A DNA stretch of 37,057 bases from a virus (lineage: Duplodnaviria > Heunggongvirae > Uroviricota > Caudoviricetes), in IMG/VR virus record IMGVR_UViG_2648501920_000014, positions 1 to 37,057 of that record; one strand, written 5' to 3'. This document shows positions 1-37,057 of this stretch, piece after piece. The notes under the pieces were generated by a model. The model made no database searches and had not been told where the DNA came from. It saw nothing but the letters and a program-made list of their open reading frames with translations. How positions within the stretch are numbered: the first letter of the stretch is position 1; each line of letters starts with the position of its first letter. A program made the position numbers and the translations under genes.

Positions 1-483
1 CTATCTGGTCAGGGTGTCGTACTGTTTTTCACAGACTCTTCCGGCTTCGGCTGCCCGGTCAGCATACTCTGCCAGTTGTCTGTTTCTCTCGAGAGATTTA
101 CTGAGCACGTCGGCAAGCAAAACTCCGGTGTCTGCGGCTGACGTCCCAGCGCCGACAATGGCGTTATACTGCCTGAGCTGCTCACGGATGGCAACGAGCT
201 GTTGCTGCAACCTGCCAGCGCGAGCTGCAGCATCAAGAGCATCATTGCGCGCCTGGTCGATCCTCTGCTGCGCTTCACGTTCATTGATCGCTTTCTCCTG
301 TTCGTAGTGCTGACGAATTCTCTCATCTTCGGTTTTGCGGTCTTCTTTCGCCTGCGCATACCCGGCGTCGTACTGACGACTGCCGTGTACACTCCAGGCA
401 ACAACTCCTGATATGACCAGAACAGCAAGCACCGCCATGATAATCAACTGTTTCCGGTATGCTTTTACGAATGCCAAGATCAT
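1..483 (-). CDS. Rz-like i-spanin (lysis)
   Basis: ATG at 483, stop at 1-3; N-terminal TM helix then Q/R/E/A-rich coiled-coil; last gene of the lysis cassette, overlaps endolysin stop by 4 nt. Confidence 0.6.
9..284 (-). CDS. Rz1-like o-spanin lipoprotein embedded in Rz
   Basis: Alternative frame fully inside Rz; ATG at 284; basic n-region [12 protein letters not shown], hydrophobic core, lipobox LAGC, Ser/Pro/Thr-rich mature part. Start choice uncertain (ATG at 245 also possible). Confidence 0.4.
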   Translation of the reverse strand: MNVKRSRGSTRRAMMLLMLQLALAGCSNSSLPSVSSSGSITPLSALGRQPQTPEFCLPTCSVNLSRETDNWQSMLTGQPKPEESVKNSTTP

Positions 484-1109
484 ACCGCCAGCACCTTACT
501 GGCATTGATGTATCGCGCGCGCCGGTCGTCGATGCCGTTCCGGCCACCATTGATAATCAGAGTTACACGTGCAATATCGCCGGTATACTTCATGCATCCT
601 TTGCTGGCAAAGAACCACGCCGCGCTACGAGCCGCGTATTCGTCCTGCGCCAGCAGTTCAGGACTCTCCAGCAGGTCAACCTTAAGACCGTTTCCACAGT
701 CACGATAGTTATTCAAACCGGTAACCTGGATAAGCCCGCGCCCACGGTAGTTCCAGCCATCACCAGGGGCATTGTTCCCCATGCGTTTGCTGTACACCAG
801 ATTGGCAATCGCTCTCTGGCGCTCAAGTGGCAATGGTGGTTCGCCTGCACGTCGCCCCAATGCGTTGGCCTGTCCCTGAGTGAGACGCCCAGCCCGAACA
901 AAGTTAGCCAGTCCGCTGACGCTGTAGTTGAAATTCTCCTGCAACCGGGTGAAGCCTCCAGACTCATGCCCGACCTGAGCAATAAACATAGCCTGATCTT
1001 CTGGTTTGCTGATACCAAACTCTTTCATCGCAGAAGTTATATGCGAGAACCAGCGTGCGGCCAGTGCCTCGCTGATACCAGCAGCTCGCTGGAATTGTTT
1101 AATCTCCAT
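480..1109 (-). CDS. Endolysin, glycoside hydrolase family 19 (chitinase-like lysozyme)
   Basis: ATG at 1109; motifs [18 protein letters not shown] and NY typical of GH19 phage endolysins; sits between holin candidates and Rz. Confidence 0.8.
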
Positions 1110-1407
1110 GTTTAGACCTCGATACTTTGAAAATTTGAACGACGTTACCGCGCGTTTTAATAACCGCAGCTAGCATGACAGCGTTGATAATGACCTCAGA
1201 TAAATCCACAGCCATTGGCGTACGTAACCAGATTGCATAGGCGACACGAACAGGAATACTGGCCGCAGCAACAATCAGGAAATAAGCAAGCCATCCTCCC
1301 CACCTTCGGTGTTGAGAGCCGTTACGCCGGAATGTGACAACGCGAATTGCTATGCCAGTGCAAATAACTGCATTGGTGATAAGCAAAAAAAACTCATGCG
1401 TTACCAT
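1099..1407 (-). CDS. Small membrane protein, putative holin or antiholin
   Basis: ATG at 1407 preceded by GGGGAG Shine-Dalgarno; 102 aa with hydrophobic helices; immediately upstream of endolysin. Confidence 0.45.
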
Positions 1408-1798
1408 CGTCTTTTCTCCCCGGAATTAACTCGCGTGGATTATCGGAACGGTGATAGAGCCATATACCAATACGCACAGCGACAATTGCTGACACGAATG
1501 CGCCTGCAGAGAAAACAATCCCTTTTTCAAAAGAGTCCTGCGTGATGGTAGGGATCAGGCTGGCTATGCCGATAAGAATTGATGCTGCTGGTTTGTAAAA
1601 GAGAAGGCCGCAAAGAAAGCTGAGCATCGACAGGAGCACCCGGCGACGGATGGGGTACTCTACTGCAGAGGTAACAAAAATTACCGCTCCAGCCAAAGCA
1701 CCCAAAGCAACCTCAGGAGGAACTCCTGCTATCACCGCCGCCAGAGAACTCATGCTAAGCCACTGATTTAAAGTTTCACTGGTTAGTTGAGCTGACAT
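1394..1798 (-). CDS. Putative holin (multi-TM membrane protein)
   Basis: ATG at 1798 with GGTGGA SD (track ORF starts at GTG 1807); about 134 aa with three hydrophobic segments and a charged C-terminus. Confidence 0.45.
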   Translation of the reverse strand: MSAQLTSETLNQWLSMSSLAAVIAGVPPEVALGALAGAVIFVTSAVEYPIRRRVLLSMLSFLCGLLFYKPAASILIGIASLIPTITQDSFEKGIVFSAGAFVSAIVAVRIGIWLYHRSDNPRELIPGRKDDGNA

Positions 1799-2000
1799 GT
1801 TTTCCACCGTTTATATGCATAACAACCTCCTGAACAGTAAAGCATTACGCATAATAAACCATTTATGGTTTTTTGTTACTTTAACATCGTCAATTCCCTG
1901 TTTTTCATGCCGAGAATAAAGCTCACCTTTTACATGACTCTGAAGAAACAAACAGTGAAGAGCAGGTTGAATACCGCACCATTTAATGGCGCGGTAGCAG

Positions 2001-2297
2001 TCAAATAGAGAAATAAACACAAAAACAAAAAACAACAGGAACAGCAAAATCCAACAGACTTCCCACATCCCACACGCGTGGATCAAAACCTCCCCACCAC
2101 GGCATGTTGATACGTTTCCCTTTCCCAAACTTTTCTATCCAGCGATATTCTGCCTGGGTGTGTTCACGCGCAATGAAGAACGTACAACCGGCTATCGCAC
2201 CGTAAGCCCAGTTTCCGGTAAAAATACCAACCAGTACCTGAGCCACAAAAGCGCAAAGCGAGTGAAGAAATGGAGTGACATCAATGCTCTTAATCAT
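2001..2297 (-). CDS. Small hydrophobic membrane protein, function unknown
   Basis: ATG at 2297 overlapping tail fibre stop (ATGA); 98 aa, hydrophobic, AT-rich gene between tail fibre and lysis genes. Confidence 0.4.
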   Translation of the reverse strand: MIKSIDVTPFLHSLCAFVAQVLVGIFTGNWAYGAIAGCTFFIAREHTQAEYRWIEKFGKGKRINMPWWGGFDPRVWDVGSLLDFAVPVVFCFCVYFSI

Positions 2298-4483
2298 GAA
2301 ACTTCCCCATTGGTTGAAAATATGGCTCCTCCAACGCCAAGTGTATTTCGTGTTGTGCTCAACCTCAGAGGGCTGGAGTCAGAATTAGAATATCCTGTAG
2401 CAGAAATAAAAGATCCTCCACTAATAGTCAACTGCGGAACATCGGCTATATCTGAATAAGTTCTGTCAGCAACAGTATTATTTATAGCCACATATGATCC
2501 AAAAAAACTTCTTATTGTTTGGTTTTTAACTTTACTTCCTTCAATGGTTATCCTACTACCACAGTCGGCAATAAATCCTGAATCTGCATCCAGCGTTGCA
2601 TTCATAAAAGAAGCTTCAGATCTCTCTACATCAATCCATCTAATATCTTTTGTGGGATTTGCACCAAATACATGACAAATATTAGAGTTAAACCTTACAC
2701 CATCTTGGAGGTGCATTAATTTTTTTATATCTGTACCCCATAGCCTTGGAAAATTAACAGATGCTCCTGCATGGCAATCAAATCCCAGCTCAGCCCCTGA
2801 GATATCTACAGCCTTTCCTGAAATAACAGCACCAGTGTCTGCATTAACGGCTGTTCCACAATTGCGCATATCATTACCAGCAACATCAACGCAACCCGCA
2901 CCATCAATACGCACACCAAGTGCACATCCATAAAAACCTTTTTCAATATTTGGTTCAAGGACTTTACCACTTGTTTCTGCATCACTTTCTTCAACGTCAT
3001 GTCGTCTTGCATCAACATATGCTGTATGAATGCAGGTTAATCCACGATATGAGCAATGTATAGTTTTATGGTCGCGTATATTAACATTTGAACCATCTCT
3101 TACATTCCATCCTATATAACAATAGCTTGCACTTGACCCCTGAAAATCTGCTTTAACATTATAAATACAATTAACTGACGCAACCGTACTCTCTGTGCAC
3201 CGTTCAAACTTGCTTACAGGCATTGATGCCTTGACATTATTTACCAGTTGCAGGGAAGAGTATCTGCTATAAGAAAAATCACATACGTAATACCCTTCTG
3301 GCATATATGCAGCAACACTTTCCTCATCAGGAGCACATCCGGTATGATATGCACTAATTTTTGCACCAAAACTACCATGAATTCCAACGTAGAACTTTCG
3401 AGCACCTGAATACGGATAGAAATTAAGTTCAGCTTTTTGAGTTACAATAAATGCACAAACATCGCTATCATCTCTATTTTCTTCGATCTGAATAGCAAAT
3501 ACAGGACTTTTTGCTGCATCGCAAATGTAAAATAAATACTTGTATTCGTAATACGTTCTAACGATTTTAGTAAACAAACGAGTGTCAGAGAAAACCACTG
3601 AGTCTTCTGATGTTATTTTAATCCAAGACAAATCAACACCTGAACTGAATTCAATTTGATAGTTGATAATATGCCCGGTCTTAATTCTTATTTCGCAGAA
3701 AGCATTACCACCATCCCACATAGGTCTCATTGACTGGGCTGCAATGATTGCATCTTTGAGTGTAGGGTAATCACCCCATTCGCCAACAGTAATAACAAAA
3801 GTATAATATGAGTTAAAAACAGCGGCATTTTTGCCTTTGGATATCAACTCCTTAATCATAAAAATATTATCTTCGTAATCACAAGGAGAAATTATATCCC
3901 TCATTTTGCTTTGAAATGTTCGTTGTCTTGCCCCGCTTCCTGACGGTATAAACCAACCAAAACCACCAACAACCCCGGCGATTGCAGCATCGACATAATT
4001 ACGCATTGAGCGATTATTTACAGCGTCCTGCTCAAATGATGGATCTGCAAGGTTAGAAATTTTGTTTTGCTTTGCATCGTAATATTTTGCAAGCAAAGAT
4101 GGTTTCATCAATGCACGTCTGAACCACCCAAAACATCGCTGGATCAGCATCGTCAGGTAGTCAAATGCATCTTCATGAACTTCGGGGAAAAATTTTCCCT
4201 GATTGCGAAGATCAGTCTCCTGCACCACATCAAGCACACGCTCTATCGTAATTCGCCAGCCAGCAGCAAGCGGCGACGGGAGAACCACTTCACCGCCACT
4301 ATAAGTGCCCGCTCCAGTTACCTTATAACCGGTATCCAGAACCAATTCTGTTACGTTCCCGTTCAGGTCAGACACCTGAACAACCAGGTCGGTTTTTTTG
4401 AAAATACGGAAGGTATACGGAAATGATGTCGTAACGCCGTTACCGGTGTATTCGTTGTGGTCAACTTCGGTTGAGACCGTCAT
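2294..4483 (-). CDS. Tail fibre / tailspike with T7-type N-terminal anchor and beta-helix-like distal receptor-binding region
   Basis: ATG at 4483; first ~110 aa match the T7 tail-fibre N-terminal pattern; remainder is Gly/Asn/Asp/Val/Ile/Cys-rich and visibly AT-rich. Confidence 0.7.
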   Translation of the reverse strand: MTVSTEVDHNEYTGNGVTTSFPYTFRIFKKTDLVVQVSDLNGNVTELVLDTGYKVTGAGTYSGGEVVLPSPLAAGWRITIERVLDVVQETDLRNQGKFFPEVHEDAFDYLTMLIQRCFGWFRRALMKPSLLAKYYDAKQNKISNLADPSFEQDAVNNRSMRNYVDAAIAGVVGGFGWFIPSGSGARQRTFQSKMRDIISPCDYEDNIFMIKELISKGKNAAVFNSYYTFVITVGEWGDYPTLKDAIIAAQSMRPMWDGGNAFCEIRIKTGHIINYQIEFSSGVDLSWIKITSEDSVVFSDTRLFTKIVRTYYEYKYLFYICDAAKSPVFAIQIEENRDDSDVCAFIVTQKAELNFYPYSGARKFYVGIHGSFGAKISAYHTGCAPDEESVAAYMPEGYYVCDFSYSRYSSLQLVNNVKASMPVSKFERCTESTVASVNCIYNVKADFQGSSASYCYIGWNVRDGSNVNIRDHKTIHCSYRGLTCIHTAYVDARRHDVEESDAETSGKVLEPNIEKGFYGCALGVRIDGAGCVDVAGNDMRNCGTAVNADTGAVISGKAVDISGAELGFDCHAGASVNFPRLWGTDIKKLMHLQDGVRFNSNICHVFGANPTKDIRWIDVERSEASFMNATLDADSGFIADCGSRITIEGSKVKNQTIRSFFGSYVAINNTVADRTYSDIADVPQLTISGGSFISATGYSNSDSSPLRLSTTRNTLGVGGAIFSTNGEVS

Positions 4484-4587
4484 GTTAAATCTCCAGATAG
4501 TCGCAGCACCCGTTGCGCCGCATATCTGGTTATTCTATTACCTGAAAAACCACATATGGATAGAAAGACTGTGAATACGAATAGATA

Positions 4588-4602
4588 TTACCTTTCGGGT
4601 AA
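4588..4602. promoter_or_regulatory. Operator-like inverted repeat TTACC-TTTCG-GGTAA
   Basis: 15-bp dyad with A/T flanks; between tail fibre start (4483) and LexA box; one of at least 14 copies. Confidence 0.4.
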
Positions 4603-4641
4603 TTTGCAAAACGTGCTGGATAGCAAACAAATTATTTGATA

Positions 4642-4657
4642 CTGTATAAATATACAG
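4642..4657. promoter_or_regulatory. LexA (SOS) box CTGTATAAATATACAG
   Basis: Perfect CTGT-N8-ACAG with AT-only spacer, centre of an 18-bp near-palindrome; 21 nt upstream of ATG 4679. Confidence 0.6.
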
Positions 4658-4678
4658 TTATTGCATGGAGAAGATAAG

Positions 4679-4936
4679 ATGCAGCAGTATCACTATCCAC
4701 TGGAAGACGGATTTACCGAAAGGATTCACACGCCGGGAGGCGTCAGGTCACTGGTGGAGGGATCGCACTTGATGAAATTACTCCGGGATCTCGATAAGGA
4801 TGGATTTAATGTCGATGGCCCACTTGCCGAACTGACTGCACTAATTAACTACGTCACCAGCTCACAGATGTCTATGCGGGATCTGCAAACACATCTCGAC
4901 TATTGTGCCGAACAATTACGAAAACAAACCAGATAA
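4679..4936 (+). CDS. Small protein (85 aa), SOS-box-fronted; paralogue of the C-terminal domain of the adjacent Bro-N protein; candidate antirepressor
   Basis: ATG at 4679 with GGAG SD (track ORF begins at TTG 4661); stop TAA 4934-4936; by-eye alignment to Bro-N residues ~165-228. Confidence 0.55.
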   Translation: MQQYHYPLEDGFTERIHTPGGVRSLVEGSHLMKLLRDLDKDGFNVDGPLAELTALINYVTSSQMSMRDLQTHLDYCAEQLRKQTR

Positions 4937-4939
4937 GGT

Positions 4940-4968
4940 TTGCAATTACCAAATGGAGTGCTTATATT
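4940..4968 (+). promoter_or_regulatory. Sigma70-like promoter TTGCAA-17-TATATT
   Basis: -35 TTGCAA 4940-4945, 17-bp spacer, -10 TATATT 4963-4968; operator repeat overlaps the -10 end. Confidence 0.4.
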
Positions 4969-4982
4969 TACCTTTGCGGTAA
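4968..4982. promoter_or_regulatory. Operator-like inverted repeat TTACC-TTTGC-GGTAA
   Basis: 15-bp dyad overlapping the -10/+1 region of the promoter at 4940-4968. Confidence 0.4.
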
Positions 4983-5072
4983 ATTTACATCGCACTCCTC
5001 TTGTGCCATAGTAATCGGGCACTGGCAAAATCCAGTGCCGGGATTGGCGTCCCGGGTTACTAAGTGGCGCAT

Positions 5073-5096
5073 ACCACGCCAGACGTGGTTTTTTTA
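5073..5096 (+). terminator. Rho-independent terminator (ACCACG-CCAGA-CGTGGT + T-run)
   Basis: 6-bp stem, 5-nt loop, followed by 6-7 T; ends an ORF-free transcript of about 120 nt that starts near 4975. Confidence 0.5.
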
Positions 5097-5251
5097 TGCG
5101 TTAAGCACAGCTATATCCGAATTATGGTGGGCTGGGCAGGGGTCCGAAAGGACGCCGGTACCACTTAGGCCGGTACGCCAACCTTGTCCAGTTCACCACC
5201 AGTAATTGGCGTTGCGGTGGTGATTAAAATCACTAAGTGGAGATAACCACC

Positions 5252-5962
5252 ATGGCTAATGCTCAAACTGCCATCTTCAAATTTGAATCTGTTAACCCTA
5301 TCCGTTCCATCATTATCGATGGCCAACCATGGTTTGTAGCCCAAGACGTTTGTAGTGCGCTGCGTATCCAAAACGTCACCCAAGCACTTGAAAAACTGGA
5401 TGATGATGAAAGGTCTATGTTCAACATAGGGCATGAACATCGTGCAATTTTTGACAGCCGAGTAAAAGAGATCAACATCATCTCCGAGTCAGGCCTCTAC
5501 ACACTGATCCTCCGCTGCCGCGACGCAGTGACACCAGGCACTATCCCCTACCGCTTTCGTAAATGGGTTACAGGTGAGGTTCTTCCTCAGATCCGCCGCA
5601 CCGGAAGTTACATTAAAAACTCGCTCCCGCAGGAAGAACGCATAAAGATAGTTGCCGACCAGGTAGCCAACGCCACAGCATCAGCAGTGATGCAGGCAAT
5701 GAAGATAGAGAACAAAACCTACAGTGCCCCACTGAAGCCCGGCTACCGCAGCCTGATTCATTCTCCGTCTGGTGTTCTCGGCCTGACGGAGAACTCACTG
5801 CTGATGAATCTGCTGAACCAGTTACAGGAAGACGGGCACGACGTATCGGGCGCGGCGGCGGAGCTGACCACCATGTTCTGCTACATTGTTGGTGTGAGCA
5901 AATGCCTGCGTGATATCCAGACCCACGCGGAGTACATCAACGACAAGGCTGGGTTCTTCTGA
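5252..5962 (+). CDS. Bro-N domain protein (antirepressor-like) with C-terminal domain paralogous to the 4679-4936 product
   Basis: ATG at 5252 with GGAGA SD (track ORF begins at GTG 5237); N-terminal ~115 aa match the Bro-N pattern (WFVAQDVCSALRI, GLYTLIL, FRKWVTGEVLPQIRRTGSY). Confidence 0.7.
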   Translation: MANAQTAIFKFESVNPIRSIIIDGQPWFVAQDVCSALRIQNVTQALEKLDDDERSMFNIGHEHRAIFDSRVKEINIISESGLYTLILRCRDAVTPGTIPYRFRKWVTGEVLPQIRRTGSYIKNSLPQEERIKIVADQVANATASAVMQAMKIENKTYSAPLKPGYRSLIHSPSGVLGLTENSLLMNLLNQLQEDGHDVSGAAAELTTMFCYIVGVSKCLRDIQTHAEYINDKAGFF

Positions 5963-6034
5963 CGGGCGGCGGCACAGGGATGTGCCTTTAAATAATTCTG
6001 TACAGATTGCAGACTGTGGGTGAATAGCGTACTA

Positions 6035-6049
6035 TTACCTTAAAGGTAA
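6035..6049. promoter_or_regulatory. Operator-like inverted repeat TTACC-TTAAA-GGTAA
   Basis: Immediately upstream of GGAGG SD and ATG 6062; overlaps the -10 of a TTGCAG-17-TACTAT promoter (6007-6035). Confidence 0.4.
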
Positions 6050-6061
6050 AGGAGGCGCGAT

Positions 6062-6229
6062 ATGACAGCGTTGAAAAATCGTACTCAGCACAATGAACAA
6101 GCCAAGCAATGCTGGGATGTCATTGGAAAAGTTATGCTTGGCCGCGCAAGCAAAGAGCGCGACAAGGATATGGTTTACCAGACAGGAACATCTTTCAGCG
6201 ACTTCAAGGCGGCATTTCGCTCCAAATAG
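6062..6229 (+). CDS. Small protein (55 aa), unknown function; first gene of an AT-rich two-gene cassette
   Basis: ATG at 6062, GGAGG SD at 6051-6055, stop TAG 6227-6229; below the 60-aa track cutoff, read by hand. Confidence 0.4.
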   Translation: MTALKNRTQHNEQAKQCWDVIGKVMLGRASKERDKDMVYQTGTSFSDFKAAFRSK

Positions 6230-6249
6230 AAGCACATCAGGAGTTTTCC

Positions 6250-6690
6250 TTGAAGTTTAACATTAGAATATCTAATAGTTTTCTACATGGGGAAAGCAAC
6301 ACCCCTTTCGCTGTAGACGGACCTTTCCTTACTGATGATGAAATAAAAATCATACAAAGTTTTTTAGAGGATGTTGCCAATGGAAGGGCGCTTGTTGGAA
6401 AAAACAAGCCCTCGTGGGTTGATGATAACCATGATAAAATTCCCGGCTCAGACAATTATGAGCAAGAGAATTATTGGCATTATCATTGTGGGCCAACATG
6501 GTATCCAAACACATTTAAGAATTATACCATTAACTTAAATTTCAACCCTGGCGGAAGGCATTCTAATGAATGCATTCATTATGCAAAAAATGATAATGAA
6601 ATTGTCATTGTTGGATTTTCAAGAGAACACATACCTTTCCTTTCATCAGATGGAAACAACAATCCGCTTTTTAATGATGAAGAAGAATAG
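6250..6690 (+). CDS. Hypothetical protein (~146 aa), acidic C-terminus (NDEEE), AT-rich
   Basis: No internal Met; most plausible start is TTG 6250 with AGGAG SD at 6239-6243 (track ORF begins at ATG 6109, which would overlap the upstream gene); stop TAG 6688-6690. Confidence 0.45.
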   Translation: MKFNIRISNSFLHGESNTPFAVDGPFLTDDEIKIIQSFLEDVANGRALVGKNKPSWVDDNHDKIPGSDNYEQENYWHYHCGPTWYPNTFKNYTINLNFNPGGRHSNECIHYAKNDNEIVIVGFSREHIPFLSSDGNNNPLFNDEEE

Positions 6691-6711
6691 CCCGCGCTGC
6701 GGGCTTTTTTG
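6689..6711 (+). terminator. Rho-independent terminator (AGCCCGC-GCT-GCGGGCT + TTTTT)
   Basis: 7-bp GC-rich stem directly after the 6690 stop, followed by a T-run. Confidence 0.6.
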
Positions 6712-6782
6712 TGGGCGAAACAAAAGTCAGTGCTACACTCATTGACGCCACATTGAGGTGGCTTATAGATGGAAATTTCACA

Positions 6783-6944
6783 ATGAAAAAAGCATTTGCT
6801 GCACTGTTCGTTTTGTTGTCTCTGGTAGCTTCAACTCAGGCCTTTGCCGGTCGTTGTCAGCACGACAGCGACACTGCTGCTGACGGCTCCCGCTGCGGTG
6901 GGCGTTCTGCGGATTCCCGCCCTGGTGGCGGTGGCATTCGTTAA
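6783..6944 (+). CDS. Small secreted peptide precursor (53 aa; signal peptide plus ~31-aa Gly/Cys-containing mature part)
   Basis: ATG at 6783; MKKAFAALFVLLSLVASTQAFA looks like a Sec signal peptide with an AFA-G cleavage site; stop TAA 6942-6944; SD is weak. Confidence 0.4.
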   Translation: MKKAFAALFVLLSLVASTQAFAGRCQHDSDTAADGSRCGGRSADSRPGGGGIR

Positions 6945-6966
6945 AAACAAGGCCGCGAAAGCGGCC
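6943..6966 (-). terminator. Hairpin GGCCGC-GAAA-GCGGCC with T-run on the minus strand
   Basis: On the minus strand the hairpin is followed by TTGTTTTT; lies just downstream of the lipoprotein gene end (6983). Confidence 0.45.
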
Positions 6967-6967
6967 T

Positions 6968-6979
6968 GTGACATGTCAC
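6968..6979. repeat. 12-bp perfect palindrome GTGACATGTCAC (copy A)
   Basis: Identical palindrome also at 24071-24082 and 26522-26533; this copy lies between the plus-strand accessory island and the minus-strand lipoprotein gene. Confidence 0.5.
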
Positions 6980-6982
6980 GAC

Positions 6983-7396
6983 TTATAAAGATGACTGATA
7001 TTTTACAACTCTGTTCATGGCATCTTTTTTCACCGAGCTGATATCAGTTCTTATTTTGGCTTCGTCATTACTGCTTATCATGCTATTAATTTTTTGCACT
7101 GACATGCCGTTTCTTTCAGCCATTGCACATACAGCAGCATCGTATGAAGAACTCGCTGCGATGGATATCACCTTGTTACACTCAAACACAGCACCTTCAG
7201 CAATATCAGATGCCGATGAGGCTGGCTTGGTATAAGTCTTGACGTAGTGATCAATACAACTATCCTTCGCCGTCTTGGCAAGAGAAAAATCCATTTTAAC
7301 TTTGTCGCAATATGCCTTATCAACACCGTCATAAACATCATAGGATGTCGAGCAAGCGGATATCAAAAATACCGATAACAGCAATAATTCCTTCAT
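6983..7396 (-). CDS. Lipoprotein (137 aa), AT-rich accessory gene
   Basis: ATG at 7396; signal peptide MKELLLLSVFLISAC with lipobox ISAC; visibly lower GC than flanking virion genes. Confidence 0.6.
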   Translation of the reverse strand: MKELLLLSVFLISACSTSYDVYDGVDKAYCDKVKMDFSLAKTAKDSCIDHYVKTYTKPASSASDIAEGAVFECNKVISIAASSSYDAAVCAMAERNGMSVQKINSMISSNDEAKIRTDISSVKKDAMNRVVKYQSSL

Positions 7397-7405
7397 TGTT
7401 GTTCC

Positions 7406-9880
7406 TTATTGCGGAGTGACATCCTGAGGTCGCCACCAGTATGTCTGGTTAAACTCTTTCTTCGAACGTTGCTCCATTTTACGCAAATAGCCTGGTGAAA
7501 AATACTCCTGCATCTGATTAAAGATCATGTGATCGAGAGCCGCCTTCAAGTACCAGAGATTCGCACCAGGCATCAAACCTTTCCCAAGCTTAACCAGATC
7601 ACCACCAGTCTGCTCATTCTTCCCTTCCACAGCATTTAACGGTATGCCCTGAGCAATCTTCACTACGTCATCAACCAGACCAGCTACCGGGCCAAGCATC
7701 GACGCTAGTGCGCCGCTCCCGTACCTGGTGTGGTCAGAGAAAAGAAAATCACCATACAACCCTGCCCCACCACCTTTTAAAAATGCATTTATCCAGAATT
7801 TAACCATGTTGTCACCGGTCATTTCTTTTGGATTTCTCCCATTAATAAGATCAGTAATCTGCATGGAAAGAGCACCAAGCATGGTTGTGCTTGCTAAAAA
7901 CGTTGCTATATATGCCGCACGCCCACCAGCAGACGGCATCCCCATAGCTCTATGCCAGTGACGCATAACTACCGAGATAGGGAACGATTTAAACAGGAAA
8001 ACACTTCTCGTTAATTCACCTTTCCATGTTCCACGCTGAAGACCAGACCCTACGAACATCTGTTCACGTGCGCCCGGTGTAATAACAGCCATATCAACTT
8101 CTTCAGTTACGGCACCGAGCAGTTTACGCATTGCCTCAAATTTCACGCGTTCAGGCTCACCAAGATGTTTAACTGCTGAATCAGGGATACGCATAATGCT
8201 TTCCGGTGTCAGCATCGTATTATTACCGTTCCCCCAGTCCTCCTGTTGCGCCAGCTTCCATACGCTCCAGTCTGTGTCAGTAATCCCTTTGCTTTTCAGG
8301 ATACGAAAATCAGAGTCATCGAGGCTACGAAGGTCTGGTGTCCGTGACACTACTTCTCCCAGGCTTCCCATCATGGTTACGCCATAGGCGCGCTTGTGCG
8401 CATCTGACCATGCTGTAAGCCCACTGGCACGCATTACCGCCGTTGCCGCCCAACGAGACACAGACGGCCCCATATTATCCATCGCCCAGCGGTTAACGCT
8501 GCCAAGTAGAGATTCCATCGCCAGGCCAGCGCGGCGCGCCCGCGCAAGCTCAGTACGGTTCGTTGGATCCATAGCTTCAAGCTGGTTGCGAAATAACTGG
8601 TTCATTGGAAGGTTGGTAACCTTCGCAGACAGATACATGGTTCCAAGATCAGAGAACGATGACAGCAACGCGGATCCGAGTCTGCTGGCAACCAGCCAGT
8701 TGCGGATATTGTCAGACCATCGCGCGATGTGCGGATTCGCTACAGGCTGTGTTTTTCCGGAAATAAAGTTGTACAGGTTCTCTGTTTTGTTCGCCAGACG
8801 CTCGACGCTACCGGTTTTACTCGGGTTAGCTGTTGCCGTTTCTGCCTTCACCTGATCAAGAAGAGAGCGGAAAACATGATCGGGGTTTGGGCCATATGTT
8901 TCCACCAGTGCAATATCTTTACTGATACCTTCAAGGTGACCGACCATGATTTCCCATAGAGAGCGATCGCCATAAAGTTGCTGATATTGCAGATAGGAAT
9001 CTGCATCTTTGAAATGTATCTGTCGTGATGCATTACCACGGTTAGCACGTGCGCCGGAAATTCGCATTCCGGTATCAGTAAGCTTATTCAGCCCACCAGT
9101 AGCGATCGTGTTATAAGCCTCTCCAAGAAATGCAGACAACTCGGCATCGTTCATCAGTTGTCCATCGGCTCGGGTATAATATTTGCGATCCAGCTTACCT
9201 ATAACATCGCTAACCCATTTATCTTTTGATACCGCCCCAACCTTTTCCATAGAATGATGTTGAGGGATCCCCCAGTTTTCGAGATAGCCAATGTCCCCAC
9301 CAGCATCATTAAACCGGCGGCGCAGCAGCTCTGTAACTTCTCTCCACGCCTTAGCACCTTTTCTTGCTTTAGCATTGCCAGTATTTTGCCCCCGCATTTC
9401 ATATACCAGGTCACGTACGCCCGCTTCATCTTCAAACAGACCAAAAAAGCGAGGATCAACTGCTTCGAATGCCTCCTGCAATTGACTCAATGCATAATCA
9501 CGGGTGGCTTTTGTTCTGGATTCAACAGAGAGGAAATTCGATTTACCGTCTGCATTAAAAGCAATAGTACGGTTAAGAGCGCCAAGTTTCCCATCAGCCC
9601 CTTGATAGCTATTGATAAATTTATCCAATCTCTGACGTGCGGCTATAGTGAGGGCCACACGACGTTTCTTTAATGCCGCTTCTCGCTGTAATTCTTCAGA
9701 TGCCAATTGTGCTGCACGATACAACCGTTCTGATTCGGAAAGTTGTCGCCACGACATCGGGTCATCACGAGCAATGGAGCGCATATTTCGATAAATGCGG
9801 TCTTCAATGTTCTGTATTTCTCGCGCCGTTAACGTGCGCTGCGCCGCCTGCTGGACCGCTTGTATACATTCCTGTCTCAT
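7406..9880 (-). CDS. Large virion internal / ejection protein (824 aa)
   Basis: ATG at 9880; long ORF in the structural operon between internal-protein genes and the tail fibre region; assignment by position and size only. Confidence 0.5.
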   Translation of the reverse strand: MRQECIQAVQQAAQRTLTAREIQNIEDRIYRNMRSIARDDPMSWRQLSESERLYRAAQLASEELQREAALKKRRVALTIAARQRLDKFINSYQGADGKLGALNRTIAFNADGKSNFLSVESRTKATRDYALSQLQEAFEAVDPRFFGLFEDEAGVRDLVYEMRGQNTGNAKARKGAKAWREVTELLRRRFNDAGGDIGYLENWGIPQHHSMEKVGAVSKDKWVSDVIGKLDRKYYTRADGQLMNDAELSAFLGEAYNTIATGGLNKLTDTGMRISGARANRGNASRQIHFKDADSYLQYQQLYGDRSLWEIMVGHLEGISKDIALVETYGPNPDHVFRSLLDQVKAETATANPSKTGSVERLANKTENLYNFISGKTQPVANPHIARWSDNIRNWLVASRLGSALLSSFSDLGTMYLSAKVTNLPMNQLFRNQLEAMDPTNRTELARARRAGLAMESLLGSVNRWAMDNMGPSVSRWAATAVMRASGLTAWSDAHKRAYGVTMMGSLGEVVSRTPDLRSLDDSDFRILKSKGITDTDWSVWKLAQQEDWGNGNNTMLTPESIMRIPDSAVKHLGEPERVKFEAMRKLLGAVTEEVDMAVITPGAREQMFVGSGLQRGTWKGELTRSVFLFKSFPISVVMRHWHRAMGMPSAGGRAAYIATFLASTTMLGALSMQITDLINGRNPKEMTGDNMVKFWINAFLKGGGAGLYGDFLFSDHTRYGSGALASMLGPVAGLVDDVVKIAQGIPLNAVEGKNEQTGGDLVKLGKGLMPGANLWYLKAALDHMIFNQMQEYFSPGYLRKMEQRSKKEFNQTYWWRPQDVTPQ

Positions 9881-9885
9881 TTAAT

Positions 9886-11688
9886 TTAACCTCTCAAGAA
9901 ACACGCCACAGCAACATCAAACAGGCTGGAATCCTGTATTGCCTGCTCACTTTCCCTGTTCGCTTCATCCAGTACTTCACGCGCACTGCGCGATTGTGGA
10001 TTACCATCATCATCCAGCACGGTGATTATCATGTCAGGTGATTCAATCAGCGAGTCTTCAGCTATGCGCAGATCAATATCTCCTGCCTGATCTGACATCA
10101 TTTTTTGTTCTGCCTGTTGCAATATTTTATCAGGCTCAAAAGGAGCTACTTCGTCTGGCGTCCTGACCTCTGCTGTTTTATAGAATGAAACAGCCTGAGC
10201 ATTAAGTTCACTTTCTGCCTGCTGTCTCCGAGCCAGTTCTGCTCGAGCTTCAAAAAACTGACCGCCAGGCTCGTGCGGTGCCAACGCGTTACGGGAAAAT
10301 TCCAGGCGTTCTTGTGCCTGCCGGATTCGTTGATCAATATCGCGAAGTCTGGCCTGTTTATCTGATCGAGCACGAGACAAAGCTTTACCGCTACCGGTTG
10401 GCTCTTCTGCAAGAATTTGTGCACGCTGTTCAGTGAGATTTTCAATAATTCGTTGGCTATTAGCGATTTCAGACTGGTAAACCTGTCTATCTCCACGCGG
10501 CAAAAGCTGCGCGGCCTGTTCTTCAAGCAACCGATTTTCTATAGCGCGCGCCGTTACTCCATCATCTACAGATGACAGAGCCTCATTAACTGCCTGAGAC
10601 AGCAGACTCTTGCGCCAAGGAATTTCACTGAAAGATGCAGACTCAACAATGCTGGAAACGTCTACAGGTCTCCCCTGGCTAACATCAGACATAGCTTTTC
10701 GCAGAGCCTGAATGTGAGAATTGCGCGAAAGCACGTTGATCGGCACGCCGGGCGCAATATCAATTTCAGCATGATGAGCGGCATTCGCCGCCAGTGCAGC
10801 ATCGATATCAACTGGTGAAAAATTTGGTGCGCTTGTAGACTCGCCGCGAGAGTTAATAAATCTGCCGACACCACCAAACGCCACCCCAAGAACAGCATCA
10901 ATAGCAATTGCCTGTCGATCCAACACATCATACTGGTTAGCCATTTCGCTATAGCCACCATCACGAAGTGTTTTTGCAGTAAGCCCACGCTGTGCCATAC
11001 CGAACGCAATATTTGTACCTGCGGCATAGGCAATATCTGGCGTTGCACGTACTGCTGTTGCTGCGGCGCGTCGCACTGAACTCTCACCCGTCCGCGCAAG
11101 CTGAGCCGCCACACCTTCCGCCAGCGCACCACCAGCACGTAACCCGAGGCTCATAGGGATCAGTGTTCCGGCACCAGCAGTAATGCCCTGCACTAATCCC
11201 GCTTCCTGCGCCGTCCTGAAATCAGCACCCTGTGCTGTCAGCCGTTCAAACTCAGAAAAACCCTGTAGCGAAGTTACCGCCGCTGCACCTCCGACAGGAC
11301 CACCGAGCGTTGTACCGACAACAGCCTGCCCGCCCATATCGAACAACCCATAAAGAACCTGCCCGGCGGTTCCGGTTGTCGCGGCATCAGGCGTCAGCCG
11401 CTTAACCTGCTGCTCTGCTAGTTTTCTCTGCTCGGCAATGTATGAAACTGAAGTATCATTGAGCGATGTGTTTTCGTTAATAAACTGAGCAATCGGGGAT
11501 ACGATTTTATCCATCCCTGCCCATAGCAACTGATCTGGCTTTGCCACCAGCCCGGAGTACAAACCAGACAATGCCGCTCCTACAGCATTGTCGAAAAAAC
11601 CAACATAGCTGTTAAAGCCAGCTGGATTTGATGCTGCTTCGTCAAGCTGCTGATTCTGGCTTACTGGATTAAGGCCAAAGTAACTCAT
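9886..11688 (-). CDS. Virion internal protein (600 aa), Gly/Ala-rich
   Basis: ATG at 11688; glycine/alanine-rich central region; structural operon context. Confidence 0.5.
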   Translation of the reverse strand: MSYFGLNPVSQNQQLDEAASNPAGFNSYVGFFDNAVGAALSGLYSGLVAKPDQLLWAGMDKIVSPIAQFINENTSLNDTSVSYIAEQRKLAEQQVKRLTPDAATTGTAGQVLYGLFDMGGQAVVGTTLGGPVGGAAAVTSLQGFSEFERLTAQGADFRTAQEAGLVQGITAGAGTLIPMSLGLRAGGALAEGVAAQLARTGESSVRRAAATAVRATPDIAYAAGTNIAFGMAQRGLTAKTLRDGGYSEMANQYDVLDRQAIAIDAVLGVAFGGVGRFINSRGESTSAPNFSPVDIDAALAANAAHHAEIDIAPGVPINVLSRNSHIQALRKAMSDVSQGRPVDVSSIVESASFSEIPWRKSLLSQAVNEALSSVDDGVTARAIENRLLEEQAAQLLPRGDRQVYQSEIANSQRIIENLTEQRAQILAEEPTGSGKALSRARSDKQARLRDIDQRIRQAQERLEFSRNALAPHEPGGQFFEARAELARRQQAESELNAQAVSFYKTAEVRTPDEVAPFEPDKILQQAEQKMMSDQAGDIDLRIAEDSLIESPDMIITVLDDDGNPQSRSAREVLDEANRESEQAIQDSSLFDVAVACFLRG

Positions 11689-14198
11689 TGCGGAATATCT
11701 CCGGAGAATCTCTGACGTTTCTGTGTCAGATTAAGAACAACGGGAGAACCATCATCTTTCAGCAGATAACCAGTACCAAGTTTCACCAGGTACTGACTAT
11801 CGCCGTAACTTTGCAAACCATACTGACCAGGCGGTGTTTTTATCCCGGAGCCGACAACTTGTTCATTCCAAGCCTGATTAACCTGCTTATCGAATTGCTC
11901 TGCAGACATTCCCCACGGCAAAAGGACATTCCCCATTCCGTTATAGTCATGCACGCCACCTGTAGCTACGTTAACAGCCTGTTTCCAGATATCAGTGTCA
12001 ATTTCGCCTGATATCACGCCTTTTTTCGCCATCACACCAGCGTAATAGTCCTTTGCGATCTCGTATGCCATTGATGCCCCCTGAGCATCACCAGCAAATG
12101 CATCCTTCACCATGTCAGAAAACTCAAGGCGAAGATCAGCATCTTTAGGCATCGGAATACCTTTCGCATCATCAGTACCTTTACGAGCCGCCGCGCCAGT
12201 AAGAATTGTCTGCGCAGCGGTTTCAGGAGACACGGAAACATCCGGATTAAACCAGTTTTTTTCTGCCAAAATACCACCAGGCTTGTCCATCAGTATCCCG
12301 GCAACGGCAGCAGATGGAGCGTTGGCACTGATCTGCTGTAGTGCTGACATATACACCTGCCCACCACCAGTGCTCTGCCTGATGGTATCGAGATATGCTG
12401 CCTGTTGGGAAACTGGAGCATCACGAAAAAAAACACCGATCTGATTGGCCTCGTCTTTGGAAAAGAACGTCAGTGGAGTGCCATATGACTTAGCAAGGTC
12501 ACTGACCTGAGCGGCACGCAAGGCAACGCTCTGTCCAAAGTTATCCTTATTGCTCATGTCGATAGGCTTTGCCTGTCCAGAGGCAAGAGAGAACTGCACA
12601 GGATCAGACTGCCGCTGCTTTATCACCTGATTTGCAGCCGAAACAACGTTGTCATAAAGAGCTGCGCGAGCCGCATAACCCTCCCCTGTCTCACCAGTAT
12701 CCGGGCGTAATTGCTCAACATATGCTGTAATGCTGCTTGTCGGCATGTTGCGGAAAGAGCCTATATACTGTCCGGCGATCTGCGTATTCTTAAACTCGGT
12801 ATATCGCAGGTTTCCTTCTCTGACTCCATAAGCTGCAATAAAATCAGCCTCACCAGGTGGGTTAGGAAATTCAACGCCACGCATATACGCAGCCGTCGCA
12901 TCGCGAACCTGGCTGTCAATCATCGTTTTATATTCAGCCTGCTGCTGCCGACGCAGTTGATCCGCCTGCCGCATAAAACTTGCCTGAGCCTCAGGAGATG
13001 CCGCATCGAATGCTGCATTACCGGTATAGCGTTTGGTGTTGGTTGGAATTGTTGATAAACCAAGTGCTGCACTGACACCAGCAGTTAACTGCTGATCACT
13101 GTATGGCTGGCTACCGTTCTCATGATGGATAATGGCTGCACAAAGCGCCTTCAGGGTATCAGGATTTGATGCATCGAGAGGCTCATCAGCAGAAACGCCA
13201 AGTTGTTCGCACACTGCTTTGATATACGACATAGTGTCATTTTTATCAGTAGGCGGTGCCCAGCGATTAATTATCTCGCTGACGGTATCAATACCCTGCC
13301 GCTGATACGACATCAGGTTCCGCCCTAATGCACGAATCCCGTGTTCAGGTGTTTCGAATTTAGCAAATCTACCATCATCACCGGTCTGGCCTACCCACGG
13401 ATTAGTTTTGCTGTATTCGAGATTTCCGGGGTTATTGTTGCGTATGCCACGGACACGCTCGGAAGAGCCACTATCTGTTACAGCACGGCGAGCTCCAGCA
13501 GCAGTATCACTTAACTCGCCATTACTTTGGATGAATGCGGTCGCATTGTTTGCCGACCACTGGGACAATGCTGCATCAGCAACCTTCTCTTTAAACTCGA
13601 TTTTCTTGGCCTGTATTTGCTCGTCGCTCCAGCCATGTGCAGCACCGTACTCCTCAATTTGCTGGAAAGTTTGCTTATTAGCCAATACGTATGCGGCGTT
13701 GTCGCCATACAATGCTGCGGCATTTTTACCATTGTTCAGCAGCGTAGCCTGAAACTGGCCTTCTTCGTAGGCATTTATTTGCCCTATCTCGTGCCGCCCG
13801 GCCTGCGTAGTGAACTGAATGCGCTGCTGCTGCGCCTGCTGCATGAAAGCATTACGAGCCTGTTCATCCGGCAGCGACATAGCCAATTGTTCGACCTGAG
13901 CATCAAACTGCTGCGTATACTCATGGCCTTTTCCAATAGCATTTTTCCCTTTCAGGTTAAGCAATCCTGTTTCAGGATTATTCAGCAAATCACTGCTTAT
14001 CTGACTGAGGTTAAGAGATGCCTCCTGAGCCAAGGCAATATTGGCACGCTGTTTTGCCTGCCCCAAAACATCAATTGCCTCTGCCCCTGCCCGAACAAAA
14101 GCATCACCAATACCTGGCTGAGAAAACGTCTGCAAGCCTGCTGACTGAACTCCACGGCTCTCAACCTGACGTCCGGATACTGTTGGTACGACTGGCAT
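11685..14198 (-). CDS. Large virion internal protein (~837 aa)
   Basis: ATG at 14198 with GGAGG SD and TAATG overlap with the upstream gene (track ORF extends to GTG 14273). Confidence 0.5.
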   Translation of the reverse strand: MPVVPTVSGRQVESRGVQSAGLQTFSQPGIGDAFVRAGAEAIDVLGQAKQRANIALAQEASLNLSQISSDLLNNPETGLLNLKGKNAIGKGHEYTQQFDAQVEQLAMSLPDEQARNAFMQQAQQQRIQFTTQAGRHEIGQINAYEEGQFQATLLNNGKNAAALYGDNAAYVLANKQTFQQIEEYGAAHGWSDEQIQAKKIEFKEKVADAALSQWSANNATAFIQSNGELSDTAAGARRAVTDSGSSERVRGIRNNNPGNLEYSKTNPWVGQTGDDGRFAKFETPEHGIRALGRNLMSYQRQGIDTVSEIINRWAPPTDKNDTMSYIKAVCEQLGVSADEPLDASNPDTLKALCAAIIHHENGSQPYSDQQLTAGVSAALGLSTIPTNTKRYTGNAAFDAASPEAQASFMRQADQLRRQQQAEYKTMIDSQVRDATAAYMRGVEFPNPPGEADFIAAYGVREGNLRYTEFKNTQIAGQYIGSFRNMPTSSITAYVEQLRPDTGETGEGYAARAALYDNVVSAANQVIKQRQSDPVQFSLASGQAKPIDMSNKDNFGQSVALRAAQVSDLAKSYGTPLTFFSKDEANQIGVFFRDAPVSQQAAYLDTIRQSTGGGQVYMSALQQISANAPSAAVAGILMDKPGGILAEKNWFNPDVSVSPETAAQTILTGAAARKGTDDAKGIPMPKDADLRLEFSDMVKDAFAGDAQGASMAYEIAKDYYAGVMAKKGVISGEIDTDIWKQAVNVATGGVHDYNGMGNVLLPWGMSAEQFDKQVNQAWNEQVVGSGIKTPPGQYGLQSYGDSQYLVKLGTGYLLKDDGSPVVLNLTQKRQRFSGDIPQ

Positions 14199-14743
14199 TA
14201 TAATCCTCCGGGTAATCTGGTTCCTGCTGCTGCTCCGATTGGCGCAGGGGTGCTTTGAGTAAACGGACTCCACGTCCCACCAAACATCTGGTACGCACCG
14301 TATGCCTTCAGAGGCGCAGTGAGCAATGTTGTTGCTGCTCCCACATTCCCCTGTTTACGGGCTGAACTGGCTTCTGCTTTATAGTTGGCAGCCTGAACCT
14401 GATAACCGTAAGCCTCGCGTTGCGCGTTATTCACCGTCGTCAGAGAATCAAGAGCGCCAAACTGGGCAGTGTCGCCAAATATATCCAGCGCGTTACCTGT
14501 AGATAAATCAGCGCCGGTAGCCCCCATTGTCGCCGCCTGTGTACCAAGCCGCTGTCGGGTCTCTCTGCGCCGTTGCTCAGCTTCAGCGTTACCTCTGTTT
14601 ATTGCATCATTTGCCTGAGCTGTGGCTATATCTGCGTTCGCTTCTGCAACCTTCGAGGCATACTTTCCCTGTTGGTACTGGGTGTATGCCTGAATGCCAC
14701 TCATGGCGAGCATTGCGCCACCAGCAATAACCGGATCGCACAT
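14198..14743 (-). CDS. Virion protein (181 aa), Ala/Gly/Gln-rich
   Basis: ATG at 14743; tightly packed in the structural operon. Confidence 0.5.
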   Translation of the reverse strand: MCDPVIAGGAMLAMSGIQAYTQYQQGKYASKVAEANADIATAQANDAINRGNAEAEQRRRETRQRLGTQAATMGATGADLSTGNALDIFGDTAQFGALDSLTTVNNAQREAYGYQVQAANYKAEASSARKQGNVGAATTLLTAPLKAYGAYQMFGGTWSPFTQSTPAPIGAAAGTRLPGGL

Positions 14744-15207
14744 TATTTTCTCTCCATGTGAAATCTGTGGAAATTAAGACCAAGAGCACCATAAGGCGCG
14801 GCTTCTTCAAGCCTGAATCCAAGCCAGTGCAGCCATGCTTTGGCAACATGGTTTCGCTCGTCGACGTAGTTTTCCAGGCGCGGATAAACTGCCAGCATCT
14901 GCTGCAATACAGGGCGGCAGTGGCGCAGAAATGTCTTCTGATATTTTTCAATACGGCTGGTTCCTACCAGCCAGGGCGTACCATTGCCACCGATCATTGA
15001 CGCCGGAGATACGCCAAACATGGTTACCAGTTCTCCGTTCGCAAATCCTGACCAGGCCATAGTCGCAGTGCGAAGACCAACACGCAGCGCATCTTCGGTA
15101 GTCATCAGCGATACCGCATACAGTTCGTCAATATCAGCCTGACGAACATCCGGCAAAATCATCTGAAGATGCTCTTCGGTGGCGGGAATAATTTGAACAT
15201 CGATCAT
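14743..15207 (-). CDS. Virion-associated protein (154 aa)
   Basis: ATG at 15207; 1-nt overlaps with both neighbours. Confidence 0.5.
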   Translation of the reverse strand: MIDVQIIPATEEHLQMILPDVRQADIDELYAVSLMTTEDALRVGLRTATMAWSGFANGELVTMFGVSPASMIGGNGTPWLVGTSRIEKYQKTFLRHCRPVLQQMLAVYPRLENYVDERNHVAKAWLHWLGFRLEEAAPYGALGLNFHRFHMERK

Positions 15208-17678
15208 CAGAATCCCCCAACAGTAAGACGAGGAATAACGGCAAGAACAGACAGCGGCAACGGGTCAAGCTGACGGATTCTTACACGTCCGTTTTTGCCC
15301 CAGTTACTGTCCAGTTTCACTTCTACTTTTCCGGTAGCGTCATCAACAGGATCATCGTAGAACTCGAATTCACGCTGTGGATATTCGTACCATTTACCGC
15401 CGGGCGTAGTCGCCCAGATGCCGCGGCTGGCATTCACAACCAGAGTAACGGATGGGATCACCTGTTTTTTGTCCAGCAGCGTTTCCTGTCCGTTAATGTT
15501 GATATCCAGTGTTTCGAATTCAGCAGTTATTGGCAGGCCGATGTGCACTACAGCCCCCGGTGATTCCAGCGTGACGGCACCTCCGGAAACTACTTTCTGT
15601 GGTTCCACGTTCGCATCAGAGAGGATGTTTACGGTCTGACCTTCAAGATGAGACAAGCCGCCAAATGCCCGGCGCGCCATCTGCCAGTTCGTGGTGGCCA
15701 CATTCCTGAGGGATGGCGGGACGTTCCTGTTAGCACGAACCACTACAGCGGTGTTGCTGGTTACAGAAATAATGTCGCAACGTAATTCTTTTGACACTTC
15801 ATCGCCAGTATCAGGATCAGTTCCGGTATAAGGGAACTGTAGTTGCGCACCGACATCACTACTGGTGAAGTACGCACCACCAGAAATACTGATTGTATAT
15901 TCCGCGCGGTAATCCCATTCGCCAGAACCACCAGTGATGGTCATCGTTCTGTCAGACGTATTTCTTCCATCATAGCTAAGGCCAGAATCAACAAAGAAAG
16001 CATCTTCATCGCTGGTAAATAAACGGCTGGACAGTCGCTCGATGTATCTCACTGTTTGCCCGTTAACGGTTCGGTTAACGACGAAATACACCGCATCTTC
16101 ATTTCCTTCGCTGATACTGCATGTGCTTTCATATTTTCCGGTACTGGATTGTGGTGCCCATGCAAAAACCTGCTGATCACGCAAATAGGTCATCACCAGT
16201 AATTTACCGTCATCACGAATGCAGAAGGCGCTGGAGTAAGGGACAATAGAGAAGCACCAGTCAACAATGCTGTGCTTCTGAAAAAGATGATTGGCAAGGA
16301 TGGTCAGGTCGTTCCCCTGATAGCCGTCAACATCGAATGAGTAGGCCAGATCACGGACAACACTGCCTTTCTCCTGGACGAACAGAGCAATATTCGCCAC
16401 GGCAATTGGTGGGACATTGCTAGAGCCATTTGATCCCTGAGAGCTGAATGCAAATGATGATGGGGTTAACACTTTGTTCTGGTCGCCGGTGATGACGTAC
16501 TCACCTCCGGAAGTCAGTGCCACCAGCGAACCGACATCAATCAGGTGGCGGATCTCATTAACCTGACGCCCGGCATAGGTGTAGATAATTCTGTCGTCAT
16601 CCTGCGTAGGATTGCTTTTGCCAAAATCCTTATAATCCCCGGTACGGCTGGCCCAGATAGTCTGAGGGAACGCAGTCGATGCGGCGAAGTAAAGACGTTG
16701 TTGATAATAAACAACAGTGCTAGGATAACCATTAACACTGTTCCAGGCATATTTAGCCCATTTATAGCTGGCATTATCCTCGCCAACTACCTGCGAAGGG
16801 ATATAGGAAATCACCTCGGCAGTTGCAGTAGTTCCATTTGCAGCAGTGATACGGGCAATGCCAAAACCACTGTGCAGATATTCCCACTCAATGCCAGTAT
16901 CATCATCACCGGATCCGCCCCAGCCATCCCATGATGTGCCTTCTGTATGCGAAGGGCGCAAAGTACCTGTTTTGCCTGCTGTAACGGCGCGATAGTAGTT
17001 ACTGTCTGCACGGCGAATATCGCCAATCGACGTACTCTTACTGGTTTCCCATACCGGCACTGAATCCACTGCAGGCTGTTCCAGATAGAACAATTTGCCT
17101 ACCTGCTCCGCGCCAAAAATAGAGGCGCTTGCCGTTAACGTAATTGTCCCGGTGCTGGCGCTGGCATAAACCGTCACTGACTCGTCAATATTGATATCTT
17201 CAAATGGCCCGTTCTTCGTTACCACATCAACCAGTTGCCAGTTGTCATGAGCATATCGGCGCAACTCTTTCGGCGGGTATGCCGGGTGAACCAGCGTAAG
17301 CACGTCGGCGCTTTGCGTGAATTTAATTCGGAACAGATCAGCTTCAGTATATGGCGTGGCAATTTCATAAATAACATTGCTGCTGTTCAGCACCAACGCA
17401 CCATCTTTGATAACGCGCATGTACTGGTGTCCGAACTCCAGAGCATAGGTCTGAACCGTCGAGAACTGGAACGGGATCAGGCGGCATTTCCGATTTGGGT
17501 ATTTGGCGGCACCGACAAAACGCGTACCAGGTCGATTCTCAACGCCGCCATACTGCCGCACGATAAAGTTATCGCACTTGCGCAATGCCACCTGGTACTT
17601 CGCCATGTCGATACGACCGTACAACGACGGTCCAATCTCACCACCGGCAAAGCTGGGCTGGATCCAACTGATAGCCAT
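15207..17678 (-). CDS. Tail tube / nozzle-like protein (823 aa; T7 gp12-like by position)
   Basis: ATG at 17678; size and position after a ~200-aa adaptor-like gene mirror T7 gp11-gp12; no sequence motif confirmed. Confidence 0.45.
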   Translation of the reverse strand: MAISWIQPSFAGGEIGPSLYGRIDMAKYQVALRKCDNFIVRQYGGVENRPGTRFVGAAKYPNRKCRLIPFQFSTVQTYALEFGHQYMRVIKDGALVLNSSNVIYEIATPYTEADLFRIKFTQSADVLTLVHPAYPPKELRRYAHDNWQLVDVVTKNGPFEDINIDESVTVYASASTGTITLTASASIFGAEQVGKLFYLEQPAVDSVPVWETSKSTSIGDIRRADSNYYRAVTAGKTGTLRPSHTEGTSWDGWGGSGDDDTGIEWEYLHSGFGIARITAANGTTATAEVISYIPSQVVGEDNASYKWAKYAWNSVNGYPSTVVYYQQRLYFAASTAFPQTIWASRTGDYKDFGKSNPTQDDDRIIYTYAGRQVNEIRHLIDVGSLVALTSGGEYVITGDQNKVLTPSSFAFSSQGSNGSSNVPPIAVANIALFVQEKGSVVRDLAYSFDVDGYQGNDLTILANHLFQKHSIVDWCFSIVPYSSAFCIRDDGKLLVMTYLRDQQVFAWAPQSSTGKYESTCSISEGNEDAVYFVVNRTVNGQTVRYIERLSSRLFTSDEDAFFVDSGLSYDGRNTSDRTMTITGGSGEWDYRAEYTISISGGAYFTSSDVGAQLQFPYTGTDPDTGDEVSKELRCDIISVTSNTAVVVRANRNVPPSLRNVATTNWQMARRAFGGLSHLEGQTVNILSDANVEPQKVVSGGAVTLESPGAVVHIGLPITAEFETLDININGQETLLDKKQVIPSVTLVVNASRGIWATTPGGKWYEYPQREFEFYDDPVDDATGKVEVKLDSNWGKNGRVRIRQLDPLPLSVLAVIPRLTVGGF

Positions 17679-18283
17679 CAGGACAACCTCGCAATGGTAA
17701 ACTCGTCAACCGGTGGCTGTGGTTCCTGTGATTCATTCTGGCTATGCGAGCCAGCACTAAGAATCACGCGATTGTACATATTGAGGGCAAACGTACCGAG
17801 GTCTGCATTCCCAGTCAGCGCCATGTTAATGGCTGCCGCAAGACGCCAGGCCAACGCCTCCATAAAAATGGCATCAAACATGTTCACATCTGTAACGCGA
17901 GAGACATACTTGAGCCATGCCTGAGGCTGGTCTGTGTAGATCAACTTTCCTGTTCCGTTGGTGTCTGCACCAACTTCGTACTGAACGCGCATTGCTGCTG
18001 TTGGATTGCGTACACCAGGAAGCATAATTTCAGTAATGCGCAGACAATCGGACGGGTACTGGTACGCATATTCCCAGTCAGGCGGTGGATTGCTCGTATC
18101 TGCAAGCGCCACGCGTTTGGTAGCAAAGTTCCAGTCAAAATCAGAAAGCACAGCATCACGGCAGGCCTCAAAGTGCAGCGAACATTCCCCCGCTTCCTTG
18201 CTGGCTTCCGTCAGGCTGTTAATACTGCGGCTGTTGCCAATATTGGACAGCGCACGATTGCAGATCTCTACTACAGAGGCCAT
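17678..18283 (-). CDS. Tail adaptor / gatekeeper-like protein (201 aa; T7 gp11-like by position)
   Basis: ATG at 18283; position between head genes and the large tail tube gene. Confidence 0.4.
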   Translation of the reverse strand: MASVVEICNRALSNIGNSRSINSLTEASKEAGECSLHFEACRDAVLSDFDWNFATKRVALADTSNPPPDWEYAYQYPSDCLRITEIMLPGVRNPTAAMRVQYEVGADTNGTGKLIYTDQPQAWLKYVSRVTDVNMFDAIFMEALAWRLAAAINMALTGNADLGTFALNMYNRVILSAGSHSQNESQEPQPPVDEFTIARLS

Positions 18284-18339
18284 AAGTTTCTATACTCCTG
18301 CAATAAAGGGGCCGAAGCCCCTTGTCTGATTCGCGAGGC

Positions 18340-18675
18340 TTACACGCCCAGTTCTTTACGCTTATCTGCGATCTTCTCGCGGAGCGTTTCGGCTTTGGCG
18401 TTATGGTGTGGCTTCTCGTTAAAGAGCAATTCGTACTCTTCACGGAGCTTATCCAGTTCACCATCATCTGACACATCGTTGATGATTTTGGTGCTGGTTG
18501 CTGCCATTGACACTTTTCCTGCAACTTTTGCTTTTGCCTGTCTGGCTGCATCGTTAACAGGTTCCAGTGCGCTACCAGGCTCACCTTCGTATTCGATTTC
18601 TGCCCCCTCCGGCCACAGAGTGTTATGGATATGAGAGAGGCGCAGAACGCGGTATCTTGGTTTCTCACCTGACAT
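18340..18675 (-). CDS. Hypothetical head-proximal protein (~111 aa)
   Basis: ATG at 18675 with AAGGTGA SD (track ORF starts at GTG 18684). Confidence 0.45.
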   Translation of the reverse strand: MSGEKPRYRVLRLSHIHNTLWPEGAEIEYEGEPGSALEPVNDAARQAKAKVAGKVSMAATSTKIINDVSDDGELDKLREEYELLFNEKPHHNAKAETLREKIADKRKELGV

Positions 18676-18685
18676 CAATATCACC

Positions 18686-19123
18686 TTAACCAGTTACTTT
18701 TGAGCGGATCGGGTACGGCGTATTGGCATCAACATCAAGATTGATACCCGCAGTGAATTTGCCAGCCGTTAGTGGGCCAGTTGCGACGGAGTAGTTAACA
18801 CGCAGATATCGCTGAACACCGGCAGGCACCTTTGCAGAAACAACTCGTTTACCTGCTGTCAGGGTAGCCTTTGCCAGTGCGCCACTATCATAAATAGTGG
18901 ACCATAAGCTGTTATTCTCACTCGTCTGCAACTGGATGTTTACAGTTGCCTCACCACTTGCCGTGGCGGCTTCGTTAACCAGCGCCCAAAACTCAAGCGG
19001 GTAACCCACGCCGATATCGCGACGATTTCCATCAATTGGACCTAGATCGATTACGTCAGTAGAAGCCGCGGTATCAGTTACCGCCTGTGCTTCGGAGAAC
19101 ATCAACAGTTTGTCGGTGATCAT
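18686..19123 (-). CDS. Hypothetical protein (145 aa), possible capsid decoration protein
   Basis: ATG at 19123; immediately downstream of the major capsid gene; function by position only. Confidence 0.4.
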   Translation of the reverse strand: MITDKLLMFSEAQAVTDTAASTDVIDLGPIDGNRRDIGVGYPLEFWALVNEAATASGEATVNIQLQTSENNSLWSTIYDSGALAKATLTAGKRVVSAKVPAGVQRYLRVNYSVATGPLTAGKFTAGINLDVDANTPYPIRSKVTG

Positions 19124-19174
19124 CTTCTTTCTCCATTAGTGGGTCTGTTACGACCCACTGGTTAATAACAGGCG

Positions 19175-20167
19175 TTACACCACACGGGCTTCTGTTTCCA
19201 GAAGCGCATCAGTTTCACGGATTGGTACACCACGGAATGAAGTCCACCACTCGCCTTCTGTCTCTTTTACGCTGATCGCCAGAGATGTTTTCTCCAGAGA
19301 TTGCAGATCAAGAGCCTGGCCTACAGTGCGGTTCATGTAGAACACCGGGCGACCCATTCCACGGTTTGGAATGCGATGCAGTGCTTTAACCATCAACTTC
19401 GCAATATTTGCGGCAGAGGAAGGTTCTGAAAGATTGCTGACATCGATGTTTGCAATGCGAACAACATAACGCCAGTCACGCAGAGCAAGTCCGTTGTCCC
19501 ATTTGTAATGGGTACGGTAGCCTTCGTACTTGCCGCCATTAGCATCTTCCAGTGTCACCTGGCCTTTATCTTCCATCTGAATGCCAGCCTTCTGCCCTTT
19601 CGGGAAGATGCCATGCACGGTGTTTTCGCCCCACACCACTAACCAGATTGAGGTGTTATCTGTGCCCGTGCCACCAGCATCAATGATGTTCTGAGCATTA
19701 CCTGCAGACAGGCTGGAATAGCGGGAGGACAGTCCCATAAACTGCTGAGGGTTAACGCTGGAATCACCATAAAACAGCGTCTGCGCCATCTGCTGATTCA
19801 TCGCTTCAATAAATGCGCGGTCTTCAGACAGGCGGAATTCGGCGGTATTGCCGTTCAGATCAGCCAGTGACTTATCGACTTCAGCATAGGTTTCCAGCAT
19901 GCCAACGGAATCGGTTACCTGCACTGTGGTTGATTTGCTTGGCTGTACGCCATAGTTCAGCAAACGCCAGGTAGCTGAAGGTAAACCAGAACGAATGGTG
20001 GTTCGGTGTCCGGTAGGAAGGTTCCCTTCGACAAAAGGCATATCCTGAAGGATCGGGTTAGTTTGACCGAGAAGCTCGATAATCTTATCGACTTTCCCGT
20101 TTGGATCGACGCGCTTACCCCAGTCAGCCAGCGTTAGCGCAGTTAAGCCTTTAACAGCCATTGTCAT
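19175..20167 (-). CDS. Major capsid protein (330 aa)
   Basis: ATG at 20167; position after portal and scaffold genes; size typical of podovirus capsid proteins. Confidence 0.65.
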   Translation of the reverse strand: MTMAVKGLTALTLADWGKRVDPNGKVDKIIELLGQTNPILQDMPFVEGNLPTGHRTTIRSGLPSATWRLLNYGVQPSKSTTVQVTDSVGMLETYAEVDKSLADLNGNTAEFRLSEDRAFIEAMNQQMAQTLFYGDSSVNPQQFMGLSSRYSSLSAGNAQNIIDAGGTGTDNTSIWLVVWGENTVHGIFPKGQKAGIQMEDKGQVTLEDANGGKYEGYRTHYKWDNGLALRDWRYVVRIANIDVSNLSEPSSAANIAKLMVKALHRIPNRGMGRPVFYMNRTVGQALDLQSLEKTSLAISVKETEGEWWTSFRGVPIRETDALLETEARVV

Positions 20168-20175
20168 TTCCTCTC

Positions 20176-20871
20176 TTATTTGCCATAGAGCACTTCGGCC
20201 GCACTACGCTGGCCTTCATTACCACCGGTGACCATGCCATCTTCAGACATCGCCTTTCCGATTTTCACGAACGTTTTGACCAGATCAGGGTGATTACCCA
20301 GCCCGGTGGTGTTCAGATATTCTTTGAGTTCAGGTGTCCCGAACTGGTCAAGCGCACGCTGTGCGGCGCTAAGGTTAGAAATCAACTTGTCGCCACCGAT
20401 TTCTTTGTCAGCTTTTACATCCGCAGCCCACTGCTCGGTTGTTTTCTGCCAGGCTTCTGCCTGGCGCTGCTGAACACCTGCCAGAATCTTCGGATAAGCA
20501 TCAACCAGCTTTTGCGCTTGCTCGTTGGTCAGGTTAAGTTCTCGCGCCACCGGCTCGAATTCCTTCAACGCTTCTGTATCCAGCTCTACGCCTTCGGCAG
20601 CCTGAAACTCGTACTTCTCAGGCGCACCCTCTGGTTTATCGCCGTCCTTTTTTTCATCCTGCTTATCGTTTTCAGGCTTTTTGTCATCAGCAGGTTTATC
20701 GCCATCAGCAACAGGTTGTGGCTTATCACCTTCCTGTTGTGATGGATCACCAACTGGAGCAGGGTTATCACCTGCAGGCGCTGACGGTTCTGACGCAGCC
20801 GGAGCTGCTCCACCATAGACTGGTTGCTCATTGCAAAGACGGCTATACAGCAAACGCTCAAATAAATTCAT
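20176..20871 (-). CDS. Scaffolding protein (acidic, Pro/Ala/Asp/Lys-rich)
   Basis: ATG at 20871 with AGGAG SD (track ORF starts at GTG 20877); low-complexity acidic N-terminal half and helical C-terminal half; between portal and capsid. Confidence 0.55.
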   Translation of the reverse strand: MNLFERLLYSRLCNEQPVYGGAAPAASEPSAPAGDNPAPVGDPSQQEGDKPQPVADGDKPADDKKPENDKQDEKKDGDKPEGAPEKYEFQAAEGVELDTEALKEFEPVARELNLTNEQAQKLVDAYPKILAGVQQRQAEAWQKTTEQWAADVKADKEIGGDKLISNLSAAQRALDQFGTPELKEYLNTTGLGNHPDLVKTFVKIGKAMSEDGMVTGGNEGQRSAAEVLYGK

Positions 20872-20873
20872 GA

Positions 20874-21170
20874 TCACTCCTGTTCACTGGCCTCTTTGGC
20901 CATCTTCAAATACTGTTCAGGGCAATGCGCCATAACGCGCTGAAACAGTTCCAGCGCCAGATTGCGTTGCCCCTCATTAAATGCCATTGCCATAGCGTCC
21001 ATCGGTGAGATAGCGGAAAACACACGGCCTTTCTCCAGCACCGACCAGACAACGCGACGCCCCTGTTCACTGCTCATGACAAAGCGAATGTCATCAATTT
21101 CACGCTGTGCCATGTCACGTTGCTTACGGGCGTTTTCTTCTTTCAGTTGATCGTCTTCGTAATCTGTCAT
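20874..21170 (-). CDS. Hypothetical protein (~98 aa)
   Basis: ATG at 21170 overlapping portal stop (ATGA); track ORF starts at GTG 21185. Confidence 0.45.
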   Translation of the reverse strand: MTDYEDDQLKEENARKQRDMAQREIDDIRFVMSSEQGRRVVWSVLEKGRVFSAISPMDAMAMAFNEGQRNLALELFQRVMAHCPEQYLKMAKEASEQE

Positions 21171-22846
21171 TGTGATTGCCCACACTGACCACTAACTGCA
21201 TTCGCCATAGCTGACAAAACACTCGGATCCGAAGTTTTAGCTTCGCTTAGCGTCTTGGCACCCTGTGCCGCCGCCATCCCCATCGCCATCATTTGTTGCT
21301 GCTGTTGTTGCTGTGCCCGTTGCTGGCGAGCCTGCTCAACCTGTTCCTGCGGAACAATGACGGTTGGAGACACTCCGGACATATCAGCGAATGCATCGAT
21401 CGCCTGATCAACGTTGAGTTTGTCGAGAGCTTCTGGTTTCGCTTGCGCAAGTTGACCAATGAAGTTAACCGTGGACGCCAGACTGGACAGGCCGATAGAC
21501 TTCTGCGCCTGAGCCATGACGGAAATGTATTCGACCTTCAGGGGCATACCTTCCATCGCGTCAGGCGGTGGCGGCAGCATGTTTTTACGCACCATCATCG
21601 AGAAAGCGCGGTCAATGAGAGGGTTAAGACATTCGTCGTTCAGACGCTCCAGAACCGGCCCCAACATCAGAAGTTTTTCTTCTTTCATTTCGATCACCGC
21701 TTCAACAGGCATCGAGCGGGTATTGATGTTCTGCAACATCATGAACAGATCGACAAAGTAGGCGCTGTTAATGATTTGACGAGTGTCCTGAATGTCTGCT
21801 ACCAGATCTGCTGTACTGGGGTTAACCAGATAAGCAGGCCTGAAACCATCCTGACCAGTAATCTGATCGATATACGTGATGTCGCCAGGAAGAAGGGAGG
21901 CGCGCTGATTCTTGAGGGAAGTCGGAGCAACCATCGGCGGATTGGTGGCTTTATCAATCAACTGCGACTTGCGCTTCTGGAGAAGCTGCAATGCCTTAAC
22001 AGGTCCAAGCGCCAGCATACCCGGGCATGATGATCCATAAACATCTTCGCCATTAACTTCCCAGCGCGGAGCCATAATTGGAAACTCATCAAATCCGGAC
22101 TCACGCAACAACTTGTCGTTATCGCCACCAACCTCGTAATAAACCGATTTGAATGGCTTGTTCTTGCTATCCAGCTTCGATGTATCGCGGTCAATGTTCG
22201 GGTAAACCGAATGCATCACGTCAATCCACTTCTCGTAGGTGCCGCTTTCCCACATGCTTTTTACGGATTCGCTGACGTTATTTAGCCCGAACTCCTGAAC
22301 AAGCTGACGAACAGTCATAGAGAACTTGCGAAAACAGGTGTCCACACTGCCACGAGGTGAGTTAGCAAGGTAGTAACTGCCTATCGGGAATGGCATTGTG
22401 CGAATGATGTCCTCGTCATCCTCCAGCACCGCCATTGCGCCAGTGCTGTATGTGCCGAGGCTTCCGTATAACTGCGGAAGAGACTGGTAGAGATTCGACT
22501 TATTGAACATATCGTTCATGCGGTTCTGCACCGCCTCGAGCCACAACTTAACAGGACCATAATCCATCATTTCAGGATCTGGCGTAGCCAGGCGAAACCA
22601 CGGACGCGCAGGGCTTGTGATGCCTGACATCATGCCGCTGGCGAGAGTGCGCGCCGCCATAGTCCCGGTCGAATCAATAATGCGTGTATTGCGTCGATCG
22701 TTACGGTTGACCTCAGAAGTCAGAAAGCGGGAACCACGCGGGTTGATGTAATCACTCAACTCGCGCCAGTGCGGCTCGAACGACTGACGCTCGCTTTCAA
22801 GTTGTGCGAACTGTTTGTTCAATCGCTCTTTAGTTGTTTCCGCCAT
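21167..22846 (-). CDS. Portal (head-to-tail connector) protein, 559 aa
   Basis: ATG at 22846 with GGAG SD; size and position next to terminase; Gln-rich C-terminal tail. Confidence 0.7.
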   Translation of the reverse strand: MAETTKERLNKQFAQLESERQSFEPHWRELSDYINPRGSRFLTSEVNRNDRRNTRIIDSTGTMAARTLASGMMSGITSPARPWFRLATPDPEMMDYGPVKLWLEAVQNRMNDMFNKSNLYQSLPQLYGSLGTYSTGAMAVLEDDEDIIRTMPFPIGSYYLANSPRGSVDTCFRKFSMTVRQLVQEFGLNNVSESVKSMWESGTYEKWIDVMHSVYPNIDRDTSKLDSKNKPFKSVYYEVGGDNDKLLRESGFDEFPIMAPRWEVNGEDVYGSSCPGMLALGPVKALQLLQKRKSQLIDKATNPPMVAPTSLKNQRASLLPGDITYIDQITGQDGFRPAYLVNPSTADLVADIQDTRQIINSAYFVDLFMMLQNINTRSMPVEAVIEMKEEKLLMLGPVLERLNDECLNPLIDRAFSMMVRKNMLPPPPDAMEGMPLKVEYISVMAQAQKSIGLSSLASTVNFIGQLAQAKPEALDKLNVDQAIDAFADMSGVSPTVIVPQEQVEQARQQRAQQQQQQQMMAMGMAAAQGAKTLSEAKTSDPSVLSAMANAVSGQCGQSQ

Positions 22847-22860
22847 TTCAATGACTCCGG

Positions 22861-23067
22861 TTACTGACCAAGCAGCGTTTTACCGCTGGTATTAGCGGTT
22901 GATGTGTCGCCCTGAGAACCGGTAAGCAGCGTAGAACTACGACCAGCAGCAGCGCGACGGCGACGTGTTTCTTCGTCGCGGGCATCAACAACGGCGGCAT
23001 CCTGCTCCTGTGGTGCTGCCTGAACTTCTGGTGTTGCAGGCACTGATGGTGAGCTACCCATGCACAT
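22861..23067 (-). CDS. Small acidic Ala-rich protein (68 aa), unknown
   Basis: ATG at 23067 preceded by the same GGAGTCATTGA leader as the portal gene; stop TAA at 22861-22863. Confidence 0.35.
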   Translation of the reverse strand: MCMGSSPSVPATPEVQAAPQEQDAAVVDARDEETRRRRAAAGRSSTLLTGSQGDTSTANTSGKTLLGQ

Positions 23068-23157
23068 ATCAATGACTCCGTACGCAATTAAATTATTACC
23101 AATTTAACCACATATGATTTATTTATCGTAGAAGGTTGACATTTAACGCGTGAATTA

Positions 23158-23172
23158 TTACCTTTCAGGTAA
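23158..23172. promoter_or_regulatory. Operator-like inverted repeat TTACC-TTTCA-GGTAA
   Basis: 15-bp dyad about 90 nt upstream of the 23067 start; a TTGACA hexamer lies at 23136-23141. Confidence 0.4.
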
Positions 23173-23494
23173 CCAAAGAGCTCATTCTGGTTACTAACCT
23201 GACTGGCTTGTCGTTAAATTAAACAGGTGGAGTGAGCTTTTATTTTGAGCAGTACGGCGTATGGCACATGCGCCGATAGCGGTCTGGATACGTTTAAGGG
23301 GCACCCTCCCTTGCTCGGGCAAACGAACCAGGTAGCCGGAATGTGCAAGTCGAGCGGTTTTATTCCGCGCACGGGGATTCACCATCCCGGCGATTCGGTG
23401 TGACGCCTCGGAAGAGACGAGGGTACAACGATGAGAGCATTTATGGAGCCGCGACAAAGTGTGGCGCCTTAACAGGCTAAGTGCTCTCAGCGTT

Positions 23495-23571
23495 GTGGCA
23501 TTAGCTCAGTCGGACAGAGCAACCGCCTTCTAAGCGGTTGGTCGCAGGTTCGAATCCTGCATGCCACGCCA
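23495..23571 (+). tRNA. tRNA-Arg (anticodon TCT, reads AGA)
   Basis: Cloverleaf read by hand: acceptor GTGGCAT/ATGCCAC, D-stem GCTC/GAGC, anticodon stem ACCGC/GCGGT with loop CTTCTAA, T-arm GCAGG-TTCGAAT-CCTGC, discriminator G, encoded CCA. Confidence 0.85.
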
Positions 23572-23614
23572 GAATCACGCCTAAGGACCGTGATGCCAGA
23601 AGTTCCAGGGGCTT

Positions 23615-23657
23615 GGCGGTGATGGTTTCCCTTGAAGGGCTATCACCGCCCTTTTTA
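23615..23657 (+). terminator. Rho-independent terminator downstream of the tRNA
   Basis: 9-bp stem GGCGGTGAT/ATCACCGCC with structured loop, followed by CTTTTT. Confidence 0.6.
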
Positions 23658-23734
23658 CAGCAGGACGCCATTGCGATGACTTCATGCTGTAAACCAGTAC
23701 AGCCACGGAAGGCATAACTCATTGCTTCCAGTTC

Positions 23735-23758
23735 GCCCGGTTCGCCGGGCATTTTTTT
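23735..23758 (+). terminator. Hairpin GCCCGG-TTCG-CCGGGC + T7 run (terminator or attenuator) immediately before the DUF2829-like gene
   Basis: 6-bp GC stem with TTCG tetraloop followed by ATTTTTTT; the SD AAGGTGA starts right after it. Confidence 0.45.
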
Positions 23759-23769
23759 AAGGTGAGATT

Positions 23770-24066
23770 ATGAGCGAAACATCAACAGTATCTTTCTCCA
23801 CTGCTTTGTCATCACTCAAAGATGGTAAGCGCATTGCACGTGCCGGATGGAATGGGAAAGGCATGTATCTGCAATTAGTTCAGCCACCGCAATCAGCCAC
23901 TCCGAATGATTGGCGCTATGACGTTACATGTGGTGACGAGTATACATTTGTACCTGGCGTTAAACTTCTACCGTGGATTGGGATGAAAACTGCTGACGGT
24001 TGCTTTGTACCGTGGCTGGCATCTCAAACCGATCTGCTATCTGATGACTGGATTGTAATTCAATAA
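23770..24066 (+). CDS. DUF2829-like small phage protein (98 aa)
   Basis: ATG at 23770 with AAGGTGA SD; motifs LKDGKRIARAGWNGKGMYL, PWIGMKTADG, PWLASQTDLLSDDW match the DUF2829 pattern from memory. Confidence 0.65.
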   Translation: MSETSTVSFSTALSSLKDGKRIARAGWNGKGMYLQLVQPPQSATPNDWRYDVTCGDEYTFVPGVKLLPWIGMKTADGCFVPWLASQTDLLSDDWIVIQ

Positions 24067-24070
24067 CACC

Positions 24071-24082
24071 GTGACATGTCAC
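24071..24082. repeat. 12-bp perfect palindrome GTGACATGTCAC (copy B), preceded by ATAACACC
   Basis: 5 nt after the DUF2829-like stop; flanking ATAACACC also present at copy C; followed by hairpin AGCCAGC-CTATGA-GCTGGCT. Confidence 0.5.
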
Positions 24083-24156
24083 AAACAGCCAGCCTATGAG
24101 CTGGCTTTGTTTTATCCTCATCAGAGGATATCAACGACATTATCCCCACCAGCGGA

Positions 24157-25632
24157 TTAAGCATAGGGATCGTAATCTGTGATGGCCTTGCCTTGCTGGT
24201 TCTGCTGCCCGGGAATTCGCAGACGCTTCGACACAGGGAACGCAAACGTCAGCAGTAGCGCATCGCCTTTACCAGGCGAACGCCCAAGCCGCTCCTTGAT
24301 ATCTTCCTTCGGTTCGATAACGATTTTACCGTCCACTCGAACTTTGTACTCTGCCGCCGACAGATCGTCCGCTGTTTCCTGGTCATCCAGCATCCCGCCC
24401 AGCCTCAGCCATGTCTTGCATGAGTTGAACATCTCCCCACGCTTGTTGAGCATCTGCTGGTCAGTAGACGCGCCACCGAACGGAACAAGTTGCCATGTGC
24501 GCCCCCAACCATCACCGATTGACTTCAGACCGGTACCGTAACCAAAGTCGATGAACACTGCGTCAGCCTGATACAGGTCTTCAAAGTCAGCGATACGCTT
24601 CGCCATAATCAGATCGTCGGTAGTCTTGTTGCCAGTCCACAGCACCTTACTGTGTAGCCCCTGCCGCAGGTATATCACCGCGTCATCAACGCCTGAATAT
24701 GCCGGGTCAACACCGATTATCACCGGAGCATGCGCCACCTGCGCAGCGGTTACCACCCGTTTCATTGCCTCATCAGTAAGACCGGTAGGGATAAACTGCA
24801 ATTCAGATGCATCAGGGAATATGCCGCGCACACGGATTTTAACGAAGTCGCTGTCTTCCCCGTAGTCATCAACCCATTTCTGCAACTGCTGTTTGTTAGT
24901 GCCTTCCACCGTCCGGCTGTCAATCTGCGCAGTTTTCCAGCGGTGTTTATATTTGCGGAAACATTCACGGAATCGCCCGGTATTACGCGTCGGGTTTCCG
25001 AACGCCACCCAGATAATCTCAGTGTCTTCGTCAGTTAGCGCACCTTCGGCAACTTCCCACACCAGATCCGCAATGTTCGACGCTTCATCGAATACCACGA
25101 TGATGCGTTTGCGCTCGTTGTGTAGTCCGGCGAATGCCTCAGTGTTGTGCTCAGACCAGGGGATTGCGTCAGCTCGCCACCGCTTGTCGTGCCCAGGATC
25201 ATTGCTGTACATCGCGGTAGCGGTACAGGTAAACCAGTCTTTCGTGATAGCAAGGTTCGACCACTTGATAATTTCCGGCCAGGTCTTCGTTCGTAGCTGG
25301 TTGTCGGTGTTGGCGGTCACCACGACCTTACAATCCTCGCAAGTGGACATGCCCCAGTTGATCAGCATTGAGATGAATGCGGATTTACCAATACCGTGAC
25401 CAGAAGCACGTGCCAGCATAAGCGGCTGATATCGCGTCTCTGGATTCTGCAGGTGATCACGTATCTCTCGGAACGCATCGGCCTGCCACTGACGTGGACC
25501 GGTGGCATGTGCCAGTTCAGTACCCTCTTCCCCCCACGGGAACGCATAGAGGGCATAGCCAAGCGGATCGTGAGTGAACCCTGCAATATCCTCGATCAAC
25601 TGCTCTTCAGGAGATAACGCTGTATCTGTCAC
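24157..25632 (-). CDS. Terminase large subunit
   Basis: GTG start at 25632 overlapping terS stop (GTGA); Walker A-like GHGIGKS; 491 aa with ATPase then nuclease layout. Confidence 0.85.
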   Translation of the reverse strand: MTDTALSPEEQLIEDIAGFTHDPLGYALYAFPWGEEGTELAHATGPRQWQADAFREIRDHLQNPETRYQPLMLARASGHGIGKSAFISMLINWGMSTCEDCKVVVTANTDNQLRTKTWPEIIKWSNLAITKDWFTCTATAMYSNDPGHDKRWRADAIPWSEHNTEAFAGLHNERKRIIVVFDEASNIADLVWEVAEGALTDEDTEIIWVAFGNPTRNTGRFRECFRKYKHRWKTAQIDSRTVEGTNKQQLQKWVDDYGEDSDFVKIRVRGIFPDASELQFIPTGLTDEAMKRVVTAAQVAHAPVIIGVDPAYSGVDDAVIYLRQGLHSKVLWTGNKTTDDLIMAKRIADFEDLYQADAVFIDFGYGTGLKSIGDGWGRTWQLVPFGGASTDQQMLNKRGEMFNSCKTWLRLGGMLDDQETADDLSAAEYKVRVDGKIVIEPKEDIKERLGRSPGKGDALLLTFAFPVSKRLRIPGQQNQQGKAITDYDPYA

Positions 25633-26225
25633 TGATTACCATCCTGACGTTCTTTGAGTCGCTTCCTGGCTGCCGCTATGCGATCAGCGATTGTCACATT
25701 CACATTAACATCCATGCGTTCTTTGAACGCGTTGACGTCGACGTGCTTACCAATCAGTTCGAGGTTCTTCACCTTGTCAGGCCATTTAATTTTTTTGAGG
25801 ATTGTCTCTATCGAATCCTCGTTCATGTTCATGATGGTCGATGACAGATCAAAGCCACTAAGCGTAGTGCGCCAGATTTTCGGCCACTCGCGGATTGGCT
25901 TAAGGCTCCCATCGTCGTTGAGGATATCAATCACGTCCATCTGGTCGATCTCCACCAGGCGCATGAGAACGTAATCAGCACTGACACGCATTCGTTTGTT
26001 GCGCTCTTCCATCAACTCGGCAATCCGTTTTTGAATGCGTTCATCGCGCATCATGACACTGGCTTTAACTGCCGCTGTATTTGGGGAGAATCCTGCGTTA
26101 ATCGCTGCCTGAGTCTGGTTTTCAGGCGTTTTGATGTATGACTGACAATAAGCCTCCTGCATTGCTGTGAGCGGCTTAAATTGCGTTGATTTGCGTTTAT
26201 AGGTTTTAGGTTCAGCAGGCATCAT
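25629..26225 (-). CDS. Terminase small subunit
   Basis: ATG at 26225 (track ORF extends to TTG 26303); HTH-like segment TAMQEAYCQSYIKTPENQTQAAINAGFS; directly upstream of terL. Confidence 0.6.
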   Translation of the reverse strand: MMPAEPKTYKRKSTQFKPLTAMQEAYCQSYIKTPENQTQAAINAGFSPNTAAVKASVMMRDERIQKRIAELMEERNKRMRVSADYVLMRLVEIDQMDVIDILNDDGSLKPIREWPKIWRTTLSGFDLSSTIMNMNEDSIETILKKIKWPDKVKNLELIGKHVDVNAFKERMDVNVNVTIADRIAAARKRLKERQDGNQ

Positions 26226-26257
26226 AACCACCGTGGTAATAGTTACCGTTGTGGTAA
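26225..26257. promoter_or_regulatory. Two adjacent operator-like repeats (TAACC-ACCGT-GGTAA and TTACC-GTTGT-GGTAA) at the terS start
   Basis: Sites at 26225-26239 and 26243-26257, overlapping the terS start codon and its SD. Confidence 0.4.
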
Positions 26258-26299
26258 TAGTACCATGCAAAATAAAGCCGCCATAGTTGGCGGCAGTAT

Positions 26300-26512
26300 T
26301 CAAAGCCCATCAAATTCATCGTAAAAACTCTCGTCAAGATACCCTTCCCATTTACCGCGAATGAAAATTACATCCTCGCCGCAAGGGTGCTGACTGTCGA
26401 TAACTATATCCCTCCTGGAGCAACCATACTTATGCATGAGAAATTTAATCTCTTTCGGAAAATTTGCTGAGTTATCTCTCATATCTTCAAGGTCGTAGCG
26501 TATTTTTGGCAT
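26300..26512 (-). CDS. Hypothetical protein (70 aa)
   Basis: ATG at 26512 with AAGGTG SD (track ORF starts at GTG 26533 inside the palindrome); stop TGA 26300-26302. Confidence 0.45.
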   Translation of the reverse strand: MPKIRYDLEDMRDNSANFPKEIKFLMHKYGCSRRDIVIDSQHPCGEDVIFIRGKWEGYLDESFYDEFDGL

Positions 26513-26521
26513 AACACCTTC

Positions 26522-26533
26522 GTGACATGTCAC
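26522..26533. repeat. 12-bp perfect palindrome GTGACATGTCAC (copy C), with ATAACACC nearby
   Basis: 10 nt upstream of ATG 26512 on the minus strand; shares the GGTGTTAT flank with copy B. Confidence 0.5.
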
Positions 26534-26670
26534 ACTATTAATTTCGTTTCATGCCAGCCTTTAGTCACCCAGCATTGCGAGTCACCATTACACGGGCATG
26601 AATTAACGGGAACTCTCTCGCCGCACTTACCGCAACGTTTTCTGCTGATCGATTTTATACGCCCGTGCAC
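26530..26670 (-). CDS. Possible small zinc-ribbon protein (46 aa, GTG start), or -1 frame extension of the upstream 55-aa ORF
   Basis: Hand-translated: VHGRIKSISRKRCGKCGERVPVNSCPCNGDSQCWVTKGWHETKLIV, with CxxC...CxC...C spacing; no ATG in frame; stop TGA overlaps palindrome C. Confidence 0.25.
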   Translation of the reverse strand: MHGRIKSISRKRCGKCGERVPVNSCPCNGDSQCWVTKGWHETKLIV

Positions 26671-26699
26671 GCGTGCATCATCCTGGCGGATCAGTAACG

Positions 26700-26867
26700 C
26701 TATATACTCACCAAATTCGTAAGGCGCACGCCCGGGCGACGCGCGGCACAGTTACGCTCAAGCATTTCAATTTCCTGAGCATCAAGCACAATTTCCAGCT
26801 TACGCACACCAGATGCAGCTTGTCTGGATCTCTGAGCGGCTTTGCGCTCTGCTGCTGATTTAGCCAT
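26700..26867 (-). CDS. Small basic protein (55 aa), unknown
   Basis: ATG at 26867 overlapping the upstream gene end (GATGGCTAA); stop TAG 26700-26702; below track cutoff, hand-translated. Confidence 0.35.
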   Translation of the reverse strand: MAKSAAERKAAQRSRQAASGVRKLEIVLDAQEIEMLERNCAARRPGVRLTNLVSI

Positions 26868-27141
26868 CAATATTTACCTTTATCGCGAACACCTTTACCG
26901 ACTTATCGCCGAAGTGAGGATGTGTGATTGTCTTGATTTCATATCCGTCATACGGGACGTCAATTCTGCGGCTGGAATCGTCGCGCTTCGGATATCCCTT
27001 TGTGATAATCAGGCGGTCATACTCGCGGAACATAATTCGCTTATTCCAGTAGTCATTACACAGGCGATACTCTTCCGTTTTCTCTCCGCGAATCATGGCA
27101 TCGAAGAATTCACCTTTAACGGCAAGTTGCAGGTTAGCCAC
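26860..27141 (-). CDS. ASCH/DUF3850-like small protein (93 aa)
   Basis: GTG start at 27141 overlapping upstream stop; motif LAVKGEFFDAMIRGEKTEEYRL resembles the ASCH-like pattern from memory. Confidence 0.45.
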   Translation of the reverse strand: MANLQLAVKGEFFDAMIRGEKTEEYRLCNDYWNKRIMFREYDRLIITKGYPKRDDSSRRIDVPYDGYEIKTITHPHFGDKSVKVFAIKVNIDG

Positions 27142-27715
27142 GGTTAACCTCCTGCGGCGGTTCCGGTAGCGGCATCCAGTGAGTTACGTCATCCAAGATA
27201 TTTCCTGATAAATACGTGAAAGCTCTATATTTTTTGTAATCAATTGGATTTACAACCCAGTTCCAATATGCGGCCACGATTTCACCTTGACTAAATGCCA
27301 GTAACATTTTGGTGTCTTCCGGCATTCGATCACTACAGCTTATCCAACCACCCGGAGTTACCGGAGAGTTGCCCGATGGATCGTTCAACTTGCAAGTTTG
27401 GCTTACAGGTTCGGCTTCCAGTTCTGCTATGCGCTTTTTTGCTGCTTCCAGCTCGCCAAGCAGCGCCAAGACGGTAGCCGGATTGGCTGCGGCGATGAAT
27501 TCAGCATTGGCCTGCTGTTCCATTTGGAAATCTTCATCGAAACCGCTTTCTGGATGCGCTCCTTCAATTTTGCAAATGGGAATATATCCAGCAACTTCAC
27601 GATGAATTAGCGCATCATCACCATCAAATCGGCTCTCTCCATATTCGAGCGACCACTCGCCACACGTTGCTTTTTCTGCCTTAGCACGCAGTGCCTGATT
27701 GTCAATCTTGCTCAT
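27134..27715 (-). CDS. Ead/Ea22-like protein with C-terminal DUF551-like domain
   Basis: ATG at 27715; N-terminal coiled-coil AELEA region; C-terminal WISCSDRMPED...THWMPLPEPP motif. Confidence 0.5.
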   Translation of the reverse strand: MSKIDNQALRAKAEKATCGEWSLEYGESRFDGDDALIHREVAGYIPICKIEGAHPESGFDEDFQMEQQANAEFIAAANPATVLALLGELEAAKKRIAELEAEPVSQTCKLNDPSGNSPVTPGGWISCSDRMPEDTKMLLAFSQGEIVAAYWNWVVNPIDYKKYRAFTYLSGNILDDVTHWMPLPEPPQEVNRG

Positions 27716-28269
27716 TGGATGACTCCTTTACGAAGCTGTTCGGCGATATCTTCGAGAACGCCATCAGAGAATGAGCGATCAAAATCGCCTTCCGGCGCAT
27801 TAGCCATAAACTCAGTAGAGGTAAGAATCATCCGGGCAATATCAGCGGCGTTCTTCGCAGTATCATCAATAAAACCAGCTTCCCAGGCAGCCAGCATTCT
27901 GTTCGCCACAAAGTAAGCGCCTTCCTTGCGTGCTTCAGTCTTCCCTTCAGCCAGGAAAGCATCGGTGACTGGCATATTTCCTGTTGCCTTCATGGCCTCC
28001 AAAATAACCAGAACGCCATCTCTCCCTACCTCCTCGCAGATAACCTCGGTGTTGTCGCCAACAACATCGCAGAATGCCTGAACTGCTTTACGAGCAAGTG
28101 CATTCTCCGCCGCCAGCGCATTAGCACGCGCCAGTTGCACTTCCAGTTGCGTTGCCAAATCGCTGAGCAGCTTTGCCACACTACGCATATCAACGGCACC
28201 ACATTCTGCTTTCAGTTCCGAAGCCATCTCATGCCCGGCGGCAACTAACTCTTTGATATTACTTTCCAT
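27712..28269 (-). CDS. Hypothetical protein (185 aa)
   Basis: ATG at 28269; ATGA overlap with the downstream gene; nin-like region. Confidence 0.5.
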   Translation of the reverse strand: MESNIKELVAAGHEMASELKAECGAVDMRSVAKLLSDLATQLEVQLARANALAAENALARKAVQAFCDVVGDNTEVICEEVGRDGVLVILEAMKATGNMPVTDAFLAEGKTEARKEGAYFVANRMLAAWEAGFIDDTAKNAADIARMILTSTEFMANAPEGDFDRSFSDGVLEDIAEQLRKGVIQ

Positions 28270-28330
28270 CTTTACCCTCGCTTATCCACATAACTTATTG
28301 ATTACATTGATAACTAAAAAGATCGTCGAT

Positions 28331-28675
28331 TCAGAACTCTTCGATGTTCCAGCCACCACCTGCTTTCTTTGGTTTAACCGTTACCCCGATGATTCGGAAC
28401 GGATACTGATCTGCGGCGACTTTGGTTTTCACCCTGGCGTCGTCGGTCCAGAAACCTTTCACTTCGTGCAGTTCCATCTCTCCGGTGGCGAGCATCACAG
28501 CGAAATCGGGCGTATAAAACGTGTTGTCAGCCAGCCGCAGCTTGATACCCTCAAATCGATACCAGACGATTTCTCCTGCACGTTTACGCAGCTCAAGGTG
28601 CTGGCAATACGCAGATTCTGTTTTGTTCATCTGGCCTGTTTTGAGTCGACCAAGAGCCTGCATCTGTTTTCTCAT
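28331..28675 (-). CDS. DUF1064-like protein (114 aa), possible PD-(D/E)xK nuclease fold
   Basis: ATG at 28675; motifs NKTESAY, YTPDFAV, ELHEVKGFWTDDARVKTKVAA recalled from DUF1064 proteins of lambdoid nin regions. Confidence 0.45.
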   Translation of the reverse strand: MRKQMQALGRLKTGQMNKTESAYCQHLELRKRAGEIVWYRFEGIKLRLADNTFYTPDFAVMLATGEMELHEVKGFWTDDARVKTKVAADQYPFRIIGVTVKPKKAGGGWNIEEF

Positions 28676-28678
28676 GAT

Positions 28679-28693
28679 TTACCCCTTAGGTAA
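28679..28693. promoter_or_regulatory. Operator-like inverted repeat TTACC-CCTTA-GGTAA
   Basis: Ends 3 nt from start codon 28675; the repeat spacer contains that gene's SD. Confidence 0.4.
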
Positions 28694-28740
28694 TTAAAAA
28701 CCACATAAGACACGAAATCAATAGATTTTAGAATATTTTA

Positions 28741-28755
28741 TTACCTCTAAGGTAA
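28741..28755. promoter_or_regulatory. Operator-like inverted repeat TTACC-TCTAA-GGTAA
   Basis: Second copy in the same intergenic region, centres 62 bp apart. Confidence 0.4.
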
Positions 28756-28792
28756 TTATCGAGACGTAAAAAAATGCGCTATCGCGCTGGTA

Positions 28793-29578
28793 TTACTTGA
28801 TAAATCCTGACGCCTTTCCCCGCCTGTATTCCTCCATCAGCCACTGCGCCGGTGTTATTCCCCCAAGGGTGGCGGCGTTAGGCATGCACCCGAAACTTCG
28901 CCCTGGTGGATGGTAAACGTCTCTCCCTGTGTCCGGAGGCGTACTCATGGGTTCTGGCTTTGCCTGTATGCTGATCACCGGATCGGGTATCTGCTGTCCG
29001 GAAGCCACCTTTTTCGCCCAATCATCGAGCAGCCTGCGCGCGTGTTTCTCAACCTCAATCTCGCTAAGCTGGCGCTGATACATTGCACGGCGGGTATCAC
29101 ATACGACCCAGTACATAACCGGATGTCGCCACGGGAATCTTTCGGGACCACCAGGATATAAACTTTTTTCCTTGCTGTACCGGTGAAACTCCGCCATCAC
29201 ATCGTCAATGGTGACGCCAAGAACCATCTTGCTGTCTTTACACCACTTGATGAATTGCCCTGGCGACGGCCAGAACGGAGACTCACTGGCGCGGGCGTGG
29301 CGCATACCAGCAGAAACCTGTTCACGGGTTCGGATCCCCCCTTCGGCAAACGCAGCAATCCACTGCTGTTTTGCAGCAACTTCCTGCTCTGGCGTCTTCA
29401 GGTTGGTTACCACTGCCGCCGGAAACAGTTGTTTCAGCTGTTTGAAAAGGGCATCAACAAGCCTCTCTGCTGACATGTTCACCACGTTGTCATTGTTGGT
29501 GTACTGATGCTCATAACCTGACATGCGAGAAAGGGCTTCTCCGTCACGGTTTTGTATCGCGGTAAAAACGTTGTTCAC
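28793..29578 (-). CDS. Replication protein P-like (DnaB helicase loader)
   Basis: Aligns by eye to lambda P (LFPA, EQVSAGMRHAR, PFWPSPGQFIKWCKD vs PFLPSPGQFVAWCRE); GTG at 29578 has GGAGGA SD and GTGA overlap with O-like stop (track start is ATG 29593). Confidence 0.7.
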   Translation of the reverse strand: MNNVFTAIQNRDGEALSRMSGYEHQYTNNDNVVNMSAERLVDALFKQLKQLFPAAVVTNLKTPEQEVAAKQQWIAAFAEGGIRTREQVSAGMRHARASESPFWPSPGQFIKWCKDSKMVLGVTIDDVMAEFHRYSKEKSLYPGGPERFPWRHPVMYWVVCDTRRAMYQRQLSEIEVEKHARRLLDDWAKKVASGQQIPDPVISIQAKPEPMSTPPDTGRDVYHPPGRSFGCMPNAATLGGITPAQWLMEEYRRGKASGFIK

Positions 29579-30390
29579 AAGAAATCCTCCCATGCTTCAG
29601 GGCTGTTCCAGTGCGGAACGTTGTTATCAGGTAATGTTGATTGCTTCTGTCTGCTAATCTGCAGCCGCCTTGCCAGCTTCTGCTCCCACTGTGCCTGATG
29701 GTATGCCTTACCCTCAGCCATCCAGTAAATTCTGAACTCTGCAAGTTCCTGTGCCGTTGGCAGACTGTCCAGGTAGATCCCCTGCAATGAGCTTTTCCGA
29801 AGAAAGTCATCTGATGGCTGCCATTGTTCATGCATGACAAATTTGCCTAATTGCCCTGGCCCACCAGGAGGAACAAAGTTATTCATCACGGCGTTGTTTG
29901 CGCCGGGGTCATGATGCACAGAATCCCCGTTTTTTGTCCTGCTCTCCCTCTCTTGGTTAAATGACTGGTTATATGACTGGTTCTGGATCCCGTTTTTGGG
30001 ATCATTCAACATCCCGTTTTTGGGATCATTCAACATCCCGTTTTTGGGTATATTCCCGTTTTCGGTAACATTACCGTTTTCGGGTTCATTACCCCCTTCC
30101 CGGTTGCCTTTAATGTTCCCGTTTTTGGTTATATTAAGAGAGAAAACCCGCACTCTTTTCGTCGCTCCCTTTCTCTCTCCGGTATCTGAAATAAGCCCCA
30201 TTTTCATGAGTGATATAAGCCCGGCCTGCACGGTTTTTTTATTCAGGCAAGTGTCTTTAACGAGGCGTTCTATGCTGGGGTAGCAGAGGTTATATTCATC
30301 GGCTCTGTCAGCCATCGAGAGCAGTATGAGCTTTAATGACGAGCTACCTGGATCTGTCTCCCAGGCCCAATCTGTTGCATGTCTGCTCAT
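29575..30390 (-). CDS. Replication initiator (O-like), N-terminal HTH domain, iterons inside the gene
   Basis: ATG at 30390; repeated PKNGMLND peptide is encoded by the DNA iterons; immediately upstream of the P-like gene. Confidence 0.65.
   Translation of the reverse strand: MSRHATDWAWETDPGSSSLKLILLSMADRADEYNLCYPSIERLVKDTCLNKKTVQAGLISLMKMGLISDTGERKGATKRVRVFSLNITKNGNIKGNREGGNEPENGNVTENGNIPKNGMLNDPKNGMLNDPKNGIQNQSYNQSFNQERESRTKNGDSVHHDPGANNAVMNNFVPPGGPGQLGKFVMHEQWQPSDDFLRKSSLQGIYLDSLPTAQELAEFRIYWMAEGKAYHQAQWEQKLARRLQISRQKQSTLPDNNVPHWNSPEAWEDFL
29987..30135. repeat. Origin-like iterons: ATCCCGTTTTTGGGATCATTCAAC x2 perfect plus 4 degenerate CCGTTTT(T/C)GG cores
   Basis: Perfect 24-bp tandem copies at 29987-30010 and 30011-30034; degenerate cores follow; AT-rich stretch at 30129-30148; ATGACTGGTT direct repeats at 29961-29982. 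Confidence 0.6.
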
Positions 30391-30405
30391 GATTAATCTC
30401 CGCTA

Positions 30406-30606
30406 TCAGCTTGAATGTTGTGGGGAGGAATTAATCATGATCTGCTTAATCTCTGCCCTGATGCGACGGTTTGATTCCATGGTGCACTCAACACAGTGTC
30501 CGTTGTAAACCCAGCGTTCACTGTCATGTCCGTGCTTACATGTTTTTCCGGTGTAGTAGCGTTTAAGTCCGCGCTTTGCGGCATCAATACGTGTAATGAT
30601 TTCCAT
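30406..30606 (-). CDS. Small zinc-binding protein (66 aa; C/H cluster) in the cII position
   Basis: ATG at 30606 with AGGG SD (track ORF extends to TTG 30669); CKHGH...HCVEC cluster; between cro-like and O-like genes. Confidence 0.45.
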   Translation of the reverse strand: MEIITRIDAAKRGLKRYYTGKTCKHGHDSERWVYNGHCVECTMESNRRIRAEIKQIMINSSPQHSS

Positions 30607-30686
30607 GGTAAGCCCTGTTATTAGTATTGGGATTACGGTCATTTTGTGCTGACACAAAAAAAAGATCAACCAGATTTGGTTTTTTA

Positions 30687-30701
30687 TTACCTTTGAGGTA
30701 C
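30687..30701. promoter_or_regulatory. Operator-like inverted repeat TTACC-TTTGA-GGTAC
   Basis: One mismatch in the right half-site; between the cro terminator and the zinc-binding protein gene. Confidence 0.35.
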
Positions 30702-30710
30702 GAATAGATA

Positions 30711-30734
30711 TGAAAAGACCGCCGGGTGGCGGTC
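30711..30734 (-). terminator. Hairpin GACCGCC-GGGT-GGCGGTC with TTTT on the minus strand (tR1-like)
   Basis: 7-bp perfect stem just downstream of the cro-like stop (30757), followed on the minus strand by TTTTCA. Confidence 0.5.
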
Positions 30735-30756
30735 TACAGAGGGTTGTGGCTGGATA

Positions 30757-30987
30757 TCATGAGTAGAAGAAGTATGCCAGTTCTGCTTTTGAGCGCAGCC
30801 ATTGTCTTGTTTTACAGGCTTTAAAAAGCCCATTCATCAATACTTTACCTGGCATTTTGCGCTTACCTGTTAAGTGAGTCTGGATATAGTGACTCGTCGT
30901 TCCGGCTTCCTGTGCGAAGGCTTCACGCTCATCCGGAGTAAGTGCAAGCCAGTGCTTTTTGAAATCGAAATGTCCGTTATCGCTCAT
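30757..30987 (-). CDS. Cro-like / CII-like HTH regulator (76 aa)
   Basis: ATG at 30987; HTH-like LTPDEREAFAQEAGTTSHYIQTHLTGKR; divergent from the repressor across the operator cluster. Confidence 0.5.
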   Translation of the reverse strand: MSDNGHFDFKKHWLALTPDEREAFAQEAGTTSHYIQTHLTGKRKMPGKVLMNGLFKACKTRQWLRSKAELAYFFYS

Positions 30988-31023
30988 AGCTATTGCCTGA
31001 TATTTATTTCAGATAATAAATAT

Positions 31024-31086
31024 TCACCCATAAGGTAACAAAAATCAAGGATAGTTACCTATGAGGTGCATTTACCTGTTGGGTAA
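31024..31086. promoter_or_regulatory. Operator cluster (OR-like): three inverted repeats between the cro-like and repressor genes
   Basis: TCACC-CATAA-GGTAA (31024-31038), TTACC-TATGA-GGTGC (31055-31069), TTACC-TGTTG-GGTAA (31072-31086); last two abut. Confidence 0.5.
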
Positions 31087-31141
31087 TATTGCTTTAAATT
31101 GAATCATCTACTGATTCATATATGAGGCGATTTTCCAGAAA

Positions 31142-31726
31142 ATGAAAAGTATCCAGGACGTCCGCAGGCAAAATCTCAACGACTTGATCGACCGTGAATT
31201 CAATGGTGTTCAGACGCGGATGGCAGAAAAACTTGGAACTCAGGCAAATCTGGTAAACCGCTGGGCTCTTGGCAAGAAGGTTATCGGCGACCAGGTTGCG
31301 CGAAAAATTGAAGCTGCCGCCAATAAACCACGTAACTGGCTTGATATCGATCGCTCGCTTTCTCAGGAAGGTTTTCAGCCTGTCGGCCCAAGCGACATTG
31401 GTCAGCTGGCGGCTCACAACCTGGAACGCTGGATGAGCGAAAGCCGCGACCTTTCAACACAGGGAAAACTTCACCGCGCATCCGGCGTCGCCCAGGTGAC
31501 AATCAGCCGCCTGTTAAACAATGAGGTCAGCGTTTCCATTTCCACCCTGGAGAATGTTGCATCCGCATTCGGGCGTCACGGCTATGAATTACTGATTCAC
31601 CCGCACGACCCTGCGACCATCAACTATGACCGCTCGCGCTACGCATTGTTACCCGAAACCGAGAAAGCAAAGATCGAAAGTTACATTGAATTTGTCATCA
31701 ACCAGAACGAAAAAAACAAACAATAA
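31142..31726 (+). CDS. Phage repressor with two HTH domains and no S24 autocleavage domain
   Basis: ATG at 31142; two HTH-like segments (LGTQANLVNRWALGKKVIGDQVARKIEAAANKPRNWLD and ASGVAQVTISRLLNNEVSVSISTLENVASAFG); no Ala-Gly cleavage site or Ser/Lys dyad seen; stop TAA 31724-31726. Confidence 0.65.
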   Translation: MKSIQDVRRQNLNDLIDREFNGVQTRMAEKLGTQANLVNRWALGKKVIGDQVARKIEAAANKPRNWLDIDRSLSQEGFQPVGPSDIGQLAAHNLERWMSESRDLSTQGKLHRASGVAQVTISRLLNNEVSVSISTLENVASAFGRHGYELLIHPHDPATINYDRSRYALLPETEKAKIESYIEFVINQNEKNKQ

Positions 31727-31746
31727 AATCATATTTTTCAGTAAGT

Positions 31747-31771
31747 AAGCCGCCTTATGGCGGCTTTTTTA
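31747..31771 (+). terminator. Rho-independent terminator after the repressor gene
   Basis: AAGCCGCC-TTAT-GGCGGCTT followed by TTTT. Confidence 0.65.
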
Positions 31772-31783
31772 TTGCCCATGAAA

Positions 31784-31860
31784 TTACCTTACGGGTAATT
31801 TTTTTAACTCATATCTATTGACATCAAACCAAATACGAATAATCATTACCTCAACGGTAA
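31784..31860. promoter_or_regulatory. OL-like region: two operator repeats flanking a TTGACA promoter
   Basis: TTACC-TTACG-GGTAA (31784-31798), -35 TTGACA (31818-31823), TTACC-TCAAC-GGTAA (31846-31860) over the likely -10/+1; followed by GAGG SD and ATG 31880. Confidence 0.5.
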
Positions 31861-31879
31861 CAAGCCGAGGTAACAAGTT

Positions 31880-32032
31880 ATGCAGTGGAAAATCATCAAC
31901 GGTTGGTACTGCGTTACTGCATGCGGATTCATGAGCTGGAAGTTCCGCACCTTACAGGAAGGCATTAAGTGGGCTTTCGTCAGCAAAGAAGCTCGCGATG
32001 TGGCCAACGATAACGAGATATGGGAGGGCTGA
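31880..32032 (+). CDS. Small protein (50 aa), first gene of the early recombination operon
   Basis: ATG at 31880 with GAGG SD; hand-translated MQWKIINGWYCVTACGFMSWKFRTLQEGIKWAFVSKEARDVANDNEIWEG; stop TGA 32030-32032. Confidence 0.35.
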   Translation: MQWKIINGWYCVTACGFMSWKFRTLQEGIKWAFVSKEARDVANDNEIWEG

Positions 32033-32034
32033 TA

Positions 32035-32334
32035 ATGAACGTTAATCAGCAGAAAAATCTTCAAAAAATCATGCTGGCATTCGACAAGGACTACCGCCTG
32101 TCAGAACAGCTATATGACCGACAAGTTGAACTGATCGAGAGCATCCGGCTTCATCAACTAGCCTCAACTTTCGACGCTGTAACAGGTAAAGGCGTTCGCC
32201 AGGAAGTACTGGAGGCCGCTAAAGACAGTCCAGAGTTCGAAGAACTGATGGATTCCTACCGGCGCGAGGCAATGGCAATTATCGCCCGCTGGGATCTGGC
32301 TGATCAGCTTGATGGACAGAGGGACGCGGCATGA
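32035..32334 (+). CDS. Hypothetical protein (99 aa)
   Basis: ATG at 32035 with GGGAGGG SD (track ORF starts at ATG 32020); ATGA overlap with the next gene. Confidence 0.5.
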   Translation: MNVNQQKNLQKIMLAFDKDYRLSEQLYDRQVELIESIRLHQLASTFDAVTGKGVRQEVLEAAKDSPEFEELMDSYRREAMAIIARWDLADQLDGQRDAA

Positions 32335-33230
32335 TGCGGAACGCTGGAATCATGGATAGAACAAAATACATCGGAGGAAGCGATGTTGCAGGGATTCTTG
32401 GAATTAGCCCATGGCGCACCCCGCTTGAGGTTTATCTGGATAAGGTACAGCCACGTGTCAAACCAGTAGACCCAAGCAAGCAGAAAGTTTTCACGCGTGG
32501 CCAGCGTATGGAGCCATACGTAATAGACCTGCTTTCTGAGGAAACAGGGATGGAAATCGTTCATCGCGGAAACCGCTATATCCACCGTGATTACGATTTT
32601 ATTGCAGCTGAGATCGATGCAGAAGCAGCGTCAGGCGAGAACATTGAGATCAAAACAGTTAGTCCGTTCAAAGCCAAAGAATGGGGAGAAATCCAGACAG
32701 ATGCAATTCCTGTGCATTACACGGCCCAGGCCATGCACGGGTTGATGGTTACAAACAAACAGGTATGCGTTTTCGGTGTGCTTATCGGTGGCGACGACTT
32801 CCGAATCTATCGGGTTGAGCGTGATGAAGAAACTATCCAGGCAATCTTAGAAAAAGAAATCGCTTTCTGGGACCGAGTGAAAAATCTTAACCCGCCGGAA
32901 GCTACCAGCGTAAGCGATATATCGCTGATGTTTGAGAAAGATGCCGGGACAAGTATCGAGGCTGACGGAAAGGCACTCGCACTATTCAACGATCTACGAG
33001 ACATGAAGTCACGCAGAAAATCACTGGAAGAAGAAATAGCTATATCAGAAGAGAAGCTGAAGATGTACATGCAAGAGCACTCAGTCCTGACCCTGGACGG
33101 AAAGCCGCTCTGCACATGGAAATCTCAGATCAGCAACAGATTCGACCAGAAGCTATTCCAGTCAGTACACCCTGAGTTATTCGAAAAATTCAAAACAACA
33201 ACGACACAACGCGTCTTCAGAATGAAGTAA
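32331..33230 (+). CDS. YqaJ-like recombination exonuclease
   Basis: ATG at 32331 with GAGGGA SD; N-terminal motif IGGSDVAGILGISPWRTPLEVY typical of YqaJ-type exonucleases; followed by RecT. Confidence 0.75.
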   Translation: MMRNAGIMDRTKYIGGSDVAGILGISPWRTPLEVYLDKVQPRVKPVDPSKQKVFTRGQRMEPYVIDLLSEETGMEIVHRGNRYIHRDYDFIAAEIDAEAASGENIEIKTVSPFKAKEWGEIQTDAIPVHYTAQAMHGLMVTNKQVCVFGVLIGGDDFRIYRVERDEETIQAILEKEIAFWDRVKNLNPPEATSVSDISLMFEKDAGTSIEADGKALALFNDLRDMKSRRKSLEEEIAISEEKLKMYMQEHSVLTLDGKPLCTWKSQISNRFDQKLFQSVHPELFEKFKTTTTQRVFRMK

Positions 33231-33239
33231 GGAGAAAAA

Positions 33240-34262
33240 ATGTCTATCAATGCACTTAAGGCAGCGGCTACCGGTAACCAAGTTGCACATCATAATGAGA
33301 AACCAACAACTCTGGCCGGACTTCTGGCAGACCCAAAAATTAAAGCTCAGATGGCTTTGGCACTTCCAAAGCACATGACAGCAGACCGTCTGGCGCGCAT
33401 AGCAACCACAGAGATCCGAAAGGTTCCAAAACTTGCATCATGCGACCAAGCCAGCTTCCTGGGGGCAATTATGCAATGTGCCCAATTGGGTCTTGAACCA
33501 GGCGGAGCTCTTGGACACGCTTACCTGATACCGTTCGACAAACGCCAGAAAGTAAATGGAAGATGGGAAACCGTATCTACAGAAGCACAGCTGATTATCG
33601 GCTATCGCGGAATGATTGACCTTGCCCGCCGCTCTGGGCAGATCCTGAGTATCTCGGCTCGTACCGTACATACAAACGACAAATTCAGCTACTCATACGG
33701 CCTGGAAGAAACGCTCGAGCATTTACCTTGCGAAACAGGTGACCGCGGAGAATTAACGCACGTTTACGCCGTTGCACGACTGAAAGATGGCGGAGTCCAA
33801 TTTGAAGTTATGAGCCGGGCAGACATTGAGAAAGTTCGTGCACTGAGCAAAGCCGGTAGCAGTGGCCCATGGGTTGATCACTTCGATGAGATGGCTAAAA
33901 AAACAGTAATTCGCCGACTATTCAAATATCTTCCTGTTTCTATTGAAATGCAGAAGGCTGTTGTTATGGATGAGCGCGCTGAAGCTGGACTTAGCCAAGA
34001 TAACGCAGCTGTTATCACTGGTGAATATTCCGTAGTTGACGATGAGCGTCAACACCTGTCGCCAATTTCAGATTCAGAACGAGAAGAAGCTCGAGAATAT
34101 ATCATCGCGATACTTAATAGCCTGGATCCATCTGCTGAAGATGCAAAAACGATGTTCAAGCGCGCTGAAAATGAGATTAACACCATGGCTGAAAAGCTCG
34201 GTGATGAATATCACCAAAAATTCATGATGACGCTTAACGATATGCGTCCAGAATTCGAGTAA
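33240..34262 (+). CDS. RecT-family single-strand annealing protein
   Basis: ATG at 33240 with GGAG SD; RecT-like core (YLIPFDKRQ, IIGYRGMIDLARRSG, SSGPWVDHFDEMAKKTVIRRLFKYLP). Confidence 0.8.
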   Translation: MSINALKAAATGNQVAHHNEKPTTLAGLLADPKIKAQMALALPKHMTADRLARIATTEIRKVPKLASCDQASFLGAIMQCAQLGLEPGGALGHAYLIPFDKRQKVNGRWETVSTEAQLIIGYRGMIDLARRSGQILSISARTVHTNDKFSYSYGLEETLEHLPCETGDRGELTHVYAVARLKDGGVQFEVMSRADIEKVRALSKAGSSGPWVDHFDEMAKKTVIRRLFKYLPVSIEMQKAVVMDERAEAGLSQDNAAVITGEYSVVDDERQHLSPISDSEREEAREYIIAILNSLDPSAEDAKTMFKRAENEINTMAEKLGDEYHQKFMMTLNDMRPEFE

Positions 34263-34311
34263 CCACCACCGCGGCGCCACACGCGCCGCACTGCAACCAA
34301 GAGAGGTATTT

Positions 34312-34560
34312 ATGAAAGGTGCATTAGGTAAGAAGGAACTCCTGGCGGTGGTGCCACTGTCATGGAGCACTATCGATCGTATGGAGCGCGCAGGGGAATT
34401 TCCTAAACGCTGGTATATCACCGATAAACGCTGCGCATGGAACCGTGATGAAGTTGAGCGTTGGCTTGATGAACGTCAGGCAGCAAGCCCGGCAGAGTTC
34501 CAGGGTAAAAAACCTCCTGTTCAGCAACGTGTATATCGTCCCGTGAGCAACGCGGCATGA
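34312..34560 (+). CDS. AlpA/Xis-like HTH protein (excisionase or transcriptional regulator)
   Basis: ATG at 34312 with GAGAGG SD; motif LSWSTIDRMERAGEFPKRWYITDKRCAWNRDEVERWL typical of the AlpA family. Confidence 0.7.
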   Translation: MKGALGKKELLAVVPLSWSTIDRMERAGEFPKRWYITDKRCAWNRDEVERWLDERQAASPAEFQGKKPPVQQRVYRPVSNAA

Positions 34561-34669
34561 GTGTGCTGCTAAGGCACTGGAGCAAATGGTCAGGATGGTA
34601 CTTATTCCTGGCCTCTGTTTCAGCATGGCTTTATCTGCTGGCATTAATTTTCAGAGAGGGTTGGATTAA

Positions 34670-34969
34670 GTGAGAAAGTTAAGCCGACTTGAAAAATATC
34701 ACATGAACAAGGTTTCAATGCGCAGTCCGTCAAAGATTGTCGCCGTTACTCCTGCGGCGATAGAGATCGAAAAACGCGCGATTGAAAGAGAGAAAAAAGG
34801 GCAGTTCCGCATTGCCGCTCACCTTTGGCTTCAGTGTATGGATGTTGCTTCTGGTGATGTTGAGCGTGCAAGGATCGCGGTTCGCAGGGACCAATGTATC
34901 ACAAAAGGTAACGGCCTTCGCCGTGGCGACTATAGCGGCATAGGATGTTGTGGGGTGGTTTATGACTAA
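34670..34969 (+). CDS. Hypothetical protein (99 aa)
   Basis: GTG start at 34670 with GAGAGGG SD (internal ATG at 34703 also possible); stop TAA 34967-34969. Confidence 0.4.
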   Translation: MRKLSRLEKYHMNKVSMRSPSKIVAVTPAAIEIEKRAIEREKKGQFRIAAHLWLQCMDVASGDVERARIAVRRDQCITKGNGLRRGDYSGIGCCGVVYD

Positions 34970-35612
34970 GAAATACACACTAATCTATGCAGATCCACCC
35001 TGGGTATACCGGGACAAAGCCGCAGATGGTAATCGCGGTGCCGGTTTTAAATATCCGGTTATGAGTGTGCTGGATATCTGCCGCCTTCCTGTGTGGGATT
35101 TGGCCGATGAAAACTGTCTGTTGGCCATGTGGTGGGTGCCAACACAACCACTCGAAGCACTAAAAGTTGTTGAGGCCTGGGGATTCCGTCTGATGACCAT
35201 GAAGGGATTCACGTGGATAAAATGTGGTAGTCGACAACCAGATAAACTGGTTATGGGTATGGGTCACATGACTCGCGCCAATAGTGAAGATTGCCTGTTT
35301 GCAGTAAAGGGAAAACTACCTACGCGCATTAATGCAGGGATCGTTCAGTCATTTACCGCACCGCGGCTTGAGCATTCAAGAAAACCAGATATCGTTCGTG
35401 AAAAACTTGTGCAATTGTTAGGCGATGTTTCTCGCATTGAACTGTTCGCCCGCCAGTCGTCTCATGGTTTCGATGTTTTGGGTAATCAGTGCGAAGACCC
35501 GGCAGTGCAACTACACCCTGGATACGCGTTGGATATTGCCAGATTAACAAATGCATTCAGCAATGCTCCGCTGTCACCAACAGACAACCAGGGGCGGGAG
35601 CGTGCAGCATGA
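34962..35612 (+). CDS. MT-A70 family N6-adenine DNA methyltransferase
   Basis: ATG at 34962 (track ORF starts at GTG 34950); DPPW motif in IYADPPWVY; ATGA overlap with the next gene. Confidence 0.75.
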   Translation: MTKKYTLIYADPPWVYRDKAADGNRGAGFKYPVMSVLDICRLPVWDLADENCLLAMWWVPTQPLEALKVVEAWGFRLMTMKGFTWIKCGSRQPDKLVMGMGHMTRANSEDCLFAVKGKLPTRINAGIVQSFTAPRLEHSRKPDIVREKLVQLLGDVSRIELFARQSSHGFDVLGNQCEDPAVQLHPGYALDIARLTNAFSNAPLSPTDNQGRERAA

Positions 35613-35803
35613 ACAGGGCATCACCATCAGATTTAAGGAAATGCCTTGAAACTGCAAACATGCTTGCACACAGCGGGATCAGGTTTGTTCCAATTCCCGC
35701 TGTCACTGATGCTGAATTTGCAACACTGTCAGCAATATTCACAGATAAAATTGAATCACTGGCAGCAGAAGCCGAGATGGAAGAAAATCAGCAGAATAAT
35801 TAA
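35609..35803 (+). CDS. Hypothetical small protein (64 aa)
   Basis: ATG at 35609 overlapping methyltransferase stop; stop TAA 35801-35803; convergent with integrase. Confidence 0.45.
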   Translation: MNRASPSDLRKCLETANMLAHSGIRFVPIPAVTDAEFATLSAIFTDKIESLAAEAEMEENQQNN

Positions 35804-35806
35804 ACG

Positions 35807-37057
35807 TTATTCCCCCGCCATCCACTTCTCAAACTTCGACGGGGAGAACGGAATCAGATCCGTATGCTCCCCGTTAATCCAGGAATCAATCATATCGGCC
35901 CACTGCTGCAACATGTAGGCGCGCTGTCTGGCGTATTCCGCTTTGTTATATACGGCGCGCACACCTTTCTGCTCATGTGCCAGAGCCTTTTCAATCCAGT
36001 CTGAAGGATAACCAGCCTCATGCAACAACGTACTGGCTGTACGGCGCATATCGTGTACGGTGAAATCCTGAATATGCTCACCATCTTCATTTATTATTTT
36101 CACCGTTCTGTCGATCAGAGAGTTCAGCGCGGCATTAGATAATGGCTTCCGGAAATTGTAACGACCAGGAACCAGATATTCACTTCCACCAGCGCACATC
36201 TGCAACCCGACCAATATATCCTGAGCCTGTTTAGGCAGGTAAATAACATGCGCCCGGCTTCCCTTCATGCGGTCTGAAGGAATTGTCCATGTCCATTTTT
36301 TAAAATCTATTTCATCCCACGTTGCATTGGTGAATTCGCCCTTACGAACCATAGTGATAAGCACCAGTTTTAAAGCCATTTTCATAGTGCCCATAGCACC
36401 AATGGCATCCAACGTGCGGAAGAACAGGCCAATTTCTTCTGGTGTCAGTGTTCGCTCTCGTGGTTTAAATATGGCGATAGACGAAGGCTTAATGTCAGCC
36501 GCAGGATTAAACAAACCATGACCACGGTCATTGGCGTGACGGTATACGCTGCTGATGATCTCCCTGGCCTGCACTGCTGTTGCCCGGCCACCGCGTTCGA
36601 CAATCCGGTCACACAAATCACGAACCATCGATGTGGTAATTTCAGCCATCATTTTGTTGCCAAGAACCGGAAGTATGTCACGGTCGATCACTGCCTGCTT
36701 CATTGCGCGGGTACTTTCAGCCAGGATGACGTGTTTCATATAACTGTCGGTATGTACCGCAAACGTTTCGGCACCACGAATCTTTTTGATACCGTCACGT
36801 TTAGCCGCAGCCGGTGACTGGCCTGCTTTAAGCAGCTTCTTTGCAGCAATCAGTTCTTCCCGCGCTTCTGCCAGGCTGATACCGTCACGCCCATACTGCC
36901 CGATTACCAGTGTTTCGCGGCGACCGTTGATACGGTAGTCATAACGAAATGAGACCGTGCCTGACGTAAGCACAGCTACATACAGCCCGTCACGATCGGA
37001 GACCTTGTACAGTTTGTCCTGCGGCTTGAGGTTTTTTAATTTTGTATCGGTAAGCAC
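35807..37057 (-). CDS. Tyrosine integrase (phage integrase family), 5' end at the window edge
   Basis: N-terminal arm-type motif LTDTKLKNLKPQDKLYKVSDRDGLYV; C-terminal catalytic region with HDMRRT; first codon at the last window bases is GTG, so 1-2 codons may be missing. Confidence 0.85.
   Translation of the reverse strand: MLTDTKLKNLKPQDKLYKVSDRDGLYVAVLTSGTVSFRYDYRINGRRETLVIGQYGRDGISLAEAREELIAAKKLLKAGQSPAAAKRDGIKKIRGAETFAVHTDSYMKHVILAESTRAMKQAVIDRDILPVLGNKMMAEITTSMVRDLCDRIVERGGRATAVQAREIISSVYRHANDRGHGLFNPAADIKPSSIAIFKPRERTLTPEEIGLFFRTLDAIGAMGTMKMALKLVLITMVRKGEFTNATWDEIDFKKWTWTIPSDRMKGSRAHVIYLPKQAQDILVGLQMCAGGSEYLVPGRYNFRKPLSNAALNSLIDRTVKIINEDGEHIQDFTVHDMRRTASTLLHEAGYPSDWIEKALAHEQKGVRAVYNKAEYARQRAYMLQQWADMIDSWINGEHTDLIPFSPSKFEKWMAGE

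Follow-up and report, generated by a model that had tools for sequence, protein, structure and literature searches.

A twin-CX16C lipoprotein in a hypervariable slot behind the ejection genes of an epsilon15-like Escherichia coli prophage, a candidate superinfection-exclusion protein

Bor of phage lambda is produced by the lysogen and has an effect on serum resistance, in line with its record annotation. Precedents for superinfection exclusion by small periplasmic or outer-membrane proteins of phages are T5 Llp (PMC9586334) and T4 Spackle (PMC7677548). Llp binds the periplasmic face of FhuA (PMC9586334), and Spackle, a helical bundle with disulfide bonds, brings about superinfection exclusion through inhibition of the tail lysozyme (PMC7677548). 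SieA of P22 stops DNA injection, and mutations escaping it map to the ejection proteins gp16 and gp20; the sieA gene is positioned between ejection gene 16 and tailspike gene 9 (PMC10883804).

The DNA stretch analyzed in this study (the window, 37,057 nt) is the IMG/VR record IMGVR_UViG_2648501920_000014, positions 1-37,057, one strand, of a Caudoviricetes virus. It represents a nearly complete prophage of the epsilon15/phiV10 type (a podovirus of the genus Uetakevirus) of the host E. coli, and extends from an i-spanin gene (1..483) to an integrase gene (35807..37057). The first-pass annotation, made from the letters of the window, had regarded the phage as lambdoid; this was corrected to an epsilon15/phiV10-like Uetakevirus podovirus by the flanks of the lipoprotein gene, which match phiV10, phiv142-3, HEMP4, SPN1S, and Tyrion. 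The same locus was found in E. coli UMNK88, adjoining yfgH/yfgI. The features of the region are the following.

14198-14743, minus strand: T7-gp14-like ejection protein gene, upstream of the lipoprotein gene
11685-14273, minus strand: gp15-like ejection protein gene, with transglycosylase-type PHROG matches
9886-11688, minus strand: gp16-like ejection protein gene, upstream of the lipoprotein gene
7406-9880, minus strand: gp17-like internal virion/ejection protein gene (824 aa; phrog_684, E = 0)
7402..7407, minus strand: Shine-Dalgarno-like AAGGAA, overlapping the upstream TAA stop, 5 nt before the ATG
6980..7402, minus strand: swappable cassette, from alignment with phiV10, phiv142-3, SPN1S, and Tyrion
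6983..7396, minus strand: lipoprotein CDS (137 aa) from the ORF call, with the stop codon at 6985..6983
7396..7355, minus strand: signal peptide (codons 1-14), read from the ORF
7354..7352, minus strand: codon of the predicted lipid-modified Cys15, by the lipobox rule
6968..6979: perfect 12-bp palindrome GTGACATGTCAC, separating the stop codon from the terminator
6940..6967, minus strand: intrinsic terminator of the late operon, a stem-loop (6967..6950) followed by the TGTTTTTAAC tail
Opposite strand, downstream of the lipoprotein gene: 53-aa secreted-peptide gene, 193-aa ORF, and Bro-N antirepressor gene
2294-4483, minus strand: tailspike gene, beyond the Bro-N antirepressor gene

The gp17-like gene closes the structural part of the late operon, and its product shares 27.5% identity with epsilon15 gp17 and 97% with phiV10p20 (tblastn). 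Epsilon15 gp17 is a homologue of T7 gp16/IVP-D (PMC4819975). The counterpart of the gp15-like protein in Cedecea contains an SLT Pfam domain. The gene order runs from the ejection genes through the slot to the Bro-N antirepressor and then to the tailspike gene, in agreement with the initial placement of the gene between the tail fibre region and the virion genes: the ejection genes lie on one side and the tailspike gene on the other. The lipoprotein gene begins 9 nt past the stop codon of the upstream gp17-like gene, and, with the tailspike gene at 2294-4483 and the Bro-N antirepressor gene between them, its position is of the SieA type. The lysis cassette of the prophage comprises two holins, a GH19 endolysin, a DUF2514 i-spanin, and an embedded o-spanin; the latter is a proline-rich lipoprotein ORF with its own lipobox inside the DUF2514 gene (1..483). 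The spanins of epsilon15 and phiV10 have already been classified (PMC6139136). The 137-aa lipoprotein was rejected as an o-spanin (Rz1-like), its gene being located 5.5 kb from the lysis cassette, where the separate o-spanin is embedded.

The translation of the lipoprotein gene begins MKELLLLSVFLISACSTSYDVYDGVDKAYCDKVK, and its N-terminus, MKELLLLSVFLISA/C15, includes Lys2, a hydrophobic core without charge, and the lipobox I-S-A-C15 (LISA/C15). Lipoproteins were recognized by eye using PROSITE PS51257, which comprises the lipobox [LVI][ASTVI][GAS]C with the Cys at positions 15-35, a basic residue, and an uncharged core; in this manual reading, the 137-aa protein fits the pattern, and the lipoprotein signal with lipobox ISAC described at first pass was thereby upheld. 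Apart from the signal peptide there is no hydrophobic segment, and a soluble, helical structure is predicted for the mature domain of about 122 aa. The residue at position +2 is Ser in the window lipoprotein and Ser or Thr in 8/8 aligned members. According to the '+2 rule' of E. coli, a lipidated Cys not followed by Asp leads to transfer to the outer membrane by the Lol system. The rule was applied by hand: no Asp is present at +2, and since this residue is Ser, sorting of the protein to the outer membrane by Lol is predicted. The four additional cysteines that had been noticed in the mature part are C30, C47, C73, and C90, invariant across the family, and they form a twin CX16C motif (C30-x16-C47 and C73-x16-C90). 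The lipoboxes of the homologues are LSGC, IVGC, ISAC, and LFGC, with an invariant lipobox Cys; all five cysteines are invariant to as low as 26% identity.

The lipoprotein ORF has a G+C content of 0.394; the window as a whole has 0.488, and the three virion genes upstream have 0.488-0.509. This substantiates the visibly low GC reported initially, and the homologues, too, are richer in AT than their flanks in all contexts examined. The dN/dS values against three homologues at 95-96% identity (dS 0.25-0.5) were 0.05-0.06. The Cedecea homologue, 55% identical, has kept the frame, the length, the lipobox, and every cysteine. The lipoprotein ORF is a real gene under strong purifying selection, and its original call at 6983-7396 is backed by the ORF, lipobox, cysteines, GC, and a dN/dS of about 0.05. 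The low GC in every context combined with the dN/dS of 0.05 points to a mobile accessory gene that is functionally constrained.

The alignment with phiV10, phiv142-3, SPN1S, and Tyrion showed near-perfect identity on the 5' side to the gp17 stop codon, ending ...CCGCAATAAGGA; on the 3' side, identity returned at CGTGACATGTCAC and the terminator hairpin. Nothing was alignable between CCGCAATAAGGA and CGTGACATGTCAC across these four phages. The cassette thus delimited contains the lipoprotein ORF, the final spacer bases, and the stop, and is wholly different between related phages. The same slot is occupied by a 46-aa peptide with two TM helices in phiV10 and SPN1S, by gp18 (64 aa, two TM helices) in epsilon15, by a 98-aa multi-TM protein in BUCT711 and phiv142-3, and by a 103-aa TM protein in Tyrion. 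The slot is hypervariable, yet it always codes for a small envelope or membrane protein, with unrelated alleles and sharply conserved flanks. The slot gene begins 10-13 nt past the gp17 stop in phiV10, SPN1S, and Tyrion, and in phiv142-3 and BUCT711 the distance is 136-196 nt.

No match of ≥8/12 to the sigma-70 consensus was found in the 300 nt upstream of the lipoprotein gene, and a scan of positions 7400-8000 revealed no promoter on the lipoprotein strand, which leaves room for a weak or non-sigma-70 promoter. No convincing promoter was found upstream of a stand-alone Providencia homologue. The hairpin AGGCCGC-TTTC-GCGGCCT, followed by TGTTTTT, is located 16 nt past the lipoprotein stop, and its fold was better than those of all 200 shuffles (z = -3.5). 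It is conserved in related phages having entirely different slot genes, and in the phiV10 and epsilon15 records a terminator is annotated in the corresponding place behind the slot gene. The hairpin with a T-run had been described as the gene's own terminator; both elements are indeed present, but they are common to phages with other cassettes, and, because it is conserved beside different slot genes, the hairpin is the terminator of the late operon rather than of this gene. The palindrome GTGACATGTCAC is also kept in relatives whatever cassette is present. Two further exact copies of it occur in the window, at 24071 and 26522. From the features of a moron, a deviant GC (0.394 vs. 0.488) and an insertion between conserved flanks with sharp cassette borders were observed; a promoter of its own was not found in the 300 nt upstream, and the terminator is common to other cassettes. 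The lipoprotein gene is not a full moron by the classical definition. Judged by its sequence setting, it would certainly be a late lytic gene co-transcribed with the virion genes, because no promoter was found, the gap is 9 nt, and the terminator is that of the operon; for the same reasons, expression in the lysogen is only putative.

The protein matched phrog_8691 over its full length (residues 1-137 of 137, E 1.6e-91), and the remote members P0020 and P0022 also match this PHROG, a family without an assigned function, membership in which adds no mechanism. No Pfam or NCBIfam model was matched: the Pfam hits were sub-threshold noise (Linker_histone with E 0.0011, under the gathering score, and Trans_coact), as were those of NCBIfam. 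The PDB sequence profile search returned designed helical repeats alone (E ≥ 0.1), and tblastn of 50,697 phage records gave no relative even at E ≤ 10. An exhaustive HMMER search among 1.84 billion representatives retrieved seven proteins at E ≤ 1e-3; a second profile search added just a Morganella branch and a plasmid branch, and a scan of GTDB species representatives yielded a single fragment. In PADLOC-DB, no match at E ≤ 1 was obtained for the window lipoprotein, P0020, and P0018, and those for P0022 and P0021 were at noise level only. The gene is present in 22 out of 5,426 complete E. coli genomes (~0.4%), and the gp17-like 3' end in ~319 of the 5,426; ~6% have this prophage type. The carriers include porcine, avian, and human clinical E. 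coli, and the exact 137-aa protein was found on at least 1,000 contigs of a large collection.

All family members are lipoproteins of 137-142 aa with the twin CX16C. In the prophages of Escherichia, Citrobacter, and Enterobacter, the lipoprotein gene is situated directly after a gp17 that is 87-100% identical, and the Cedecea homologue (55% identical) directly follows a gp17 with just 24% identity. P0022 (27% identical) is separated by one extra ORF from a preceding gp17 of 26-28% identity, and P0018 (44% identical) has the C-terminus of a T7-gp16-like protein (phrog_16310) ahead of it and an antirepressor behind it. Four divergent podoviral backgrounds show this linkage of the family to the last ejection-protein gene. 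P0020 and P0046 (26-28% identical) stand alone in integrase/AlpA/DUF3987/YfjJ islands of Providencia and Morganella, respectively; the Providencia islands encode GajB (Gabija), type I and type III restriction enzymes, and a SIR2 PDC-S25 protein, and the Morganella islands carry other variable cargo. P0021 and P0047 reside on Col3M plasmids (2.4-4 kb) from Proteus and Providencia, and on one 2.4-kb Col3M plasmid the lipoprotein homologue is one of just two annotated genes. The 146-aa plasmid protein co-carried with it had no Pfam match. The homologues in defence islands and on plasmids, 26-28% identical, may have another function. Some plasmid relatives are accompanied by a Wzz-like GNVR protein or a pentapeptide-repeat (Qnr-like) protein.

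Of ~30 carrier loci, only one or two share the tailspike receptor domain found in the window. Since nearly all carrier loci differ in this domain, the lipoprotein is independent of O-antigen specificity. An O-antigen-specific receptor blocker was rejected as a candidate identity, the tailspike receptor domains of the carriers being different.

An AlphaFold2 model built from the shallow family alignment is all-helical (pLDDT 85, pTM 0.70); residues 1-17, which cover the signal peptide and the beginning of the tether, are disordered. In the model, a 32-residue helix (24-55) packs with helices 62-72 and 74-96, and three shorter helices follow. The position sums of C30 and C90 and of C47 and C73 are both 120; because equal sums fit a single antiparallel register, the disulfides C30-C90 and C47-C73 probably staple a long antiparallel hairpin in the modelled fold. 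From the sequence data and the model, the phrog_8691 lipoproteins are a tiny family of mobile-element-borne lipoproteins with a predicted helical fold and predicted disulfides. A structure search with the predicted all-helical fold gave no informative match, and a fold without an informative relative leaves the mechanism unconstrained by structure. Of the homology and structure search suggested by the first-pass annotation, the former gave the full-length match to phrog_8691 and the latter no informative fold relative. A virion or assembly protein and a cytoplasmic chaperone were rejected in view of the export signal, invariant Cys, and probable disulfides; a virion or assembly role is also opposed by the sister phages, which substitute unrelated membrane peptides, and by the homologues on plasmids and islands.

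Exclusion is the most likely function of the lipoprotein, as indicated by several indirect lines of evidence. The first-pass annotation had proposed a factor of superinfection exclusion or conversion, and this proposal is contradicted by none of the findings and favored by the slot, the sieA-like place, and the homologues in defence islands and on plasmids, but homology to known exclusion proteins was not obtained. An anti-phage role is suggested because unrelated envelope proteins swap in one slot, the gene is AT-rich, and its relatives reside in defence islands and on tiny plasmids. Non-orthologous replacement is typical of arms-race genes, not of assembly genes. Action in the periplasm, most likely under the outer membrane, is suggested because export, lipidation, and the probably disulfide-forming Cys are invariant, and a target in the ejection apparatus would fit the repeated linkage to the last ejection-protein gene in divergent podoviruses. 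We infer the outer-membrane location, the disulfides, the exclusion function, and the target from features of the protein and from its context.

The specific reading preferred here, which we hold tentatively and at somewhat less than an even chance, is that of an outer-membrane-anchored periplasmic exclusion protein acting on DNA delivery. The protein would be exported and receive its lipid at Cys15, after which the Lol system would place it in the inner leaflet of the outer membrane, with its mature helical domain of ~122 aa sitting on a short tether beneath this membrane. It would interfere after adsorption, while an infecting short-tailed phage is penetrating the peptidoglycan and putting together its conduit across the envelope. 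The lipoprotein may bind a component of the conduit, or it may inhibit the lytic-transglycosylase domain of the gp15-like ejection protein, by analogy with Spackle. A tether in the inner leaflet cannot directly prevent adsorption, which counts against the exclusion reading. A more general proposal, which we consider doubtful, would be that the twin-CX16C lipoproteins are a hitherto unrecognised anti-phage family on temperate podoviruses, Morganellaceae islands, and Col3M plasmids that acts at the periplasmic side of the outer membrane to block the assembly or the function of the podoviral ejection conduit; the slot would be an exclusion hot-spot of epsilon15-like phages, with at least five unrelated envelope proteins converging on one step, and the lipoprotein would be the outer-membrane counterpart of SieA.

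A host target rather than the phage conduit is assumed in jamming of the Llp/Cor type, where the lipoprotein would bind an outer-membrane secondary receptor or trigger from the periplasm and allosterically close its loops, so that irreversible binding or the triggering of ejection is blocked; this would still be superinfection exclusion. The predicted location and the short tether are as for Llp on FhuA (PMC9586334). The lipoprotein is constant while the tailspikes vary, as expected for a conserved protein receptor, and the stand-alone homologues of plasmids and islands need no phage partner. We nevertheless judge receptor jamming to be unlikely, since the mature domain is dissimilar to Llp/Cor, twice the size, and all-helical, the tight linkage to ejection genes across divergent phages would be left unexplained, and epsilon15-like phages are not known to have a protein secondary receptor. 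The same low probability applies to a function in late-lytic egress, where the protein would guard the progeny from futile ejection into debris or vesicles, or modulate lysis timing or envelope integrity. The late operon setting, with the 9-nt gap, no detectable promoter, and the operon terminator, is in line with such a function, as are the other slot alleles within the same conserved flanks (10-13 nt gap in phiV10, SPN1S, and Tyrion), and Llp has also been proposed to guard progeny T5 against its receptor in debris. However, a complete lysis cassette is present elsewhere, the homologues on non-phage islands and 2.4-kb plasmids cannot serve a lytic cycle, and the 2-TM inner-membrane peptides of the sister phages oppose a single conserved mechanical role.

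The least supported reading, and a rather improbable one, is a host-fitness or virulence conversion of the Bor/Iss type, in which the lipoprotein would provide serum resistance, envelope robustness, or colonisation, leaving phages unaffected. It would be consistent with a prophage-borne, AT-rich lipoprotein of predicted outer-membrane location, with the porcine, avian, and human clinical E. coli among the carriers, and with the plasmid relatives accompanied by the Wzz-like GNVR or pentapeptide-repeat (Qnr-like) protein. The similarity to Bor is, however, limited to the signal peptide, with no Lambda_Bor/TraT Pfam match; no promoter was found for expression in the lysogen; and the lipoprotein is predicted to face the periplasm. 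The constant place after the ejection genes and the tiny inner-membrane peptides in the sister phages also argue against this conversion.

The gene belongs with the phage accessory envelope lipoproteins, which probably mediate superinfection exclusion. If this lipoprotein does exclude phages from the side of the outer membrane, it would open another way, distinct in mechanism, to study the building of the podoviral ejection conduit, and the cassette slot would offer a ready set of natural unrelated inhibitors for comparison. With the allele in ~0.4% and the prophage type in ~6% of complete E. coli genomes, such genes could shape host ranges relevant to phage therapy and typing. In the case of no phage phenotype, it would be one more prophage accessory lipoprotein.

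Among the described systems, lambda Bor/Iss resembles the window lipoprotein as a prophage-encoded accessory gene for an outer-membrane lipoprotein; it differs in its dissimilar mature domain and in the location of bor beside the lysis genes of a siphovirus. When lambda Bor was compared with the family profile using hhalign, only residues 1-20, i.e., the signal peptide, were aligned (probability 27%), and no Lambda_Bor or TraT Pfam match was obtained for the window lipoprotein at E ≤ 0.1, consistent with the earlier remark that no sequence similarity to Bor was seen. T5 Llp and Cor of T1/phi80/HK022 are also small phage lipoproteins, in which residue +2 is of the Ser/Thr type and one or more disulfides form within the molecule; their site of action is the periplasmic side of the outer membrane (PMC9586334), and their genes adjoin those of the infection apparatus. 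Their mature parts are ~60 aa versus 122 aa here, and they belong to FhuA-dependent siphoviruses; llp has its own promoter and is located beside the receptor-binding protein gene. The hhalign alignments covered 17 residues, the signal peptide only, for T5 Llp and the signal peptide region only for HK022 Cor (probability 32%). The analogy with Bor/Cor/Llp-type morons drawn at first pass consequently did not hold at the family level, as signal peptides alone align.

T4 Spackle is comparable as a small, periplasmic, all-helical phage protein with disulfides, the latter being predicted for the window lipoprotein, and a parallel to its target exists in the neighbouring gp15-like ejection protein with a transglycosylase-type domain. 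Spackle differs in being soluble, carrying no lipid, and being encoded by an early gene of a virulent myovirus; assignment to it by similarity to the PDB 6X6O fold and by inhibition of a tail muralytic enzyme was not obtained.

The SieA motif FxRYPxEAxxFNK (PMC10883804) is absent from the 137-aa lipoprotein, which has none of the sequence features that define SieA. SieA spans the inner membrane several times, is expressed from a promoter of its own, and is proven to cause exclusion, whereas the window lipoprotein has no TM helices beyond the signal peptide, is predicted to be in the outer membrane, and has no detected promoter. The two systems have in common that the carrier is a temperate short-tailed enterobacterial phage, that the product is an envelope protein, and that only some of the related phages possess the gene, which comes in several sequence types. 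Both genes are found after the last ejection-protein gene, before the tailspike gene, and near an antirepressor module, and P22 sieA is, by analogy, the closest worked example for this locus.

The sequence GTGACATGTCAC, a perfect 12-bp palindrome, was found in three exact copies in the 37 kb of the window, against approximately 0.002 expected by chance, and once with a single mismatch:

6968-6979: palindrome, exact, just before the late terminator, at its junction with the one-gene cassette slot that holds the lipoprotein gene
24071-24082: palindrome, exact
26522-26533: palindrome, exact
21107-21118: palindrome, one mismatch

All three exact copies are located at boundaries of the late operon: one precedes the late terminator, one comes right after a hairpin that lies 3' of terL, and one sits some 220 nt upstream of terS. 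The junction copy is kept in the related phages phiV10, phiv142-3, SPN1S, epsilon15, BUCT711, and Tyrion, in E. coli UMNK88, and in one Citrobacter prophage; it is missing from the loci of the Cedecea homologue and of the remote family member P0022. The palindrome may be a regulator-binding site.

Two further genes of the neighbourhood were considered:

6783-6944, + strand: 53-aa secreted-peptide gene, within the listed 77-aa ORF 6711-6944
6109-6690, + strand: AT-rich ORF (GC 0.387) matching phrog_5954

The 53-aa peptide consists of a signal, MKKAFAALFVLLSLVASTQAFA, followed by a tail containing Gly/Cys, and matches phrog_14503, annotated as "membrane associated protein, moron". Its gene is preceded by a promoter-like TTGACG-16-TATAGA, read by eye, and is flanked by hairpins on either side (6689-6705 and 6950-6967). 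Roughly 455 of 5,426 E. coli genomes contain a 44-nt stretch that covers the stop codon of this gene together with the shared terminator. The gene has the appearance of a canonical moron and runs convergently to the lipoprotein gene. The AT-rich ORF is carried by only some of the prophages bearing the lipoprotein gene; its residues 49-189 account for the match to phrog_5954, a family of unknown function, and the Pfam search returned no match. The neighbouring gene in phage TL-2011b is annotated as a YafO-family toxin.

Outside phages, remote members of the lipoprotein family (142 aa) are carried by very small, non-mobilizable Col3M plasmids from Proteus and Providencia (L062, L063, and L053-L057), including the following:

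L062: NZ_CP066834.1, 4,044 bp
L063: NZ_CP135992.1, 2,428 bp

These plasmids also carry a conserved 146-aa protein, for which no Pfam match was obtained, and variants have an extra ParA, Wzz-like GNVR protein, or pentapeptide-repeat (Qnr-like) protein. Stand-alone members of 139 aa lie at the edge of integrase/AlpA/DUF3987/YfjJ islands in Providencia and Morganella chromosomes (L039-L041 and L058-L061). The variable cargo of these islands includes Gabija, type I and type III restriction-modification, SIR2 PDC-S25, a dGTPase-like HD protein, and a ThiF-ThiF-UvrA-like trio. In most islands, the lipoprotein gene is preceded by a gene for a conserved protein of 589-667 aa, without matches in the Pfam, PHROG, and PADLOC searches.

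Elsewhere in the window, the following features were annotated:

9-428, - strand: embedded out-of-frame ORF (o-spanin), inside the DUF2514 gene 1..483
23495-23571, + strand: tRNA-Arg (anticodon TCT), between the portal and terminase genes
2294-4483, - strand: tailspike gene

The embedded ORF, with its lipobox LALAGC and subsequent proline-rich tail, encodes the lysis cassette's o-spanin; this cassette also comprises two holins and a GH19 endolysin. The tRNA-Arg gene and the late operon lie on opposite strands. The tailspike gene has a very low GC3 (0.29 versus 0.45-0.60 in the other structural genes). With a conserved N-terminal part of 160 aa and a receptor-binding part that recurs in no more than one or two of some 30 related loci, its product is a classic mosaic tailspike.

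Follow-up and report, generated by a model that had tools for sequence, protein, structure and literature searches.

The question raised by this locus is why a tRNA gene and a small protein gene run on the plus strand between the terminase and portal genes, opposite to the surrounding late genes. We analyzed a stretch of 37,057 nucleotides, here called the window (IMG/VR virus record IMGVR_UViG_2648501920_000014, positions 1 to 37,057), from a phiV10/epsilon15-like E. coli phage of the genus Uetakevirus. The minus-strand neighbors described in an earlier note on this DNA were all found. The TerL gene (24157-25632) lies on one flank, and a 68-aa gp3-like ORF (22861-23067) and the portal gene (21167-22846; PF12236, E=2e-187) lie on the other. 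The earlier note regarded the tRNA and the small gene as a cassette inserted in this phage and proposed a comparison with relatives lacking it. However, phiV10, epsilon15, and SPN9TCW have an equal layout and also carry a plus-strand unit at this position. An alignment of the four phages showed that the promoter/operator block, the 3' half of a first terminator (T1), a spacer, a second terminator (T2), the Shine-Dalgarno (SD) sequence, and a third terminator (T3) were conserved, and that the ORFs between the conserved parts were unrelated. Three elements thus frame the unit: the conserved promoter/operator block, the junction of terminator and SD, likewise conserved, and a two-way terminator. 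Together with 28 loci that share the junction, these results indicate that all Uetakeviruses keep a plus-strand unit between the terminase operon and the gp3-portal operon, and that it is a genus-wide unit with swappable cargo rather than an insertion. In the window, positions 23136-24114 probably form a single plus-strand accessory transcription unit, composed of a promoter, a structured RNA that we call element X, the tRNA, T1, T2, the cargo ORF, and T3. A minus-strand ORF at 23501-23752 (PhiV10p04) is antisense to the tRNA, belongs to no family, and is probably a mis-call.

The unit begins next to an AT-rich block (23068-23135, minus strand; GC 0.315 across 23068-23175) that lies upstream of the gp3-like/portal operon and is nearly invariant in the window, phiV10, epsilon15, and SPN9TCW. 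This block holds the gp3 SD and a possible extended -10 element (TGGTAATAAT, minus strand), and IHF and repressor sites are annotated at its counterpart in the epsilon15 record. It is presumed to be the promoter and leader of the minus-strand structural operon. Directly beside it, a sigma-70 promoter is predicted from the sequence on the plus strand (23136-23164), with the -35 element TTGACA at 23136-23141, a 17-nt spacer, and the -10 element TACCTT at 23159-23164. The -35, the spacing, and the -10 are kept in all four aligned Uetakeviruses; the promoter falls under the threshold of a consensus scanner, and its -10 matches at three of six positions. An operator-like palindrome, TTACCTTTCAGGTAA (23158-23172), overlaps this -10. 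The pattern TTACC-N5-GGTAA, with at most one mismatch, has 13 copies in the window where 0.52 would be expected, and none of 100 shuffles reached 13. The curated epsilon15 record has a repressor binding site at the homologous position, and it shows terS, gp3, and the tailspike gene as separate units, each preceded by operators. The arrangement would fit operator control of the plus-strand promoter, the minus-strand promoter, or both. Since the operator overlaps the promoter -10, the plus-strand unit would be silent in a lysogen and would fire on derepression or infection; it is apparently an early unit held silent by the repressor. The earlier note argued that late transcription has to cross the cassette antisense. 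This is not required, because a two-way hairpin follows TerL and the gp3-portal block has its own upstream region with an operator.

The tRNA of the unit was then found to be well formed, as had been proposed, and not a pseudogene. ARAGORN called tRNA-Arg(tct) at 23495-23571 (plus strand) as the sole tRNA in the window, and the Rfam tRNA model matched there over its full length with 73.3 bits against a gathering score of 29. A perfect 7-bp acceptor stem, the anticodon loop CUUCUAA, and an encoded CCA can be read from the sequence. With its cloverleaf, canonical anticodon loop, discriminator, and CCA, this tRNA-Arg(UCU) looks functional. It is 82-84% identical to Stx-phage tRNA-Arg genes; BLAST matches to Synechococcus phages reflected tRNA-Arg similarity only. 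E. coli uses AGA about twice and AGG about once per 1000 codons. In the window ORFs, a set that includes some spurious ORFs, the frequencies were 7.2 and 5.9 per 1000. The AGA codons cluster at 2294-4483 (13 codons), 7406-9880 (9), and 9886-11688 (7), which fall in genes for the tail and tailspike, and none occurs in the genes for capsid, portal, and terminase. A rare-codon role for this tRNA would fit codon frequencies several-fold above those of E. coli but is undercut by the distribution of AGA. A contribution of the tRNA to translating the tail and tailspike genes, which are rich in AGA, is plausible, but the codon argument is weak since the most highly expressed late genes lack AGA.

Downstream of the tRNA, both plus-strand terminators reported between it and the small gene were recovered. 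T1 (23615-23657) is a terminator-like hairpin followed by CUUUUUA (-23.7 kcal/mol, z = -3.8), and its 3' half and U-tract are kept in epsilon15 and SPN9TCW. T2 (23735-23758), GCCCGG-UUCG-CCGGGC followed by A and U7, is a strong intrinsic terminator (-12.7 kcal/mol, z = -3.1). Two compensatory pair changes support its stem within the genus (GCCCGG/CCGGGC versus GCCCAC/GTGGGC). Its U-tract ends 2 nt before the SD, in agreement with the description of the second terminator as ending right before that sequence. The resulting T2-SD junction, GGGCATTTTTTT-AAGGTGA, is common to the 28 loci with different cargo genes. The spacer between the terminators (23658-23734) is about 90% conserved across the four phages and gave no Rfam match above noise. 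Spacer and T2 fold into a three-hairpin, sRNA-like 3' module (23651-23760; -33.1 kcal/mol, z = -2.8). T3 (24087-24114) is a two-way hairpin between the convergent cargo and TerL genes, with -12.8 kcal/mol and z = -3.8 on the plus strand, where it is terminator-like, and -15.1 kcal/mol on the minus strand. All four phages keep it, and in phiV10 it is annotated as a terminator. A hairpin-plus-U scan returned sites at 23615-23650, 23735-23750, and 24087-24106; their number is not above chance (3 versus 2.4 +/- 1.8 in shuffles), but each is far more stable than shuffled sequence.

The cargo gene of the window consists of an SD (AGGTGAG, 23760-23766) and an ATG-initiated ORF of 98 aa (23770-24066, plus strand). 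The reading of this gene as DUF2829-like was borne out: it matched PF11195 (E=3e-24; 85.7 bits, cut-off 25), a family formerly named DUF2829 and now "Tad2-like", over profile positions 2-73 of 73. Relatives in the PDB were 8kbi (HgmTad2/AcrIIA7, 3e-15), 9eib (ModTad2, 2e-14), 8v3e (Tad2, 3e-14), 8wjd (4e-13), and 8sme (SPO1 Gp34.65, 1e-11). Characteristic of Tad2 is a tetramer to which 1''-3' gcADPR binds and by which Thoeris is blocked. In SPO1 Tad2, the ligand is contacted by W25, N26, W73, S76, T78, and D79 (10.1101/2023.05.01.538930). Residues W27 and N28 (GWNG) and W82, S85, T87, and D88 (WLASQTD) of the window ORF fit this pattern, spacing included, when mapped by motif and by alignments to the PDB relatives rather than by direct alignment to SPO1. 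The Tad2 family functions as an anti-Thoeris sponge (bioRxiv 10.1101/2023.05.01.538930; PMC10680739), and some members act as anti-CRISPRs instead (PMC13133391). Judged by its sequence, the ORF is a member of the Tad2 anti-Thoeris sponge/AcrIIA7 family, and by homology its product should sequester the gcADPR-type signal that TIR proteins make in Thoeris-like host immunity. This allele is rare, being present in 3 of 5,426 complete E. coli genomes. Across the 28 loci, the cargo behind the T2-SD junction belongs to at least six unrelated families; it is PF13876 in phiV10 and epsilon15 and phrog_11227 in SPN9TCW.

The region between the promoter and the tRNA had been passed over in the earlier note. 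We found that it holds element X (23251-23497, plus strand), a conserved structured RNA of about 245 nt with six helices and a pseudoknot. P1 pairs 23255-63 with 23267-75, and P2, whose apical part is variable, pairs 23279-87 with 23328-36. An invariant 19-mer (23331-49) and a variable hairpin (about 23350-70) follow. P4 pairs 23374-77 with 23385-88, the pseudoknot joins CACC (23380-83) to GGUG (23397-400), P5 pairs 23406-10 with 23418-22, and P6 pairs 23424-43 with 23478-97 and closes a variable insert. Over 28 diverse sequences, 96.8% of cells were paired, compared with 27-48% in slid controls, and 11 pairs showed compensatory changes, which none of 500 shuffles matched. Cognate P6 strands paired at -26.4 kcal/mol versus -20.4 kcal/mol for non-cognate strands (0 of 10000 permutations). 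The covariance model scored 145 bits at the window copy. The fold is strand-specific, as many invariant G-U pairs become A-C mismatches on the opposite strand, and the loops and junctions are highly conserved across unrelated phages. Against Rfam 15, X gave no match at E<=10 on its own strand in the window or in the mEp390 and mEp460 variants, and none at the gathering score in 13 further loci. The Rfam scan also returned a C4/isrK pair elsewhere in the window. A literature text search did not find the invariant strings of X, and literature on the P1 ban leader and on phiV10/epsilon15 transcription yielded nothing relevant.

Several other identities for X were considered and rejected. The overlapping ORFs at 23245-23403 (plus) and 23194-23457 (minus) have no family match, the changes seen within X compensate one another, and its variable hairpins differ through indels, all of which speak against a coding sequence. 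A DNA-level site such as attP or an origin does not fit a strand-specific fold that is always co-oriented with adjacent tRNAs, and phage P1, which carries X, does not integrate. At the 3' end of X, UGCUCUU...GUUGUGG looked like boxA of a Nus-dependent, rrn-like boxA/boxC signal. This reading was dropped because the segment covaries with its pairing partner, and CGCCGUUUCC and similar strings in other variants show that it is a helix strand. The idea that P5 might be a boxB of the N type was also rejected, since no N-like protein follows X in mEp460 and phage P1 and the Uetakeviruses have no N.

Next, the distribution of X was examined. It is present in 1,840 of 5,426 complete E. coli genomes, as well as in phage P1, Uetakeviruses, and lambdoid phages, in the last of which it closely follows pL. 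X is flush with same-strand tRNAs in 46 of 130 instances, and in 28 of the 130 the same tRNA as in the window begins exactly at its 3' end. The last three nucleotides of the P6 strand are the first three of tRNA-Arg(UCU). Where X directly abuts co-oriented tRNA genes, its ends would be set by the processing of the tRNAs. In mEp460, a pL-like promoter bearing two TTGC..GCAA operators lies about 35 nt upstream of X, and in the window the predicted transcription start lies about 80 nt upstream of it. No partner gene co-occurring with X was found at the X loci.

How the cargo gene is expressed depends on the two terminators in front of it. A consensus scan found no sigma-70-like promoter between the terminators and the ORF. 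Because of this, and because the T2 U-tract lies so close to the SD, terminator read-through is the natural reading, as the earlier note had proposed. For the Tad2 gene, passage of polymerase through T1 and T2 is the most likely route of expression, and antitermination by X is a minority possibility. In the proposed mechanism, a transcript from the repressor-controlled promoter would be cut by RNase P at the tRNA 5' end, releasing X and the tRNA as stable RNAs. Most transcripts would stop at T1 or T2, leaving the stable RNAs in excess, and the polymerases that read through T2 would make the cargo mRNA until T3 ends the unit. The promoter score given above counts against this single-operon model. 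T2 also looks efficient, and leak-through is uncomfortable for a Tad2 sponge, which is expected to be needed early and in quantity (discussion in 10.1101/2023.05.01.538930). The region might instead not be one operon: X, the tRNA, and the spacer would be a stable-RNA gene ending at T1/T2, and the cargo would be expressed through an unrecognized promoter, an activator-dependent late promoter, or RNA processing with T2 as a protective 5' stem. The strength of T1 and T2 would suit this arrangement, as would a GC content of 0.458 in the Tad2 ORF versus 0.57 in the RNA part and the presence of the T2-SD junction before every cargo type, like a portable expression signal. However, no promoter-like site was found between T1 and the ORF, and the spacer is conserved as a structure-like sequence rather than as a -35/-10 pair. 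Any upstream start would still meet T2 with its U-tract abutting the SD. We regard separate units as quite unlikely and favor read-through within one operon.

What X does is a harder matter, and our reading is tentative, slightly short of an even chance. X may represent an undescribed class of phage structured RNA whose target is a conserved host machine. It would work there as an antiterminator made of RNA only or as a decoy that counters defence, and in the window it would let the terminator-gated anti-immunity cargo be expressed. This reading takes in the six helices, the pseudoknot, the 19-nt invariant junction, and the tRNA-set ends, together with the spread of X through Uetakeviruses, P1-type phage-plasmids, lambdoid phages, and others. 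A narrower proposal is that X is a cis-acting processive antiterminator RNA like HK022 put, which renders RNA polymerase resistant to termination by way of the beta' zinc-binding domain; with X, polymerase would pass T1 and T2 and express the cargo highly. X does lie just downstream of repressor-controlled early promoters in the window and mEp460, and in lambdoid phages it occupies the nutL/putL position ahead of an ORF that is not N-like. A put-like RNA has been proposed by specialists for N-less lambdoids with matching early-left genes (PMC12315714). In the window, two strong terminators separate X from a promoterless gene, and the conservation of its loops and junctions across unrelated phages suggests a conserved host partner. 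Nevertheless, X has no sequence similarity to HK022 put: blastn-short gave only chance words, and the X covariance model (R1) found nothing in the HK022 immunity-region loci searched (L011 and L012). X is single, with one place per phage record at the blastn level and one covariance-model match per locus, and no putL/putR pair is seen. The N-less phage LLS does not carry X, so X was rejected as the missing put-like RNA of such lambdoids. Epsilon15 keeps T2 and its cargo despite the loss of most of X, and in phage P1 the distance from X to Pban is 2.3 kb and ban has no terminator ahead of it. An enrichment test for terminators downstream of X showed nothing, but it had little power, since the finder calls about 2 sites/kb regardless of strand or side. 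Polymerase made resistant to termination would, moreover, pass T3 into antisense TerL. A put-like role for X is accordingly judged unlikely.

A counter-defence role for both RNAs was weighed as well. Here the tRNA would replace a nuclease-cut host tRNA-Arg, X would decoy or inhibit a host RNA-binding factor of defence or housekeeping, and the whole unit would be an anti-defence island rather than a codon-supply device. Phage tRNAs are established to neutralize anticodon nucleases, as in the PARIS/T5 tRNA-Lys case. X and the tRNA share an operon with a Tad2-family gene in a slot that is an accessory-gene hot spot, the tRNA-processing layout would excise X, and X has spread horizontally via unrelated temperate phages and P1-type plasmids in moron-like places. 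The lack of AGA in the most highly expressed late genes points the same way. Against this, we know of no defence system aimed specifically at tRNA-Arg(UCU), no partner gene co-occurs with X, and no target is identifiable from sequence. This explanation also appears improbable, and the broader reading of X as a structured RNA on a conserved host machine is kept only tentatively.

These findings have several consequences. A gene annotated as "hypothetical DUF2829" is predicted to be a Tad2-type immune-signal sponge, and the slot is a genus-wide, terminator-gated docking site for accessory genes, which makes it a good place to seek new anti-defence genes. No function has been assigned to the other five cargo families of the slot. 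X is present in about one third of complete E. coli genomes and in model phages such as P1, yet it is unnamed in databases and blank in annotation. Identifying its partner could uncover a second antitermination system that needs RNA alone, or a new kind of counter-defence based on RNA, and would account for the long "empty" pL leaders of lambdoid phages that lack N. The epsilon15 locus indicates that X and the tRNA can be lost. Because phages of the phiV10 type serve as reporters for O157 and in its typing, it is useful to know which parts of the region are dispensable.

Compared with known systems, X resembles HK022 put in its place after early repressor-controlled promoters, its protein-free structured RNA, and the terminators downstream. 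It differs in size and structure, as put has about 70 nt and two stems, and in copy number, as put is present downstream of both PL and PR; the missing sequence or model match, the absence from LLS, and the deletion in epsilon15 also set it apart. In being a non-tRNA RNA flush with same-strand tRNA genes, X would resemble the stable RNAs co-transcribed with tRNAs, T4 species 1/2 and E. coli rtT. The RNase P-processed phage regulators P1 C4 and P4 CI were compared with it as tRNA-processing analogues. X has no Rfam relation to rtT, C4, or other families. The tRNA shares its anticodon, its sequence similarity, and the AGA enrichment in phage genes with argN/argO of Stx phages; unlike these, which lie in the Q-S region, it stands head-to-tail with X in the late region.

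The cargo protein is like the solved Tad2s (SPO1 Gp34.65, HgmTad2, and ModTad2) in its full-length domain, its GWNG and WxxSxTD motifs, and its nature as a small, single-domain, phage-borne protein. Unlike SPO1 Tad2, it belongs to a phage of E. coli rather than Bacillus and sits in a terminator-gated slot in a podovirus late region. The anti-CRISPR-active AcrIIA7 (158 aa; 9kzr) has an extra head domain, which the 98-aa window protein does not have. The unit as a whole is close to phage morons and accessory hot spots, such as lambdoid morons and anti-defence islands, in running against the structural-gene flow and in carrying swappable, lower-GC cargo between conserved junctions. It also has its own predicted promoter (23136-64) and its own terminator (T3, 24087-106) within one functional block. 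Classic morons are expressed from the prophage, whereas here the operator palindrome overlapping the -10 predicts repression in the prophage and expression in the lytic phase. The unit also differs from them in placing stable RNA genes and two terminators upstream of its cargo.

The plus-strand unit at 23136-24114 lies between minus-strand genes, with TerL (24157-25632) and TerS (25629-26303) on one side and a gp3-like ORF of 68 aa (22861-23067) and the portal gene (21167-22846; PF12236, E=2e-187) on the other. The 1.3 kb around it were 97-99% identical to phiV10, TL-2011b, O157 typing phages and related E. coli phages, and about 82% identical to the Salmonella phages SPN1S, SPN9TCW and epsilon15; all belong to the genus Uetakevirus. 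The earlier note had regarded this cassette as an insertion in this phage. Instead, an alignment of the window with phiV10, epsilon15 and SPN9TCW, and a junction shared by 28 loci, indicated a genus-wide unit with swappable cargo. Four pieces were conserved in the alignment: a regulatory block (23068-23175), the segment 23640-23766 (3' half of terminator T1, spacer, terminator T2 and SD), the stop-codon region and terminator T3. The cargo ORF between them was unrelated from phage to phage: the window has a Tad2-like gene, phiV10 and epsilon15 have a member of the Gp49/Gp66 family (PF13876), and SPN9TCW has a phrog_11227 membrane protein. The cargo genes behind the common junction, GGGCATTTTTTT-AAGGTGA, fell into six or more unrelated families, of which four had no Pfam match. 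The cassette with DUF2829 cargo was found in only 3 of 5,426 complete E. coli genomes, where the common version carries Gp49 cargo. The GC content of the cargo (0.458) was lower than that of the RNA part (0.57). A family of 139-201 aa starting with MKT(V/A)DMLAKYLNEWP recurs in the slot (L126, L138, L143, L127, L036, L015, L064, L077); it had no Pfam match and may serve an accessory or anti-defence role.

The small DUF2829-like gene reported on the plus strand at 23770-24066 was recovered as an ORF of 98 aa, preceded by the SD AGGTGAG and matching PF11195 (E=3e-24), a family formerly called DUF2829 and now 'Thoeris anti-defense 2-like'. Its protein matched the solved structures of HgmTad2/AcrIIA7 (8kbi, 3e-15) and SPO1 Gp34.65 (8sme, 1e-11), as well as ModTad2 (9eib), Tad2 (8v3e) and SptTad2 (8wjd). 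As a tetramer, SPO1 Tad2 sequesters 1''-3' gcADPR, which it contacts through W25, N26, W73, S76, T78 and D79 (Yirmiya et al., 10.1101/2023.05.01.538930). The same contact pattern was present in the window protein as W27-N28 (GWNG) and W82-x-x-S85-x-T87-D88. At the sequence level, membership of the Tad2 family is well supported. Tad2 proteins also bind cGAS-type signals (Li et al., PMC10680739). One longer AcrIIA7 carries an additional head domain and inhibits Cas9 via tracrRNA (PMC13133391); the window protein lacks such a domain.

ARAGORN called a single tRNA in the entire window, tRNA-Arg(tct) at 23495-23571 (+), which Rfam scored at 73.3 bits; the tRNA-Arg(UCU) of the earlier note was thereby confirmed. 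It has a perfect acceptor stem, the anticodon loop CUUCUAA and an encoded CCA. The two plus-strand terminators noted between tRNA and ORF were also found as hairpin+U sites, T1 at 23615-50 (-23.7 kcal/mol) and T2 at 23735-50 (-12.7 kcal/mol), and T3 lies at 24087-106 (+; -12.8 kcal/mol). The stability of the three hairpins exceeded that of shuffles (z about -3 to -4), and their number was not above chance (3 vs 2.4 +/- 1.8). In the four-phage alignment, T2 pairing was maintained by two compensatory changes between E. coli and Salmonella phages. The conserved T1-T2 spacer (23651-23758, +) folded into three hairpins (-33.1 kcal/mol, z = -2.8), the last being a terminator with U7; an Hfq-type sRNA or a tRNA 3'-trailer RNA would have this shape, and Rfam gave no match for the spacer. 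The minus-strand ORF 23501-23752, "hypothetical protein" PhiV10p04 in phiV10, runs antisense through the tRNA and T1/T2, had no family match and is probably an annotation artefact.

AGA and AGG occurred at 7.2 and 5.9 per 1000 codons in the window ORF set, which contains some spurious ORFs. AGA codons clustered in tailspike/tail genes (13 in 2294-4483, 9 in 7406-9880 and 7 in 9886-11688) and were absent from capsid, portal and terminase genes; another gene, 29575-30390, had 6. Codon supply is a plausible but not compelling role for the tRNA.

Rather than spacer, the 360 nt separating promoter and tRNA hold a structured RNA, X (23251-23497, +), which the earlier note had missed. BLAST showed that 23254-23494 is about 80% conserved in unrelated phages. 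In P1, P7, D6, SJ46 and RCS47, X is located in the ban operon, which C1 controls, with trnI on one side and ban on the other. In the lambdoids mEp460, mEp390, cdtI, 2H10, Ayreon and Stx2c/Stx2k phages, it directly follows cI and its terminator and is co-oriented with cI. Klebsiella phages also carry it. In P1 (NC_005856 71023-71191) it fills the unannotated trnI-ban gap. An invariant 19-mer, GGTAGCCGGAATGTGCAAG, was present at at least 120 IMG/VR loci (103 distinct cores, 37 clusters at 90% identity) and in 24 stretches of representative genomes, nearly all Enterobacteriaceae-type; two MAG matches are probably mis-binned. Of the 5,426 complete E. coli genomes, 1,840 carried X, almost never annotated; 554 of its places were on plasmids. 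A covariance model scored 145 bits in the window, with one copy per locus, and 37 bits for a degenerate remnant in epsilon15. It also matched Klebsiella Lastavirus SopranoGao and a phage of Stenotrophomonas, where X once more follows a cI-like gene, and gave no match in the HK022 immunity-region loci searched or in LLS, an N-less lambdoid phage.

Covariation was examined in a MAFFT alignment of 28 diverse cores against a hand-drawn structure (P1, P2, P4, pseudoknot, P5). Cells were paired in 96.8% of cases, compared with 27-48% with slid partners, and 11 of 30 pairs had changed on both sides (matched by 0/500 shuffles). In the pseudoknot, the P4 loop CACC pairs with downstream GGUG, and these become AACC/GGUU in three lambdoid-type sequences. 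A sixth helix, P6, closes a variable insert of 3-92 nt, and its cognate strands paired better than non-cognate ones (-26.4 vs -20.4 kcal/mol; 0/10,000 permutations). A boxA/boxC reading of the X 3' end was dropped, as P6 covariation explains this segment. The fold is plus-strand-specific, with several invariant G-U pairs. No Rfam family matched any variant of X, and its invariant strings were not found in the literature searched. X is a widespread, strongly supported, structured RNA that is apparently undescribed.

Among 130 instances surveyed, a tRNA adjoining X was always on the same strand: a tRNA-Arg(UCU) started at the exact X 3' end in 28, and a tRNA(CAU) ended about 15 nt before the 5' end in 18. 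About 370 nt downstream of another X copy, a tRNA-like gene (L100 1077-1203, -; Rfam tRNA 43.9 bits) has a 64-nt insertion at the anticodon arm and was not called by ARAGORN. P6 and the tRNA overlap in the window: G23495-G23497, with which the tRNA begins, also form one side of the outer 3 bp of P6, so RNase P cleavage would create the X 3' end. In epsilon15 the tRNA is gone, as is the 3' part of X; T2 and cargo are retained. In SPN9TCW-type phages, a 13-mer, TTCCCTTGATGCT, occurs twice, once in the P2 apical loop and once in the loop of T1, and from these repeats the loss appears to be a deletion between the two copies. In epsilon15 (L002 3525-3630; cf. SPN9TCW L003 2843-3200), P1 and the P2 5' half are joined to the T1 3' half, and the record labels this remnant 'RNase III site'. 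From this loss, the phage can do without X and the tRNA, neither of which is required for T2 and cargo to be kept.

Upstream of X is a putative plus-strand promoter (-35 TTGACA, 23136-41; 17-nt spacer; -10 TACCTT, 23159-64), whose arrangement is conserved in 4/4 phages. We infer a promoter from this sequence, which a consensus scanner did not call, the -10 being too weak. A palindrome, TTACCTTTCAGGTAA (23158-72), overlaps the -10. The window contains 13 copies of TTACC-N5-GGTAA vs 0.5 expected (4588, 4968, 6035, 23158, 26225, 26243, 28679, 28741, 30687, 31024, 31072, 31784 and 31846). These lie ahead of several operons, much as C1 operators are dispersed in P1, and probably serve as operators for the repressor of the phage. 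Homologous sites in the epsilon15 record are annotated as repressor operators before terS, gp3, the tailspike gene and early genes, with an IHF site beside the gp3 operator. The pattern fits a repressor directly shutting many separate promoters, as has reportedly been described for the SPC32H Rep/Ant system. Rfam also placed an isrK Hfq-binding RNA (67.7 bits) and, directly after it, a C4 antisense RNA (66 bits) at 5019-5095 and 5120-5203 (+), a P1-type immI (antirepressor control) module, here within a podovirus; the pair also occurs in X-bearing lambdoid phages (mEp460 L008 206-394; L093).

We conclude that one AT-rich region (GC 0.315) under operator control is shared by the unit and the gp3-portal operon, which are transcribed away from it in opposite directions. 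A two-way hairpin follows TerL (-15.1 kcal/mol on the minus strand, with a poorer U-tract in that direction). Given this hairpin and the operators ahead of the gp3-portal operon, late transcription need not cross the cassette antisense, contrary to the earlier proposal; some antisense read-in from TerL is possible.

The DUF2829 gene had been thought expressible only by read-through or attenuation. No promoter-like site was found between T1 and the cargo ORF, and the T2 U-tract ends 2 nt before the SD, so cargo transcripts must pass both terminators; to that extent the claim stood. The simplest model is an attenuated operon, in which stable RNAs would be abundant upstream and a minority of read-through transcripts would supply the cargo. 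Such minority read-through fits poorly with the proposal that sponge proteins must be made early and in quantity (10.1101/2023.05.01.538930), and for this reason active antitermination was considered.

X could act like put, the antiterminator RNA of HK022. It follows early, repressor-controlled promoters, in lambdoids at the nutL/putL position, where the first ORF after it is not N-like, and a put-like RNA has been proposed for lambdoids that lack N and have these same early-left genes (Casjens and colleagues, PMC12315714). However, X has no similarity to put and is single copy, LLS lacks it, epsilon15 keeps cargo without it, and in P1 no terminator separates X from ban. This evidence against an antiterminator is substantial and leaves that role unlikely; a terminator-enrichment test downstream of X was uninformative on this point. 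Similarly little weight goes to X as an independent RNA that is released by tRNA processing and targets a host factor, possibly in counter-defence. Directly after X in mEp460 (L008 2749-2826, +) is a 25-codon ORF starting MRRLMRER, arginine-rich like an N-type RNA-binding motif; it is not conserved in the Stx2c/Ayreon variant and is probably due to chance.

What the earlier note described is present, and its interpretation holds in part. Our preferred reading of the unit is an early accessory operon under repressor control and gated by terminators. As a moron or anti-defence slot it belongs to a general kind that is known, and its kinds of cargo (Tad2) and tRNA are both already known. X lifts it above the ordinary. 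The X-tRNA layout is, we presume, like that of stable RNAs embedded in tRNA operons and of RNase P-processed phage regulators.

Follow-up and report, generated by a model that had tools for sequence, protein, structure and literature searches.

Two adjacent copies of a TTACC-N5-GGTAA dyad stand directly upstream of terS, the gene for the terminase small subunit, in the window (the whole 37,057-nt stretch of viral DNA analyzed here). Both lie in non-coding DNA, both are conserved among relatives, and their family also includes the operators that flank the repressor and cro-like genes of this prophage. They are likely to be operators of the prophage's own immunity repressor, Rep, which would shut off a promoter dedicated to terS and terL. 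An earlier note had proposed that the immunity repressor represses the packaging operon directly, and the motif family, the non-coding position, the conservation and an annotation in the record of phage epsilon15 all support this proposal at the level of sequence.

By megablast, positions 25000-29000 belong with the epsilon15/phiV10 group of temperate podophages (Uetakevirus), the matches being phiV10, TL-2011b, ZX5, PAS61, Tyrion, SPN1S and epsilon15. Judged by this similarity, the window is an epsilon15/phiV10-like prophage, and its gene span, from the lysis genes to the integrase gene, matches the order expected of an integrated prophage. The genes of the terS-terL region are on the minus strand, with small open reading frames (ORFs) upstream of terS. 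The junction contains the following features.

24157-25632, minus strand: terL, which forms a two-gene unit with terS; the unit ends at a terminator in relatives.
25629-26222, minus strand: terS, 197 aa, Terminase_2; starts at the conserved ATG 26222-26220.
26225-26239, no strand: candidate proximal operator (O-proximal); TTACCACGGTGGTTA on the minus strand, with one mismatch; contains the Shine-Dalgarno (SD) sequence.
26228-26232, minus strand: SD sequence GGTGG of terS, 5 nt upstream of the conserved ATG.
26243-26257, no strand: candidate distal operator (O-distal); a perfect TTACC-N5-GGTAA dyad, with a 17-mer form at 26242-26258.
26257-26265, minus strand: candidate extended -10 promoter, TGGTACTAT, with TG at 26265-26264 and the hexamer TACTAT at 26262-26257.
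26269-26294, minus strand: intrinsic terminator, a GCCGCC-AACTAT-GGCGGC stem-loop (26294-26277) followed by TTTATTTT (26276-26269).
26300-26533, minus strand: ORF of 77 aa, phrog_1541, function unknown, with a TGA stop at 26302-26300.

The order on the minus strand is the stop of the upstream ORF, the intrinsic terminator, the TGnTACTAT element, the distal operator, the proximal operator over the SD and the ATG. Written out, the junction reads GCCGCCAACTATGGCGGC TTTATTTT, GCA TGGTACTAT, TTACCACAACGGTAA (distal, 26257-26243), CTA, TTACCACGGTGGTTA (proximal, 26239-26225), TG ATG (26222). Exactly this junction is found in about 100 of 5,426 complete E. coli genomes. The 77-aa ORF is missing in phiV10, epsilon15 and Tyrion, where a gp49-like regulator gene ends in its place. 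The earlier description of the region as a 74-nt gap with the dyads inside it holds, but the genes run on the minus strand and the gap also contains the terminator at 26294-26269, which had gone unmentioned.

Both dyads are present where they had been reported. On the plus strand, 26225-26239 reads TAACCACCGTGGTAA, with one mismatch to TTACC-N5-GGTAA, and 26243-26257 reads TTACCGTTGTGGTAA, a perfect match; read on the coding (minus) strand the two are CTATTACCACAACGGTAA and CTATTACCACGGTGGTTA, 18 bp apart. They had also been described as overlapping both the start codon and the SD of terS. The proximal dyad does cover the SD (GGTGG, 26232-26228), but it leaves the conserved ATG (26222-26220) free and overlaps, by a single base, only the first ATG (26225-26223), which is not conserved.

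The same motif recurs across the genome. With at most one mismatch, TTACC-N5-GGTAA occurs at 13 sites in the window, compared with 0.52 +/- 0.67 in shuffled sequences, and all 13 are intergenic. All 14 sites of phiV10 likewise fall within the 6.7% of its genome that is intergenic. The related features of the window are these.

31142-31726, plus strand: immunity repressor Rep, 194 aa, two HTH regions, HTH_3; presumed ligand of all the dyads.
30757-30987, divergent from rep: cro-like gene, with the three-site operator cluster between the two.
31024-31086, no strand: OR-type operator cluster, sites 31024, 31055 and 31072, between the rep and cro-like genes.
31784-31860, no strand: PL-type operator pair, 62 bp apart, flanking a TTGACA promoter that faces the recombination genes.
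28679-28755, no strand: DUF1064 operator pair, 62 bp apart, with a sigma70-like promoter ahead of the DUF1064 gene.
23158-23172, no strand: operator upstream of the portal/structural operon, homologous to the annotated epsilon15 repressor site 2931..2947.
4588, 4968, 6035 and 30687: other single sites, the first two in the tailspike/ant intergenic region and the third before a Bro-like gene.
4679-4936: ant-like ORF with a perfect LexA box before it (4640-4658), a likeness to the switch of phage SPC32H.

The positions of these sites relative to promoters and leaders vary. Site 31846 directly follows the -10 of the PL-like promoter, and site 28741 is within the spacer of the sigma70-like promoter TCGATA-16-TAAAAT, whereas site 28679 sits on the SD of the DUF1064 gene with the same geometry as the proximal terS site. 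The OR cluster includes an adjacent pair at 17 bp, comparable to the 18-bp pair at terS, and such 17-18-bp pairs recur at the DUF1064 promoter in the relatives L017 and L018.

The two terS dyads differ in strength when scored with a weight matrix built from the non-terS sites of relatives only. The distal dyad reaches 21.1 bits, whereas 200 shuffles give at most 18.3 bits, and it ranks 9 among about 37,000 positions. The proximal dyad scores 7.1 bits (rank 13), which is weak by itself, although it is 18 bp from a strong site and exceeds the middle OR site, 31055, at 5.7 bits. Three of the four terS half-sites carry an A at position 6, a base absent from the window's other 24 half-sites and common in the operators of epsilon15 and SPN1S. 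Because of this difference from the other half-sites of the window, the affinity of the candidate terS operators for Rep may be low.

Whether the dyads are non-coding depends on the start of terS. The annotation of phiV10 and that produced by PGAP let TerS begin at the counterpart of TTG 26303, for a length of 224 aa, and this long form would enclose the terminator and both dyads in the coding sequence. The earlier note had raised the same start as one that would place the dyads inside terS, and it is contradicted by the sequences of relatives. Indels of 1-2 nt and unrelated upstream DNA close the terS frame 1-13 codons before the conserved ATG in BUCT711, L009, L012, L013 and L015, and Tyrion, epsilon15 and L014 have ACG at the place of the long start. 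In addition, the Terminase_2 domain already begins at residue 18 of the short, 197-aa TerS. The start at TTG 26303 is rejected on these three grounds. Together with the GGTGG located 5 nt upstream, they place the terS start at ATG 26222 and, by the same comparison, both dyads in non-coding DNA. The extra ATG at 26225 is restricted to the E. coli lineage.

Conservation was examined in the regions upstream of terS from 18 sequences, eight phages and ten prophages, drawn from 10 enterobacterial genera; the prophage hosts are Pseudocitrobacter, Citrobacter (two species), Klebsiella, Erwinia, Scandinavium, Superficieibacter, Kluyvera, Pseudescherichia and Buttiauxella. Across the compared genomes, the dyads are kept at -35/-36 (distal) and -17 (proximal) from the terS ATG, with a spacing of 18-20 bp among relatives. 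All 18 have the distal dyad. Its outer pentamers are conserved except for one TTACT and one AGTAA, and the 5 bp at its center are free (ACAAC, ACAAT, ATAAC, AAAAC, AAAAT, ATATT, AAATC, TAAAA and TTCAT). The proximal dyad is recognizable at -17 in 15 of the 18, in forms such as TTACCACGGTGGTTA, TTACCCTGGTGGTTA, TTACTTCGGTGGTAA and TTACTCAGGTGGTAA. In SPN1S and SPC32H its left arm is weakened to TTGCT, and in BUCT711 and L016 (Kluyvera) the proximal dyad is degenerate. Most relatives have GGTGG, GGCGG or GGGTG as the SD itself; L018 is among the exceptions.

The repressor accompanies the motif in these genomes. Wherever the flank of a locus extends into the immunity region, a Rep homologue is present (40-73% identity), and the Rep-bearing loci have the same motif at OR, PL and the DUF1064 promoter. 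The recognition-helix region of Rep (NLVNRW) is conserved among homologues, and all 37 phage records and all Rep-bearing prophage loci (Rep 40-100% identity) use one TTACC/GGTAA core, so that there is no variant specificity to compare.

The unequal conservation of the two dyads raises the question of whether only the distal one functions, with the proximal one a by-product of the terS ribosome-binding region (GGTGGTAAC) and a chance or decaying left arm. The low score of the proximal site and its erosion in BUCT711, L016 and SPN1S fit this explanation, as does the record of epsilon15, which marks the distal site alone. Furthermore, the AGGTAAC context at the proximal right arm also precedes the terS ATG in phiES15 and Aeromonas phage 2_D05, neither of which has Rep. 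(In phiES15, a divergent gene starts at the position upstream of terS.) However, most independent lineages have a TTAC(C/T) left arm with the proper spacing of 5 bp, the OR cluster accepts a site that is weaker still, adjacent pairs at 17-18 bp recur elsewhere in the operator family, and a tetrameric Rep has two DNA-binding units. On balance, we regard a lone functional distal site as rather unlikely and favor a pair of operators.

Upstream of the pair, the terminator at 26294-26269 has a stem of seven pairs, six of them GC, followed by TTTATTTT, as expected of an intrinsic terminator. It is kept in 15 of the 18 relatives, with loop and wobble changes that preserve the stem, and the epsilon15 record labels its homologue rho-independent. 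This terminator closes the early-right operon.

Between the terminator and the distal operator, TGGTACTAT at 26265-26257 has the TGn plus TAnnnT pattern of an extended -10 sigma70 promoter. The predicted start is at about 26250, in the center of the distal operator, which leaves a leader of about 27 nt. No recognizable -35 was found at this site, and a simple sigma70 scan requiring both hexamers detected no promoter at the terS junction. TG.TA.TAT is invariant in the 18 sequences, whereas the 'n' base, the third hexamer base and bases further upstream vary; the relatives have TGGTACTAT, TGTTACTAT, TGATAGTAT, TGTTAGTAT and TGGTATTAT. L009, L012 and BUCT711 have unrelated DNA in place of the terminator and the upstream gene, and yet the TG.TA.TAT element stays with terS. 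A similar arrangement is seen in Aeromonas phage 2_D05, whose TerS is about 60% identical and which has no Rep hit and no dyads: a terminator is followed by TGGTATATT at -44..-36, the same offset as the element of the window, and then by terS. From this pattern, TGGTACTAT is probably a -35-less extended -10 promoter of terS-terL, and such a promoter may need an activator. A promoter that uses the distal operator as its spacer, as at 28741, is disfavored, as it would have poor -35 and -10 hexamers. In three other outgroups, vB_EcoM-683R1, IME1369_01 and phi297, terS is fused into a longer operon, so that they are uninformative about a dedicated promoter.

The SPC32H switch of Rep, Ant and LexA is reportedly described by Kim & Ryu 2013 and Kim et al. 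2016 (PDB 5D50, 5D4Z), with the immunity switch as the focus. The Rep of the window is 100% identical to phiV10 p40 and is homologous over its full length to SPC32H Rep (PDB 5D50, E = 4e-42). The prophage and SPC32H have homologous repressors and the same layout upstream of terS, although their Rep proteins are only about 42% identical. A passage of PMC9638917, citing PNAS 2016, describes tetrameric binding of SPC32H Rep to palindromic DNA. When Rep was over-expressed in the near-identical phage ZX5, holin and endolysin mRNA fell by >99.9%; these were the only mRNAs measured, and that study maps no operators (PMC9782041). The ZX5 effect is consistent with direct repression, yet fits indirect control as well.

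Taking these features together, we infer that Rep binds at terS and represses a promoter located there. terS and terL would constitute a separate two-gene packaging unit, insulated from the early-right operon by the upstream terminator and driven by its own -35-less extended -10 promoter. The distal operator would share its first base with the end of the -10 hexamer and span the predicted transcription start, with the proximal operator at about +12 to +26, over the SD. In a lysogen, one Rep tetramer, with its two pairs of DNA-binding domains, would probably fill both adjacent sites and thereby block RNA polymerase binding or promoter escape. Removal of Rep by the LexA-controlled antirepressor would then derepress the packaging genes. 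Such occlusion of a promoter appears to be the most economical mechanism at terS, because an operator also follows the -10 at PL and because site 28679, on the DUF1064 SD, mirrors the proximal site.

Rep could instead act as a roadblock. Here terS-terL would have no promoter of its own; transcription would enter from the promoter at about 28741-28762, through read-through or antitermination and perhaps with the aid of a gp49-like protein, so that bound Rep would serve as a second safety stop past the terminator. The missing -35 and the negative promoter scan are compatible with this arrangement, and in L009, L012 and BUCT711 the loss of the terminator makes read-through possible. A regulator gene immediately upstream is moreover conserved: in relatives the last gene before the terminator encodes a 112-aa 'transcriptional regulator' (epsilon15 gp49, phiV10 p55, phrog_536). 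A roadblock would nevertheless be largely redundant given the strong terminator directly upstream, and it does not account for an invariant TGnTAsTAT that travels with the terS module across mosaic joints, nor for the same layout of terminator and TGn-10 in the Rep-less outgroup. The gp49-like gene is also frameshifted in the window, being split by the loss of one nucleotide from a C-run (26729-26744); the missing base is present in the closest E. coli genomes. We thus consider the roadblock possible but unlikely, and less economical than promoter occlusion.

The earlier note had called for a search for a late activator or antiterminator upstream, having found no Q-type gene itself. In the two ORFs directly upstream (77-aa and gp49-like), there is indeed no Pfam or NCBIfam hit, to the Q family or to any other; their hits are phrog_1541 and phrog_536 'transcriptional regulator' only, and the second of these is the conserved but frameshifted regulator. 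The other ORFs in 26860-28700 were identified by name from the annotations of relatives, as ASCH, DUF551, Ea22-like and DUF1064. An additional late regulator besides Rep may therefore exist. In lambda, the antiterminator Q acts at PR'/qut and reads through tR'. The prophage resembles lambda in having a terminator before late genes that are silent in the lysogen, but its terminator precedes a promoter-like element and no Q homologue is found in the ORFs directly upstream. Lambda also lacks repressor operators on its late unit, whereas the window has them there.

Short repeats next to or inside terS could also be a packaging signal, that is, pac or TerS recognition repeats, either instead of or besides operators. 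The terS dyads resemble the R-sites of lambda cosB, SPP1 pacL/pacR and the P1 pac hexamers in this position; they are direct repeats with an 18-bp period adjoining terS, and several deposited genomes of the group begin within about 100 bp of them. TerS recognition repeats are specific to the packaging region, however, whereas the motif of the window is a genome-wide immunity operator, identical at 11-12 other intergenic sites that include the immunity region. The dyads are absent from Rep-less phages whose TerS is about 60% identical, and the start points of the deposited genomes differ between records and look like an annotation convention. A literature search found no paper on the virion DNA ends of Uetakevirus. 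We judge a packaging signal very unlikely. Control of terS translation by a leader hairpin that masks the SD is rejected as highly implausible: although the SD is inside the proximal palindrome and the departures from the DNA dyad in SPN1S and epsilon15 are compatible with G-U pairing, the RNAalifold consensus reaches just -1.12 kcal/mol with essentially no covariation, its structure avoids the dyad arms, and an Rfam search gave no match.

The epsilon15 genome is said to have been published by Kropinski et al. in 2007. Its record (NC_004775.2 / AY150271.2) has seven protein_bind features labeled 'repressor / lysogeny', all ATTACC-N5-GGTAAT. One of them, at 12..27 directly before terS (47..643), is the homologue of the distal dyad and has the same 17-mer. 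The others, before gp3, the tail fibre gene and the resolvase gene and in three cases at PL, match sites 23158, 4588, 31784/31846 and 28741 of the window. The record differs in that only the distal site is annotated at terS, that its annotation is a prediction, and that neither the promoter element nor the conservation across genera is in it. The proximal site is better preserved (TTACCACGGTGGTTA) in the type shared by the window, phiV10 and Tyrion than in epsilon15.

The other late units, namely the portal/structural operon and the tailspike, carry similar sites, and Rep accordingly appears to gate each transcription unit directly. A broader reading, which we put forward tentatively as a possibility, is that this phage group has no dedicated late-gene switch. 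One tetrameric repressor would gate every unit through dyad pairs at spacings of 17-18 or 62 bp. Besides terS-terL and the structural operon, these units would be early left and early right, the operon from DUF1064 to gp49, the Bro-like antirepressor and the tailspike/ant region. The -35-less extended -10 packaging promoter would predate the operators, because it is common to the Rep-less Aeromonas phage, and late timing would come from promoter strength or from Rep/Ant dynamics, with no activator or antiterminator setting it. Other phages silence many units directly with one immunity repressor; P1 C1 and mycobacteriophage L5 gp71 have a dozen or more sites genome-wide, late regions included. 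The prophage is like them in its single repressor and scattered sites. The C1 and gp71 sites are asymmetric, however, and the L5 stoperators are orientation-dependent and located inside transcribed regions, whereas the dyads of the window are symmetric, lie at promoters and 5' leaders and are often paired at 17-18 or 62 bp, which would suit a tetramer.

Direct repression of terS is already recorded for epsilon15 as a prediction at the level of annotation, and the gain in knowledge is small to that extent. What is added here is the corrected terS start, the proximal site, the context of a conserved terminator and an extended -10 element, and conservation across ten genera. terS is annotated 27 codons too long in phiV10 and in one inspected E. 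coli prophage copy (PGAP), and this overlong annotation leaves the terminator, the promoter-like element and the operators concealed within a coding sequence. Relatives of this prophage occur in at least 10 genera. Derivatives of phiV10 and SPC32H serve as reporter phages. If Rep does bind at terS, these widespread enterobacterial prophages would silence their packaging genes directly and not through a lambda-style cascade, and their lysis-lysogeny circuit would be simpler and easier to engineer.

The predicted Rep operators at the DUF1064 gene (28679/28741) and at the PL-like promoter (31784/31846) form pairs with exactly 62 bp between centers (61-63 bp in a few genomes). The spacing, compared at the same loci in the window, phiV10, Tyrion, epsilon15, SPN1S and the prophages of other enterobacterial genera L009-L014, is kept across genera; the exception is the DUF1064 pair of two further prophages, L017 and L018, where the operators are 18 bp apart. 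In each 62-bp pair, one operator sits within or beside the core promoter and its partner lies downstream. This arrangement suggests that a Rep tetramer could loop the DNA between the two sites.

The operator core itself appears to serve very divergent Reps. In the prophage of Klebsiella pneumoniae ATCC 13883 (L011), the 130 nt upstream of terS are identical to the E. coli/phiV10 type, despite a Rep that is just 45% identical to that of the window. The recognition-helix region, NLVNRW, is conserved between highly divergent Reps. In the Aeromonas phage 2_D05, the terS leader (region about -45 to -1) has two copies of ATTGACA in direct orientation, 13 bp apart, downstream of the phage's terminator and TGGTATATT element. 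These repeats stand where Uetakeviruses carry predicted Rep operators, and may be sites for the phage's own regulator.

Putative regulatory sites were also found next to two antirepressor-like genes of the window:

4640-4658, plus strand: perfect LexA box, TACTGTATAAATATACAGT, ~20 nt upstream of an 85-aa ORF (4679-4936)
6035-6049, plus strand: predicted operator adjoining AAGGAGG, a strong SD, and the ATG at 6062

The 85-aa ORF occupies the same position as ant in SPC32H and the gp19 gene in epsilon15, which, together with the LexA box, suggests that an SOS-controlled antirepressor switch like that of SPC32H is also present here. The operator precedes a Bro-N-type gene (6109-6690) whose product is named an anti-repressor in the ZX5 paper (PMC9782041), so this second antirepressor-like gene may likewise be under Rep control.

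Three features concern terS and the region upstream of it:

26529-26867, minus strand: homologue of epsilon15 gp49 and phiV10 p55 ('transcriptional regulator', phrog_536), with a deletion within 26729-26744
26300-26533, minus strand: additional 77-aa ORF (phrog_1541), separating the gp49-like gene from the terminator
25629-26303, minus strand: over-long terS (phiV10 NC_007804.2, 41..715; E. coli NZ_AP042480.1, 2938429..2939103)

In relatives, the gp49/p55 homologue is the last gene ahead of the terS terminator. In the window, it lacks 1 nt from a C-run (CGCCCCGGG to CGCCCGGG) and is broken into two ORFs (26700-26870 and 26530-26670); putting the base back yields a complete 112-aa protein. The extra base is present in the closest E. 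coli genomes (702 nt versus 701 nt), and the window's deletion is a private mutation or else a sequencing error. The 77-aa ORF occurs in ~100 complete E. coli genomes and is missing from phiV10, epsilon15 and Tyrion. It looks like a moron-type insertion, since the ~20 nt that end in its stop codon (GATGAATTTGATGGG.TTTGA) match the corresponding stretch 5' of the phiV10 and TL-2011b terminators.

The terS gene is annotated 27 codons too long, from a 'long' TTG or ATG start, in phiV10, SPN1S and the inspected PGAP-annotated E. coli prophage; in TL-2011b, Tyrion, epsilon15 and SPC32H the short start is annotated. The over-long coding sequence conceals a terminator, a promoter-like element and two predicted operators.

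Follow-up and report, generated by a model that had tools for sequence, protein, structure and literature searches.

A LexA-controlled antirepressor as the probable inactivator of an S24-less immunity repressor in a phiV10/epsilon15-type prophage

The 194-amino-acid protein Rep, encoded on the plus strand at 31142..31726, is very probably the main lysogeny (immunity) repressor of a prophage of the phiV10/epsilon15 type (Uetakevirus), an orthologue of Rep from Salmonella phage SPC32H that is inactivated by a LexA-controlled antirepressor, Ant. The open reading frame begins with ATG and its presence was confirmed in the window, meaning the whole stretch of viral DNA that was analyzed (37,057 nucleotides; IMG/VR record IMGVR_UViG_2648501920_000014). 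The SPC32H Rep-Ant antirepression system (PDB 5D4Z, 5D50) was reportedly described by Kim and Ryu (J Virol, 2013) and by Kim et al. (PNAS, 2016). Published work on SPC32H already covers the repressor, the absence of a self-cleavage domain, the antirepressor, and the structure of the complex, and the novelty that an earlier note on this DNA had implied was unjustified. As a discovery the finding carries little weight, since the identical E. coli protein has already been annotated and tested.

Rep shares 100% amino acid identity with gp40 of phiV10 (phiV10p40) and with ORF21 of vB_EcoP_ZX5, and 41.8% identity with SPC32H Rep over 98% of its length (tblastn), with epsilon15 Rep (gp38) likewise at 42%. 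In phmmer searches, residues 1-190 of the 194 match PDB 5D50_A (E=4e-42) and PDB 5D4Z (Rep 92-198) is matched at E=4e-20; the same two entries, 5D50 and 5D4Z, are the best Foldseek matches of the Rep model. The GenBank note on phiV10 gp40 reads 'two helix-turn-helix motifs', the epsilon15 and SPC32H orthologues carry the annotation 'repressor', and the epsilon15 record cites 5D50_A and annotates repressor dyads. This immunity region is present in 540 of 5426 complete E. coli genomes (about 10%).

Functional evidence is available from the ZX5 study, in which ORF21 was tested as a repressor: its overexpression resulted in zero free phage, and holin and endolysin transcripts fell by 99.97-99.99%. 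Because the identical ZX5 protein represses on overexpression and the orthologues are annotated 'repressor', we read Rep as the immunity repressor, and the earlier note had rightly done the same. It is hardly credible that immunity is provided by a gene other than 31142..31726. On the model of immI of P1/P7, a c4-like RNA at 5120-5203 could count as a second determinant of the immunity type, but such an RNA would silence only an antirepressor and not the lytic promoters. The arrest of lytic growth by the overexpressed ZX5 protein and the annotation of the epsilon15 and SPC32H orthologues speak against this alternative as well, as does the location of Rep's cognate dyads on early promoters.

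Rep lies divergent from a 76-amino-acid cro-like gene on the minus strand (30757..30987), which matches the 'transcriptional repressor' family phrog_35 (E=5.6e-13) and is syntenic with epsilon15 gp39 and phiV10p41. The earlier description of a 194-residue protein in this arrangement, with two HTH-like segments, agrees with the ORF, Pfam/PHROG, and AlphaFold2 results. The AlphaFold2 model (mean pLDDT 77) contains two all-helical modules, residues 4-59 and 83-151, with a low-confidence linker (residues 74-82) between them and, beyond the second, a C-terminal helix (residues 172-193) within a tail that is modeled at low confidence in the monomer. Since each of the three segments aligns with SPC32H Rep and carries invariant residues, the model and the alignments together suggest a three-part layout: an N-terminal HTH DNA-binding domain (residues 1-72; 31142..31357), a middle domain of HTH_3 fold (residues 83-152; 31388..31597), placed by Pfam, AlphaFold2, and alignment with 5D4Z as the likely counterpart of the SPC32H Rep MDD, and a C-terminal tail (residues ~157-194; 31610..31723), the likely counterpart of the SPC32H Rep CAD, all on the plus strand.

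The N-terminal domain comprises modeled helices at residues 4-19, 24-31, 35-43, and 50-59, of which helix 24-31, a turn, and recognition helix 35-43 (ANLVNRWAL) form the predicted HTH. Residues Q24, R26, E29, N36, R40, and W41 are invariant throughout the family, Salmonella and Klebsiella relatives included. In Pfam, the N-terminal segment (residues 21-61) gives only a sub-threshold YdaS/Cro-like match, and the PHROG repressor families phrog_5736 (residues 4-76, E=2.8e-11) and phrog_12107 (residues 1-75, E=4e-10) cover it. The Pfam HTH_3 match (E=1.2e-9; 38.5 bits, cut-off 23) falls in two stretches, the best at residues 106-147, and HTH_26 also hits residues 104-144. A recent internal duplication was considered as the origin of the two HTH modules and rejected, as BLASTP of the N-terminal against the middle domain found no meaningful similarity. 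The C-terminal tail is a third conserved element that the earlier note overlooked, with the invariant motif I160, Y162, D163, A168, L170, K175, K177, S180, I182, F184, and Q188.

Self-cleavage stimulated by RecA has general precedent in the repressors of lambda, P22, and 434. Rep lacks the domain for it, as the earlier note had maintained: Pfam returned no Peptidase_S24 match even at E<=1, and a Foldseek search of the model against the PDB retrieved SPC32H Rep and otherwise only HTH proteins of the XRE type; a LexA/CI C-terminal domain was not among the matches. No S24 domain was detected in Rep or in any of its 86 homologues, which are mostly about 190-200 amino acids long and match Pfam families of the HTH type only. 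Cleavage of Rep at a cryptic non-S24 site would have the general lambda/P22/434 precedent on its side, and no specific support for it was found. Both the Pfam and the fold searches argue against it, as do the size and the exclusively HTH-type families of the homologues and the presence of a dedicated LexA-controlled antirepressor gene, and we consider such cleavage extremely improbable.

The operators expected of such a repressor can be recognized. The consensus is a symmetric 15-bp dyad, (A)TTACC-N5-GGTAA(T), in which ACC/GGT is invariant in 28/28 half-sites. Three copies lie between the cro-like gene and rep, namely TCACCCATAAGGTAA (31024-31038), TTACCTATGAGGTGC (31055-31069), and TTACCTGTTGGGTAA (31072-31086), with start-to-start spacings of 31 and 17 bp, and the first shares bases with a promoter-like site of the minus strand (31041-31013). 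Both the three-site layout and the half-sites are shared with SPC32H, epsilon15, and Klebsiella phage BUCT711. On the other side of rep, an intrinsic terminator (31747..31776, plus strand; an 8-bp stem with 6 GC pairs, then a T run), also annotated in phiV10, is followed by an early, recombination-side promoter region (31784..31860, plus strand). Its promoter, TTGACA-17-AATCAT at 31818-31846, is flanked by two perfect dyads (31784-31798 and 31846-31860) whose epsilon15 counterparts are annotated 'protein_bind: repressor'. Sites equivalent to these two and to the three beside the cro-like gene, equally spaced, are found in SPC32H as well as in epsilon15.

Seven further Rep-type dyads of 15 bp start at 6035, 23158, 26225, 26243, 28679, 28741, and 30687; they occupy intergenic or operon-start positions. 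Across the window there are 10 perfect dyads and 3 with one mismatch, none of them within a clear coding region, against expectations from mononucleotide shuffles of 0.03 perfect and 1.1 one-mismatch dyads and from dinucleotide shuffles of 0.52 dyads at <=1 mismatch. Rep-type dyads are thus far commoner than expected by chance, and the epsilon15 record annotates equivalent dyads genome-wide. We also observed that, with few exceptions, the transcription units of the window are preceded by a Rep-type dyad.

The symmetry of these sites bears on how Rep may read DNA. The earlier note had proposed that the two HTH domains each contact one half of the dyad, so that a single monomer would span the 15 bp, its N-terminal HTH bound to one half-site and its second HTH to the opposite one. 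Two HTH-type modules do occur in a single chain, and the stronger Pfam HTH_3 match belongs to the second. Yet the operator is a true palindrome, and identical half-sites require a single kind of reading head in two copies, whereas the two modules are unrelated in sequence and have different putative recognition helices. Moreover, the NLVNRW helix is kept across the phages that share TTACC, whereas the middle-domain helix varies. The literature on SPC32H points the same way: PMC9986798 divides SPC32H Rep into an N-terminal DBD, a middle dimerization domain (MDD), and a C-terminal CAD, and according to papers that cite Kim et al. 2016, each DNA-binding pair consists of N-terminal domains contributed by different dimers within a tetramer. 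The proposal was therefore not supported, and a monomer spanning the dyad is very unlikely. By analogy with SPC32H, it is instead the N-terminal HTH domain that would read the symmetric operator, with the middle HTH-fold domain serving as a dimerization module and the conserved C-terminal tail probably assembling tetramers. Rep would then occupy the three dyads that separate rep from the cro-like gene and the two around the early promoter, and the single dyads before most other operons are probably bound too.

The antirepressor gene, ant, encodes 85 amino acids at 4679..4936 on the plus strand. Its product matches PDB 5D50_E, 'Anti-repressor protein' (E=1.4e-46), and is 86.7% identical to that of SPC32H ant (tblastn). 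The gene adjoins the tailspike gene, the same position as in SPC32H, and the ~35 phage records that contain rep are also those that contain ant. A predicted LexA (SOS) box, TACTGTATAAATATACAGTT (4640..4659, plus strand), ends 20 bp before the start codon; it contains an exact CTGT-N8-ACAG and agrees with TACTG(TA)5CAGTA at 18/20 positions. A homologous box precedes SPC32H ant, and a LexA-like box with one mismatch lies upstream of ant in Klebsiella phage BUCT711. A second CTGT-N8-ACAG, at 23687-23702, was considered as a LexA site and set aside as a probable chance match, because its spacer is not AT-rich and 7/100 shuffles gave at least 2 matches.

A Rep-type dyad, TTACCTTTCGGGTAA (4588..4602), precedes the LexA box by 38 bp, and its position is conserved in SPC32H, in epsilon15 (annotated repressor site 19895-19911), and in BUCT711. 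The order of dyad, LexA box, and ant is identical in SPC32H and similar in BUCT711. A consensus promoter scan gave no convincing ant promoter; candidate hexamers near the dyad and the LexA box were seen by eye only. No Pfam family matches Ant above threshold, its PHROG family, PHROG_450, is labeled 'unknown function', and all annotated E. coli Uetakevirus records examined list the small gene as 'hypothetical protein'. The practical gain of this analysis is thus one of annotation. The experimental paper on ZX5 tested the neighboring Bro-N protein as antirepressor, not the small Ant.

It had been suggested in the earlier note that the SOS-box-fronted gene at 4679 inactivates the repressor, and this is right, if already published: an 87% identical orthologue of SPC32H Ant stands behind a LexA box. 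PDB 5D50 is SPC32H Rep co-crystallized with Ant, and PMC9986798 assigns both tetramerization and Ant binding to the CAD/TetDloop of SPC32H Rep. According to citing papers, the Rep tetramer is disrupted by an Ant tetramer, and a review places LexA-controlled Ant in Salmonella prophages, SPC32H among them. From this analogy we infer the same behavior for the present Rep-Ant pair. Since Rep has no S24 autopeptidase, DNA damage would leave it uncleaved; self-cleavage of LexA would derepress ant (4679-4936), and Ant would contact the C-terminal region of Rep protein-to-protein, thereby breaking the DNA-binding tetramer and freeing the operators. Conservation of the interface is assumed here, with Rep 42% and Ant 87% identical to their SPC32H counterparts. 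No experiments on exactly this Rep-Ant pair were found in the literature searched.

Downstream of ant lies a second putative antirepressor gene with a leader of the P1-immI/IsrK type (4968..5203, plus strand). The leader comprises a Rep-type dyad (4968-4982), an a1b1/IsrK element (5006-5095, plus strand), and a C4-like antisense RNA (5120-5203, plus strand). Rfam scores are 67.7 bits for isrK (GA 50) and 66 bits for C4 (GA 45), with c4-a1b1 at 44.1 bits, just short of its GA of 46.7. Two pairs of 7-8-mer targets, 5044-5050/5060-5067 and 5206-5212/5233-5240, show complementarity to the C4 loops, and the target at 5233-5240 lies over the ribosome-binding site of the gene that follows. This gene (5237..5962, plus strand; GTG at 5237, with an ATG at 5252) encodes a Bro-N::Ant-like fusion of 241 amino acids, in which residues 22-117 match Pfam Bro-N (E=1e-19), residues 160-233 share 43% identity with the small Ant (E=2e-16), and residues 158-239 match PHROG_450 (E=4e-36). 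A tblastn search of the window for further rep- or ant-like genes found nothing beyond this C-terminal Ant-like domain. The interval separating the C4 RNA from the Bro-N gene was searched for a leader peptide resembling orf45 or icd and yielded no convincing candidate, and a CTGT-N8-ACAG search found no LexA box at the module.

It is conceivable that induction proceeds mainly through the Bro-N::Ant-like protein, gated by the c4/IsrK RNA and the Rep dyad, with the small Ant in an auxiliary role. The Ant-like C-terminal domain of the protein, which belongs to the same PHROG family, is consistent with this, as is the position of the P1-type C4 RNA directly upstream with a target over the ribosome-binding site; in the ZX5 study, overexpression of the Bro-N 'anti-repressor' cut the lysogen count about 1000-fold. 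However, the module is missing from SPC32H, whose named antirepressor is the small Ant, and it is the small ant that is conserved alongside rep in about 35 records. Because it has no LexA box, the Bro-N module also cannot sense SOS on its own. We therefore regard a leading role for it as unlikely; Bro-N::Ant is most likely an amplifier or second input rather than the primary trigger, which would be the small Ant.

Somewhat speculatively, the phage may possess two antirepressors that share one Ant-type domain and respond to different inputs, LexA and DNA damage in one case and the Rep dyad with the c4/IsrK RNA in the other. If so, removal of some Rep by the small Ant would allow transcription of the second antirepressor gene and the production of more antirepressor. 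The result could be commitment by positive feedback, or a second, SOS-independent induction route together with anti-immunity against related prophages, and the dyad 38 bp upstream of the ant LexA box would add a further feedback link between Rep and ant. No description of such a two-antirepressor feedback scheme was found in the literature searched, and within the system only the Bro-N::Ant paralogue controlled by c4/IsrK might repay experiments.

Among known systems, lambda CI, P22 C2, and LexA resemble Rep in their N-terminal HTH, in multiple dyad operators at divergent promoters, and in the maintenance of lysogeny; unlike them, Rep has no S24 domain, that is, neither a Ser/Lys catalytic domain nor a module for RecA-stimulated cleavage. 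The repressor-antirepressor pairs of coliphage 186 (CI/Tum) and of Gifsy and Fels-2 are reportedly covered by the 1998 work of Shearwin and the 2011 work of Lemire. A review presents these pairs as a non-cleavable repressor combined with a small LexA-repressed antirepressor. The likeness is one of logic only, SOS induction by protein-protein inactivation, whereas the combination of an HTH, a dimerizer of HTH fold, and a tetramerizing tail is specific to the SPC32H Rep family.

A third likeness concerns the neighboring module and not rep. As in P1/P7 immI (c4 RNA-icd-ant) and in isrK-orf45-anrP of Gifsy-1, the C4 and isrK matches score above GA, and as in immI there are two target pairs for the C4 loops, one of them over the ribosome-binding site of the Bro-N antirepressor. 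Unlike in those systems, no ORF resembling icd or orf45 is evident in the stretch from the RNA to the antirepressor gene, the promoter has a Rep-type dyad, and the antirepressor ends in a domain resembling SPC32H Ant.

The closest relative with a described mechanism is SPC32H, also of the genus Uetakevirus. Rep and Ant are both full-length orthologues (42% and 87%), rep is divergent from a cro-like gene and ant lies beside the tailspike gene in both phages, and the operator half-sites, the three-site spacing, and the layout of Rep dyad, LexA box, and ant are shared. The differences are that the present Rep has diverged, with 58% of its positions changed and a linker about 5 residues shorter, that the host of the present phage is E. 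coli, and that SPC32H lacks the Bro-N-fused Ant paralogue and the c4/IsrK leader found here. From phiV10 gp40 and ZX5 ORF21, the repressor itself is no different.

The immunity repressor Rep is encoded on the plus strand by an ORF with an ATG start (31142-31726; 194 aa), divergent from a 76-aa cro-like ORF (30757-30987). The earlier note saw two HTH-like segments in Rep and no LexA/CI-type autopeptidase (S24) domain, and both observations are borne out. In a Pfam search, the best of two stretches matched by HTH_3 was aa 106-147 (E=1.2e-9), which HTH_26 also matched; aa 21-61 gave a Cro/YdaS-like match below threshold only, and Peptidase_S24 was not found even at E<=1. The N-terminal 75 residues match PHROG repressor families (E ~1e-10 to 1e-11), and phrog_8 matches the whole protein (E=4.5e-27). 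An AlphaFold2 model based on 25 homologues (mean pLDDT 77) places helical modules at aa 4-59 and aa 83-151, with a disordered linker between them (aa 74-82) and a C-terminal helix after the second (aa 172-193). When this model was compared with the PDB by Foldseek, the repressor of Salmonella phage SPC32H was the first match and the rest were only XRE-type HTH proteins (SinR, HigA, and DdrO among them), with no LexA/CI catalytic-domain fold among the matches. No sequence similarity was found between the two HTH-type modules. Rep also possesses a conserved C-terminal tail that the earlier note had missed.

The SPC32H repressor and its antirepressor, Ant, form a structurally solved pair. Rep aa 1-190 match chain A ('Repressor') of PDB 5D50, titled 'Rep-Ant complex from Salmonella-temperate phage' (E=4e-42), and Rep also matches 5D4Z (Rep 92-198; E=4e-20). 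The 85-aa product of ant (4679-4936, plus strand) matches chain E of 5D50 ('Anti-repressor protein'; E=1.4e-46) and is 86.7% identical to SPC32H Ant. The SPC32H record names both genes (rep, SPC32H_041; ant, SPC32H_020), and their neighbours are those of the window, with a small cro-like gene divergent from rep and the tailspike gene divergent from ant. Homologues of the two genes occur in essentially one set of phage records (36 for full-length rep, 35 for ant). Judged at the sequence level, Rep belongs to the family of SPC32H Rep, with all testable defining features present. Rep homologues form 86 clusters in a large protein database, most of approximately 190-200 aa with Pfam families of the HTH type only.

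The 1.1-kb immunity region exhibits 97%–99% nucleotide identity with phiV10, vB_EcoP_ZX5, phiv142-3, TL-2011b, O157 typing phages 9 and 10, and others, all members of the genus Uetakevirus (epsilon15-like podophages), and is carried by 540 of 5426 complete E. coli genomes at 95%–99% identity. phiV10p40 and ZX5 ORF21 have the same amino-acid sequence as Rep (100% identity); identity is 75%–78% for Enterobacter phage homologues, 45% for Klebsiella phage homologues, and 42% for epsilon15 gp38 and SPC32H Rep. The phiV10 GenBank note on the identical protein reads 'two helix-turn-helix motifs (PF01381); similar to putative repressor epsilon15p38'. Ant and its target Rep thus differ in their closeness to the SPC32H counterparts, at 87% identity for Ant and only 42% for Rep. 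Either conservation is much stronger in the surface of Rep that contacts Ant (the conserved C-terminal tail) than elsewhere in the protein, or an Ant module is able to work between heteroimmune relatives, which would mean prophage cross-talk. Elsewhere, the window encodes an exonuclease (299 aa) and RecT (340 aa) as separate genes (32331-34262), as does epsilon15, whereas the phiV10 record shows one fused recET gene at the equivalent position.

The SPC32H mechanism is drawn here from papers that cite the primary work, and the PNAS abstract on SPC32H Rep-Ant reportedly gives the same picture. A 2018 review (citing Kim and Ryu 2013) states that several Salmonella prophages, SPC32H among them, can produce an antirepressor once LexA has cleaved itself, and that this protein inhibits the repressor via protein-protein interaction. 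According to a 2022 NAR paper summarising Kim et al. 2016, SPC32H Rep forms dimers and tetramers, the tetramer binds DNA with the pairs on a palindromic site coming from different dimers, and an Ant tetramer binds two Rep dimers, thereby breaking the Rep tetramer. A 2023 Acta Cryst D paper (PMC9986798) describes an N-terminal DNA-binding domain (DBD), a middle dimerisation domain (MDD), and a C-terminal domain (CAD) of p53-like strand-helix fold that serves tetramerisation and Ant binding. By analogy, window Rep would comprise a DBD at aa 1-72, an MDD at aa 83-152 (the Pfam HTH_3 match), and a CAD at aa ~157-194, and invariant residues lie in all three parts among E. coli, Salmonella, Klebsiella, and Serratia members. 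The predicted DBD recognition helix is aa 35-43, ANLVNRWAL. Since its NLVNRW helix is conserved among phages with the TTACC half-site while the equivalent middle-domain helix varies, the N-terminal domain fits as operator reader. In the ZX5 study, overexpression of the identical protein in infected cells resulted in zero free phage and decreased holin and endolysin transcripts by 99.97%–99.99%.

A LexA box, TACTGTATAAATATACAGTT (4640-4659), ends 20 bp ahead of the ATG of ant and agrees with the E. coli consensus TACTG(TA)5CAGTA at 18 of 20 positions. The equivalent sequence in SPC32H is TACTGTATGTTTATACAGT, and a Klebsiella relative has a version with one mismatch. A second exact CTGT-N8-ACAG match, CTGTAAACCAGTACAG (23687-23702), is probably due to chance, as its spacer is not AT-rich and at least two such matches arose in 7 of 100 shuffles. 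A phage-borne tRNA-Arg (anticodon TCT; 23495-23571) lies between portal-side structural genes and terminase genes.

The 15-bp dyad of the earlier note is real: TTACC-N5-GGTAA occurs in the window as 10 perfect and 3 one-mismatch copies, against chance expectations of 0.03 and 1.1 (mononucleotide shuffles), or 0.52 with at most one mismatch (dinucleotide shuffles). All 13 are intergenic or at operon starts. ACC/GGT is invariant in 28 of 28 half-sites, making the dyad strictly symmetric. The earlier note's idea that each HTH domain contacts one dyad half is unsupported, because a palindrome has to be read by two copies of one head and the second HTH-fold module of the solved homologue is described as a dimerisation domain. 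Three dyads between the cro-like gene and rep (31024, 31055, and 31072; one with two mismatches) are spaced by 31 and 17 bp, and spacing and half-sites are equal in SPC32H, epsilon15, and Klebsiella phage BUCT711. Two perfect dyads (31784 and 31846) flank a TTGACA-17-AATCAT promoter just past the rep terminator; epsilon15 has homologous sites there with the annotation 'protein_bind: repressor'. Further repressor sites in the epsilon15 record precede terS, gp3, the ant homologue gp19, and the RuvC-like gene; they match window sites 26225/26243, 23158, 4588, and 28679/28741. Dyads at 4588-4602 (38 bp ahead of the ant LexA box), 6035-6049, 23158-23172, 26225-26257, 28679-28755, and 30687-30701 precede nearly every transcription unit. 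Outside the immunity region, these are putative repressor sites, with equivalents annotated as repressor-binding in epsilon15. The perfect dyad at 6035 is directly followed by a strong Shine-Dalgarno sequence and a 55-aa ORF (6062-6229, phrog_8607) overlapping a 193-aa ORF (6109-6690, phrog_5954), both function-unassigned; the region 6035-6690 differs between related phages and resembles a cargo (moron-like) slot.

Directly downstream of ant lies a second module (4968-5962), which SPC32H does not possess, consisting of a P1/P7 immI-type (c4/IsrK) antisense RNA and a Bro-N::Ant-like gene. A Rep-type dyad (4968-4982) sits within its promoter-like hexamers. Rfam detected isrK (5019-5095; 67.7 bits) and C4 antisense RNA (5120-5203; 66 bits) above their gathering scores, the former ending in a terminator, and c4-a1b1 (5006-5058) slightly under its threshold. 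The C4-like RNA contains two single-stranded stretches, each with one complementary site upstream of the RNA and one downstream: CCACUUAG (5161-5168) pairs with 5060-5067 and 5233-5240, and ACGCCAA (5175-5181) with 5044-5050 and 5206-5212. The target at 5233-5240 overlaps the GGAG ribosome-binding site of the fusion gene (5237-5962), a layout shared with P1/P7 immI. The fusion protein carries a Bro-N domain (E=1e-19), and its C-terminal 80 aa are 43% identical to small Ant (E=2e-16); this domain matches PHROG_450 (E=4e-36), the family of small Ant. The studied analogue of the module is Gifsy-1 isrK-orf45-anrP. We hypothesize that Bro-N::Ant serves as a further antirepressor of this Rep, gated by Rep and antisense RNA rather than LexA. 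If so, it would either amplify induction by feedback or supply an input independent of SOS. This dual-antirepressor arrangement is the sole lead with some novelty.

Because it lacks an S24 domain, Rep must be inactivated by another route, and the earlier proposal that the SOS-box-fronted gene at 4679 serves this purpose is correct and coincides with the published mechanism of the family; no alternative immunity repressor was found in this analysis. The observation was therefore correct and its interpretation largely so, with the explanation already in the literature. The outstanding point concerns annotation and is not a biological novelty: every annotated E. coli Uetakevirus record examined (phiV10, ZX5, phiv142-3, TL-2011b, and others) labels small ant 'hypothetical protein', PHROG_450 is labelled 'unknown function', and the ZX5 study tested a Bro-N protein as antirepressor. 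The repressor system itself is already known. Rep is not a lambda-type S24 repressor, and a LexA-gated antirepressor is also found in 186 CI/Tum and the Gifsy repressor/antirepressor pairs, which resemble the present pair in mode of action.
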